From Podarcis bocagei (Eukaryota): a stretch of DNA of 64,000 nucleotides. Location of the stretch: assembly GCA_964188305.1 (NCBI GenBank), contig OZ076885.1; one strand, 5' to 3'. Within the stretch, counting starts at the first letter, position 1. Every line of letters starts with the position of its first letter. Positions 1-64,000 of this stretch are shown one piece after another. The notes under the pieces are model-generated. The model made no database searches, was not told where the DNA came from, and saw only the letters and a list, made by a program, of their open reading frames with translations. Both the position numbers and the translations under genes were made by a program.

Positions 1-3000
1 AAACCTCCATTTTGTGTCCATTGGTGAGCAGCTGTGAGGAACCACTTTTTCTTATTTTTCCTTCATAAATTTTTTTTTGCAAAAAATTTATTAGTTTTTA
101 TAATATCAACAACAAACAAAACATAACAAACATAAATCATAACCTTATTGAAAATAAGTTATTTACTTTGTAAAATAACTTCCTCGTTTCCCCTTAGTTG
201 AATTTCATTGCATATCCTTATAACGGTTTTCCAAATCCCAATTTTAATACCCTTTAAATTAAACATTAACATCTTTAAATCTTCTCCTTCTTGTATTAGA
301 CATATTATTTTATCAGTTAACATAAATACAATCCTAAGCCCATTAAGTATCTGGAAGCTATTTCCAATTATTTTAGCATTTTTCCTTCATAAATTCAACT
401 GCTTTGTTGTGAAGTACCACAGAGAACTTTCCATTTTAATTTTCTCCGCCCTCCCAACACACCTGAAGTGCTATACATGTCTTGACAAAATAAATGGCAC
501 CAGTTAATAGGTCAGTTGAGAGACCACCTTACTCCTTATATATACAGCAGATTATTGTGTTCTGCAGGAGTCTCCCTCAAGTTCCAAAGATCTTAGAATC
601 CCAGTTAACAGTAGCTGAGAGGAAGGCTTTCAATGTTGCTGCCCCTGTTCTGTAGAACAGCATTTCTGTCAAGATATGGCAGAGGCCACTTTTTGCACAT
701 TCCAGAAACAATTGAAAATATATTTGTTTTGTTGGGGAAATTTCTCACAGACAATTTAACCAAGCTTTCCCAGCTGGCTGAAGAGGCCTCTCTGCCTCAG
801 ATTTAAAAGCAATATGAATGAATACCTATCTCTAGGAGGTTTTTTTTTGCATTGTTAGTTTTAAAAGCAATTTTTAGCTGTTTTTATTATATCCTGCATT
901 GCAAGGGGTTGGACTCAAAAGACCTTCGGGGTTCCTTCCAACTCTATGGAAATCCAACACACATTTAGAGCTCATTATTTCCCCCAAGGAATCCTGGGAA
1001 CTGTAGTTCTTTATGGGTGAACTGCAGCTCTGTGAAATGGAAACTACAGTTCCCAGGGTTCTTTAAGGGAAGCCATGTGTGTGGCATGTGCTTTAAATGC
1101 ATGGTGTGCATCTACCCTAAATCATTTTGGCACACACACATAGGTAATTCGTAAGTAAGTAAATAAATAAATAACCTCCCAGCATGTGGCAAAGCACGGC
1201 TGCCACTTGGGCGGGGGAAGGAAGCTCCAACCATCTTCTGCATTTGGAAGCCATGACCAGCAGCTCCACTACTTGGCCAGTCCTGCAGCATCTCACCCAC
1301 GTGGCGAGGCTCTCCTCTTTGGAGTAAGGCAGGGAGAAGGTGGAGACAACAACAATAAATGTTGCAGATGACGCCTCCTGCTTTGAAGTATAGCATACAC
1401 ACAGTTTTATTGTGCTTTTGCATGGGTCGTACACTTTGTGTATTGTCTTGATGGGGGGGATGGGATAGAAAATTACTTATTGCCATTCACTGCCCCTTTT
1501 GTCAGGGACACCGACGCTAAGATTTTTACCTTCTTAATAAGTTATGTGTCTACAACACATGCCTTTTTACCATAAGAACTACTGCAAAATTATTAACAGT
1601 GGTTACAGACTATTCTGCCCATCTGTCTAGTCTGTCTGCTGGCTCCCATGTTCCCTCCTGGGCAGGGGAAGCCAGGAAGCAGGACAGGTGTGCAATAGAC
1701 CCCCTCCTGCCACCATTCCCCAGCCACTCGTATTCAGAACCATCCTACCTCTGATCCTGAAGACAGGATGGAGCCATCATGACTAGATGCCAAAGACAGC
1801 CTTATCCTCCATTAATTTATTTAATTCCCATTTAAAAAACATTAAATCGAGCAGCTATCACTTTGTCTTTTGGTAGTGAATTCCATAGTTTAACCATACG
1901 CAGTATGAAAAATACTCCACTTTCAGAATTAAGAGTCCCGGAATGCTAGGACCATTCCTTGTAAAACTTGTATTGGCTGCCCTTTCCCCACTCTTCTGTA
2001 TCCTTTTTTGGGCAAGGCAACCAGAACTGCACGCTGTATTTTAAAGTGTGGACACACCACATATTTGTATGAAGATGTTTCCTTTCGTAACAATGCAAAC
2101 TCTGAATTAATATTTTCACGCAGCTGTCTCAACATTTGCACTGAGCGTTTCCTGGTTGGTCGCCATCAGCTCAGACCCCATCAGCATATAGGATCTTTTT
2201 GCCCCAGTGTGCATCACTTTACACATAGGTGGTCATTGTTGTGCTTGGAGTTGGACTAGGACCTCGGAGCCCAGGCTTGAAAACCCTGCTCAGCCATTAA
2301 GCTGACTGGAAGCCACTGCCTCAGAGTCTAACCTACCACACAGGGTCGCTGGGGATAAAATGGGGAGGAATTGATCCATGTACACTATCCTGAGCTCCTT
2401 AAATGGAAATATGGGATATAAATGGAATAAATAAATGAACTGCATTTGCCATTTTAATGCCTATTCAGCCAGTTCCACTTGGAATCCCATTTTGTTTCTA
2501 TTGACCTGAATAATTTGATGGTCTCAGAAAATAGCCATCATTGTAGGAAACATTGCTGTACACACCAGCCATGTGCATACACATGTCTGGGAACCCAGCA
2601 AGAGAAATGAAATGCATACATATGTCCTTACATAGGGTTGTGCACAGAGTGTAGGGGAAAGACCTAAATCAGGTATTAAACCACATGACCACATCTAAAC
2701 AGATTCTCCCAAAACAGCAATTAGCCGTTGCCCCTTGTCGTTTTTCTAAAAATTAATATTTCTAATCTTCCAAGCACAGAAAAGGGGGCGGGGGAAGGAC
2801 TATTTAACTTAGGTACAGAAGCATAGTTCAGGGTCAGACCACATGTTTTGTGTCCAAAAGATCTAAAGTTCAGTCTCTGGTAGCTCCAACCAAAAAGGTC
2901 TTAAGCTTGCAGAGTTGGGGAAATCCTTGGCTAGTCACTTCCAGTCAAAGTACTGAGCCAGTGCAGTGCAAGGGAGATCAAAGGACACTGCAGAGAAGTT

Positions 3001-3086
3001 TGTGAGACATGAAGCTAAATCCACCATGGACAGCAGCCTGCAGCCACCAACCCCATTTCGCCTCGTGAGTATGACATTGTCCTTAC

Positions 3087-3253
3087 CTGTCCCAACCAAC
3101 GAGGCACTGCTTGCTGGCTGATGGTAGCAAGCAGAACTAGATGTCCAAAAGGAACGAACCATTCATTTATTTAAGGAACTGAAGTTGGGAACTTGACGAA
3201 TGCAGAAAGCTGAAGTCTAGCAGCATGTAGCCTAGCAACCAGCACCTAGCAAC
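3087..3253 (-). promoter_or_regulatory. Candidate promoter and noncoding first exon of a downstream minus-strand ciliary gene
   Basis: Tandem CCTAGCAAC RFX motifs at 3227-3239 and 3242-3253, plus a strong minus-strand donor CAG|GTAAGG at 3087/3086. Synteny suggests PPP1R32/SAXO4. Confidence 0.4.
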
Positions 3254-4842
3254 CAGCTCGACAACATTGCTCTCCTTCCAATGGCCTTATAGTTCAGAGG
3301 GTATTGGAAGCGACTGCAGGGGCCCCGGGCACACATGCCCAATACGTAGATGAGATGGTTCTGATTATTTGGATTCCTAAATATAGCCCTTGAGGGGTTG
3401 AGGTCTGTGTGTTTCCTGAGCCATTGTACCATTGTATTCAAGTTGAGATACTAGATTGGAGCTGGGGAGGAATACAGCAGTTGAACAAGGTAGACTCATC
3501 AGAATCAGTGCTGCCCCCACTCCCATGTCCATAAAACATAGAACAGCACCAAGTAGCCAGAAAGGAACATGTGTAAGGCTGTGTGCCTACGAAATGTCTG
3601 CAGTCGCAGCTGTGCAGTGTAATTCAAGTGTAACTTTAGATGTCCGGCGCACAACTCTCGAGAATTTAAGCCTTCACCACCATTATCCCACCTCCCAATG
3701 TTCTGCATTTGTATCTGCGAAATAATATTGAAATGTTATTGTAAAGTCTTAGCAATATGAGTTGTGGGTTTCAGATAGCTGAGTTTTGGGGCTGTGTGAT
3801 TCTGTTGCTTACCTGGGACTAAAATAAGTGTATTTGTGTTATATTTTACTCATGTCATTGAATGTGGCATTGCTTGACACAGAATCTGCAATCTGAACTC
3901 TGACACGGAAGAGAAATCTCTGAGCATACAAAATTAAAGATATGTAAGTTACACATCGCTTTTGATCAAGGCTGCATGTGAATATTTAGTACTGAGCAAA
4001 CATCATCATCATGCTTATAATGACACCATGTGGTAGTTTAAAGGTAATGCCATAGACTAGGTGGCTGCAAAGAAACATGTAACCTTAAGCATGACTTTTA
4101 AAGTTCTGTGTGGTAAGGGATGGAGGGGAAACCAACTCTAGGAGGGCCAAGCTGTATTTCAAATTGTCACACAGCTAGCAAGTTTTAATAGGATTTTTTT
4201 AATTAAAAAAAAGTACATGACATAAACCATGTTCTGTAGAAACCCCTGGGTGTCTGAAAGTGTTACTTATATGATTATTGAAGAAGTCACTGCTGGCCAG
4301 AAGAAAAAGTATTTATGTATCCTAGAACAATTTCAAACACCTGTTTTGAAAATACCTGACTTTCAGTAATTGACTGAAAAGTGGAAAAGAGCCTAACAGG
4401 GTTAGACACAAGTCACACAGTACTGTTTTCTTCTTTTTGCACCATCAACTTCTAAAAATAGAATAGCGAAAGTTCATTCAGCTAGGAATGCTAGCAGTTG
4501 ATTGGGTGAAAAAAGGAAATACAAGCAGACTGAATAAACAGTGTATGTTTATGAAAATTTATGAACAGAGACATAGGCTGATCTATTTGCTTTTTTATTT
4601 TTAAGTATTTCACATAAAATTGTCAAATGGAAGGGTGGTCCCCTTTGGAATAAGAAATTTGGAGTGAAGAACCTTGTTTTGTCAGCAAATGGCACACATT
4701 TTTGTGTTCTGGGAAATGATAATGTTCTTGTAAGTTAAATTCTACTTTCAGCTTCTAATTTTTTGTTCTCATTTTGTCTATGTTCAGAACTGCCCTGTGA
4801 TCTTTGAATGAAAGGCACTATAAAAATGCAATAAATCATACA

Positions 4843-5045
4843 ATCATAGGGTTGGAAGGGGCCCAAGGGTCATCTAGTCCAACCCCCTACAATGCAAATA
4901 TCTCAGCTAAAGCATCCATGATAGATGGCCATCCTATCTGATTAAAAACCTCCAAGGAACAAGAGCCCACCACCTTTCACGGGAGTCTGTTTCACTGCCA
5001 AACAGCTCTTACTGCCAGAAAGTTTTTTTCAAATGTTTAGCTGGA
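4843..5045 (-). mobile_element. CR1 LINE 3' fragment
   Basis: ATCATAGGGTTGGAAGGG...GGTCATCTAGTCCAACCCC is the reverse complement of a CR1 3' terminus. Confidence 0.7.
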
Positions 5046-5092
5046 GATATTCATTGTTTAACATTATATTGTGTACTTCTATATTAAACTTT

Positions 5093-5452
5093 GGGACGCG
5101 GGTGGCACTGTGGGTAAAACCTCAGCGCCTAGGACTTGCCGATCGCATGGTCGGCGGTTCGAATCCCCGCAGCGGGGTGCGCTCCCGTCGTTCAGTCCCA
5201 GCGCCTGCCAACCTAGCAGTTCGAAAGCACCCCCGGGTGCACGTAGATAAATAGGGACCGCTTACTAGCGGGAAGGTAAACGGCGTTCCGTGTGCTGCGC
5301 TGGCTTGCCAGATGCAGCTTCGTCACGCTGGCCACGTGACCTGGAAGTGTCTGCGGACAGCGCTGGCTCCCAGCCTATAGTGAGTTGAGCGCACAACCCT
5401 AGAATCTGGCAAAACTGGCCTGTACGGGCAGGGGTACCTTTACCTTTTACCT
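5093..5452 (+). mobile_element. Sauria SINE, full length
   Basis: tRNA-like head (GGTGGCACTGTGG...GGTTCGAATCCC), (ACCTTT)n tail, target-site duplication TATATTAAACTTT at 5080-5092 and 5453-5465. Confidence 0.9.
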
Positions 5453-6872
5453 TATATTAAACTTTGCTTGGTATAGCAAGTGGGTGGGAATTATTCTACA
5501 TCTGGGGGTGGGGGGAGACAGTGTGAGTATTCACTAACTGCCAAACTCATCAAATTACAACAACTACAAAGGACAGACAGTATCCATTTAATGCAGCAGC
5601 TGCCACTATATCAGATGGTAGCAAATGAGGGAAGAGGAGTGAAATGAATAGACACCGATACAGATAGGGTCAGCAGGGAGGAAAACAATAACCATGTGCC
5701 ACTGGTTTTTACTGACAAGTGCCAGCTAAAACCTTGAGTCCCAAGTTGGATTAAGGTAGTTGGGGACCCTGGTGCAATTCCCAACATATGACTCTTTCCC
5801 CCCCACAAAAAACACATGAAATAAGGTACCACAGAATAGGGGCTGCCGTCCACTCTGTGACGGAATTAGGCCCCTCTGTGCATCCACTGTCACCGAGTAG
5901 CAGTAATTACATCTGCCTGTTGCCAATGATGGAAGAGAAGGAATGTAGGGTCACTCCACTGGGACAGCTGAGAGATCAGAAACTTTTGGCACCTCCTCTC
6001 CTTGCATTTTCCCATCCCAGCTGGTCATTAAAGCAACTTGAAAACATGGATTTGAACCAGAGTTTGCTTATTTCCTCCTAGCTCCCTCCATTTTTTGTGT
6101 GTGTCCTGTATTTTTAGATTGTAAGGCTGAGGGCATATATAGTGATTTTAATGATTTGTAAGCTGCTCTGCGAGCCTTTTTTGGCTGAAGAGTGGGATTT
6201 AAAAAATCTTTAAATAAATAATAAACACACACACACTGCCAAGGACATAGACGAGGGCAATATGCAAGGACCAAATCTTCCATATGCAGCTTGTTAATGT
6301 TGGCCTCGTTGATCTACTGAAGATGTACTAGCAAACAGGACCAATATGTACAAGTTCTGGTGGAGCCTTCAACTGATGTCTCAAAATTCCTGCAAAAATA
6401 TTTGTGGCTAAGAATAAGAAGAAAGTCTTCTAGGCTAGGGACACAGGAGTTGTAGCAATTGGACAAAGGCAGTAGCAAATGCAACCTATCAAGCAGAATG
6501 GAAGGAAAGTGATGGGCACATCCAACAGTGCATAGGCTGACACAGCTGAAAACTGGTAAGTACTTGTGGGGAGGCCTGAGACAACCCCATTGCTGTCATG
6601 TACTGCATGGAGTCAGATCACTGCACCAACTCCAGCAATTGGCTTAAGGAAGGTACCCTCAGTATCTAAGATGTCCAGTAATGAATTACTTATATGGGGT
6701 TGCTATCCATTCATTATTGAAAATACACTTATAGCATAAAGAGTACTATAGACTTCCACAAATCTATGATTCTCAATCATTTGTTTACCTTTTGGACAGA
6801 ATCATACAATACAGAAATCTGCCCAGGAATCCTGGAACTGAGCAGAATATAAAATAATACTACAGTTGTATA

Positions 6873-7318
6873 AGAATAATGATAATGATAATTTATTATT
6901 TATACCCCGCCCATCTGGCTGGATTTCCCCAGCCACTCTGGCCGGCTTCCAACTGAATATTAAAAACAATACAGCGTCAGACATTAAAAACTTCCCTAAA
7001 CAGGGCCGCCTTCAGTTGTCTTTTAAAAGTAAAATAGTTGTTTATTGCCTTGACATCTGCTGGGAGGGTCGTACCTTGGAAGTTGAACAGAATTGGTTCC
7101 AGAAGTCCATTCAACTTCTGAAACGTTCAACTTCCAAAGCGCAGCTTCTGACTGGCTTCAGGAAGCTCCTGCAGCCAATTGGAAGCCGCAGAAGCCCCAT
7201 CAGACATTTGGCTTCCAAAAGAACATTCAAAAACTGGAAGATTCACTTTCAGTTTTCAATCGTTCGGGAGCCGAAACGTTCCAACTCTCAAGGCATTCAG
7301 GAGCTGAGGTACAACTGT
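6873..7318. mobile_element. LINE 3' fragment (L2-like, minus strand) joined to a truncated Tc1/mariner MITE
   Basis: AAT/GAT microsatellite tail plus TTTATACCCCGCCCATCTGGCTGG (similar to about 45650); MITE end GAGGTACAACTG at about 7307-7318. Confidence 0.55.
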
Positions 7319-7688
7319 GATTTGTTATGTATAATTTAACAACCATGTGCATTTCTCAATGAACAAGAACACGCAACAATGCCTTTTGTTATCAATCACC
7401 CTGCAGTCCTATACCAGTGGGATTGCTGAAGTGCATTCTGAGTCAGAAAAGTTACTCTGTCAACACTTCTATACCTGTCTTCTCAGAAGTAAGTTGCATT
7501 GAATTTAATGGGAGCTATAACCAAGTATCTAAAGGACCGCATCACTGAAGCTTTATTATAGATAAGCAAAGCATGGAAAACAGACCATTCAGGAAATATT
7601 TCACAAGAGTGGGACTCAAGAGGCCTAAATACCACAGTGTGTGCTTCTAGGTTTCAAGGATGTATGGCCTTCTCCAGAAACCACAAGA

Positions 7689-10600
7689 TCAGTGTGAAGC
7701 TTCAACAAGATACTCAAGATCTGGTTGTTGCAGTCTCTTTTCTCTGTTCTTGTTTTTGGTAAACTCTCTAAGCATCTCCATGACTTCATTTTCAAAGATT
7801 TCTGGAGCAGGCTTTGCTTCTTTGGGGAGAAAAAAGGAAGAAGTGAAACAACAGTATAAGCTGTGCTACCAATGTCTGAAGATTCTGTACACTGAGGTGC
7901 CCACCAGATGTTGGATTCCAACTCAACAGTGCCAGCCAACAAAGATAAGAGTTGTAGTCCAGCAAAATCTGGATGAAAACACATTGGCTACCCCTGCTCA
8001 GAACTACAGTCTACAGATCTAGTAGGTTTTCAAAGATCTTTTTGTCACTGGACTTAAAATTATTTGTCAAGCCCCATTTCAAAGACATCCCAGTTAGTGT
8101 GTTAAGTACAGAAAAGGAAACAAAATGGAATGCTTGCTTTGCAAACAAGCGAAAGACATTTTTTATGTGACAGGGAGCAAGAATGTTTTTGGAACTTCTT
8201 GTAAAATGGCAGCGGGAAGTCTCGGCCCATGGCCCTAATTAGGCTGGTGCAGGTCACATGAGGCTGTTGCCCACAACCCACAAGACGTCGTAAGTGAAAT
8301 GGGGCAGGTATGGGCAAGAAAAGAACAATCAGGAGTTTAAAGTGAGTTCTCTATTATTTCTTTGAAAGAAGGGTTCTCTGTCAGCACCAATCAGCTGATT
8401 AATGCAGACAGGGAGCCCTGCTGGGAGTCAGTGGCACTCCAAACAGAGCATTTTCCCCTTTGTAGAGAAAAAACAACTAGCTGTTTAGAGCAAACACTTT
8501 GAATCCTAATTGCTACCTCCAAATGGACTTCAAAGGTTCCCTGTAATGCTTGTCAGCTGATTGGTGCTGAAAGTGCATCTTCAAAGAAGATTGTTGTATA
8601 GTAACCCATTTGAATGTTGATAGGTGTCATTTGATGTATTATGCCATCAGGTGACTGACAGTTGGGTGGTCCCATGCATCTGTCAAAGTTGGCCCGTGGG
8701 AAGCAGGGGGAAGTAGAGTATTGGCTTACTGGCCAGATCCAGTTCCCCACCCCTGCCATAAAATATGTAATATACAGTGGTACCTCGGGTTACAGACACT
8801 TCAGGTTACAGATGCTGCTAACCCAGAAATAGTACCTCAGGTTAAGAACTTTGCTTCAGGGTGAGAACAGAAATCGCGCAGCAGCGGCACAGCAGCAGCA
8901 GGAGGCCCCATTAGCTAAAGTGGTGCTTCAGGTTAAGAACAGTTTTAGGTTAAGAACTGACCTCCAGAACGAATTAAGGTCTTAACCTGAGGTACCACTG
9001 TATTATCATTAACTATACAGCAGTTCTGCAACCTAAAACTATACTTGTTAAGGAGGATGTTAAGTTCTACTAAATTCAAAATGGGCTTACTGCAAATAAA
9101 AATACATATGTTTTAAAGGTAGAGTATACATTAGTTATACTCTTGATCAACCTGACTGCTAGAGTTGGAATGTTTATATGGTGAACATGACAATTTTTAG
9201 ACCCTGCTCATAGCTAAAACTGTATTTCGGATTGTCAGTGACAACCTTCTAGGACAATCACACACCTTTTCAGGACAGAGGTCGAAATATTACATGTACT
9301 ATACTGCTATGTGTGGTCCAGAGGGCAGTAACAGGAGAACAAGCATTTTCTGTGACGGCTCCTCACTTGTGGAATGTTCTCTCCAAAGGGGCTTGCCTGA
9401 TGTCTTCATTTACATATCTTTAGGCATCAGTCAAAAACATTCCCGTTCTCCCAGGCCTTTGGCCTTTTTAACTGTGTGCAGGGAGGTTGTTTTTGTTTGT
9501 TACTATGTTATATATTTTTATGTTTTTATATTATGAAATGCCCTTCATAAGACACGCCCCCCAAGTCACATAAGAGCCAATAGCAAGTGACCCCAAAATA
9601 CAGTGTTTTGCTTTACCTGTTGCCCAGTAGTAGATATCCCAATCATTGCTGGGCTCATTAATCAGGCGATCATAAAGATCTAGCTGTTGCTCATTCATTC
9701 GATTCAGATTCTCTTTGGCAAAGAAACTATGGGAAACAATAAAACAGCATACTGGGAAAACCAGACTAGGTAGAAAAAAAGATAATACCACAATGTAATA
9801 AAAATACTACATTCTGGCTATGCAAGTGTCAGAAATTTCTGCACACCCATTCAGACAAACAAAAGGCATTATTACAGTTCAAGGTCCAATTCTCTCCAGG
9901 CAAAAGCACTGAGAAGCAGGGCCACTGAGGGGTGTGGCCTTTGAAGAAGAGACCCAGGAGCTGGATAGAGGGTCCCAGAGGGGAGACCACATTCAACCCC
10001 AGGTTCCCCTCTACCAGTTCAAGATAAACCAGTGTCTGACTATACCCTTGATAACAAAGAGAAAACAGAATGGACAATCTTCTCCTTTTTCCTCTATAAG
10101 CTGATTTTCAATATTTCATAACAATGCTTCCTAGTGCTGTCCTTGGATAAGGGTATTTCCAAGTGCAAGGAGAGAGCAACATTTCTTTTTTTTTAAAATG
10201 TTGGTTTATAAAATGATGCACACTATGGAGAAAGTAGACAACAATGATTTTGTACTCACTGTTTTTCAGCTAAATTTCCAGTTGCATTTTATAAGTCTAA
10301 ACTGCCCAGAGAACATACGGTAGTTTCATCATTCTTATCTCTGTTTTATTATACATTATAAAGTGAAATAATAATAACAGAAAAATTCTAATAAAAGGGG
10401 GGGAGATACTGGAGTGTGGGAATTTTAAAGACTCGATTCTTAATTTGGTTACCAGGAAACAAGTCCAAGTTGAAAGCAACGAGGAGGTTTAGGAAAGGCA
10501 GAACAGAAGGCGACGGCTCACCTGAGCAGGAGGCAGTTCTCCAGCATGCCCCTCTTGCGGCTCTCGTACAGCAGCCTCGCGCGCTTCCTTGCCGGGGCTT

Positions 10601-11086
10601 CGTGGGGCCGAGCCTGCCAAGGCGGCAGAGGGATCTCCAGCAGATCCCGCCCGGAGTCGGAGGGAGAGTCCCCGCGGTAGCAGCACTTCGACGAGCGGAG
10701 GACGCAGGCGGGGAGCAGAAAGAGGCGCTGCGAGACAAACAGGCAGGGAAGCGGCGTAAGGCAACCAAGGGCGGCAGAAGCAGCGTCCGACCCACCACTC
10801 CGTTACTACGCGAACGCGCCGGAGCTGCTGCTGGTGCGACGGTTGGGGAGTCGGACTAGGACTCGGGGAGGCCGTGACGCTCAGAGAGTGACCTTGGGGG
10901 CCAGTCGCTGCCTCTCAATCTCAACCTAGCCCGCCTGGCAGGGTTGGTGTTGTGGGGATTAAACCAGGAGGACTAGGCGCTCCACCCTGAGCTCCTTGGA
11001 GGAGAAGCGGGGGGCACGAATTCAACAAATGCCTAGATACAGAATACACATCTCCCTTTACTCACGCGAACGCTCAACGCCGCCAT
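7689..11086 (-). CDS. SDHAF2: Succinate dehydrogenase assembly factor 2, 4 coding exons, 155 aa
   Basis: Exons 11086-11066 (MAALSVR), 10727-10522 (...[21 protein letters not shown]...[20 protein letters not shown]), 9726-9617 (FFAKENL...[20 protein letters not shown]), 7819-7689 ([14 protein letters not shown]...[11 protein letters not shown]). All junctions GT-AG, phases 0/2/1, total 468 nt. SDH5-family signature [11 protein letters not shown] present. Confidence 0.96.
8775..9000. mobile_element. Tc1/mariner (Tigger/pogo-like) MITE
   Basis: TIR CAGTGGTACCTC...GAGGTACCACTG flanked by TA on both sides. Confidence 0.85.
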
Positions 11087-12120
11087 CCTGGTTTCCTCCG
11101 CAGCCGCTCTACCCTTCACGGCCCACCATAGACACAGAGGCCTCTACGGAAGCCTCTCAGCTTCTCCACAACGCATGCGCCCTAAAGCCACCTTTCGGCC
11201 TCCCGCGCCCGCTTCGGAAAAGCCTCCTACGGAGAGCGGCCTTTTCTGGTTTTGTTTACTCTTGCGCGAGGCGGCAGAGCAACAAACCGGAAGGGGCGGT
11301 GCTCGGCAGGGAGGAAAGGGCGGGGCAACGGGAGGAGGCGCTGGCTGTAGCGGTGAGAGGAGGAGGGGAGGAGGAGGAGGAGGAGGCGGCCGAGGACGAG
11401 GGGGGGTGGGGGTTCGCGCGCGCGTTTTGGGCCTGCCTGGGATTGCTAGGCCTTGAGCAGTATAACGGGCCCCGAGCGGCGCCGGGGAGGCGGCGGAGCT
11501 TCGTGGCTGGGGTGAGCGCGGGGGAAGTGGGCAGCGGCGGCGGCGTGTCTCCGTCGCAGCGCGGGAAAAAGGAGGCGATGGCGGGCGCGAGCGTCCAAGC
11601 GCGCGCAGCTATGGCGGCCCGCGGAGGAGGGGAGGCGGGGAGGGAGGCGGCGGCGGCCCGGCTCTCGGGTTCTCCGCTGCCGGTGAAAGGTCCCGCCGTC
11701 CGAGTGGCACTGAGGCGGCGAGGGGGGCGGGGCCGCCTGCGCGGGATCCTCGGCGGAGCGGGGCTGCGCGGGAACGGGCCTGGGCTCTGCCGGCGGCGGC
11801 CGCGTGAGGCGGCGATCTCACTAACCTGCGTCTCCTTCCCCCTTCTCTTTGCTCTGTGACCCCCGCAGTGCGGCTCTTTCTTCTCCCCCCACCCCCGGTT
11901 CTCTCGGCGGCTCCCCTGGAGAAATATGTCGGAAGGAGTGGACCTCATCGACATCTACGCCGACGAAGAGTTTAACCAGGTGAGCGCGGCTGCGGACCCC
12001 GCTGGGTGGGCGTAAGGGCTGCGCCACCGTCTCGGCGGGATGTGGAAGGGCGGCAGGTGAGCGCTAGAAGAAGAGGCGAACTCTCCACGAGCCCCGAAAC
12101 TTCGGCCCGTGCTGAGGTCT
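10500..12120. promoter_or_regulatory. CpG island, bidirectional promoter of SDHAF2 and CPSF7
   Basis: Very GC- and CpG-rich; divergent gene starts; NRF1-like CGCATGCGC at 11172-11180; GC boxes. Confidence 0.85.
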
Positions 12121-15100
12121 CAAAAGAGAGGTTTGTCCTCAGGTGCGTTGTTAGGCTGCTGGAGCATCCTTTCCTTGCACGGTAGAAATACGAAAATCTC
12201 TGTAGAAGCAAATTCCGTTGTGTGAAAAGTTCGTTGAGTGAGAAGTGAATAGTGTTAAATCAGTATTATAACTGGAGATTTCCTGATAAACTCCTCACAT
12301 TTGCCAATTGGTGTGAATTGTTTTACTCTACAGGAAAGAAAACCTCATGAACCAAATGAATGCATGTTGGAAGAAATGTTGAATCACTATTTGTGCGTGT
12401 GTGTTTTGGAATGTATGAAGGCTTCCTTTTTTTTAAAAAAAAAGGAAATAGGAAGTTACAGCATGATAGAAATAGAAAGTAATAGCATGTTAGTCTCCGT
12501 AGTCTCTCAAGTGAGAGGCGCCTTCCTGGAATCAAGTTAACATAACAGTTGAGGATGCTGAATCTTTTAGAAATATGTAACCTGGGTCAGTGAGCAGACC
12601 AAGATGGTTGGTACAGTAGCTCCTGCATGTGATTTCAAGTTACATAGTATTCTGTCCCATTCGCCGCACCACATTGACACAAAAAAATTAAACATGGAAA
12701 CTGACAGGCAATTACGCAGTTCATCACAGGCAATACTAGCACCTTCATAGGAAAAGATCCTTCAGTTTTGTGCACACATTGTTTGCAGTACATATTCTTT
12801 ATAGCCTAAAAAGTGAACAGTTAAGTGATGTTAGGGGTGTAGGTAACAGCAACTTTAGTCCACCTTACAGTTCTACTTCCCACGTTTCATGCCTGCTTAT
12901 ACCTAATATTTTTTGTTACAATTATAAATTGGGTCATCTTAGTTATTGAAATGACTGTGTTTAATGGGAGAAAGAAGTGGGAAGACAGGATAACCTTTTC
13001 TGTCTGATGTACTAACTTTGTGTGAGAGTGCATTGCACTAGAAATCAAATTTGGTTTGTGGTGTATATTGTTCCCTATTGATTTCAATCCTCAAGGCTTG
13101 ATTACTGTAGCACACTTTATGTGGGGCTACCCTTTATCTAGTCCGGAAGCTTCAATTTGTGCAGAATGCAGTGGCCATACTGCTCAAAGGAGCAACATAC
13201 AACTGCTGCTGAGGGAGCTGTTGTGGTTGCCTGTTTGTTACCTGCCTAGGTTCAAGGTACTTACATTAATTCACAAAACCCTAAACAGTACAGGCCTTTG
13301 CAATACAATTTTTCTCTTTAATGATGTTTTATTGATGCTTTTTGCTGCTTTTATTTTTATATGCTGTTAACCACTTTGGTATATTTTGATGAAAGTGTGG
13401 ATTATAAATACATAAATAAATAAATAAATAGAAATAAACACCCACATGTGTTTCAAGTGTGTGTTTATGTATTACTTTAAATAGAACATTAAGAAGGCCG
13501 TGCAATTCCATAAGCAGTAGGACTGGAACCAAACTTACACTGAACAGAATTATACTGTAACCACAGAAACATGGCAACCAGCAGCCAGTTTGTTCATAAT
13601 AACTCCTTTAGTGGCATTGTTCAGTGGCAGAGCACAACAAACCACGCAGGAGGTCCCAAGAGCAGTCCCTGCCATCTCCAGATAGTGACTGACTGCTGTC
13701 TGAAGCCCTGGAGAACCTTTGCCAGTTAGTCTAGCAAATACTAAGCTATATGGACAGTGGTCTGACTTGCCTTAAACCAGCACCCAATATTCCTACAAAC
13801 CTGGGCTGAAGAACATATAGCTCCATATGCTTTAGGGCCCCTCTGCTACCTTCTGTCCTGGACTGCATGGTTAGTGCTCAGGAATGATGGGCATTGTAGT
13901 TAAGCACATCTGGGGGGGGGGTCACAGGCTTCCTACATGTGCAGTACTCATAGTCCTTACTCCAGGTAAAGATAAAGCATATAGTTTATATTGTCAAGGT
14001 CCCAAGTTTGATCTTGCCACCTCCAAGCATCTCCATTTTGTCTCGTCATTAATTCCTGGTCACACCCATTCTTTCCTGTTGATTTATTTACTACTATGCA
14101 TAAGTTTCATTTCACAAGGGTTCTAGTTTATGTTCATTATGTATCCCTGTATGTGATTATAGCACTAGATTGATTGGTGTACAAGAGACAATTAATACCT
14201 GTATTTCAGCTTTCCTGTATCTTGGTTTGGGATGTGTAGGAACATTTCCTTTTTTGGGTTGACTTGGGGTGCCCAGTGCTAATTCCCTCCAATGTCAGGT
14301 GTACATTCAGGTGTATTCATGTACATGCCATCTTGCATTCACAACTAGTGCAAAGGCACTTAGCTGTTTTCAGTAATTTTGAATATATGAATGCTGGTGA
14401 AGTTGTTGCAACATCACACAGGGTTTCTGCTGCTGCACTAACTTTTTTTCTGACTGCATGGCTCTAGGTAATGACCACATTTCATCTCTGGAAGCATTGG
14501 ATGGATGGATGCTTGTCTCTGGAAGGCGTGGGGTGTATGTTAAATGTTCCACTTGATCAGGGAAAATTTATTGTATTTTGCCTATAGTACCCCATTTTTA
14601 AATATTCTGTTCCCTATCAAGAGTAAAAGAAGTATAACACGAGTATGTAATGAATTAATTTTATCTATAAGAGTTTTTCATATTTCTACAATAGTTTTCT
14701 AGAGTAAAAGATTGTTCTTGTAAACTTGGTAATCTGTTCTAGTGAAGGTGTTCTACCCTGAAAAAGTTTTAATTACAACAAATCACTGGTGTAGATGACA
14801 CCATTATAGCTTTCAGACAAATATGTTTTATATATTTATTTGAAATTCCTAGTTGTGGCAAGAGGAGAAACATAAAATATGAGGACCAAATCCTCTTGTT
14901 CAGGTATTTGGTACATAATTCAAAAACTTTATATGACTTTTGTGCACATTTATCGTGTGTGCTATGTCTGTTTCCTGTAGTATTTTCCTACCATACACTT
15001 CATTCTGTATACCTTCAGCCACTCTCCTCTTTAATGTGTGCTTACCTAGTCTTCACCCATATTGGCTTGTTCCCCAGTGGATAGATTTAGGCCACATTCG

Positions 15101-18100
15101 CAGCATACTTTTAAAGTACTATGATACCACTTTAAACTGTCATGGCATCTCCCAAAGAATTCTGGGAGCTGTCGTTTATTAAGCATGCTGAGAATTGTTA
15201 GGAAATCCCCATTCCCCTCACAGAGCTACCACAGTTCCCACAGTGGTTTAACAATCAGCCCCTCTTCATAGGGAACTCTAGGAATTGAAGTTATGGGAAG
15301 GGAATAGGAGTCTCCTAACAACTTTCAGCACCTCAAGAGTGCTTTAAATGTATGATTTGAATGTCACCTTATCAGTGTACATGGTGAGAAAGAAAGAACA
15401 GTATTTATAGGCCTATAGTTGCTTCTTCATCATGTATTGCCAATGATGTCGTCAGCCACACTTGATCTGTTGCAGGATAAGAATAATAGTGAAAATGTAC
15501 TCCCCATTTCTTCACTGTATACATGGATGGAGCTTCCCTGGGGGCAGGTGGGGGGCGTACTCTGGCTGTGGATAGCAACTTCAACTTGGATGGTGGTGTT
15601 TTGTGGTGGGTTACCGTATTTGCTACTATGTATGGCTTATTCCCCACACTGATTACTTTTCATGGGAACCTGCTTACTAGTGTGCATCTCCTTTTGTAAG
15701 TACAGGAGTTGAACTTCCTATCTGTTTGTGTACTGAGCAATGAGGCAGGCTGCTTCTGGAGAGCCTGAAAACATAGTAAACATTGGACACCTGCCCTTTC
15801 TTCCTTTCTTTTTCTTATTTGAATCTCACCCATAGCCATAGTTGTGACATCTCATGGCTGCTACACAAGTGCAGAGTTGCACCACCACAATGGTTTTGAC
15901 AGATGTGAGCTATGTGCAGGTGTAAATGTTCCATTTGTGTAGGAGTAGGGCTCCTTTCCATGGTGCAAAACTTATCAGTTATCACGTGTTTTCCCCACTA
16001 TGGACAGCAGGGAACTGTCTTCACATTAGATGCTGAATTCTCAGTTCATGATCTGCCCTACCAGTCTGATCAGGTTGTGTGCATAGAGCTCATATTTTTT
16101 AATACATGTATTCCAGAGTAGTTTATGTACTGAGTCTGGTTACATGTTTGGTGTGTGGCACCTTGTGATTCCATGTGCTTGTTCAAGAGTATGATGATTA
16201 GCTATGCTCTTTTTTTCAGTTGGGGCTGTACCTGAACCTCTGCTTGAGGAACATGGGAAGCTGCCTTATACTAAATCAGACCATTTGTCTCTGTAGCTCA
16301 GTATTGTCTACAGTGACTAGCAGTGGCTCTCTGAATTTTCAGACGAGGGTATCTCCCAGCCCTATCTGGTATGCCAGAGATTGACCTTTTGCATGCAGTG
16401 CTGATGCTCTACCTTTCAGCTATGGCCCAGTCCCAGATCCTCTCTGGAGTGGGTTCTGATGTAATGGATGCTGCTGCCCATGTTATTTCCCCTCGTTTAA
16501 GAGTAACTTGGTTCCCATAGCTTTTCAATGGGTTGTCTTTATATGCTAACCCTTTCATTTCAGAGTTCTGTCCCTGTGTGTTTTGGCAGGAGGGTTATTC
16601 ATGCTTGTCTAACGGTGGAGGGTGTTTCCTATGAGGTAGTATGATGGTTATCAATGTACACTCATGGTCCTTGGATAGAATGCTAATGAGCAACATTTTT
16701 TTTTCCTCATTAGTTTCCTTTTCTTCCATCTTAGCAGCATTAGGATTTGCACACCACAACTTCATTAGTGCAGTAGTATTACATGGATGTGGGAATACAC
16801 CTTTGGACCCAGAGATGCAAAAGTTGCCTGTAAGCTTTCTTGTCCATAAGAGAATCCACTGAAGAACTAGATAAGACATGACTAAATAACAAGAACAATT
16901 GGACCAAGAGCCTGTGAGCTTACTGTACGTAGGGATTCATATGGAGGCCTTTGTCAACTTAGAGCCTTTTCAGTTGTGGCACACACCTTATTAAATACCT
17001 TACCCAGTGAGATCAGTCAGGCCTTCACACTGTTTTTAAGTAGCAGGCAGAAACATGACTCTTTAAGAAGACTTTTGACTGTCTTCTCCCCACTCTCAGT
17101 TTAATTTGTTTAATGTGCCTTTATGTGATTTTCAGGAATTACTTATATTCTTCGACCTGGCATGTTAACAATTGCTCATTACCACTATTTTTTAGAATTG
17201 CTGCTCTTTTGTGTTTTTAGATATTGTATGAAACTTTGTTTTGGAAACCACCCTGATTCCATTTCCCCCCGTTAAAGGCAGGTTATAGGTTTTTACAATA
17301 AATTAATAGTTGAGCCAAGAATATAGCACTGTGTTCTAGGATCAAGTTTTGGAAATGGAAATCTCAATGTATGGAAGTAGGCTAAAGATTTGATCAAAGT
17401 TTCAGCAAACTATTTGTTTCCTCTTCAGATTCAGAGTGCAAACAAGAATGTGTTGCAAATGCAGCTTCATGAAAAATACACATTGTAGAGAATTCAAAGC
17501 CTCTGTGCCATGCAGAAGTAAAGAAGCACATACTATGGCTTGGGTTCAGAGTTCCTGCAGGCAGAACTTCGCTCAATCTGTGCTCCCATTGGAGGAAAGG
17601 AAAAGCAATCTCCACTGATGCTTCCTGCCCCCTGAAAAACTGCTCTGAGGCGAGGGTGTTGAGGAAGACCTTTGGAACCGCATGGGAGGTGGCAGCAGGA
17701 GGAAATCAGCAAAAATGGCCATCTCGGCCTCCCTCCAGCAGGAGCCATCCCTTCCACAAATGAAGGGAAACTCTTGATGAAGCCTCATGCATTTAAATTT
17801 TGAAGAAAAGGGTCAGGCTTTCCATGGAATTGAGCTTTACTCTGATTGTAAAAAGAAATAAGATAGTCATATTTCAAATTTGAAAAGGGTCCAAAGTAAT
17901 GAAAAGCAAAGTATGAAGCCGGTGAAATTCCAGCTGCATATTTCCTATACGGAGCTTTTTCTTACTCCAAAAGTTTTAAAACACACTCTGAAAAATGTCT
18001 TAACAGTTCCTGATTCACTTGGAAGTACTGTTGTTTAGTCGTGTCTGACTCTTTGTGACCCCATGGACCAGAGCACGCCAGGCACTTCTGTCTTCCACTG

Positions 18101-21100
18101 CCTCCCGCAGTTTGGTCAAACTCATGCTGGTAGCTTCGAGAACACTATCCAACCATCTCGTCCTCTGTCGTCCCCTTCTCCTTGTGCCCTCAATCTTTCC
18201 CAACATCAGGGTCTTTTCCAGGGAGTCTTGTCTTCTCATGAGGTGGCCAAAGTATTGGAGCCTCAGCTTCACGATCTGTCCTTCCAGTGAGCACTTAGGG
18301 CTGATTTCCTTAAGAATGGAGAGGTTTGATTTTCTTGCAGTCCATGGGACTCTCAGGAGACTCCTCCTGGAAGTACTAGGGTAGGGGTAAAACAAAAATT
18401 AACCCCAAATCTATTCCTATACTTCTAAAAAAGAAATTGTATGCTGTTGTGTCTCTGGTTTACCAATTGCATTTAATGGTCTTGATTCACTTTTTCAAGT
18501 TCCAATAAATATTGTTTGGCAAAAAAGGAAAAAACTGAGAGCCATCTAGGATGCAGGGAGAAACTGTGTAAATCATCAATTCTCTATTTGTGGAATTAGA
18601 AATGAATAAACTCTGGAATTCCCTCTTGCCTTGAAAAAGGGGATATCAGCATTGTAGCATCAAAAGAATGCAGTTTGAGTCTGAAGAGACACAACGTGTA
18701 GCACTGTCTCCTTGGGAACCGTGGCCAGTGGAAAGAATCTCTAGGTGTTGCAGGGAAGTTGCTGAAAAGAAATAGGTCTGTATTATTTATTGAGACTATA
18801 CTGTATTGTGTGTAGGGAAGAACTCTTGTGTCAGGCCTATTGCATGGTTCAATAACTGCCCAGAAATACAGCAAATAAAATAAAAGGTGTTACCTGTGTG
18901 AGACATGACCAGATAACCAAGAATGTGCAGGTCTTGCTCACATGAATGCTTTCAAACACATTTAACATGATCTTTGGAAGGTTTCAGTAGCATCATCAAC
19001 AGCCACTACCTTTGTTCCTGATGATCCTAATCAGGAAACTACTTTGTAGTATATGTGTGGGTGGTGTTGCTGGATATGCACTGTTTTCTCTTCCCCTGTA
19101 GCTTATGTGATTCTGTCTTAGGTTCCTGGAGGCTATTGGGGACATTCTTCTGATGGTGTGGGCTTTTCATTGCCTTGCAATGGCAGTCAGTATTTGCTAC
19201 AAGGCTAGAATGGCCTTGTGCCCCTACTGTCTTAGTTTAGTTGAAAGTGAGTATCACAAGCTGTACTGTGGTCTTTACTGAGGAAATCTAAATATATTTT
19301 TCTTGATGTCAGGAAGCTAACAATAAGTAAGTTTCCAATCTTCTGCTTTGCAGATTTAAGAGGTATCCTAAAAATAGTTTGAAGTGCTGATAGCTTGAAG
19401 ATGTTGAAGTGACTTGATTTTCCTATCACCCTTTAATATCACTGCTGTTCTTAATTGATAACATTTTGTTTAGTAGTAACTTTTCTTTTTCTTATGCGTA
19501 ATATCCATTCATTATTGCAGATTTGTCTCGTACTACTATGTAAAACTGTTTCTGCTGCTAGTAATTTTTTGTAGCATGTACCACTTTCTACTTGAAGACT
19601 TCCCAGTATTTGACTTTATAAAGTTTGCTTGAAGCAGGAGCTGCGGTTATGTTTAAAATAACACCCAAGTTTCTTTTATTCTAGATAATTGGAATGTAAC
19701 AAGCATATCACTAGTTCTATGAAACCAACAAATGGTTGTGACCTGCATCCCAATATATTTACTTTAATCCAATTTAGCATACTCATGCTAAAGCCCATTG
19801 AAAACTGTAACAGGCTAACTGTGATTAAAAGTTCGACTGATTTCAGTGGAGTTAAGCACTTCCATCTGAAATTAGACAGTGACCATGATCCAGTACATGC
19901 CAGAATTCTGATGTTCTTGATAACATAGGCCAAATAGTTGAATTCAGAATTTGATTGTTTATATCCTGCATGAGTTTTTGCAGTCTTGCTAGTTTAAAAC
20001 ATTGAAGAATCCTTCAGGTGGGAAGCCATACCTTACAATAATCTGTGAATTACAGTAATAGTAATGTGTATTTGTTTTATTTATTCAATCTATTAGTTGC
20101 TTTTTTATCAGAGGAACACAAAGCGACTTTGAGTATATAAACAGACACACATATTAAAACTGGCATAAAGGAAAAGAGGAAAAAATCTGAAAAATAACCC
20201 TGGTTTTAAAAGGCAGTACAAGCTTTATGTTCTAGCTGCTGCTGTGTATACAAATTGGGTCAGATTATGTTGCGTGGGAAGATGAAAAGTTTATATACCA
20301 CTCTACATAATACTGGATTTCATTTATATATATATATTATATATATGCAGGTTTTGGTGTCTTCGGGTATCTTCCCGTGTAAGAGTTGGGGTGTCTAGGC
20401 GACGTTTCGACAGGGCTCTGTTCTAGTAACAAGAAGCCGAAAGCACCAGCCTGAAGATGACGAGTGAGACCTCGTCGAAACGTCGCCTAGACACCCCAAC
20501 TCTTACACGGGAAGATACCCGAAGACACCAAAACCTGCATTCCTGTACCCGTGANNNNNNNNNNNNNNNNNNNNNNNNNNNNNNNNNNNNNNNNNNNNNN
20601 NNNNNNNNNNNNNNNNNNNNNNNNNNNNNNNNNNNNNNNNNNNNNNNNNNNNNNNNNNNNNNNNNNNNNNNNNNNNNNNNNNNNNNNNNNNNNNNNNNNN
20701 NNNNNNNNNNNNNNNNNNNNNNNNNNNNNNNNNNNATTCCAGCTTCTAGATAACTTTAGGCTGACAGGAATTATACATGTGTGTGCATAAGGTGCATATT
20801 CATGCATTAGAATTCTTTTATGGTGCATTTTTTTAGCTAGCAAAGGATTGCAGTGTGAATCACAGTAGACTATAACTGCATTTTCAGAAGACCAGTGAAA
20901 TATCATTAGAGTTCCAATATAATTGTTTGCTTCTGATAGTGACTCTTTAAATGTTGTGAGGATGAAATAATACTGCATGATACCTAACTCCTCTGAAGAA
21001 AAATGTAGAGGCTGATTTCTAGCGGGGTTCGGTATAAACCTTGACACAACCTGATCACCTTTCATCAACAGCCTACAGCATGATACTGCTCAAATAATCC

Positions 21101-24100
21101 AAAATAGGGAAAGAAACCAAGAGGCCTTTCTGCCAAGTTGAGTGGCCTCTTATAGAGGTTGGTGGTTATGCTATATATGATAGTCTCCTTCACTGCATAT
21201 ATGCAACAAGGAAACACCCCTCATTGGAGCAGTGAGGAAAATGAGGTGGGTCTGCACACAGTGTAGATTGGGGGGAGGGGGAGGATGTAAAAATGCCGTT
21301 CGATTACCCAGTCCTCCACAAAGAATGGAGAGGCAAAACGTCTTGTGCAGTAATAGATGGCAGTGAAACATGCATTCTCCTCATCTCAGAGAAAATGATG
21401 GGATGCTTGGGGCTACATGAAATAGCTAGCCCTCTTTGCTCTTCCTTGCAACTAGCAAAAAGAGCATGCTTCTTTTTGAGAAGCAGGTTTTACGTTATTA
21501 CTTAAATTCTAGAATTTATTATTTGATATAGGTGTGCTACTATTCTGTGACGAAAAGAACGAATGTGGAGGATTGGCCCTGCTTTGCCTCTGCGTGTGCT
21601 CAGTGATATCTTGTGTCTTCTAGGACTCTGAGTTTAGTAATGCTGACCAGATGGATCTATATGACGACGTGCTAGCTGCCAGCTCACAACCTTCTGAAAG
21701 TTGCCCTAGCAGCTCCGAGCCACCACCCGAAAACCGGCAAGAGCAGTCTCCTAAGCCAAACAGCAAATCACCTGCTATCCTGTATACCTACAGTGGGCTG
21801 CGTAATAAGAGGGCTGCTGTTTATGTAGGCAGCTTCTCTTGGGTGAGTGCGTTCCATAATCGGAGCAGAAAGTAAAGGGCCTAACAAAAATAAAACATTT
21901 GTGTGGAAAGGCTGCATCTGCACTTTAATCTTACTACAGGTGCACTGTTCTTTAATGTTAATAGAGTGTAGTGCCCCATGTGGGTGGGTAGGTTTTATGC
22001 TGCTTGCCAACTTCAGTCCTCACAACACATTGGATAAATAACTAGAAGCATTGTTCGTTATGACACATTGATTTATTTAGGACATTTTTATCCTGCTTTT
22101 CTCACAAAGACTCAAAAACGGCTTCAAATAAATAAGCTGCAGCAACTGTGGATGAATTTTCTCCAGCAAGTATTCCGTACTATACTAAAAAGCAGCACAC
22201 CTCAGAGTTGGAGAATATGATGCTCTTGCATTAGCAGGGTAACTTTTAAGAGAAGAGGATTTAACACATTTAAGATACATCAGAAAATATGATAATAGTA
22301 GAATTGGGACCCTTAAACTGCCATGATACAGACATTTTCACAAAATTTTCTGTAGCCGGCATACAGGTATGAGAGTTTTCTCCTATGAATTAATCTCTTA
22401 GGACCTGAGTAAGTGATATTGGGCCTGCTGTGTCATGATTTAGGGTGTGTAGACTTATCACTGCCCTAAGTGCACGCAGTTCTCTTGAATACCTGTGGTA
22501 TGTGTTGGGAAAGGGATTGCTGCTGCTGCTCCTTCAATTACTTAGGTCTGTCTAGAACTTTCATCTTCTAGGAAGATACATGTTCACACATGTATGCGCT
22601 CACACATCTGCAACTCCAAAAGTGACTGTAGTGGGAGGGGTTTAATCGAATGTTCCTTCATTAGACTATACCAGGAACAGTATAGGAACTTGAGAAGGAC
22701 GAGTACTCTTACTAATATAAGATGATGTGGGTTCTCTAAAAGGTTTCAGGTTATAATGTAATTCTCTGCTTCTTCATACATAGTGGACAACTGACCAGCA
22801 GCTGACCCGAATAATCCGTTCTGTGGGTGTTTATGATGTGGTGGAACTCAAGTTTGCTGAGAACAGAGCCAATGGCCAGTCCAAAGGGTGAGCACTCCAA
22901 GACTGCTTCATAAAAGGGCCCATCATGAGGGGCTGTAATTGTGGGAGGAATGATCTAGGGACCAGTGTGGTTGATAATGGTGTGCACATAAGTCTGGTTT
23001 TCTTGCTATTTTTTTAAGGTGGCCTTAGAAGTCCCTGTTACTGTCCGGTTTGGATGCCACTGCCTTCAAACTAAATGACTACTTGTTATATGTGATTCAT
23101 GAAGGTGGTGGGCTCTGTCCAATTCTGCAGAGCGATCCCTTGTCAATGTGCTATTTGCTGCTACTCTTAATGACAGATTTATGTTTGGGGGGCATGGAGC
23201 TGAAAATTCTGCACTGTTAATGACACTGTGCTTGTGGACAGCGGGGTTGGCCTGAGAAATCAATCAAATTAGGAATGGGAGAACCTTGGGCCTGTGGGCC
23301 ACATCTGGCCGTCAGAGGATTCCCATCCAGCCTCCACAGCCTCTTGTCCTTGGCTCCTGGGCTGGCTGTGGAGGGCAGTGTTAGAAACTGGGATAGGAAT
23401 ACTGGAGCCATGTGGGTGCCAAACCAAAATGTGTAGTGGGCCATTTTTATTGCTCCCCCCCTCACCAGACAAGGCAGCCCCACAGCAATAAAAATTAAAA
23501 TTGCTGCTGGGTGACTCAGGAGGTCTGCAGTGTAGTGTGGCAGCAAAAGACAAGTCTTTTGCTACCTCTCTACCCTGCCAAACACCTGGTTCACCTAGCA
23601 GCGGGGCAGCAGCAAAAAACAAAGACAGATGGAGATGTTAGGCACCAAAAGTGGTGCTTGGACATCTCCATCAAGTTGCAAAAGGCCAATTGCAAAATGT
23701 GACTGGTGCCCGCTAATTTCAAACCCTGGTGGAATGAGCTCTCTGTCTCCCAAGCTATCACAGAAGTGCAGTGGATTGGAGGCACAGGAACTTCATCTGG
23801 ATAAGTACTGCAGTGGGAGATAAAGGGATGAAACCCCTTACCTCTTGTTCCTGACATGGATTGGGCCCCCACACCTGCAATTTGCCAGGAGGGGGGCACT
23901 CACATAGGAACAAATGCGGGCTTTTCCCTCAATGCATCTGTGTGTATGTGAGAGAGATAAATGTAATGATGTGAGCTCATATGTGTGAGCAGATGAGGAT
24001 GGGGGGGTGAGAGCGGGAGTGGTGTGGCCCTGTCTAATTTTTCCTCCCGTCCCACCCACCAATGCTACATAGCAGTGACATTTTGTAGACCTTGGGTGGG

Positions 24101-27100
24101 GGAAGATTTCTTGTCTTGGATTAGATGGTTTTCCTTACTAGAAGTTGCTGACAGTCTTCAGTTCTTTTTCCTTTGTGACCAGGTACGCAGAAGTGGTGGT
24201 TGCCTCTGAGAACTCCGTCCACAAACTTCTGGAGCTGCTACCAGGGAAGATTCTCAATGGAGATAAAGTGGAAGTGAAGTTGGCTACCCGGCAGAACCTT
24301 GCACAGTTTGAGGCTCAGGCTCGAAAAAGTAAGTTTAGATGGGGGTTGCGTTTGCTAAGTAGGGAACAAGGCAGAAATACAGGGCATTGGTTAGGTCGTA
24401 GAGAAACCTGAGCAGAGCTTTAAGCCAGAAACAATTTGGATGTGTGTGAATATCCAGGGAGTGTCCATGTATATTTTCTTTTTCTGTTGCTGCTGAGTGA
24501 CGCCCAAGTAGATTTTATTATCCCCTTCTATGTTGCATGATTTGAGGCACGCTTCAAACTGAATGGGCTTAAGCTATTGAAGCTGCCATAGCTAGGACCA
24601 CCCCAGCTCCTCTCTGAACCTTCTCCAGAATTTGTGCAGCCCTGAAGAGGTAAGGTGCCCTGTATTGGATGCAGTGCTCCAGCTGGGGCCTTACCTCTTG
24701 GTCATATAACTCATTTACTATTATTTATAAAACACATATCCCACCCTTTCTCCCAAAGGAGCCCAGGGTGGCAAAGGAGGACCATAATCGATGGCCCTGT
24801 TTGTCAATTTCTGTGAAAGGTATGCTGTTGAATGGACTATCTGACTTAGTAAGTGGAGAAGAGGACAGTTTCCTCTGTTGTTTGCAGAATTAATCTGGAC
24901 AGTTAGGATCCACCGTTTTGTATGATCCTGTCATAGTCTCAACTGAATATAGAGTTGCAGCCTTGTCAGCTTTAGCACAGCTGCATTTTAATGGCCTCCA
25001 TGTTGTGCCCTAGAAATTGACTGAATTTCAGTGCAGAAAGTCATGTTGGTCCTATGTCCCTTATCTCCACGGGGTGTCATGGTGCTGTGGTCCATTTCTC
25101 TGTGGTAGGAAGGTCAGTCAGTGTTGCTGAATCATAAGATGAAGCAGAGCTGCTTTTAGCCCTCATCAAGCTTTTCCCTGTGAAAAACTGCTTAAAGGGG
25201 CTTATCTTATCTTCACTAGGAGGTCGCGCTGGTGAATGGCAACGCCTGACAATAACCATGGCACGTCACCATTTTTGACAAGGCCTTCGTTAATGACTTC
25301 CACCACTTTGTGATTCCTCGCCCAAAGGGCCTGAGAAATACAAATTTGTTGTTTCTAGTAATTTTATTTACACTCTGCCTCTCTCTAGCCCCCAAAGTGG
25401 CGAACTGTAAAGCAGACAAGCCAGTACGATAAAGAAAAACACATGCACAAGTTAAACGTTTGAAGTTCTCTTTATTGCACTCTCCTATTTATCACAAAGG
25501 AAACCTAAAAGTGGCTTCCGTTCGGTGACCATGAAGTGAATTTTTAATGTAATTCAGACACGTGCTGCGTTTGAAATATGAATGTTATTAGATTATCCCA
25601 GACTTGCTGTCACCAAGTCACATGTGGTGATGGTATAACAGATTTCTGTGTCCCTAATTATTGTGTGTCATTGCAATTGTATGATCATGGTTTTTTTCTT
25701 TTGAAATGTTTCTCAGTTATATTTGCAATTAATTAATTTTGCCACATTGGGACAAGATCGCAATATGTTTCAAAATCCATCTTCTCAACATTCTCTCCAT
25801 TATTTTTTTTTAGTTCTTTTGATTATTGATTTCTTTCAATTATGTTTGAGATTCTCTATCTTGAATAAAGGTCTTAATTAAAAAAAAATAATGTATCAAA
25901 TCTCATAACATACTATAGTTGAGCTTATTGTACATTGAAATTCTAAATTAAGATGACACAGCTTTTTTTAACCTGGAGTTTTTGAAATAATATATTTTTG
26001 CTTTACGCAGACATTGTAAATCTTTGTAAATACTTCCTGTAATGCCCTTCCATATTATTGCCATCTTGGTTTGTGTCAAATAAAGTTGACTCTAAGTACA
26101 GTACTTTGGTCAGCATGGCTTGATTATTTCTCTGGGGTCAATAGCTCTTCATTGGGAAGAATAAAGGAGTCACGTTTCCAGATTTAGGAAGCTTTCTGAC
26201 TTTGAGGCCAAGCAACTGGCCTGGTGGAGCAATGGTGGATAGTATTAATTGCCTTACAGTACTTGGGTATTGTCCCCTTGTTTTTCTAACGTTGCATTTA
26301 TTAAGAATGTTGATTTCTTAATTGTAGCCAGAAGTATTCATGGCAACTGAATCTAGTTTAATTCATTAGTCAGGATCTGCTGATGTATCTAAAACTATAT
26401 TGCTCTCAGAAGGACCATAAGTTTTCTTCCATTCCACAGATAGTTGCTTATTTCAGTTGCTTATTTATGTAGGAGATGCAGTTTGTATTACAGATTAAGG
26501 TTCAGAGACTTCTCTGCATCTACATTTTGTATTCTATGAGAATGGAAATGTTGATTATTTTCTGGATGTAGTGGAAAACCCTCAGTTTGCAGTAGGTGTT
26601 CAGTAAGTAGTTCAGTGACTTAAAAGCAGCAATATGTATATAAGCCTGTTGATATTTGCCTTTATATAAAGCAACGTATCCTCATATATTGCAAGGTAGT
26701 TGATATTGGCATATTAGGTTTTAATATTTCACTTTATTGACGAATTCTACTAAAATAACCAAATGTTCTGCTGAGTGTATTCACTAAGCAGTAGGTTCCT
26801 GAGGTTATTATTTCAGGGGACGGGGGAGGAGTGGGAGTTAAGCATATCTCCCAAAATTATGGGTCTTGAGGATTCTGTATAATTGTGTAGTGTTAGAATG
26901 TTCAGTTTTCCACTCATTAGAATACTTATAATAGGAAAGGAGTAGGGATAACACTATAGCCAATTAGTGATTTTACTGAAGACCATTCTTGCATAATCCA
27001 GTGCTTGTATAGTGTTAGCTAGAATTTCAGACACATTTTACATAATTAGTTAAGAGAATTAGATCAGTGAGAAGGCCATTCATGTACAGTTTTGTGACTG

Positions 27101-29927
27101 TTGCCTGCAGTTTTCAGAGGGTAGAGCAATTGCTTTGTCTGCAGAAGTTTCCATATTTAATCCCTGGCATCGCCATGTAGGATTGGAAAGAGTCTTCTCT
27201 GAAGTCCCAGAGAGCTACTGCCACTCAGTGTAGACTATACTGAACAAGATGTGTCGATCACAGAATCAGAAGTGTAAATGTTCTGACTTGGATTAAGTCA
27301 ACATTCCAAGTTCATAGTCATCAAATGATAACCCATTTGTGGTGTTACGTTTGCACAGTGGGCTTCCATTAACACATTGAACTCTGCTCATGCAGCATCG
27401 GATACAACACTGTCTATTTTAGTTGTCACTGTACCAAAGAGTGGGTTAGTCAAATATTCCCCTTATATTCAGAATGGTTTGATTATTTTTTATGCTGTCT
27501 GTCACATTTTCGTTCTTTTCTCTTGAAGCTTCCTGATTTTGCTTTTCCTTAAATGAGAAAGTTCAATACATTTGTCTCTGATAGTATGTGATGTTATAAT
27601 CAGTTACATTAAAAATGATTTTAATATATCTCTATATATAATATAACATACTGACTATGGCTGAGATGTAAACAACATAGACACCAGTTCAGATTTCACC
27701 TTGGCTATAAGCTCAGTCACTAGGTAATATTAGGTAAGCCACACTTTTTCAGCCTAAACACCTATCTACAATCTTTGCGATAAAGACCTGTCAAGTAGGA
27801 TTATTAGCAAGTTTACTGTGCTAATACATAAAGCATTTTGAACACACTATAAGCACTATATGAATGATAAGTATTACTTGAATGCTCAGGCAAAATTTAT
27901 TTCACTGAAAGTGAACAGTGTAAAATACACTCAAGACATTCTAAGACCGTAAATGAAATGTTCTCAGTTCAGTTTGGACACACTGCTATTGTAAATTGCA
28001 ATTAAAGTTAAGCATTGATTTAGCATGTTATGCTGCCTGTCCATCTGACTCATAATCAGTGCATATTACAACTATCTCTGTCAACTCAGCACACAACACT
28101 TAAGAGAGCTCTTACAGATCTCTTGGCCAAGACTGGGAATGCCCAGTTCCAGAGCAGGAAGGTATCTCTCTAGATACCTCAACATTTGCCCAAATCAACC
28201 CAAAAATCTGTGTGCACATACCAATGAAACCCACCTTTTCTCACATGTATGAGATAAGAGTTCTGATATTTGGGCAAGGTGTTATTGTAATTCAGAGGCA
28301 TGATGGTTGACATGGGTGTACTTACTGGAAAGCGGGGAGAGGGTTATTTTGTCAGAAAACTGACCTACCCAACTACTACAGTGTTGAGCGCTTTTCCTCT
28401 TCTGTGATGTCTGACAGGGGTGCCTCCGAGGGCTCACTCAAGGGATTCCTCCGACTCAGTAGATGGCCGAGCCACTCCGACAGAGAATGCTGTGCCGCCG
28501 CCACGCATTGAGAAGCCTCCTGTGTTGCCTTTCTTCAACCGCCCTCCTTCTGCGCTTCCTCTCATGGGGCTGCCACCTCCACCCATACCACCCCCTCCTC
28601 TTTCCTCAAGCTTTGGGGTTCCCCCTCCCCCTCCAGGAATCCACTACCAACACCTCATGCCCCCTCCCCCTCGACTTCCTCCACACCTCACTGTGCCACC
28701 TCCTGGGGCCGTGCCACCTGCGCTGCACCTCAACCCAGCCTTCTTCCCCCCACCCAATGCAGCAATGGGGCCCCCGCCAGACACCTATCACAAGACCTCT
28801 GCAGCATACAACCACAGCAGGTGAGAGCAAGCCCATTCCCGGGAATCTGAGAAGAAAAAAATCAAAACTAAGCAGTGCAAAGAACAGTAGCTAAGCCTCT
28901 TGTTTAGCAAGGGCTCAGTTATTTTGTTTTTATGCAAAGAGTGATGGTTCAACTAGACATGAAACCACCTTCTCGTTGGTGGTAGAAAATGCCTCGCATA
29001 GCTCTAGGGCACGACAGCTGACAACTTGGTTCTTGAAGGATGCTACTTAATACCTGCTTTGGGGAGGGGGGCAGTACCTGGTCAACCACACATTGCTGTT
29101 TTGAAAGGCCTTGAATTGCCATGTCTATGAATAAGGAACTGTGTCATAGTTCTGCTTGAAGCTGTTTATCCTCTGTGTGTGTTTGTGTACTACAGCAGGG
29201 AACTGGGCCCATTGCCGCCTCCTGTCAGTGAAGCTGAATTTGAGGATATCATGAACAGGAATCGAGCAATTTCCAGCAGTGCCATTTCCAAAGCTGTGTC
29301 TGGTGCCAGTGCAGGTAACCAGAGCTGGCTTTTGCTACCTCTTGCCATTTCTCGCTCCTGGCCTCATTCTTACCATGCCGCCTTTGCTCTGTTATATTGC
29401 AGGGGACTACAGCGATGCCATTGAGACCCTGCTCACAGCCATCGCTGTGATTAAACAGTCACGTGTCGCAAATGATGAGCGGTGTAGAGTCCTTATCTCT
29501 TCACTCAAGGATTGTCTTCATGGCATTGAAGCCAAGTCTTACAGCATGGGCACCAGCAGCAGCTCTTCCAGGTGAGCTTCAGGCACAGTTATTGCCAAGT
29601 CATCCAGCTACTGTCGCTCATGTTGCTGATGGGCGAGTCTCAGTTGTGCTCTGGTCCCCTTCCTGGGCTTTGTACAGCCAGGTAGGAATAAGTGCTTTTG
29701 GTAGGGGAAAGGGTCTTGTTACAGCTTGCCAGTAACTAGATACCTCATTGTTTTCCAGAAAACGGCACCGGTCTCGGGATAGATCACCCAGTCGGTCTCG
29801 TGAGAGCAGTAGGAGGCACCGAGACATCGTCCATAATGAAGATCGGCATGAGGACTATTTCCAGGAAAGAAGCCGGGAGCATGAGCGACATAGAGACAGG
29901 GACAGAGAAAGAGACCGACATCACTGA
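11926..29927 (+). CDS. CPSF7: Cleavage and polyadenylation specificity factor 7 (CFIm59), 8 coding exons, about 460 aa
   Basis: Exons 11926-11979 ([18 protein letters not shown]), 21624-21842, 22784-22887, 24183-24328 (RRM), 28418-28820 (Pro-rich), 29196-29314, 29403-29571, 29759-29927 (RS/RE-rich, ends RDRHH*). Phases consistent, 1383 nt. A noncoding upstream exon probably ends near 11510 (GTGAGC donor); acceptor at 11868. Confidence 0.96.
18030..18367 (-). mobile_element. Bov-B/RTE LINE, 5'-truncated 3' end
   Basis: Translates as [11 protein letters not shown]...[33 protein letters not shown]..., the RTE C-terminus. TSD TGGAAGTACT at 18020-18029 and 18368-18377. Confidence 0.9.
20345..20554. 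mobile_element. Penelope-like element end with a 67-bp perfect inverted repeat
   Basis: 20345-20411 is the exact reverse complement of 20474-20540; contains a CTGAAGA...GAAAC hammerhead-type core; abuts the assembly gap. Confidence 0.65.
20555..20735. other. Assembly gap (181 N)
   Basis: Run of n characters. Confidence 1.
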
Positions 29928-30405
29928 GAGAAGTGAGAGATGTTTCCAGGTTGCTTTACCTTTCCCATCCCCTCCAGACCCACCCAGTGTATTTTCCTTT
30001 CCAAAAAAAGTGCCTTCTCTTCAAGTTGAGTATCATCCCTCTTGTAGATGCTGGCTAGGTAAGGTTGATTTCCCTTATGCTCTGGAAGACTTTCCATGGC
30101 ATAATCTCACACTTCCCTCCAGTGAGTGGACTGGTCATGCATGGATCTTAAGCTACCAGGGCAAATACATATTGTATTGTGTTCTCCATGCAGTATGTTC
30201 TGCTAGGTAAGATTTTTCAAAAATAAGGGAGTTGTCTGCTCCCTGATTGGCTTGCACTTTGAGTGCATGCTTGAGCTGTTTATTTTCTAACTTAGTAGAT
30301 TTTTAGTATATTCAGCTGGGCTCTGAATAACTGTGTGTCTCAGGCTAACTATGCAATTTTGTTAGGGTACTTTTCCTTATTCCTTGAACTGTGACCAGTG
30401 GATTG

Positions 30406-31181
30406 CCATATTTTTCGCTCCATAAGATGCACTTTTTTCTTCCTAAAAAGTAAGGGAAGATGTCTGTGGTCCCTGGAGCCGAATTGCCCAAGGGCGAAAA
30501 GCAGATCATGCTTTTTTTTTTTTTTTTTTTTGAAAGAGGGAAGTGGGTGTTAAAACAAAGCCGCTGATCAGCAACCGATCAGGAGGGAGATGAGGGACGC
30601 TAGCAATAAAGGAGGCTGTCTGGGAGGGGGGAGGTAAAGACAGCGAACTTGGAAGGAGAGGAGACAGGAAGACTAAAGCACTGAGGAGAGAAATTAGAAG
30701 AAAAGGATAAGCAAAAAACTGCTCCAGCTAAGGAAGACACTAAGGCAAACAAGAGGGAAGGGAGTGTTGAAAGGAAGCAGCTGATTGGCAAGCGATCGGG
30801 AGGGAGATAAGGGACGCTAGTGATAAAGGAGGCTGCCTGGGAGGAGGGGGGTAAAAGCCCATGGATCCTCAGGATTTTTGCATTGGGTCACCCGAAATCA
30901 CATCAGATCACATAGCATGTCCATGGCTACAGCCTGCACCAAATAAAATCCCGCACCCACTGTTGCGTGGGGCCGCAATGGCGCAAAAATGTGGTTACAA
31001 AGCACAGGTCCACATGGATCCTCAGGATTTTTGCTTTGGGTCACCCCAAACTCGCCGTCAAATCACACGTCTGTGGCCACAGCATGAACCACAAAAATCA
31101 TACATCCACTGTTTCATTCAGAATATTTTTTTTCTTGTTTTCCTCTAAAAACTAGGTGCGTCTTATGGAGCAAAACTACGA
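30406..31181. mobile_element. Non-autonomous mariner/Tigger-like DNA transposon with internal direct repeats
   Basis: Imperfect TIRs tatttttcgctccataagatgcac / gtgcgtcttatggagcaaaacta; internal duplicated blocks at about 30575/30793 and 30860/31013. Confidence 0.75.
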
Positions 31182-32269
31182 TGTTTCTGTAGGTTAGAAT
31201 CAGATGCCCTGGTAAATGTGTCAAGAGCCCAGTCTATATATTGCAATAAGTCCTGGTTACTGTGAACTAGTAGCATGCTAATGCAAACTGCTCAGTAGCT
31301 GCCAGTTTGCTGCTGCCCTGCCATGAATGACAGCAATAATCTGATCAAGACACAATCCGCAATCCAAAGTTTGTTCTTGACTTACCGACCATTGTTCAAG
31401 AGAAACAAGCTGTGATTCCAATGTGCATGTTAATGACAAGCCAATCTCCATGGCTTATTGCTCCCATCCATGCCATGGGAAAGTGTGAGTGCTTGGGCAG
31501 TTTTGTTTTTAAGTTTGTGCAGAAAGCTACTTTTGCCCTTCCTGACTGTGTTGATTGTGTCTGAGGCTGTACCTCTGCAAGCATTAAATTCAGATTCGGT
31601 CATCATTAGTGTGTTTGATTTATGGAATCCCTGATGAGCCCAGCTATGATTCACAGACGTAACTATCTCTTTGAAGAGTTTTTACCATCTCTGTGTTAAT
31701 GTTTGCTGGTCTTGTTTGCCTCTTTGTAAAGCAAACCAATAAACCCAACAACAAATCCAGCTGACTTATATTACTTTGAATTCTCAGACCTAGCATAAGG
31801 GAGAGAAATTGCAAAAAAAAAAGAGTTCAGATCTTTTATTTCAAGAGGAGCATCACAGACTAGTATTGGTAGAATAACTTCTCTAACTTGAAAATTAGCC
31901 AATTTTTTCCAATGGCAATCTGCCTTGGGTGCCCTGGAATAAAAAGTGGGGTGGAAACTACAAAAATAAGTAAAACATAGCCTTGCAATCTCACCACCCT
32001 CTTTGCTTTATGAATGTGACTAGCACCTAAGGTGGCGATGAGTCTGACTTGAGAGTAAGTTTTATTCAGTGGGTAAAGTGCTGAGTCTAGTCCAGTTCAA
32101 CCATGAGCTAAGACAACCCTGTAGCTTTGGTTCCCTATTGCATGTGGAAATAACTGTGACTTCCCCATGGAGTTACAGTCCAGGGTTAATGAACAAAATT
32201 CTCAACAAACCTCTTTGAAAGTGCTATAGAACTTACTGGCGTTGCCAATTTTGTTTTGTCTCTTTCTAG

Positions 32270-34250
32270 GAGCGTGGGAAGCATTCAGTGTTTTTATGGA
32301 CTCTGATCTCCTCTCCTTAATCAAGACTAAAATATGGAGGCTTCTCCACCCCCTCCTTCCCACTGCCCTCTGCTCTTTCCGGACCCCTTGGAAGGGACTT
32401 TGCCTGCAGAACTCCATCTGGCACACCATGGTATTGGGACCTGAGCTCTGCCTGTGTGCTGTCGCTGCTGCTTGATGGAGAAGCACTGAATGACTTGGAG
32501 GGTGGGAGGGGTTGGTTGTCTGAGCCACCGTGACCAGGGGGCCACTTCAATCCATGGATTCTTGGACCCAAAGAGAATGGTGCTTTCCACAGAGGTCTCT
32601 CGCCTCTTTCCTTTCCGTGGCTTTTTTAGGAGCACTGGGGAAGGAGCCCATCCAGCTCGTCTCCTGCAAGAAAAACTGGTGCTTCAGCACAGTATGAGAT
32701 GTCTGACCCTATTCTCCCCGGAACTCGTGTCCACGGGCCACATTGCATTGTTTTCTTAGGCATCGAGGCATCCATTCCTCCTTAAATCTGATCCTTTTCC
32801 CCAAGCAGCTTCAGTCTCGCCCTCCAGCACCGTTGTACACAGCTTAGAAAACAGTATTTCCCTGCTAGGATGGAAGGCAGGCTGGCTGCTTCTTCGGGTC
32901 ACCCCTCTTCTCCCTTCCTCCTTTAGTTGCGGGAAAATGTCACCTTTCTACCTGGCTTCTTCTAGAGGGGCCTGCGTTGGTCAACCGGCTCGCAACGTTG
33001 AATCTCCCTTAAAAAATAGATCTGGCTACTGCAGGTCCGCTTTCCACTGATTTGCTAACCATTTTTCCTCGCTTTGTTTCATGCAATAGCTGCTCCAGTT
33101 GTAACTTCTGATGTAAACCTTTGTTTCTGGGGCCAGCCCCTCCCAGATTGCCGCCTTCCTTGTTGTAGAGGAAGTGCTGTGAACGGAGACCATAGAATGG
33201 AAAGGGGCAAAGTCAAGCTGGGGCTACCTGGAAGTTACCGAATGCAGCACACCCTAAGCATTTTTAAAATTCTATGTGATGTACTTGTTGAACATGTTGA
33301 TTTAAGGTCCAGAGCTTTCCTTGGCCCCTGCCTCCTTTTAAAAGGAATTCCTTTTTGGAGTGGTTCACTCATGAGTTTGCTTCAGATAGCACCATACCTC
33401 ACTGATCTCTGGCATGCCAGTCTAGGGAGACGATTAGAGACAGTCGGAGGCGTCTCTTCACACCACCATTTTTAGCTGTGTTATGTAATCGTAAGTAGGG
33501 TTTCTGGAGCCATTCTAGTCACCAGGCAGCCCTTTGAGACCAGTTGCAGCAAAAACCTGCGTGTTTGGAGCATTATGGGACAAAAGCACCTGCAGAGTTC
33601 TTGATTAAGCTCTCATCTTTGAGTTGCAACCCTACGGGTGTTCATTTTCAGCTTTCATTGCTCCATCCTAGCCTGAGCACCCAGTTACTTAAAATCAAGG
33701 TAACACATTACACCCTGGAATATGCAGTCTCCAGCAACTGGATCTCGGTAGTGAGGCCAAGCATCTGTTGTGTTCACGAACACTTAATGTGATTGTTCAG
33801 CTGCATGGTGAAGCCTCCCTTGTAGAAGGACCCTGTTTTGTCTCACGGAACAATGTTGTGGCCTAAGGCGGAGGGGGTGGTGTCTGGCAAAGGATGTTCT
33901 TGTGTGATGTGGCACCTCCTTTTGTACTGTTGATCACAGAGGTGCTCAGCTCTAAATGTGGTTTTTTAAAAAATAAAACGGGGAAAGTTGTGTAAGCAAT
34001 GGAGTGACAACTTAAACTGTAAAATATATTAAAAATTGATTATTGGAAAAGTTGCTTTTTACATAATGGACATTTTTAGTTTGTTTTGAAATAATGGAAG
34101 AAAGAAAAGAAAGAAATGAAACAACAGAAACATAGCCTTGGTTCCTCTCAAACTCACCCCTGTTCTTCGTGATTTGATTTGTTTGTCTTTTTCTGATAGG
34201 TTGGAAATTGTGTAATAAACTTGATGATATTGTCAATCTTTTATACTGCA
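32270..34250 (+). other. CPSF7: CPSF7 terminal noncoding 3' UTR exon
   Basis: Donor GTGAGA at 29933, 5 nt after the stop; pyrimidine-rich acceptor tttgtctctttctag ending 32269; AATAAA at 33973 and 34214. The 3' end coordinate is approximate. Confidence 0.7.
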
Positions 34251-35174
34251 TTGTATGGCTTCTTTTCATTTTGTAACTATTTTGAATGCTGGGTGAGCTG
34301 TTTTCTAGAATCTCTGCTGAATATGAGCGGGGGGCAGGGGGGAGACCTTGATATGGAAAAGAGGGTGGATAGATAAGACAGGTGCCATATTTTGGCTGGG
34401 TAGTAGCCCTTGTTCAGCCATGGTTTTATGTATTGCTAAACTAGTTCCAAACCCACTATGTACACATATTAACATGATTTTTTTAAAGCTTCTATCTCTC
34501 AGTCATCTCCATTTAAAGGGGAGTGTCTGGTAGCAAGCCAAGGAAAGATTTGAGACCCTTGAGAATTTCTGCCAGTGTGAAATCAGTACACTGAATGAAG
34601 ATTCGATGCTCAGCATCATTTTAAGTAGCTCCTTTAAAAAATATTTGCTCTGGAAAACATGAACAGAAATCACAGGTTTCATAAAAAGGCATAAGCATTA
34701 TGCTGAACAGAGATGGGGAAATGAAGCCATGATGGAAACAGATGAAACTCAAACACTTTGAAAGGGGATTGTGCCTTTCACGTGAAGGAAGGCAAGGATG
34801 CAAGGAAATATAATAGCATATAAGGGCTTTCTATGGCAGGAAAAGGTTCAGTTACAAGAATATTGTCCTGATTGCTAGTGGTATTCAGTGAAATGTTTCT
34901 GGGGATCATAGGCTTGCACAGATGGCTTGTGTTTCACCTTCCTGAAGGTTTGTCATAAAAGGGCATTTGCCTGTGACTGGCGGATGAGGTGGTAGTACTT
35001 TCAGAATGCAGCTTGAGTGGTGAACAGTCTGTGGGAGGGGCTTAATGCTGAGTGGGTGGGTTTACCTGGTTGCTAGGTGATGATTGTGATCTAAGGGACC
35101 AGGATTAATCTAAAGTGAGCCCAGATAACTGGTCTGATGAATGGGTACCATTCAAGTCTCTTGTCATTCTCACC

Positions 35175-36604
35175 ATGACATACTCACTAGAATTTGGCCT
35201 TGTTAATGCGGCCAACCGGTACCTGACTGCTGAACCTTTCCGTTTCCAGGTGGCAGCCACAGGCAAGCAACTGAAGCCTCGCCAGTTGTGGGTACTGCAG
35301 TTTGTGAGCCCACAGGGAGCTGGGGCAGCTGGCCCAGGAGAAGGGGCTGGCCAAAAGCTTCACCTGATCAGTGCACTGAAACGCTACTTGGCGGCTGACG
35401 CAAATGGAAAAGTCACCTGTGACCAGGACAAACCAGGGCCTCAGACCTTCTTTCTCTTGCATCAATATCCAGACGGCAAGGTGCTGTCTCTCACCCAGGC
35501 ACAAGCATCCTATCTCTCAAGTGTAGCTTATGTTCGATATTATCGGGCTGGAATTCTGGACAAAGAGGGTTGGTTGGGTGGGTGAGACGGAGGGCAGAAG
35601 GTAGGAAAACAATGCTGAAAGTTGCCTCAATAGGGCCTCAAAACTATTCCACTATTGCCCAAATGTGGGCCTCTTGTTTTGCTTACAAATGTTTTTTACA
35701 ATTAAGAGGCAGAAATGAGGGCAGGGTTGAGCTCGATTTGCAGACTAGTTTGCTGTGGTGAGAAGCAGGGTCTTTTCTAGATTCTTACGGGTAAGTCCAG
35801 GCAGCAGATTCCTGCACTCCAGTGCTGTAAAGTGCATCAGGAAGAGTGCAAAATGTCCCTGGACTCTCTCCCCACTCCCCAATGGTCTCCTTGGGAAGCT
35901 CTTTGCCCCGTGGCCAAACAGTATGATAGCCACTATGGGCTGAAGGGGAGAGAATGTGTCTGACTAGCTTATTTGAGTCCCTGTGCTAAGAGTTGCCGGG
36001 TGTATCCTTCAAGGTGCCCTAGCCACTTCCCATCCACAACTGGAAACAACTGTTGCACAATGGAATTTGGGTGATCATGGCAACTCCATAAGCCCAAAGG
36101 TGTAACGTAATTGGTGTAATGATACCTGAATTTTATTCTGCCATGTTCTTTGCTCATTGAGAGTATTCCTGCTTTTCTTGTCTTGGGCAATGTAGCTGAC
36201 CAGACATCCTTCCCTCCCTGCAGGTGTCCTTGCAAAATGAACAGTCCAAGCGCTACCTGGGTGGAGCAGAGGAGAACGTCACTTGCTTTGCCCAGGCTGC
36301 CACCGAAACTGAAAAATGGACCCTCCACCTGGCTGTCCACCCCAATGTTGCCATGTACAACCCCAACAGGAAGCGTTATGTGCGGTGTGATGATAAAACT
36401 GGGGTGCTGCGCTGTGACCGTGACATGCCCTGGGGGGCTGAATCAGTCATCACTATCTACTATGATTTCAGAGGTGGGTGGTGGCATTTTCCTATTTTGT
36501 TTTCAATTGATATGTGCATTTTTCTCTCTAATACTGTAACACACACCTCCCCCCCCCCTTTGTTGGGGGAGCGTGTTAAAGAAGCAAAACATTCTGCTGT
36601 AGGG

Positions 36605-36652
<48 letters not shown>

Positions 36653-39600
36653 ACAGTAATTCCTGTTGCAGATGAGGACTTATAGCTACCATACTAACAA
36701 GAAAGTTACTTCTTCTGAACTAAGGATTGTTTAAAGTTTTCTGTTATCCTCTCCAACTATGGAGCAGACACCTGGGGTAAGTCTGAACACCTGGAAAGAC
36801 TTGAGAAATTTGAGAGATGGAGAAAGTCTGTACTGGTCACAGGCTTTCTCCTCCCACAGTGAGAAAGTTGCTACTTTATTCTACAGATGTTTGTCTGCTT
36901 GTGATTTTACCTGTACATGAGGATTTCTAAGTGCTACAGGTGGGTGGGGTGGCCTGGGAAGGCAGTAAGTGCTTCTAAGTGGAAGGTCTTAATTCAAAAA
37001 GTTTGAGTGACACTGCCTTATTTACACATCTCTATCCAAAAGCCACCCAAGCACCTTCTAAGATAGTCCTCTGTTATTGATGTGTGAAAAAGTTCAGTTT
37101 GAGTCATTTGCATCTCCTCCAATAGGTCTGGAGTCCAATGGTGAGAGAAGGCAATTTTCCCCATACATACCAGGTGAATTCAAATTCTGTTTACCCAAAA
37201 AGTCACTGTGGCTGGCAGGAATTTTGATTTCCTTGACATCATTAATTAGCCTGGGTAATTCTTAGAACTACTAATTGCCCTATGCAAGACTTTCTGGTAA
37301 GTTAGACACCAGTGCAAACTTTCCAAATAAGGCAAGAAAGGGAATTGTCTGTGCAGAGAAGTTTCCAAGTGCAAATCCTCTTTCCTGACCGTATTGATGT
37401 TGGAGGTTCCCCACTCTCTCACACACACTTTTAAGTGAAATTGCACACTAGGCTAAAGAATCTAATACAACCAGTTTTTAAAACACACATGTAGTGTGGA
37501 TAAAGATGTGTATTAGTGCAGATGAGAACATGACTTCAATCCCAATCTCAGCCTGCATGTGCCCATGGCACATCTCACTATACCTGGGTAGGGCGTCATG
37601 GCCTCTAGCTTTATCAAGCAAACATGTAAACCCCCAAAGTAACTATGCAAGAAAAATAGGGTGTAATCTACGAGGAAACAAATGCAGTATCAGCACCACC
37701 AATGCTGTACAAAGCTGAGGCCCAATGAACCTCAACTTGCCTATCAGAACAAAGCACAGGGGGCTGTTGTACAAATGATATATGAGGTTCTGGGTAAGGG
37801 AAATACAATGGGAAATGTTAAGGGTGAACAGGACTAGCGTGCTCTAAAGGGTTGGTGTTTAGAACTGCAGGCAGGGTGGGCCTGTGTGGCAATTCTGCAG
37901 TGAAACAAGCATCAGCCCTGATGCTGCTTTGTAAGACAATTGATTTGGAGATTGTTTTCCAGGACTGAACATCAAGCTGCTGTCAACCTCTCATCTCTTT
38001 CGCCTTTGTCTCCAGCAAAGAAGTATGGATTGAGGAATGGGGCTGGCAAACTGTTGGCTTCCAACGGCTCACTGGTACCAGATGTTACCCCACAAACTTT
38101 GTACTCCCTGGAGGTGCATGGCGGCTTGGTCGCTCTGCGGGATGAGGAGGGAAAGTACTTGACTGGGCGAGAGGGTAGCATGAGAACCGTAAAGATGGAC
38201 AAACCTGGACGGGAGGAACTCTTCAGCATGGAATCCAGCCCTGCCCAGGTCTCTATGCGCTCTTCTTCTACTAACAAGTTCATTTGCTGCAGGCCAGGTA
38301 AGTCAGGAGAAAACAGCACTATCTATATTGCATTGCACTTTGTGAAGCCTCTGCAGCTGATTGGCTTTTCCTGTCTGATGAGATGGAATGTTTGTGACCA
38401 TTCCACCTGCTCAGAAAATGAGGCACAGTGGTGGTCCACATTCTGCAAGCAATGGGGCAGTTGTCAGTTTGGTTGGGTAAAACTGAGATAAGACTGACTC
38501 GGGAGGCAGGGTGAAGGCTGGGAGGAGTTCTTAGAAGGCAGGTAAGCTTAGATGCTGGGACCTCAGAGGCAAGATGGCTGAAGAGGGTGCAGAAGTAAGA
38601 AGCAGAAAAAGGGCACATACAATTGAAGTAGCAAGGATCCAGTAAGATTACGGTCCCTGAAAAAAACCACAGCATTTCTTATTAAAAGTGGTGTGACAGA
38701 AGTGCTAGGGAGGCTAACCAGAATACAAGATGGCCAATCGAAATGGGGCTAAGTAAGCTGTGAGCTGAAAAAGCAAAAACCTGAGTAAATGAATAGTGTA
38801 GCTATAGAACTGGGGAAAGAAGTCTGGAAGAAAACCATACAAAGTGCTTTGACTAGAGTAACCCAGGATGGAATTCAATGTCACTTTAAGGCAATTGTTC
38901 TGCTTCCCAGATAAACTGATTTCACCTTTCCTACATACATTGTTCGGGGTTGTCTTGAACCTGCAGAGCAGATTTGGGGGGCCATGGGAGAAGCCATGTA
39001 GCCAAAGATCTTCCATAGGACTCCCCTGGTGAGACAGGTTACTTGAATCCACACTCTGCACTCCTTTGGAAGAAATGAAGTACAGCAAGCCAGCAACTTA
39101 CGGCACATTTAACTTGTGCACAATTAATCCAGATCTGAAAGAGGATTTGAATTTAAACCAGCCTGCCTCCAAAGATGAAGATAGGAAGGTTCAAATGTTG
39201 ACACACAATGCCCCCATTCTCTGCACAATGTTTTCCTCTTTCGATCCATGAAGCACTGATTTCAGCCTGCAAGGAGTGGGCAATGGCATATGTAGGAATG
39301 CTGACCTAGGGTGTTTCTTCCCTGCCCCCTGCAGGTGCTGATCTCTACGCCAATGCTATGGCTGTCGGCAACACCGAGATCTTCCAGGTGCTGTTTGATG
39401 ACACCACAAAGAAGGTCTGCTTCCGTAGCCACAGTGGTGCATATATGTCCTTGGTGAGTGTGCCTGCCACGCATTACGAGGAACAGCAGCGATCAGGCAG
39501 GACCTAACTATGTTTCCTAACTACGGAGAAGGACGGCAGCTCGTAGGTGGTAGGGCACCTGCTTTGCATGCAGAAAGCCCCAAGCTTTTTTCAGCCACAG

Positions 39601-42396
39601 CCACTCATTCCAGTCTTGTTCCCAACCTCCTTCTGACTATATTCTACAATGGGCAATACTGAGACTAAGGAGGGAGGAAGCTGACAGGCAGCCCCACCCC
39701 ACGACTGGTTGTAAGTGAGAATGGGGGGACTGATCAAGGGCAGAGTGAGGATGGTGGGGCAGGGCCCCTTTTGCCCAAGTGGATCAGCTTCCACTGGATA
39801 CATCTGTGCCCAGATTGTGGTGCAGATTGTTCATGGTGTGCACATACACTATCTGCTATGAACCCTAGTCAGAAATTTTGCAGATTTTTGTTGTGCTTCA
39901 AAACCTATACTGCACATCTAACATACCATTTAGAAATCTTACAGTTTGGCTTCAGTCTGGGCTATGGTTCACATAGTGCAACTTGAAGTGTGAAGTCAAC
40001 AATAAAGTGGCTTTGAATAAAGCCAAGGTCCACCACCATCCCTAGCTTGCTGATGCTAGAAACCTTCCCCTTTTGGAGGTAACTACTGCTGGACTAACCT
40101 CCCTGGTATTGAGAAGCTCATGCATTGCTGTACTCTTGGGTTGCGTCACCTACCACAATGGAATTCTCAGTCTTGATGCAGCACCAAATACCTTCCACTG
40201 AAAATATATCAACATGGATCTCAGAACGTAGCTGATAAAGGGACTGATACAGAAGGTTTCTATCAGTCAAAGTAACCCAAAAACACAAAAAGCACTTTCC
40301 AACAAATGCATCCTGTCTTTTGCAGGGTCCTAATGACTGTATTAACAGCAACACCAAACAGGACAGGAATGTCTGGTTCGACATCCAGTACCAAGACCAA
40401 AAGGTGTGTCTCCGCATAGCAGACAAGCAAGTGTCCATGCGGCCCAATGGACAGCTCCTGGCAATTCCCAAAGCTGCAGGTACAAGTTGGTAGAGAGCTT
40501 CTCTTACAAGCACCAGGGCATCAGTGTGGACAGGTGAACACAGCTAGGGTGGGAAGAGAGACTGCACACTGCCAGCTGCAAATTAGCTTTAGGTAGTTCT
40601 AGGGGAAAGGAATGGAAGCGACAGCCTTGCACTAACTCCCTAGATAGCTCTCTAGAGGAATAATGTGGGGAAAGTCTTTGCACAGAAACCAAGCTGTCCC
40701 TGGATATAAAATTGGAACATGGGGAGCCAACCTTAAGCCCATCCTGTGAAATGGCTTTTTCAACACCTCAAGGGCTTCTTGTTGGAAACCAGCAACCAAA
40801 ACTTTCATAATCTTGCTCTTGCAAGATGGAATGAGTTCTGTTAACACTCCCTTCCTTACGCTTTGGAGTAGCTAACATCACTACAAATACAGCCTAGATG
40901 AAAGAGGAAAAAACACCCTAAGACTCACTAAAACACTGCCCCTCTGTGCATATAATCCTGGCCCCCAGAACTGCATACCAAGTAGGTTGACATTGCTTCT
41001 GTAATATGATCTGGGAAGCAGTCAGAGAATGAGTTCCAGTTTGGGGGGAACCACCACCAGAAACAGCTGTGCAGTTGTTGTCCATAGTGGTTACTTGAAT
41101 GAACTTTGGGGCAAATGCTACTGACAGTAGAAATCAGGATAAAACCCAAGGGAAGAACAGTATTTGAAGTCCAAGCCATTAAAAGCTTTCTGTGCCATAA
41201 GCAGCACCTTGAATCAAGTAAGAAAGACTAGAGGGAGATATTGTGAATTCTAGGCCCCTGTTACAACACTCAGCCTGGCTTCTCAGTGTGGGGTGATTTC
41301 TCCTGATCTTTAGCACTGAAGTTGACTTTCCCTGGGGAGCTGATTCCCTCTTGAGAGCAAAAGGAAGGGTGGCAAAATAGTTCTCTTTGAAAGCCAGGTG
41401 CGGCCAATGCTAAAGGTTTCCCTTGTACCTTCAGGGAAGAGTGAAGATTTCCTGCTGGTGCTGGTGAACCGGCCACTGCTTGTCCTGCACAGTGATGCCG
41501 GCTACGTGGGTCTGTGTTCTGACATGAGGAAGTTGGAAGGGAACTGCGTCAGCTATGTTGCCAGCAGCCTGTCGCTCACCGAGGAAGGCTACTACAACTT
41601 CCAAGTTGGTTAGTATGTTTCCAGGTGGGACTAAGTATATTCCAAGGGGTTGGGGTCTCCTAGTATCTGTGTTGCGAGAGAAACATGACCTACTCATAAA
41701 TGGGAGCTGCCATCAAAGGATTTTTATAAAAACAAGCCTAGGTTATACGTAGCCATAGGAGGGGGCCAAAACTTGCTTTCCCAAACCAAAACAATGCAAG
41801 AGAGCGCATCATCACTATTTCCCCCCCTTTGCCCTTTGTTTTGCTCCATGACCCCTGGACAATAGTTTCCTAGGCCCAATTAAGGATAAACTACTGTTCA
41901 GGTTGGATGGCCATCTGTCATGGTTGATTTAGCTGTGATTCCTGTGTTGCAGGGCGTTGGACTAGATGACCCTTGGGTCCCTTCCGACTCTATTATTCTA
42001 GGTGTCGGTCATGTTTTCACTTTATACATGGTTTCTTTCTAAACCATACCTAGTATTGCCATGACAAGCACATCCTAATTACCTGTGATTCTTTTACCTC
42101 GTAAAAGTCGGAGAGATCCAAGAGCTGGTCTTGCCACACCTCTACCTTCCCTGACCCTCACCCTTCCTTCCACTAATTCTGCCACTTGACCTGCAGGCAG
42201 CAAGTACTGGGCTCTGGATAACGATGGACAAATCTTGGTAAACAGTGACCGTCCCAGCAATTTCACCATCCAGTTTGCATCCTCCAGCTGCCTGATCATC
42301 AAAGCACCCAACAACAAGTTTTTTGTGGCTGAGCAAGGAGGCCGACTATGGGCAGGGGCTTCAGACGCATCTGGAGCAACACTGTTCCATTTCTGA
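35175..42396 (+). CDS. Divergent fascin-family actin-bundling protein (four beta-trefoils), 7 exons, 494 aa
   Basis: Exons 35175-35480, 36224-36473, 38016-38297, 39335-39453, 40326-40479, 41435-41608, 42197-42396; phases 0,1,1,0,1,1; 1485 nt open frame. Collinear with fascin-1 motifs: FGLVNAANRYLTAEPFRF, RYLAADANGKVTC, RYLGGAEENVTCFAQ, EKWTLHLAVHP, DRDMPWGAESVIT, LVNRPLLV, KYWAL. Start context caccATG; AATAAA at 42423. Confidence 0.92.
36607..36650. repeat. (CA)n microsatellite
   Basis: About 22 CA units in intron 2 of the fascin-like gene. Confidence 0.95.
41900..42000 (+). mobile_element. CR1 LINE 3' fragment
   Basis: GTTGGACTAGATGACCCTTGGGTCCCTTCCGACTCTATTATTCTA tail. Confidence 0.7.
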
Positions 42397-42422
42397 GAGC
42401 ATCTGACCTTGCTCTTCCCACC

Positions 42423-42428
42423 AATAAA
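42423..42428 (+). terminator. Poly(A) signal of the fascin-like gene
   Basis: AATAAA 26 nt after the TGA, followed by T/GT-rich sequence. Confidence 0.65.
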
Positions 42429-43431
42429 CTTTTTCTGTGTGGGCTTACTTCATGCTTATCTCAACTGATGCCCAATTGGCCCATGTGTTAGACTTCTTGG
42501 AAATGACCTTTCCTCCGTAGATCCTCCCTCACACAGGACATACTTGAACTCTAAATGAAAGCTCTGCTACCTACAGCAGACCCAAGCCAGGACCCTTTCA
42601 TATGAATTTCCTTATGCAAAAACTTTCTGTGCCCATGAGGTCCCTTCTGAAGCACCTTCCTGCAGTTAGGATGATTTGCAAAGCCTCAGTTATCTTAAAG
42701 ATGTGTACTTTTCTTCAGCCCAAGAGGGGTCCCCCATGCTTCTAGGAGCACAGCTGTTCTCCCATGTACCAATGTTTGTCTGAAGCTCCACATAGCTACA
42801 GTAGTTTAAAAATAAATATTTATTCCAAGGGTGCAGTAGAAAACCAAGTATCACAAATTATCAATACACACCAATAACAACACTGATTTGGGGGGAAGGG
42901 GCACAAGGGCTGCTGCCCTTATCCCTACCCACATTCAGGAAGAGGGCACAGGAGGTAACACAACAATTAGGGAGGATGAGCAAGACTGCCCTCCTGAGTC
43001 ACTGCACACATGCTAGAGTCTTGCGTTGTTAGAATGTACCACGCTGGGGAATTCAAAGGACACACCAGCTGCAGGCAAAGTCTGATTATTAGGTGGCATT
43101 CACTGGCCCATAGTCTTTTGACTTGCAAGAGTCAATTACCAAAGGTACAAAGTTGGAATGGATCAACTGGCGCCCTCCAGGAGGATTGCAAGCTTAGTTA
43201 GGGTGTGTGGGTCCGTCATCTCATGAAAACTGTTTCCAGACACTGGAGACCCTGCTAATGGTGCTCCACCTGAATGAGCTTGAAATGAGAAGTTGAGCCG
43301 CCTTCTTTCAGCTTATTGGGGGAATTGGACACACACCTCATCTTGTTCCAGCCACAGAAATGGAGGGTTCATGCAGCCTCTCTCCAATCTGAAGAGCACA
43401 CAGTTCCATACATTGCAGCCCACAAAGGTTC

Positions 43432-46400
43432 TCAGTAAGAGTCCAAACTGCAGAAAATATAGAGCGAAACATGAGGATCTTAGCAACAGCAACAGCAAAT
43501 ACCTCTGCCTTCTTACCCAAAGTACAGTGGAACAGACTGAACACCTATTCCAAGGATGGGGAACCTGCAGGCCTCCAGATGTTGGAATCCAACTCCCAAC
43601 ATAGCCAATAATCAGTGATGATGGAAGTTGTCTAGCAACATCTGGGGAGCCCATGGGTACTTTATCCCTTTGTATTCCATTGATTCCCCTGTTTGAAGAA
43701 ATAAGCCAACCAACATAAATATATGATAAGCCACCTGTGCAATTTAGCATTACAACATTGAGCCTGAATCAATCAGAAAAAGAACGTCAAACTTGCATGT
43801 TCTCCCACAACAGCCAAGGAGGACTTCAGCAGGATTTTGTGTTCTCTATTTAATTAAATTTTTAAAGAATCCTAGCTTAGCATTATGTCTGAATCAGGAA
43901 TCCTGGTTTAAAACTCTGGTAAGTGCCATAATAAATCAACTTCACACTATGGGTTACAAAGTTGGCTTCTTAAACTGATCAGAGTTACAGTATACCAATT
44001 TCCAGAGAGTATAACAGTCAGGCTTGCATTCAACACAGCGCTAAGAAGAAAGATTTCTCCTTGTGCAATTGAGCATATTCCCCACCTGCATGCCCCTTAA
44101 ATCTGCTCTGGGAATGGCATGGAGCACAGAAGTCCCACTGTACTAATACTAATCCTTGCACTAGTGTGGATATTTGGTTGAATATTGTCCAGTTTTGGGG
44201 GGACATTAAAGGCTAAGCTAACACATTTATTACAGCTTAAGCTAGTCCATGAAAACTTATGCCATAACTAATTTGATACTTTTTAATGTGCCACAGGACT
44301 TTTGTTGTTTTAAACCAGGATCCTTGGTTCCAACATGACGCTAAACAGGGATTATTTAAAAATGAAAGTAAATCCTTCCACGTCCTCCCAGCCATAAAGG
44401 AAGAGGATATGGGGACTCACACACGAGCCTGAAACTTCACTTAGACCTTTCCATATAGCACTAAACCCAACATTACATGTAAATACAGTCAGTGTCTTAA
44501 AAAACAAAATCTAATCAATGCACATAAAAAAATATTTCCCTAAAATACCATAATGGTAGGCAAGTAAAGTACCTGGAGAAGGCAGCCAGAGTGAGAACAC
44601 CCAGTAACAGCTCCACAGCATAGAAGAGGAGGAGGATAGCATTAAGGATGGCCTCCAGCCGCAGAGCATAAGTCTGCAGCAGCAGATAATAGGCTGCCAT
44701 CACTGCTGCTGGAAAGGTTAAAGCCAGACTGATAGCAAGTGGCACTTTCCGTTGACAGAGGTTCCCTTTTGAGCCTGCCATACACAGAAAATATTAAAAA
44801 GAAAATGCATAGACCTGTTCAGCATAAAAGCCACAGTATTTGGAATCTGAGGGCACAAAATGAATAGCTCTACTTTTCAGGGATCAGTTCTCATTTAACT
44901 AAATAAGTCAAAAAATAACTAAATAACTCATTTAACTAAATAAGTCAAAAAATTGTCCAGTAGCACCTTCGAGACCAACTAAGTTTGTTCTGGGTATAAG
45001 CTTTCGTGTGCATGCACACTTCTTCAGATACACTGAAACAGAAGTCACCAGAACCTTATATATAATGGGAGGTGGGGTGGGGTATTTCTCAGAAGGGTAG
45101 TAGAAGATGGGTGATTGACTCAATGGGTATGGTAAATCTGTTGACGACTGAACAATTTTGTAATTTAAAAAAAAATTTTTTTTTAATTTTTTAAAAAATA
45201 ACGTTTTTTTAAAAAAAAAACTTTTATTTTATTTCGACTGCATCAGACCAACACAGCTATCTACCTGAATCATGAATCATTTAACAGAGAATAAGGAATG
45301 GGATTTTGCATTTAACATTTGTACTGTAGTTCATAAGCTAGTCTCAGGTCAGGAAGGACAGTCAGACTAGATAAATGGGATCTCATATTTCCACCCACAT
45401 AATGATGTCTTGCCTCCTACCTACTCCCGAATTAGGGAATGTACCACAGAGCCCCTTTTTCAGCCTCATTTCATTGGAGGCACCTATTCCAGTTCAGCAG
45501 AATAATTAGGAAGGCCTGGAATGATGGAGTGAAGGCACTGTCAGCAATTTACACTCTGCTCAACTACTCTACTCTCAAACACCTTTGCTGTTGGAGAAGC
45601 GGAATTTATCGATGAGTGAACCACATTAACAACAGCAACAACAATAAATTTTATTCATATCCTGCCCATCTGGCTGGGTTTCCCTAGGAGTCATCTTTTC
45701 AGGTCAAGTGCCATCAAAGATGCTCACAAAATGGCAGGTGAGTGCACTACTCGTGGGAACATTTTTATTGAATACTCACCAAAAAATATCCGGGTCACTT
45801 CAATCCCAAGATAGAGAAAAAGCATAATCAGGTCCAAAGCCAAATTGGCAGAGGGGTAGGGCAACAGGAGTCCTAAGCGGGTACACAAATGGACATGTGC
45901 ATTAAGAGAACAGCAAAGCCAGATGCCTCTTCCCATTTAATGAATTCCTTAATAAAAGAAGAGTGTCTGATGTTGGTTAACATCTAATGTAGCAGCTAGA
46001 ATGACAACAAACACTGGGACATGGATGGTTCTGAAAAAGGCTGTGAACTCTTAAGCAGCTAGGTGAAAAATAATTACACTATCCACTTTGTTCTTTCACT
46101 TTCTTCAGGTGAGAGCCACAAGGTAAATGCGTAAAAAAAGCCTGCAGGCAACCCAAACATATCATCCCTTCAAAGACTCACCTTTATAGACAAATATGAA
46201 AATCTCCAGCAGAAAATATGTTGCGTAATACCAGCCATTCAGGAACAGGAGAATTTCCAGAGGGGTAGAGGATAGTTGACGATCTAGGAGGTGAAACCAG
46301 AATATGATTATCTATGGGGTACACATTTTGTGTTCCACTCTCACCTCTTAAAGAGGAGCAGTACAAACTTTCTTGAGAGACTATATTAGAGTTTATGTAC

Positions 46401-47367
46401 ACTTCCTCTTGTCCCCCTGCTTTCCAGCTGAATCAGAGCCAATGGCAATTCTGGTTTTCCCAGGACTGCCATTTGTTCCAATCTATCCCAAGGTGGGTTT
46501 TCCCTCAGAAAGGAGCAGGGCAAAGGGTGTGAGTCAAGCAGAAACTGCTGCTAAGAAGCCAAGCACCAATGAGACAGTCTCAGTTCTGTTCTAAACTCAG
46601 TCAACAGAGACAGGTGTGAGGTGAAGATTGTCAAAATGGAAGCCCTGAGATGACAACAGCCATTAGGGGACGCCAATATTTGTACAGGGCTGGACAAGGG
46701 CACAGAACACAAGCCTTGTGTGCAGCTAATCTTCATTTTGCCTTTCTTGCATTTGGGGGTGCACTGGACGTCGTGAGCTCAAAACTGGGATGCTGCGGCC
46801 TCACCAGCTTAGCGTGGAACCTCAGCAAATGGTCTAACATACCTCAGGCAAAGGGAAACCAACCAGCAGCAGAGAATAAAAACCCCAGCCCACCGATCTG
46901 AACCCCTTGGAAGGGTCCAAAACCCCGTATTTGGGCAGCTTTACGCTAGGAGAGGGTTGCGAAGCGGCAGCCTCCCGCAGGACGTGGCCCCGAGTCTACC
47001 ACCCTCCTTTGGCAGGATGGTTTTTCTGGGGGAGCTCAGCGATAGGCTGAGCCAAGAGGCCCCTCATCAGGCTCTGGGGACCCGGGGGCCACTCTGCCTC
47101 CTTCCCCTTCGCTCCGGCTATTCCTCCCGCCTGGGGAGCGCTTGGCGGGATGCCGTCGGATCCCCGCCGTCGCTGCCGGGCTGCAGCCGGAGCCCAGTTC
47201 CCGTCCCTGCTCCAGGGCTCGGGGTGTCCTGGGCGGCGGGCCGGGCGAGCGGGGTGGGAATCAAGAAGAGCCGAGCCTTCCACGGGGATCAGTCGCGGTG
47301 ACGTGACCTCGCAGCCCCCAGGGCCCCTAGAACGCTGCCGGGACCCCGACTTACTGCGAGGCGCCAT
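43432..47367 (-). CDS. TMEM216: Transmembrane protein 216 (ciliary transition zone), 5 exons, 141 aa
   Basis: Exons 47367-47355 (MAPR), 46283-46182 (RQLSSTPLEILLFLNGWYYATYF), 45872-45780 (LLLPYPSANLALD), 44774-44573 (SKGNLCQRKVPL...LAAFS), 43447-43432 (SLDSY*); 426 nt. The tiny last exon is less certain than the others. Confidence 0.93.
44937..45277 (-). mobile_element. Penelope-like non-autonomous element
   Basis: Minimal hammerhead motif at 44994-45031; flanking TCATTTAAC repeats at 44928 and 45278; local tandem duplication at 44891-44953. Confidence 0.65.
44994..45031 (-). ncRNA. Minimal type I hammerhead ribozyme motif
   Basis: Minus strand reads GUAU CUGAAGA A GUGUG-CAUG-CACAC GAAA GC UU AUAC: conserved core, stem II, palindromic AAGCUU in place of stem III, 4-bp stem I. 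Confidence 0.65.
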
Positions 47368-47760
47368 CTTCCATCGCCATGGAAACCGCTACGCAGGAAA
47401 CCCACTTCCGGCGAAGCTGACTGCACGGAAGCGGGAGAGGGCGGAGTGGCGCGCAGCGTTCGCGGAGGCAGAAAGGTCTGGGTTGGCGAGGCGCGCGCTC
47501 GCTCCCTAGCTCGCAACCAGCACGTTAGACCGAATGGACGCAGAGCGGAGCCGCTCTATCCCTGGCCTCTTTGTGCCGGAAGACCCGTTAGAAAGGCAAA
47601 AAGCTCCATGCGATACCGGATATCGAACCGCGTCTCTTTGGGGCGGAGGCTCAGATTCCGAGCGGGGACGGCGTCGCCTCGTCTCCATGAATGCTACCCG
47701 CGCGAGTTGTGGAGGCAGGAAATAAACGCAGGGGCTCCGTTCTCTCACCTTCTGCCAAAC
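46950..47760. promoter_or_regulatory. TMEM216 CpG-island promoter with RFX X-box, YY1 and ETS motifs
   Basis: ATCGCCATGGAAAC at 47373-47386 (X-box); GCGCCATCTT at 47361-47370 (YY1); ACTTCCGG near 47404 (ETS). Confidence 0.75.
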
Positions 47761-48979
47761 AGCGACACCTATTTCTTTGCTTGTTATGTAACGGCCCCGT
47801 TTTTCTTCCGCCCTTTCCTCACACGCACATTTTTATTTTAGATTTTACAAGTTTTTTCCCCGGGAAGTGGGGACAACATACACACACGCGCATCATACAA
47901 AGCACCTCGGATTGCTCAGTTCACGTGGCCCAAATGGCACGTAGCTCGTATATATCCGAAAATCCACTCCCAAATCCACCACTTAACAAGTTACCCAGCA
48001 TCCCCTCCTGCCCTCGAAAGCTTTTTTATTATTCTATCAAAGGCCCACAGCGTTCCACAATTAATTCTACTGTTAGGAGTCCTGCCCCACATTTCAGAGT
48101 ACAAGATTTCCTGGGTATTGCGCTTTAGGAACAAGCTTCTGTTCCCCCTCCCAGTTTATTTTTTCTGTGAATTTCATTATCTTACCCTAAACCACACACA
48201 TGCCAGGCATAACGAAAACATCCATTTGTTTTCTGTATTGGAATGTTGCTAAATTATATGGTTTATTTTTAGTATCAACAGCACAACACAGAGAACTGGT
48301 GGTAATAAATCAAGCCTTGGAATGGAAAGAACACCCTTTTACTACCACACATTAGAGAAAAAACAATAAAGCAAGATCACCACACTATGGTTTCTGAAAA
48401 AGAGCCGATTTATTTTCTCACCATTTATAAAAATGCAAGTACAAAAGGGGAATCTAACAAGTCAATGAGAGTACATTTGCTCAGGCTGAATACTGCAAAG
48501 CCAAACCATAGTCTTTATTTCTTGTCGCACTGTCAGAGGTACTAGTGAAGGCAGGAATCCTTTTCTGCCACAGGGGAGCTTAGGGCAAGAAAATATTCTC
48601 AAGGAGGAAAATGCAGCATTGCTACTCAGTGGGAGTTGTCAGCCAAATCTGTTTGGCACTTCAAATCGTTCCTCAGTAAGGCTTCAGCCAAATCCAGAGT
48701 GCAGTTTGCTGAACTGAAAGGAGGACTGTGGAGTGCTTGGAGACTGAGAAGCATATAGTAGCAAGCAGGGTATCCACAAAAGAGCAGTTCCATTGATGAG
48801 TAGCCTAATGTGCACGAATGTAGGAAAGGGATGAAGTCATTTGACCACATGAGATTTAGAACTTGACTGTAGGAGACAAATTGTAGTGGGAGGAGGGGAA
48901 CTTGCTGCAAGATATTGGTAAAATCTCTGTGGACATTCTAGCAAGCTGGCCTCTGCTCCAAATGATCCAGAAGCAGCTG

Positions 48980-51900
48980 TCAACTGTGTGCTTGTGCAAA
49001 CTCTTTCCGTAGCCAAAGAGAGTCCTGGTAGAAACGGGGATCTCCCAAGTGCACAGCCGTCCTCTTATAGAAGTAGTAGTACAGCACAGCCACTGCAACC
49101 AATCAGAAATAAGTCACAAGCCAGCAAGGTCAACACCTGTATCAACTTTACTATTTTCTTACATTCAACTTCACCATTATCTCCCCAGCTACACTCCCCC
49201 TGCTCCCTGTCCCATCTACTTTCTGTGGGAAGCACAGATGGAACCAGCCTCATTGATAAATTTTTAAGCTTTGCTCAGAAGTCATAACACAGGGGAGAAA
49301 TGAAACAGCCTCGTACCCATTCTCTGGAAAACAAAAAGAGTCTGCAGCCCATCTGTCCACACAAAATAGTTGGAATTTTTCCAGCGGAGGTTCTGTGGGA
49401 AAGAAATGTATGAAATATTAAAGGCAGGAAATAGACTGTTCCTCCCAGAACAACACAAAACAATACCAACCATCCTTTCAGACTTTCTTCAGTGCCCCAT
49501 CTTTCTACCAAATTCCTTCAGAAACATGGCTCCCATTTTCCTACTCCCAATAATTATTTATATATTTGGGAAGCAGCAACATTCCTAACTCCTTCTCTTG
49601 AAAGTTCAGAGATTGTTACAATCTCAAATAAACATTCTAGAAACCATGCAACAATCCAGGACAACAAAGGCCTGTGGTATCCCATTGATTGGTGTGTCCC
49701 CTTCCTACATCCCACTCAAGGAAGCTTCCACATTTTTTCCAAGTATATTAAACCAGGAGTTATGCAACTGTATCTATAAAAATATTTTCACAGATAAAAT
49801 AAAAACCAAAAGTTGACCCACATTAAAATTAGACACAATATTTGTTGAGCTTGTTGGAAAAAAGAGTAATGATGTTAGTTCCACTACTAGAGAGTTTCCA
49901 AAACTCATGTTCCCAGTCATAATAGGCTATTCCAAGTCTTTCTTAACAGTTAAGCAACCAGACACCACATGGAATGGATGCCAGCACTCGGAGCAGCTCA
50001 GGGAGCAAAGAAAGGTTAATCGGATCAGCAGATTTATACAGAACAACCAGACCTATTCTAGCTCTCAACAACTGATCACAGAAAATCCTCTTAAATCCTC
50101 CTGCCTCACCAAGCAAGGTTTAGGAAAGCAGTAGTACCCAACTTTCAAGCTAGATTGCTTCATCTAACTTCAAAGATGAGATATTAATTCCCTAGATACT
50201 GGGACTTAACTACAATATGTACCATTTTGTCCAGTGTATTCTAGGCAGGTTTACCATTTACAAATAATGGCATGCAATCTTAAAAGAAAGAGTAAAAAAA
50301 GAGATGGGGAATGAAAAGGAAAATAGGCACACTAAGTTATTCAAACTGGAAATGAGGTAAGATTGAAATAAATCTTTTGTTAGCCTCCGTAAAGCCCTCA
50401 CTCATCTAAAGAGAGCCAAAGAAATCCATAGGGAGGTACTAGACTATTGAGGCTGTAAATATGAGAAGGTTTTTGCCTTCAGTGCAGTGAATTCATATCA
50501 ATGCAAGCACTGCTTTGGAATTTAAACATTCTGTTCCAAGAAGCCAAGGGTGCTGTACCACGAACTTTTATGACTCTTTGGCAATATAGCCCATCATCAT
50601 TGGTAAGTCATTGCATGTCAATGACACCTGTTCATTGTAGTTGTTTGCTCCACTGAACAAAACTTGGACTGAATTTAAATATGTATCCTTCAGTTAGGCA
50701 GCTGGACAGCAAGACACACGAAGAACCAGGAATAAGGACCTCGTTTTTAAATCACAACATCTGTTGATATTTGAAAAGTAAATCACACAGATCATTGCCT
50801 ATTGCGACAACAGCAAAAATGCTGAGTGCTTACAATGGATCAGGGTGTCAAACAGAAAATACAGTTTGATCAACTAAAAGCTCAGAGACCAAATATACTT
50901 CCTGGCCACTGTTCCAAGACAACTTCTGCACAGCTTCCTGACGCTTCCAAATACCATGGAAACCTACAAATCTTTTGTCCCAAATGCTTCTGTCCTCCTT
51001 CCCTTTAATTACCCAAATTACAGTGACCTCTGTTAAACTTCACAAATCTGTCCAGGAAAAAAGGTGAATGATATAACAGTTATTAAAGCTCAAGGTATGT
51101 GATATAGGACAAATGCCCAGGCACACTGCCTAGAAGGACAAGACAAACCTAGGAGATAACTACAGAACCGAGCAAATAGAGCCAGAACAAAGCATATATT
51201 GCTCATTCTATGAGACTGCAATGATCCAATGGGCTCACCCCAATCAACTAATAGCAAGAGTCAATGGAATAATGGGCTGTGAACAACGCTGCAGCCAAGA
51301 AACTTACTTATACAGCCAATAATCAATAAATTAGAGAGGCCACCTTTATACAATATTACAAAATCGTAGCAAACATATAACATTTCAACCAGACTTCACT
51401 AGGACTACACTAATGCCAGTACTGAGCAAATTAGTGAGTCACATTCCAATACTCCATTTGTGTCCATAGCTGCAGCTGCAAATCAGCATGGGTAGTCATG
51501 TATGGCTGCCTTTGACAAAACTGCAGATAAAGTTTGGAAGTCTGTTATAAGAATCAAAATATAAATTTTCTTCTTGGTTCTTTTGAAAAAGACATCAGTC
51601 TTCCTTATTGTTGGGATTGTTTGTTTTTGCTTCATAAAAAAGAGAGTTAAAAGATTAAGAATAGATTCTGCTACAAGCATACTGAGCAGTGTTAAGGGGT
51701 ACAAAGTCTATACATTACATTGAAAAGATGTGAAGACAGCATGAAGGTGAAATGTTTTGGTGCATGAAGCAACAAGAGAAACCAGGAAATTGGGTGGTGG
51801 GGTGAATCTGAAGGATGAGCTGTTGCCTACACAGCTTCCAAATCATAAAAAGTGCCAGTAAACCAAGTCAATCAAATGTTAATAACCACTCAACTTACAC

Positions 51901-54696
51901 ATAATCACATGTACATAACAAGCTTGCCCTCAGTAAAGACCATAAGAGGGCAACTATGATGGACGATACAATACGTTAACTTAGGGTGCTTTGTGTGATT
52001 TGCTATCACATGAATACAGTATTAACAAAACGTACAATAGACCACTTAAATGACAGCTTAGGCAATTATTGCAAGGCCAATCATTTTTCATGGATCTCAG
52101 ACACAGATATCTAAAAAGAATAAATTAATGTGAGCAGAAGTCAGTGTAACAAGATGTCCGAAGAAAACAAGAATAATGGAGCACACTGTAAATTATGCTC
52201 ATCAAAAGCAAAATAAAAGTATGCTTGTTCAAAAAGATCTTAGAAAAAGAAGTGATTGGTATGTATGCAAGAAGTCCAGGGTGTGATGGTGAAGAACAAA
52301 GGACAGCTGAGAAAAACAGAACTGCCCAAAGGGGGGGGGGGGACTGGTCAAAGAAGACTGTAAGACCTCCTGTATCCAGCTAACCCTATCAGTAGGAAAT
52401 TCTAGCTTTATACTAACAAGATTCTGAAAGGTTGGAAGGTGAATTAGCATGCCAAGCCACAATAATATATTGCATTATAACAGTTGCAACAGCTAGGACC
52501 CCTTCCAGTTTATCCTGTTTCATCAGACGAGCTTTTAAATGTCTTAAATACTATTTGGTTTATCTAATCCAACTCCTTCCCAGGTCTTTATTCCTGGGAA
52601 CTCCTCAACCAGTTCAATGAGACAGCTACTGTTCTACAAATTCTGCACACATTATTTATCACACAGAAGATGGTACAAAAACCTGAGCTTCTTTTAAAAA
52701 TATAATGAGTGTTGAAACAAATTTGGAAATCCACAGGTGGTGTTTGCAAGGGATTCCTAGGGTTCAATAGAGAGCACTTCTATCTCTTCCACAGTTCCCT
52801 GTCGTAACCTAACCTGTAAGTTTCTTCTATTCATCCCTGCTCTTGCACAACATTTCTTCCATTTACCATACTGCTTTTTTGTTACATCCAGACCTCCATA
52901 TTTAAAAACTACAGAGTGCTAAACCTGGGGGGAGCATAAAATAAAGTTTGTTTCAACGTGTGTTTTCTTTGCTTGCACAATTACTCCTGTATTCAGAATC
53001 TGGGCTTCCTTGATAACCAGTATAAACAATCCTCTCCTGCCTTACCATGACCCAGATGTGGAAGGATATGCTCAAACCAAGGTATGTTGCTGACAAGACA
53101 ATGGTCCCTTTAAATTTCTGGAACAGAAGATTAACCAGGCCAGCCTGGAAGACGAAGGTATTGAAGAACATGAGGAAGATGATGATGACATTGAAGAGGA
53201 TGGCAATATCCTGAATGCTGTAAGGCAGGCAAACATTTTAATGAGACAGAGATTGATAGATACCTTATACACAGAGGTATACCTAGGTTCCCTTGCATCC
53301 TTGGCATCACACGCACACCCTGGTCCCTTGCACAATTGCATTTCTCCACCGAAGCACCCACAGGAGCCTGCATGCTTTGCCCAGCCACCCATAGTATTGG
53401 AGGAGCAGCCCAGGGAGCACACGAACAGGCAAGCAAGTCCCTAGCCACTCCAAGCCAGAGTGGAGAGGCACAATTTTTGTGCACACTCTCCAAGCCTGCA
53501 CTCTTGGCAGGGGCTCACCTAACCAACTCCTAGGTATGCCGCTGCTTGTGGCTCTCCAAATACTACTAGACACCAGCTCCCCACCACCACCCATGGTCAG
53601 AGATAATGGGAGTTGTGGTCCAGCAACGTTTGGAGGGCCACAGGCTCCCCACAATTGTGGCTCAAGCCTAGTACTTGGAGAACAAAAAGCAGATTAACAT
53701 AGCTGCAGAGGTTTTCACTGTCCATGCTGCCAAGTGAGACATTAGTCCACTAATTGCAGAGGAAAGGGAACCCCGAAACCCTTTCTAGAAGATTACAATG
53801 GAAATAATACCTGCTGCAGCTATCTCTATTTCCCCCTGCTTATCACTCATTTTCATAATCTGAGTGTAGAACTTTATGTAATGGCAACTGAGCTAACAGC
53901 TGCTAATACCCACAGAGAAAAGATAGAATGAATGGATTATAATAGCACCACCCCTTTAAAAATATCATTCAACACAATACAGCCTACTAACTGCCGATGT
54001 TTCAGGAGTAGGGAAAGAATAATAATTTTCTTGGTATCTTTTATTCTACTTCATTCCTCCATTCATCTCTTCTCTGGCACTCTCTTCTTCCCATTTTCCT
54101 GAATGAGAGTGTCCCAAGAAGAGCAGAAACAAACAGAAAGTGCATTCCTGTGCATGTTTACTCAAAAAAGTTCCACTGTGTTCAATGTGGCAAATTCTCT
54201 GTAATCCTAAGCACATTTACTATGGATCAAGTCCTCTTGTATACATAAAGGCTTAAGCTGCAATCCTATGCACACTTACACAACAGTAAGCATGACTGAA
54301 AACAATGGGACTTCCTTCAGAGTCAACATAATATATAAGATTTCACTGTTGCTCCTGAGTAGACATACTAACCATCTCTTCTCCATTCCAAATCACTTAT
54401 TCAAGCACTAGTCTACAGTTCTGACCTGAAGAGTAACTACGTTTTTGATCCCTACAGCTTATTTAAGAGCTCATAGCACTGTTGAGCATCTTTTCAGAGA
54501 CAAATGTATACAAGCCCTTTAAAAAAACCCCAGACAGTGACAAGCACCCACTGTTGTGCCATACTCACATGAAAAGCACAAGCTGGATGACGGGCGCCAT
54601 GCGCAGCAGCTCCGAGAAGGAGTTGACAAAGAGGTCATAGAACAGCAGTAGGAACTGCAAGGAAAGCACCAGGCTATAGTTGCTGGTTTGGAGCAT
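48980..54696 (-). CDS. TMEM138: Transmembrane protein 138 (ciliary), 4 coding exons, 162 aa
   Basis: Exons 54696-54569 ([30 protein letters not shown]), 53217-53046, 49392-49317 ([17 protein letters not shown]), 49092-48980 ([27 protein letters not shown]...*); 489 nt. Noncoding first exon donor at 55388/55387. Confidence 0.96.
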
Positions 54697-55179
54697 CTTC
54701 CTTGCCTCAGTGTCTGCATCCCAGATGAGAGGGACACCTCATGCTCACACAACAGAGGGATACAAACTTTTTCCTCCAGCGCAATCACTCATAGCTCCCT
54801 TTGGGCAGAGACCTGAAACCTGCAGAAACACCAGGTGGGGGGGAAAGAGGGAGAATAAGGTGAGCAACACTTGCAATAATAGCGGGGAGGGGGGCATCAC
54901 AAATCTGGAGCACACCACACACAGTCAAGCACTAGAGAGCAAAGATAAACCAGTCAGAAATACAAACAATGAATAAGAATCCCTTTGTTGAAGTAAGACT
55001 GGTTGCACCGTTAACTGCTACTGCCTAACACTGTTCTTAACATTTTTCGGTGATCTAAGAACTTTACTCTTGCTGCCCCTCCGCGGCTTTTCTCCTATTT
55101 CTACACAGGGGAAAGCAAAGCACGAGGGTGGGTGGCGAGGGCTGACTGGCCACAGCCACCTCCAAGGGGCTGGAAAGGG

Positions 55180-55600
55180 CGCCTTTTCTTCCTGGGCAAC
55201 ACGGATCAAGCGCCACGGACCTCATCTCCTTGGTGATCAAGATTTCAATCCGGGTACACGCGATCTCGTTCTGTGGGCTCCCAAGCGCCCTCGACCTCAC
55301 GCTCCCCGTGTTAAGTAACGGGGCACGACAGGTCGCGAAAGATAGGCCCGTCGCTGCTCCAGCTCGCTCTTTGCTCCCGGCCCTCACCTGGCGCGGCAGT
55401 TGCCCGTTCCCATGGAGACGGCGCAGCCACTCAGGGGAGCGTAGGAGGCAGCCTGGCCGGAAGCTGCCGCCCTTGCGGTCACGGTCACAGAGTTGTAAAT
55501 GACAGAGCGGACGGAGAATCTCGTTGCCCGGATAGGAAACTTCCGCCCTGCCTCTGGAAGCCATTTATAAAGTCTTCCATGGGGCGGAAGTGAATGCATC
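55180..55600. promoter_or_regulatory. TMEM138 CpG-island promoter with RFX X-box and ETS motifs
   Basis: GTTCCCATGGAGAC at 55406-55419; GTTGCC half-site at 55523; ACTTCCG and CGGAAGTG ETS motifs at about 55539-55592. Confidence 0.72.
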
Positions 55601-56598
55601 TGGAAGAAACCCGTGATTCTACAGCGGCTTAGAGGGGACTACTTTTTTTGATGCTTAGTTTAAAAACAACAACAACAAAAACATTTAAAACATGGCCCAG
55701 CACAGTCGGATCACATTTCACCATTTGTGTGTTGGGGTTTTTGGCTTGGAGAGCTGCTTATAACAGCCCTGCAAGGACACTATTAATGGTGCAGGTCAGA
55801 AGTAGCACGAACATTTGCATTTCCAGGTTACAGCAGTCTAGTTCATTTGCCTCTTCATGCCACCCTCGTCCACTAAACTCCGTAGACTCCGCGCTACACT
55901 CGCAAATGTTTACAGTGGTGTGCGCGCGCCTCTCACCTGATACAAGACCCCGAGTTAGAAAATTATAGACTCCTCTCTTTGCTACTATTTTTTGCTCGTT
56001 ATGTGGGACCTGCTTCCCAACTATTGCTAAAGTAAAATCTTCAATTTCTCCTTTGATTTCTATGAGCAGCTGAAATTCCGCGTGCAGACGACAACCGCTG
56101 GCGCTCTTTTTCCCTATCTGTATGATACATGGTGCGGAGAGCGTGTTTTTTGTTTTTGCCTTTATTTACCCTTTGCCGCTGATCCGGCTTTTGAGCTTTT
56201 CTGGTGGATTATTACCACTTCGGTGCGAAAGAAATAATTCTCCCCTTCCTTCCTTCCTTCCTTCCTTCGGTCTCCTTCAGCGCACTAAACTGGAACTTCC
56301 AGCTGCTGGAGAGGCATTCCACCATTTGATGAAATCAATCCGTGTTTAATGCCTCAATTTTTAAAAAATGCAGTCGTTCCAGTGAAATCAGACCACCGGA
56401 AATCTATTTTTGTTTTGATATCACAGCTACAGAGCGAAATCCTGCAGCGCGATTTCAGCAGATTAAGGGGCACATAACGCCGCTGCCAGTCTACAATAAT
56501 AACTTACTGGCGTGGAACAGGGAGTTATAGAAAAGGTTGCCAACCTGACAAAGCTCCTCCTTTGCCTTCAGCCCTTGCTGTGTGACAGGCAAAACTTC

Positions 56599-56608
56599 GT
56601 CACGTGAC
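56599..56608. promoter_or_regulatory. CLEAR element / palindromic E-box (TFEB, TFE3, MITF, USF)
   Basis: Exact GTCACGTGAC upstream of the lysosomal gene CYB561A3. Confidence 0.55.
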
Positions 56609-59600
56609 GCGTTTCCTGTTAATACACCTGTTTACATACCTGCAATATACCTATACCAGCTCAATTTGCCGGGCACTTAGGCATCCAGGAAGTCCCTCAT
56701 CTCTTTGACGCAAGGGAAAACTTTAATGACGGGTGCACCTAGGTATATTGCAAAGGCAGAAGCAAACGAAGAGGCTTGTAAAGCTCCTTAAATGAGAACT
56801 TTCCCGGCTCGATTCCCCGCCGTGTTCATGCCCAGCAATATACTGTACAGTACTGTACAGATCTTGCTGAGAAAACGACATTTCCCAGAAACCCGTCTTG
56901 GCGTTGGCTGGGCAGTGCCATAAACTGCGCCTAGACTAGTCTGAAGTGCCTCCTATCATGAGCAGAGACGATGGAGCTGAAGGGGACCTGGAGCTTTGGA
57001 ACTACTTTTCCCGGCGCTCCCCGCGACTCAGACAGAAGCGAGGTGTGAGCTGTTGCTTGTATTTCTCGGTTCTTTGAGTGCGTGGACGCAGCTGGGTCGC
57101 GAAAGCAAACCTTGACCCTTGTGTGCGCGCAATCCCTCTTGCGGCTGTTCCCAGGCGCTTCCCTGCAAGGGGCGATCCCGCTACCCATTTATACGTTATG
57201 CTATCTAGCAAGTGTCACTTCCTTATTGCTCCTCATATGCGCTTTAATGGCGCGGTCGGGGGTGTGCACTGGGCAGCAAAACCCGCAGTGCTTGAAACTG
57301 CTTGCAAGTTGCTCTCTGGAACTGCTATGGGTTCAGCTTCGCTCGACAGCCTGGATCCAATAGATGTTTCGTGTGCTAGTTGAACAGAGATGCGACCGGG
57401 GATCCTGCAGCCCTGCAGGTGCTTCTGGACTCCAGCTCCCATCAGCCTCAGCCACAAGGGGGAGGTGGCCTGGGTGATGGGAGTTGTAGTCTATCAGTAT
57501 CTGGAGAGCAGCAGGTGCCCCAGTTGTGCAAGGTAACTGTACTGTATGTTGCTTACGAAGGCTGTTGCCGCAGCAAACCAATTTATCGCTTAAATGCCAG
57601 CAGCTTTCTTGCGGCAGAGCACTGGACGTCACGGGACTTTGTGCTTTATTGTTAACTTTATGAGGCTGGAGTTGGTTCCTTGTTCAGCACGCATGAGGGA
57701 GCAGCCTGAATATGGAACTGACGTTTGCACACTTCTGCGCCTTGCGATAAGTTGTTGGCAGCCGCGTTTCACTTCCAGCGTCACCCCGAGAGACTGCCAG
57801 CTATAAGTAGTGCCATCTTAGCATTCTCTCCCATCCAAGGGTTTTGGGTTTTTTTTTTGCATTGGCTGCCGTTATGTTCGTGAAACCGAGAGACGGTGAA
57901 ATTCAAGGCTAAAAGACGGAGTAGTTTGTCACTAGTTAAATCTGTTCACCAGTCGATGCCAGAAATTATTCTAATTTAAATATCGACCCACAAGTGCTTA
58001 AAGTCCTCCCTCTCTTTGGAAGCAAAGGAAAGCAAAAGCAGCAACCACCTGGTGCGATTTTCAAAAGGGGCTCTTTGGCATGGTAGTACATCAGTGTTTA
58101 TTAGTTATTGCCACAGTGGCCATTTTCTGCTCTTCTCTTTGACCCGGCTTATACTTTGCAGTAAAGCTATAAGACTGTAAGTAAAAAGGTTGATCATAAA
58201 GATAAATGATTCTAATCGGGTAGCTGGTCAAAACATGTTAGCAAAACCATATTTTGAATTAAACATTTCCAAAGTTGGCTGTAGTTTCTATGTATTTCTT
58301 TTCTTATCTTACACCTACTTACCCTTGATGTTTACACTTCCTTTCCTAAGGGTGTTTTAATACTTTGTTCTAAATCTATTGATGGGGGGGTTGTGTGTGT
58401 GTGTTGTTATGAATTTGTGGGGTGAGAGACACTCTAAATTCCTGGGTCCAATAAAAGTTATAATTAATCAAGGACTGGGGAGTTAAAACTGCCGAGCACT
58501 GAACCACTGGAATATTAACATTAACAACAACAACAACAACAACAATTCTATACTGCCCTTCATCCAAGGATCACAGGGCGGTTTAAAATATAAAAGGACC
58601 AAAATGCATGCCATAGTAACAAACAAAAACACAGTAGTTACTCTGTGCTGGATAGCAGAGGGGTGTGAGCCCCTCCTCCTTCTAGAGAGGTAGATTGTAA
58701 TACAAATGGCCATTTTTCAGTTGCAGTGGACTGATGTAAGCAAGAGGGGAAATAGTTTTGGGAGGGAAGCAGAGTCTCTGGAGAAAAGGCGGTCACAGCA
58801 CAATGTGGGCTGACAGTTTGAATCCAGCGTGGCAGCAATGGTAGAAACAGGGCCCTCCTGACCTGTAAAACTCCCCCATATAATTGTGGGAATTGTAGTT
58901 GTAGGTGCTGTGAATTGTAGCTCGGTGAGAGGCAAACTACAATTCCCAAGCTTATTTTGAGGAAGCCATGAGCTTTGAATGTAAATGGTGTGACCCCAAA
59001 CTGAACTGGCAACTTTAAACAATTTTTTGTGGGCTATGCCCCCCACAGAAATCACACAGGACACAGCTGCTCAGCAGCTTTCACTTTTGCATCAGCACAT
59101 TTTCCTCTTGGTGTACGTGGTGAGTTAATGGCACAAAAGTTTCAGTAGAGCTCTCCAGTTCATGAGAAGATGCTAGTAGAAGATGCCAGCCATCCAAACT
59201 GAGAGTCTGGCTGCAGTTAGACAAGAGACTTTTTTTTTTAAGACCCTAGATTGTCATTCACTTAACTTCCAGCCCACCTTTGCACTGTGAAGAGCAATGT
59301 TTCAGTCATTGCCATAGTCTTTTAATGCACACACTCTGCAAGCTTCTCACTTCTGTCTTGAAAGCAGAAGTTGGGATGATCTTGTGACCGTTGTCTCCCT
59401 CCAGGACCCAGTGGTTGCAGGTGCAGCATCTGTGCAGGGCTGCTGGGTTGGTAGAAAAAGTCTGTGGTTTGCACCTTTCACTGTGGGGACAGTTCGTAAA
59501 TAAATTTGAAAACTAATGTGAGGCTATCTGTTTTCATATGCAATTGGCTGCAGTAACCTTTATTTTTGGCTGAAACTCAGCTATGGCTCTTAGATCAAGT

Positions 59601-60378
59601 TGGATCCAGTAGTAGCCAATCTAACTTCACTTTATGAATGCCAGTGTTGCTTACACAAAAGTTTGCCTTGGTTCACAGAAGAGCCTTGGATATCAGAATT
59701 GGACATAACACATGGTATCTGCTGCCTAACTAGATTTAACTAAATTGGAGTTGCATCCTGCCAGATCATATGATCAATTCAGTGTAGGTTCTGGTTCCTG
59801 ATCAACAACTGTGGGACTGTTTTATTTCTCTGGAAACTTTCTCTTCAGTAACATGTGTACTCCTTTGGTGTTTCTGTGCGACTTGGCTTTGGGAAGTATG
59901 GAATCATCAGTAATTGAGCCTCCTTCTTTTAGTGGACAGGGGCTGCAGACAGTAGAAGCCCCTGCTGACACAGTTGGATATAGTCTGTGAGGTGTGTTAC
60001 CCCATTGGACAAGCTGCTGGTAACTGCCAGCCTTGACTTTTGCGAGAATAGTGGTTAGAATGTGAATTGCCTTAACCAGCCTGGGGAAATTCCAGATCTA
60101 CCTTCCACTTAGCTGTGAAGTTTTGATGTTTCATGGTCTGTGGTGGACATACTATTGAAATCAGTTCTTCTGACCCAGAGTCTGAGACTCCACCCTATTT
60201 TGGGTTACAAAACTGTGTGACAGAAAAACAGTTCTCTGCTGAAGGGAGGAAAGCAGAACTAGGTAGTAAGGAAAGGGAGGAGGCAAAAATCTTGCTGGTG
60301 CCAGAACCAGCAGATGGTTGGATAGCTTTTACAGCTAGCTGGTCTCTTGCCTTCTCAGGTGTGCTCCCTGTGAACAGG

Positions 60379-63300
60379 ATGATTCCCAGAGTCTCATTCT
60401 TGCTGCTCTCAATCCTACTGGGAATTCTGGGGATCTTGTGTGTGGTGTTCACAGTCTACTGGACCCAACACTGGCTTGGTGGCTTTGCCTGGGATGGTTC
60501 TTCTCAGATGTTTAACTGGCATCCAGTTTTCATGGTGACAGGCATGTTGGTCTTGACTGGTGCAGGTAAGTGAAAAGAGGATCCAATCCTTTTCTGATTT
60601 CCCCTCCTCCTGCCCCAGTAGCAGAACCGATATTAACATCCTATACAGTGGTATCTCGGGTTAAGAACTTAATTTGTTCTGGAGGTCTGTTTTTAACCTG
60701 AAACTGTTCTTAACCTGAAGTACCACTTTAGCTAATGGGGCCTCCCGCTGCCACCGCACGATTTCTGTTCTCATCCTGAAGCAAAGTTCTTAACCCGAGG
60801 TACTCTTTCTGGGTTTGCTGAGTCTGTACCCTGAAGCATCTGTAACCTGAGATACCACTGTATCCTTTTAAGTGTGTTTGTGGGGGGGGGGGGTTATTTT
60901 ATTATGTATCTTGTGTTTTTATCTTGTGTTTTTATGCTGTGAACCAGCCTGAGATCATTGGCTGAAGGGCAGTATACAAAACAAGCAAACCTGGGAATCA
61001 GTGACTTGGCTATTTTGGCGGGGATGTGGGACGGGTGCCTGAGCCATCTTGGCTCTAGTGACTTCTCCCCCTCTTTCTCCTCCAGCGGTGCTGGTGTATC
61101 GCATGCCCCTCTCTTGGTCGGGGCCCAAACTGCCATGGAAGCTGCTGCATGCAGGACTGACCTTGGCAGCATTCATCCTAATTGTCCTGGGACTGGTGGC
61201 CGTCTTTGAATATCACAACAAACAGGGCATTGCCAACATGTACTCCCTTCACAGCTGGCTAGGGCTTGGTGCTGTGCTGCTCTTCTCCTGTCAGGTGGGT
61301 AAGAACCTAAGAAGCTGTAGCTTGGTGGCAGAGCACATACTTTGCATCGGGTGTGGGGAACATTCACCCTCCAGATGTTGCGGAACTACACTTCTCATCA
61401 TCCCTGAGTATTGGCCGTGCTTGCTAGGGCAAATGGGAGTTGCTGTGCTGCAACATCTGAGGGCCAAATTTCCCCCTCCCCTGTTTTACATGCAGAGGGT
61501 ACTTGGTTCAGTCCCAGTCACTTTTATGTAGGGTCGGAGCAGGGGGAAACCTGTCTGAAACTGCCGCTTTTAGTGTTCGGGAGGGATACACAATCTTCAG
61601 GTTTGTTGGATCTACTTTGGTTGTTTTTCTTCACAAGAATCCCAAGAGCAACCAACCAGAGCTAGGTGCAAAAGACATATTTGGAATTAAATAAGGTGGT
61701 TGCCTCCTAGCACAATCTCAGCCCATGAATCCCAGTACTGAGAAAGTTGCCATTTGTAGATCTAACCTCCTTGAATTCATCGTAATACTTCTAAAAACAA
61801 AGTATTTTGGTGGGTTGTCACCAGTGCTTTTTTCTGGGGGACACAGGTGTACGCATACCCCTAAACATTTTGTGAATTTAATTTTGGCCTCATTGAGGGG
61901 CAATATTTCAATATTAATAGGAAAATGAGAGTACTCCTAAACATTTTTTTAAAGAAAAAAAGCACTGGTTGTCACCCACATTGCATAGAAAATATACTTT
62001 TGTCTTAAACCTGCGGCCTGACACTTCTTGTATTTTGTGAGAGTGAATAATTTGTTCTAGCCACCCTTTTCATAAATATTAGGTTTCCTCCCTCTTGGGT
62101 AATCCCCCCCTTAACCCCTTCACCATGTGCACATGCGGTATTAAAAGTTTGTTTCAAACATTTTATTTGTTTTATTTAAAATGTTGTCTGTAAAAGCGCA
62201 GTAGATATTTGAAAAAAACTAACCTAAATTGTTCACTGGTGGCTGTCTATCTCCCCCCCCTCCCAAGCTCTCATAGCTAGTTTGAGATTTTAGATCATGA
62301 ATATAATAAAACAAATACTTCTGCAAATCTGGTTTCTGCATTACTTGTGCTCAGTCCCTGTGCAGATACCATGCTGAGCCCTTCCTCCAATATGGGTTTC
62401 TGAAAATATCCCAATTTCTTATCTCTTCCATCCAGTGGGCCATGGGCTTTGCTTCTTTCTTGCTGCCTTGGGCTCCCACCTGGTTCCGAGCCTTGTACAA
62501 GCCCATCCATGTCTTCTTTGGCTCTGCCATCATCCCTTTAGTTGTGGCCGCCTGCATCTCCGGCATCAATGAGAAGCTTTTCTTCAAACTGTGAGTAGCA
62601 AAACAGAGAGGGCTTGATAATGGGAGGAGGAAATAGCACGCGCTAAAAAGACAATGGAGAATATGTTGCTGGTTATTTACACTGGAGAGAGTTGGCAGTC
62701 TTCTGGGGTACAAATAATGAGGGATGAAGAGGCAGCTGCTCAGCCTGGTCCAGATCGATAGCAGTCATTATAAGTTTGAAAGCAATGATAGCTTTGAGAC
62801 CAGGAATAAGGAACATATAGTTCAGCAACATTTGAAAGGCCACTGGTTCCCCATCCCTGTTTTAGAAGTACAGAAGGGAAATGTGTCCACAAGGCAATGG
62901 GGAACCTGAGAATGCGGTTAAACCACATGTAGCAGAAGCAGATGGGAATGTGGAGCTAGTGTCTGGAGGCTTGCAATGTGAAGATAGTGTTCTGCTCAAT
63001 AGGTCATTGTACACATTTCCTTGAATATAAGATGTGCTCCAGCCTCGAGCCCAAATGCATTACTTGGGTGTCTGGGACAGCAGAATGGCTATTGGAGCAA
63101 TGCTACATATGGTGAAAGAGATTATGTGGCTTAATATAGATTGTTGGCACTATCCAGATATTTCCTTCTTTATGGGTCTCTGGGGAGGTGTTTGTGGTGC
63201 TATTGGCTTTTCATCAAGCATTTTTGCCTTTTGTCTGTACTTTTAGAACAAGCACAACCACACCCTACTCTCAGCTTCCTGCAGAGGCATGGTTTGCCAA

Positions 63301-63403
63301 CATATTGGGGATGCTGATCCTGGTCTTTGGGCTACTGGTGCTGTTTGCCCTTGCCATGCCAGTATGGAAGCGTCCAGATGTGAATTCGCAAGATACCCAA
63401 GAG
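60379..63403 (+). CDS. CYB561A3: Lysosomal cytochrome b561 family member A3 (3' partial; last exon beyond the window)
   Basis: Exons 60379-60565, 61086-61294, 62436-62590, 63247-63403. Four heme-ligand His motifs: FNWHP, KLLHA, YSLHSW, KPIHV. Head-to-head with TMEM138 as in mammals. Confidence 0.93.
60646..60860. mobile_element. Tc1/mariner MITE, same family as 8775-9000, opposite orientation
   Basis: TIR CAGTGGTATCTC...GAGATACCACTG, TA TSD; internal sequence is similar to the reverse complement of the 8775 copy. Confidence 0.85.
61822..61967. mobile_element. hAT-type MITE
   Basis: TIR CAGTGCTTTTTT / AAAAAAGCACTG; 8-bp TSD GTTGTCAC at 61814-61821 and 61968-61975. Confidence 0.85.
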
Positions 63404-63484
63404 GTGGTATTATTATTATTATTATTGGCCTTTAATATTTATTTATTTTACTACAACTATGTCCTGCCTATCCTTCAAGGCATC

Positions 63485-63660
63485 ACACAAGGTTTTCTGT
63501 CTCCCCCACTACCATTTATCCTAACAACAACCCTGTGAGGCAGGTTAGGCTAAGAGGGACTGGCCAAAGTCACCCACTGAGCTACATGGCTGAGAGGGGA
63601 TTTGAACCTGGATCTTCTTGGTCCTAGTCCAGCACTCTAGTCACTACACCATACTGGCTC
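63485..63660 (-). mobile_element. tRNA-derived (MIR-like) SINE
   Basis: ACAACAACCCTGTGAGG...GATTTGAACC (reverse B-box). Related copies at about 2230-2435 and 10830-11020. Confidence 0.7.
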
Positions 63661-64000
63661 GAACCCACCAATGTATTGTGGCTTGTAATTCATGTCTGTT
63701 GAGTTTAAATGGTAGTGTGTACTAGCTTGGACAAAGTAGCGGAGGGATGGGGGAAGAATTTTTCAGAAAATGAAACTCTTGTTCAACTGTTGTTAGGATG
63801 AGAACAGTGTATTTTCGCTGTGTACACACAAGAGTTCCAAGTAGATTTGGTGCCTCCCATGTTTACATGTTGTTTTTTTCCTGCCATCCACATGATTTTA
63901 TCCTCCTTCAAGTAGAAACTTGCACCACCTCCCAATAATTCAGATTTATTTGATACACAGATAATGCAGTAAGGGGAAAAAAATCCAACATAAAACCACA

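Follow-up and report, generated by a model that had tools for sequence, protein, structure and literature searches.

A fascin gene between CPSF7 and TMEM216 in Podarcis bocagei: a candidate fourth lineage of vertebrate fascins

Reviews of the fascin family count three vertebrate members (PMC7698196, PMC3529353). A fascin gene located between CPSF7 and TMEM216 in the lizard Podarcis bocagei (contig OZ076885.1, assembly GCA_964188305.1) raises the question of whether it is a copy of one of these three or the representative of a further lineage. The window analyzed here is the whole stretch of 64,000 nucleotides, and the jawed-vertebrate fascin lineage that contains the window gene is referred to by the working name L.

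The gene in the Podarcis bocagei window

The preliminary description had proposed that seven GT-AG exons join in an uninterrupted frame of 494 amino acids, with a good start context and a poly(A) signal, and the splicing of the plus strand bears this out. The exons span positions 35175–42396 (+), GT-AG borders are found in all six introns, and the spliced frame of 1485 nt encodes 494 amino acids and a stop, with no internal stops. The start ATG has an A at −3 and an in-frame stop upstream, at 35106–35108, and the AATAAA signal (42423–42428, +) lies 27 nt past the stop codon.

Exon 1 (35175–35480), which opens with the ATG, encodes amino acids 1–102, covering the initial half of beta-trefoil 1, which includes a Gly/Ala-rich loop, and aligns with residues 11–100 of fascin-1. 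Exon 2 (36224–36473; amino acids 103–185 plus 1 nt) has AG/GT borders, and is entered in phase 0 and left in phase 1. The second half of trefoil 2 is encoded by exon 3 (38016–38297; amino acids 186–279), which ends at the donor CAG/GTAAGT and matches residues 185–269 of fascin-1 (E-value 6e-17). Exon 4 (39335–39453; amino acids 280–319) is followed by a clade-specific phase 0 intron, and exons 5 (40326–40479; amino acids 320–370) and 6 (41435–41608; amino acids 371–428) by exon 7 (42197–42396; amino acids 429–494), which holds the end of trefoil 4 and the TGA stop. All of these exons are on the plus strand. A comparison with the Pfam Fascin family (PF06268), which had been suggested as a check, places exons 1, 2, 3, and 7 (39.3, 23.6, 37.2, and 28.6 bits, respectively) above the curated gathering cut-off of 23.1 bits, and the matches of exons 1 and 3 to chains of human fascin-1 have E-values of around 1e-17.

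The window protein coincides with the "fascin-like" RefSeq protein of Lacerta agilis at 490 of the 494 residues (four differences), and the same gap-free length of 494 amino acids is found in the proteins of python, monitor, anole, rattlesnake, and cobra, which argues against a chance assembly of the gene model. The gene is confirmed as a real, intact, intron-containing fascin gene, and one that is already annotated, under the RefSeq name "fascin-like", in dozens of species.

Intron 2 contains an alternative cassette exon of 48 nt (37126–37173, +; GLESNGERRQFSPYIP), which has AG/GT borders, runs from phase 1 to phase 1, and gives rise to a 510-aa isoform. The 16 amino acids that it encodes in the window are included in the L. 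agilis RefSeq protein, while snakes and geckos have 19-aa versions, and a matching isoform of 513 amino acids is listed for the anoles. The cassette, which is specific to the squamates, is absent from both the alligator and the frog genes in which it was sought.

The preliminary description had also suggested purifying selection on the gene, and this was upheld by dN/dS ratios of 0.043 in relation to L. agilis and 0.09 in relation to Liasis. These substitution patterns are those of a selectively maintained gene. The idea of a "fast-evolving" copy did not survive, given that the divergence is located on an old stem and conservation of the protein is high within the squamates, where dN/dS is 0.04–0.09. 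It is very improbable that the gene is an unexpressed relic or a prediction artefact, intact in looks only. Such a reading would account for the Logan fragments (assemblies of public sequencing runs), all of which are unspliced single exons that run on into the introns, and for the lack of a CpG island in the 5′ flank. It is opposed by the excess of synonymous over non-synonymous differences (29.5 versus 4.5 to L. agilis, and 152 versus 69 to python), by the conservation, from sturgeon to lizard, of the reading frame, the length, and the position of each of the six introns, and by the listing of two isoforms in RefSeq for several species. The cassette exon, with its intact splice sites, is likewise a conserved island, being the only part of intron 2 that can be aligned with the python (82% over 198 nt). 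The flank itself, a putative promoter region (34500–35174, +), has a CpG observed/expected ratio of 0.15–0.25, in comparison with 0.8–1.1 at the neighboring promoters of CPSF7/SDHAF2, TMEM216, and TMEM138/CYB561A3, and this scarcity of CpG suggests that expression may be limited to a restricted tissue.

Fold and actin-binding residues

The structural comparisons were based on the AlphaFold model of the Varanus ortholog, which is 89% identical to the window protein. This model has a pLDDT of 91.4, falling below 50 at residues 48–56, where the Gly/Ala-rich loop is disordered, and it superimposes on the solved fascin-1 structures (3P53/7ZAU) with a TM-score of 0.90–0.93 and 37% identity over approximately 500 columns. 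The proposed collinearity with fascin-1 across the four beta-trefoils is reproduced in the model, in which residues 1–494 align with residues 8–493 of human fascin-1, and the window protein is thus predicted to be a four-beta-trefoil fascin formed by a single chain of about 490 amino acids.

The closest known system is fascin-1 (FSCN1; structures 1DFC, 3LLP, and 3P53, and the F-actin complexes 8VO5 and 9GXI), with which L shares its length, its architecture, and its end-to-end collinearity. L differs from fascin-1 in the Gly/Ala-rich insert of trefoil 1, in two additional introns and the displacement of a third, and in its C-terminus, which reads F-H-F rather than W-E-Y. The basic residues K22, K41, K43, R271, K353, and K358 of fascin-1 are retained in the window protein as R, K, R, K, K, and R, respectively, whereas R398 and K399 are lost; all eight are residues of the actin-binding sites reported in mutagenesis studies. 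The Ser39 position is occupied by Gln32 and the Ser274 position by Cys. The fold and the conserved basic residues would be consistent with a function similar to that of fascin-1, in which the monomer cross-links parallel actin filaments, through predicted sites in trefoils 1/4 and trefoils 1/2. L lacks the phospho-switches at Ser39 (PKC) and Ser274, and the protein is a natural fascin devoid of the Ser39 switch.

The similarity to fascin-2 (FSCN2), the fascin of the retina and the hair cells, consists of the same fold and 33–34% identity, and the two genes are vertebrate paralogs of one ancestral gene. The FSCN2 gene has five exons, with a large first exon, whereas the L gene has seven. Fascin-3 (FSCN3), the mammalian testis fascin, shares with L the condition of being divergent and distinct from both FSCN1 and FSCN2.

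An ancient lineage beside CPSF7

The maximum-likelihood tree included L, FSCN1, and FSCN2 sequences. The L clade was recovered with support of 100/100 on a long stem of 0.96, and the FSCN2 and FSCN1 clades with 100/100 and 100/99. L was placed as the sister of FSCN1 (92/85), although the alternative topology, in which FSCN1 and FSCN2 group together with L outside, was not rejected (AU p = 0.116). L lies outside both the FSCN1 and the FSCN2 clades. It differs further from FSCN1 in its neighbors and in the Gln32 at the Ser39 position, and from FSCN2 in its exon number. A sequence that FastTree placed beside L (P0128) proved to be a long-branched sponge fascin, and P0062, which aligns only over its first ~270 amino acids, is a poor reference for FSCN1. 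A search for exact-product gene records of Varanus L, Pelodiscus FSCN2, and Bufo FSCN1 found none.

Members of L, of which the searches listed about 80 proteins, are found in squamates, turtles, crocodilians, two basal frogs, the coelacanth, sturgeon and paddlefish, and the cartilaginous fishes, including sharks and chimaera, while no mammal, bird, or teleost members were present among the matches of the L homologue searches. L coexists with an FSCN1-type protein in Crotalus adamanteus, and with FSCN2 in the turtles. The gene structure provides characters of its own, given that the introns at amino acids 185 (phase 1) and 319 (phase 0) are found in all L genes, and the one at amino acid 102 (phase 0) in the L genes of bony vertebrates. 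Neither turtle FSCN2 nor amphioxus has any of the three. The introns at amino acids 279, 370, and 428 are common to L and the FSCN2 and/or amphioxus genes. The cartilaginous fishes also carry a retrocopy of L that lacks introns.

The gene order in the window is SDHAF2, CPSF7, L, TMEM216, TMEM138, and CYB561A3, and the proposed location between CPSF7 and TMEM216 was confirmed by the Pfam matches of the flanking genes, Sdh5 (−), RSLD_CPSF6 (+), Transmemb_17 (−), TMEM138 (−), and cytochrome b561 (+). The order CPSF7-fascin-TMEM216 is repeated in the python and the alligator, while a basal frog has the fascin followed by a TMEM216-family gene, and the sawfish, a CPSF6/7-family gene followed by the fascin. 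Mammalian FSCN1 adjoins ACTB instead. This synteny indicates that L has stood directly downstream of CPSF7 since before the split between sharks and bony vertebrates, and that in the tetrapods it also adjoins TMEM216.

The earlier view of an old paralog, rather than a recent copy or a retrocopy, was sustained by the extension of the clade to the cartilaginous fishes, in which the linkage to CPSF7 is kept. The reading of the window gene as a reptile-specific, relocated, fast-evolving duplicate of FSCN1 or FSCN2 can be practically dismissed, even though FSCN1 is the named protein with the highest identity (37%) and is also the sister group in the tree. The sharks, chimaera, sturgeon, coelacanth, and frogs fall within L, the FSCN1 and FSCN2 clades are each fully supported without it, and the intron characters, the low dN/dS, and the non-rejection of a topology with L outside FSCN1 and FSCN2 all conflict with a derivation of this kind. 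L is, on the basis of the tree, the introns, and the synteny, an ancient fascin lineage of jawed vertebrates that is neither FSCN1 nor FSCN2.

Lineage of its own or ortholog of FSCN3

The relationship between L and FSCN3 decides whether the vertebrate lineages are three or four. There is roughly an even chance that L is a fourth fascin lineage. L would then constitute a separate lineage, as a fourth ohnolog that was lost in the mammals, rather than the direct ortholog of FSCN3, of which it would probably be the sister. The full scenario, which may or may not hold with about equal probability, is that of four fascin ohnologs in the early jawed vertebrates, in which L, a would-be "FSCN4", kept its place at CPSF7 for over 400 million years and disappeared independently from the mammals, the birds, the teleosts, and most of the amphibians.

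The principal alternative, to which somewhat less than an even chance is assigned, is true orthology between L and mammalian FSCN3, with the ancestral gene located beside CPSF7, and with three lineages in the vertebrates, not four. The gene would have moved to the ARF5-PAX4 interval on the mammalian stem (or been copied there, with the loss of the parent), becoming testis-specific and diverging very rapidly, a course of events that is a serious possibility, if still one short of even. The ranges are complementary, with L found only outside the mammals and FSCN3 documented only within them, which is the pattern expected from hidden orthology, and far fewer gene losses are required than under reciprocal loss. 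PAX4 adjoins FSCN3 in the mammals, but not in fish (PMC3563606). Database names point in the same direction, given that the last 114 amino acids of paddlefish L (trefoil 4; P0318) are named "fascin-3-like" in RefSeq, and that elephant-shark L is named "fascin-3" in GenBank. FSCN3 is reported by Tubb et al. (2002) to have seven exons, against five for FSCN1 and FSCN2, and the two extra introns of L, located in a region that forms one exon in FSCN2 and amphioxus, bring its own number to seven. To judge by the retrocopy of L in the cartilaginous fishes, the parent gene was expressed in the germ line, as would be expected of a gene used in the manner of testis FSCN3. The motifs NF, Y-x-F with an extra residue, PN, VS-x-RS, and GL-x-AL are presumably common to L and human FSCN3, although this was judged by eye and provides a lead only.

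Orthology would demand a very large burst of change on the mammalian stem, given that L evolves slowly at the squamate rate. The Foldseek comparison of L with FSCN3 gave a TM-score of 0.89 and only 26% identity, but FSCN1 is equally close to FSCN3 (26%), so the value is uninformative and may be a floor set by saturation. The ancestral C-terminal motif W-E-[FY] has disappeared from every L sequence, and is retained in FSCN3; human FSCN3 likewise seems, by eye, to be free of the C-terminal Trp loss and the 2-aa deletion found throughout L, which is again no more than a lead. The genomic places also differ, with L lying beside CPSF7 and TMEM216, unlike the GCC1-ARF5-FSCN3-PAX4 block of the mammals (PMC3759438, PMC3563606). 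The king cobra has both a complete L (ETE72421.1) and a separate "Fascin-3, partial" (ETE59238.1; PMC8635378), which counts in favor of a lineage of its own, and ETE59238.1 was absent from the snake L clusters in which it was sought.

The homology searches recovered FSCN3 neither among the 128 matches of an exhaustive HMMER search with exon 3, nor in word-indexed searches with shark L, a seven-sequence L profile, and a repeat profile of the four cobra trefoils. A search for FSCN3 peptides in a sperm-proteomics supplement found none, and the ESM Atlas look-ups, with the whole protein and with trefoil 4 alone, did not tell the paralogs apart. Nothing recognizable as GCC1, ARF5, or PAX4 was found beside L in the sawfish and the frog, a result that does not settle the FSCN3 question either.

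The tree, the synteny, and the intron characters define a further conserved fascin lineage, beyond those considered in the reviews (PMC7698196, PMC3529353). If L is the ortholog of FSCN3, the testis fascin would have a deep, slow-evolving counterpart, which would reveal its ancestral place and form, and its relocation and burst of change would be dated to the mammalian stem. If L is a fourth ohnolog, the history of the family and the set of actin bundlers of the non-mammalian vertebrates would need to be revised, and the textbook count of three fascins would be a mammal-centered artefact.

The fascin gene and its neighbours

On the plus strand, seven open stretches with a fascin-like translation (35175-35480, 36224-36473, 38016-38297, 39335-39453, 40326-40479, 41435-41608 and 42197-42396) are spliced through six GT-AG introns into a frame of 1485 nt, that is, 494 codons and a stop. 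The ATG, preceded by an in-frame stop, has an A at -3, and an AATAAA lies at 42423 on the same strand. Four of the exons score above the Pfam Fascin cut-off, and exons 1 and 3 each have human fascin-1 chains among their matches, with an E of about 1e-17. The gene seen in the preliminary description is borne out, together with its length and coordinates. The product shares 490 of 494 residues with a Lacerta agilis RefSeq protein named "fascin-like", which, with a synonymous divergence of 0.094, identifies the window as DNA of a lacertid lizard near to, yet distinct from, L. agilis. The gene is already present in the pipeline annotation, while its lineage (L) is undescribed in the literature found. 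The gene is real and ancient, and it looks functional. Intron 2 contains a (CA)n microsatellite (36590-36650), one frame of which reads HTHTHT...

The gene order, read from Pfam matches on the flanking open frames, runs from SDHAF2 (about 9.5 kb, minus strand) through a gene of the CPSF6/7 family taken to be CPSF7 (about 11-30 kb, plus), the fascin gene, a member of the TMEM216 family (44.5-47.3 kb, minus) and TMEM138 (minus) to a cytochrome b561 gene taken to be CYB561A3 (plus, from 60 kb). The neighbours have CpG islands at their promoters, whereas the 5' flank of the fascin gene is not one (observed/expected 0.15-0.25), which would fit tissue-restricted expression. Within a CPSF7 intron, an open frame at 18015-18395 (minus) resembles the C-terminal region of a LINE reverse transcriptase of the BovB/RTE type, with no match in Pfam, and a run of 181 Ns at 20555-20735, also in a CPSF7 intron, represents an assembly gap or a masked stretch.

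The order is CPSF7, L, TMEM216, TMEM138 in the python, and L, TMEM216, TMEM138, cytochrome b561 in the alligator; in the frog Ascaphus truei, L is followed by an unnamed gene and then a TMEM216-family gene, and in the sawfish Pristis pectinata a CPSF6/7-family gene precedes L in identical orientation. TMEM138 and TMEM216 (44500-55500, minus strand) are arranged head to tail, as in the alligator and python, which is reportedly an amniote feature; only TMEM216 of this pair is within reach at the frog locus. The 275-aa gene predicted between the frog fascin and TMEM216 (L004:16357-20057) has no Pfam family and no convincing open frames.

Distribution and position of the lineage

Exon 3 was used in an exhaustive HMMER search, and the relatives found there served as queries in word-indexed searches; together these recovered a single family, L, nearly all of whose members carry the automatic pipeline names "fascin-like" or "fascin". 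It is found in many squamates (494 aa; about 513 aa when an alternative cassette exon is included), turtles, both alligators, the basal frogs Ascaphus and Discoglossus, the coelacanth, sturgeons, paddlefish, a chimaera, and sharks and rays, whose proteins form two sets; these searches placed no mammal, bird, teleost or further amphibian protein within L. Teleost "fascin-like" proteins group with FSCN1 instead. The RefSeq model of 582 aa from Alligator mississippiensis begins with about 88 extra residues (L005:10001-10252), without counterpart in other L proteins, which probably stem from a wrong start; a second alligator protein on record has 498 aa (P0312).

In a tree of 47 proteins (LG+C20 PMSF) that covers L, FSCN1, FSCN2 and amphioxus, L forms a monophyletic group (100/100) with a stem length of 0.96 changes per site, apart from the FSCN2 (100/100) and FSCN1 (100/99) clades, and all three belong to a clade of vertebrates (98/98) that stands above amphioxus. 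Crotalus adamanteus carries both FSCN1 and L, and turtles carry FSCN2 and L. That L is independent of FSCN1 and FSCN2 is beyond doubt. L comes out as the provisional sister of FSCN1 (92/85); an alternative tree that unites FSCN1 and FSCN2 to the exclusion of L survives the AU test (p 0.116).

Each protein was placed exactly on its own locus, and introns were mapped by phase in the aa numbering of the window protein. The L introns lie at aa 102 (phase 0), 185 (phase 1), 279 (phase 1), 319 (phase 0), 370 (phase 1) and 428 (phase 1), and these columns are common to the lizard, python, alligator, frog and sturgeon, except for the last sturgeon intron, which falls 14 residues further on, next to a gap of 16 columns in a truncated protein. 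The sawfish gene lacks only the first. By comparison with turtle FSCN2 (279.1, 330.2, 370.1, 427.1) and amphioxus fascin (279.1, 329.2, 382.2, 427.1), intron 185.1 and the shift from 330.2 to 319.0 are derived marks of L, and intron 102.0 is a derived mark of bony-vertebrate L.

The second set of shark and ray proteins (P0009 and P0153-P0159, from sharks, rays and skates) comes from intronless genes, with 1464 nt in one piece encoding 487 aa in Pristis pectinata (L002:10001-11464). Its grouping with the first set (100/97, ML tree) marks it as a retrocopy born within the cartilaginous fishes. It is conserved in sharks, rays and skates alike, at 74-87% identity, and has the look of an old, functional retrogene.

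The question of FSCN3

Vertebrate fascins have been counted as three (PMC7698196, PMC3529353), and the chances that L is a fourth lineage, apart from FSCN3, are about even. Mammalian FSCN3 was too distant from L to be recovered by the exon-3 HMMER or word-indexed searches, and the 26% identity between L and FSCN3 (Foldseek) equals that of a toad FSCN1 model to FSCN3, so that a comparison at such depth cannot tell sister from stranger. It is quite possible, at somewhat under an even chance, that L is the ortholog of mammalian FSCN3. Orthology or close kinship is favoured by the fact that their distributions are complementary, that the C-terminal 114 aa of paddlefish L are named "fascin-3-like" and elephant-shark L "fascin-3", that L has seven exons, presumably the FSCN3 count, and that the shark retrocopy implies germ-line expression of the parent gene. 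A separate lineage is favoured by ancestral states that FSCN3 would retain but that are lost from every L sequence, and by the large burst of change that orthology would need, given the slow evolution of squamate L. The genomic place of L also differs, as FSCN3 adjoins PAX4 and ARF5 in mammals, an arrangement absent from fish (PMC3563606; less specifically PMC3759438), and a king cobra "Fascin-3, partial" (PMC8635378), outside the snake L clusters, exists beside a complete cobra L.

Constraint, cassette exon and predicted protein

Nei-Gojobori counts over homologous exons gave 29.5 synonymous and 4.5 non-synonymous differences from Lacerta agilis (dS 0.094, dN/dS 0.043), and 152 and 69 from the python Liasis (dS 0.70, dN/dS 0.09, below 0.14 in every exon), so that squamate L is under strong constraint. 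Purifying selection, proposed in the preliminary description alongside heavy divergence, is thus upheld, while the divergence is old.

The Lacerta agilis RefSeq protein has 16 residues beyond the 494-aa product, encoded by a 48-nt exon found at 37126-37173 with AG/GT borders, which extends the product to 510 aa. Snakes and geckos have versions of 19 aa (57 nt), and a 513-aa isoform is also on record in anoles. The cassette, which inserts 16-19 residues into trefoil 2 at an L-specific intron, is the sole part of intron 2 still alignable with the python, and is absent from the alligator and frog L genes; it is a squamate-specific, conserved island.

The model of the Varanus ortholog (89% identical) is all-beta (pLDDT 91.4), with a single disordered Gly/Ala loop (residues 48-56), and superposes on solved human fascin-1 with a TM of 0.90-0.93 at 37% identity. 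Fascin-1 K22, K41, K43, R271, K353 and K358 correspond to Arg or Lys in the window protein, whereas R398/K399 are not retained, Ser274 is Cys, and Ser39 is Gln32; Ser39 is present in frog and sturgeon L, and missing in the alligator and sawfish. By analogy with fascin-1, the window protein would act as a monomer to cross-link parallel actin filaments, and squamate L may have no switch-off through Ser39.
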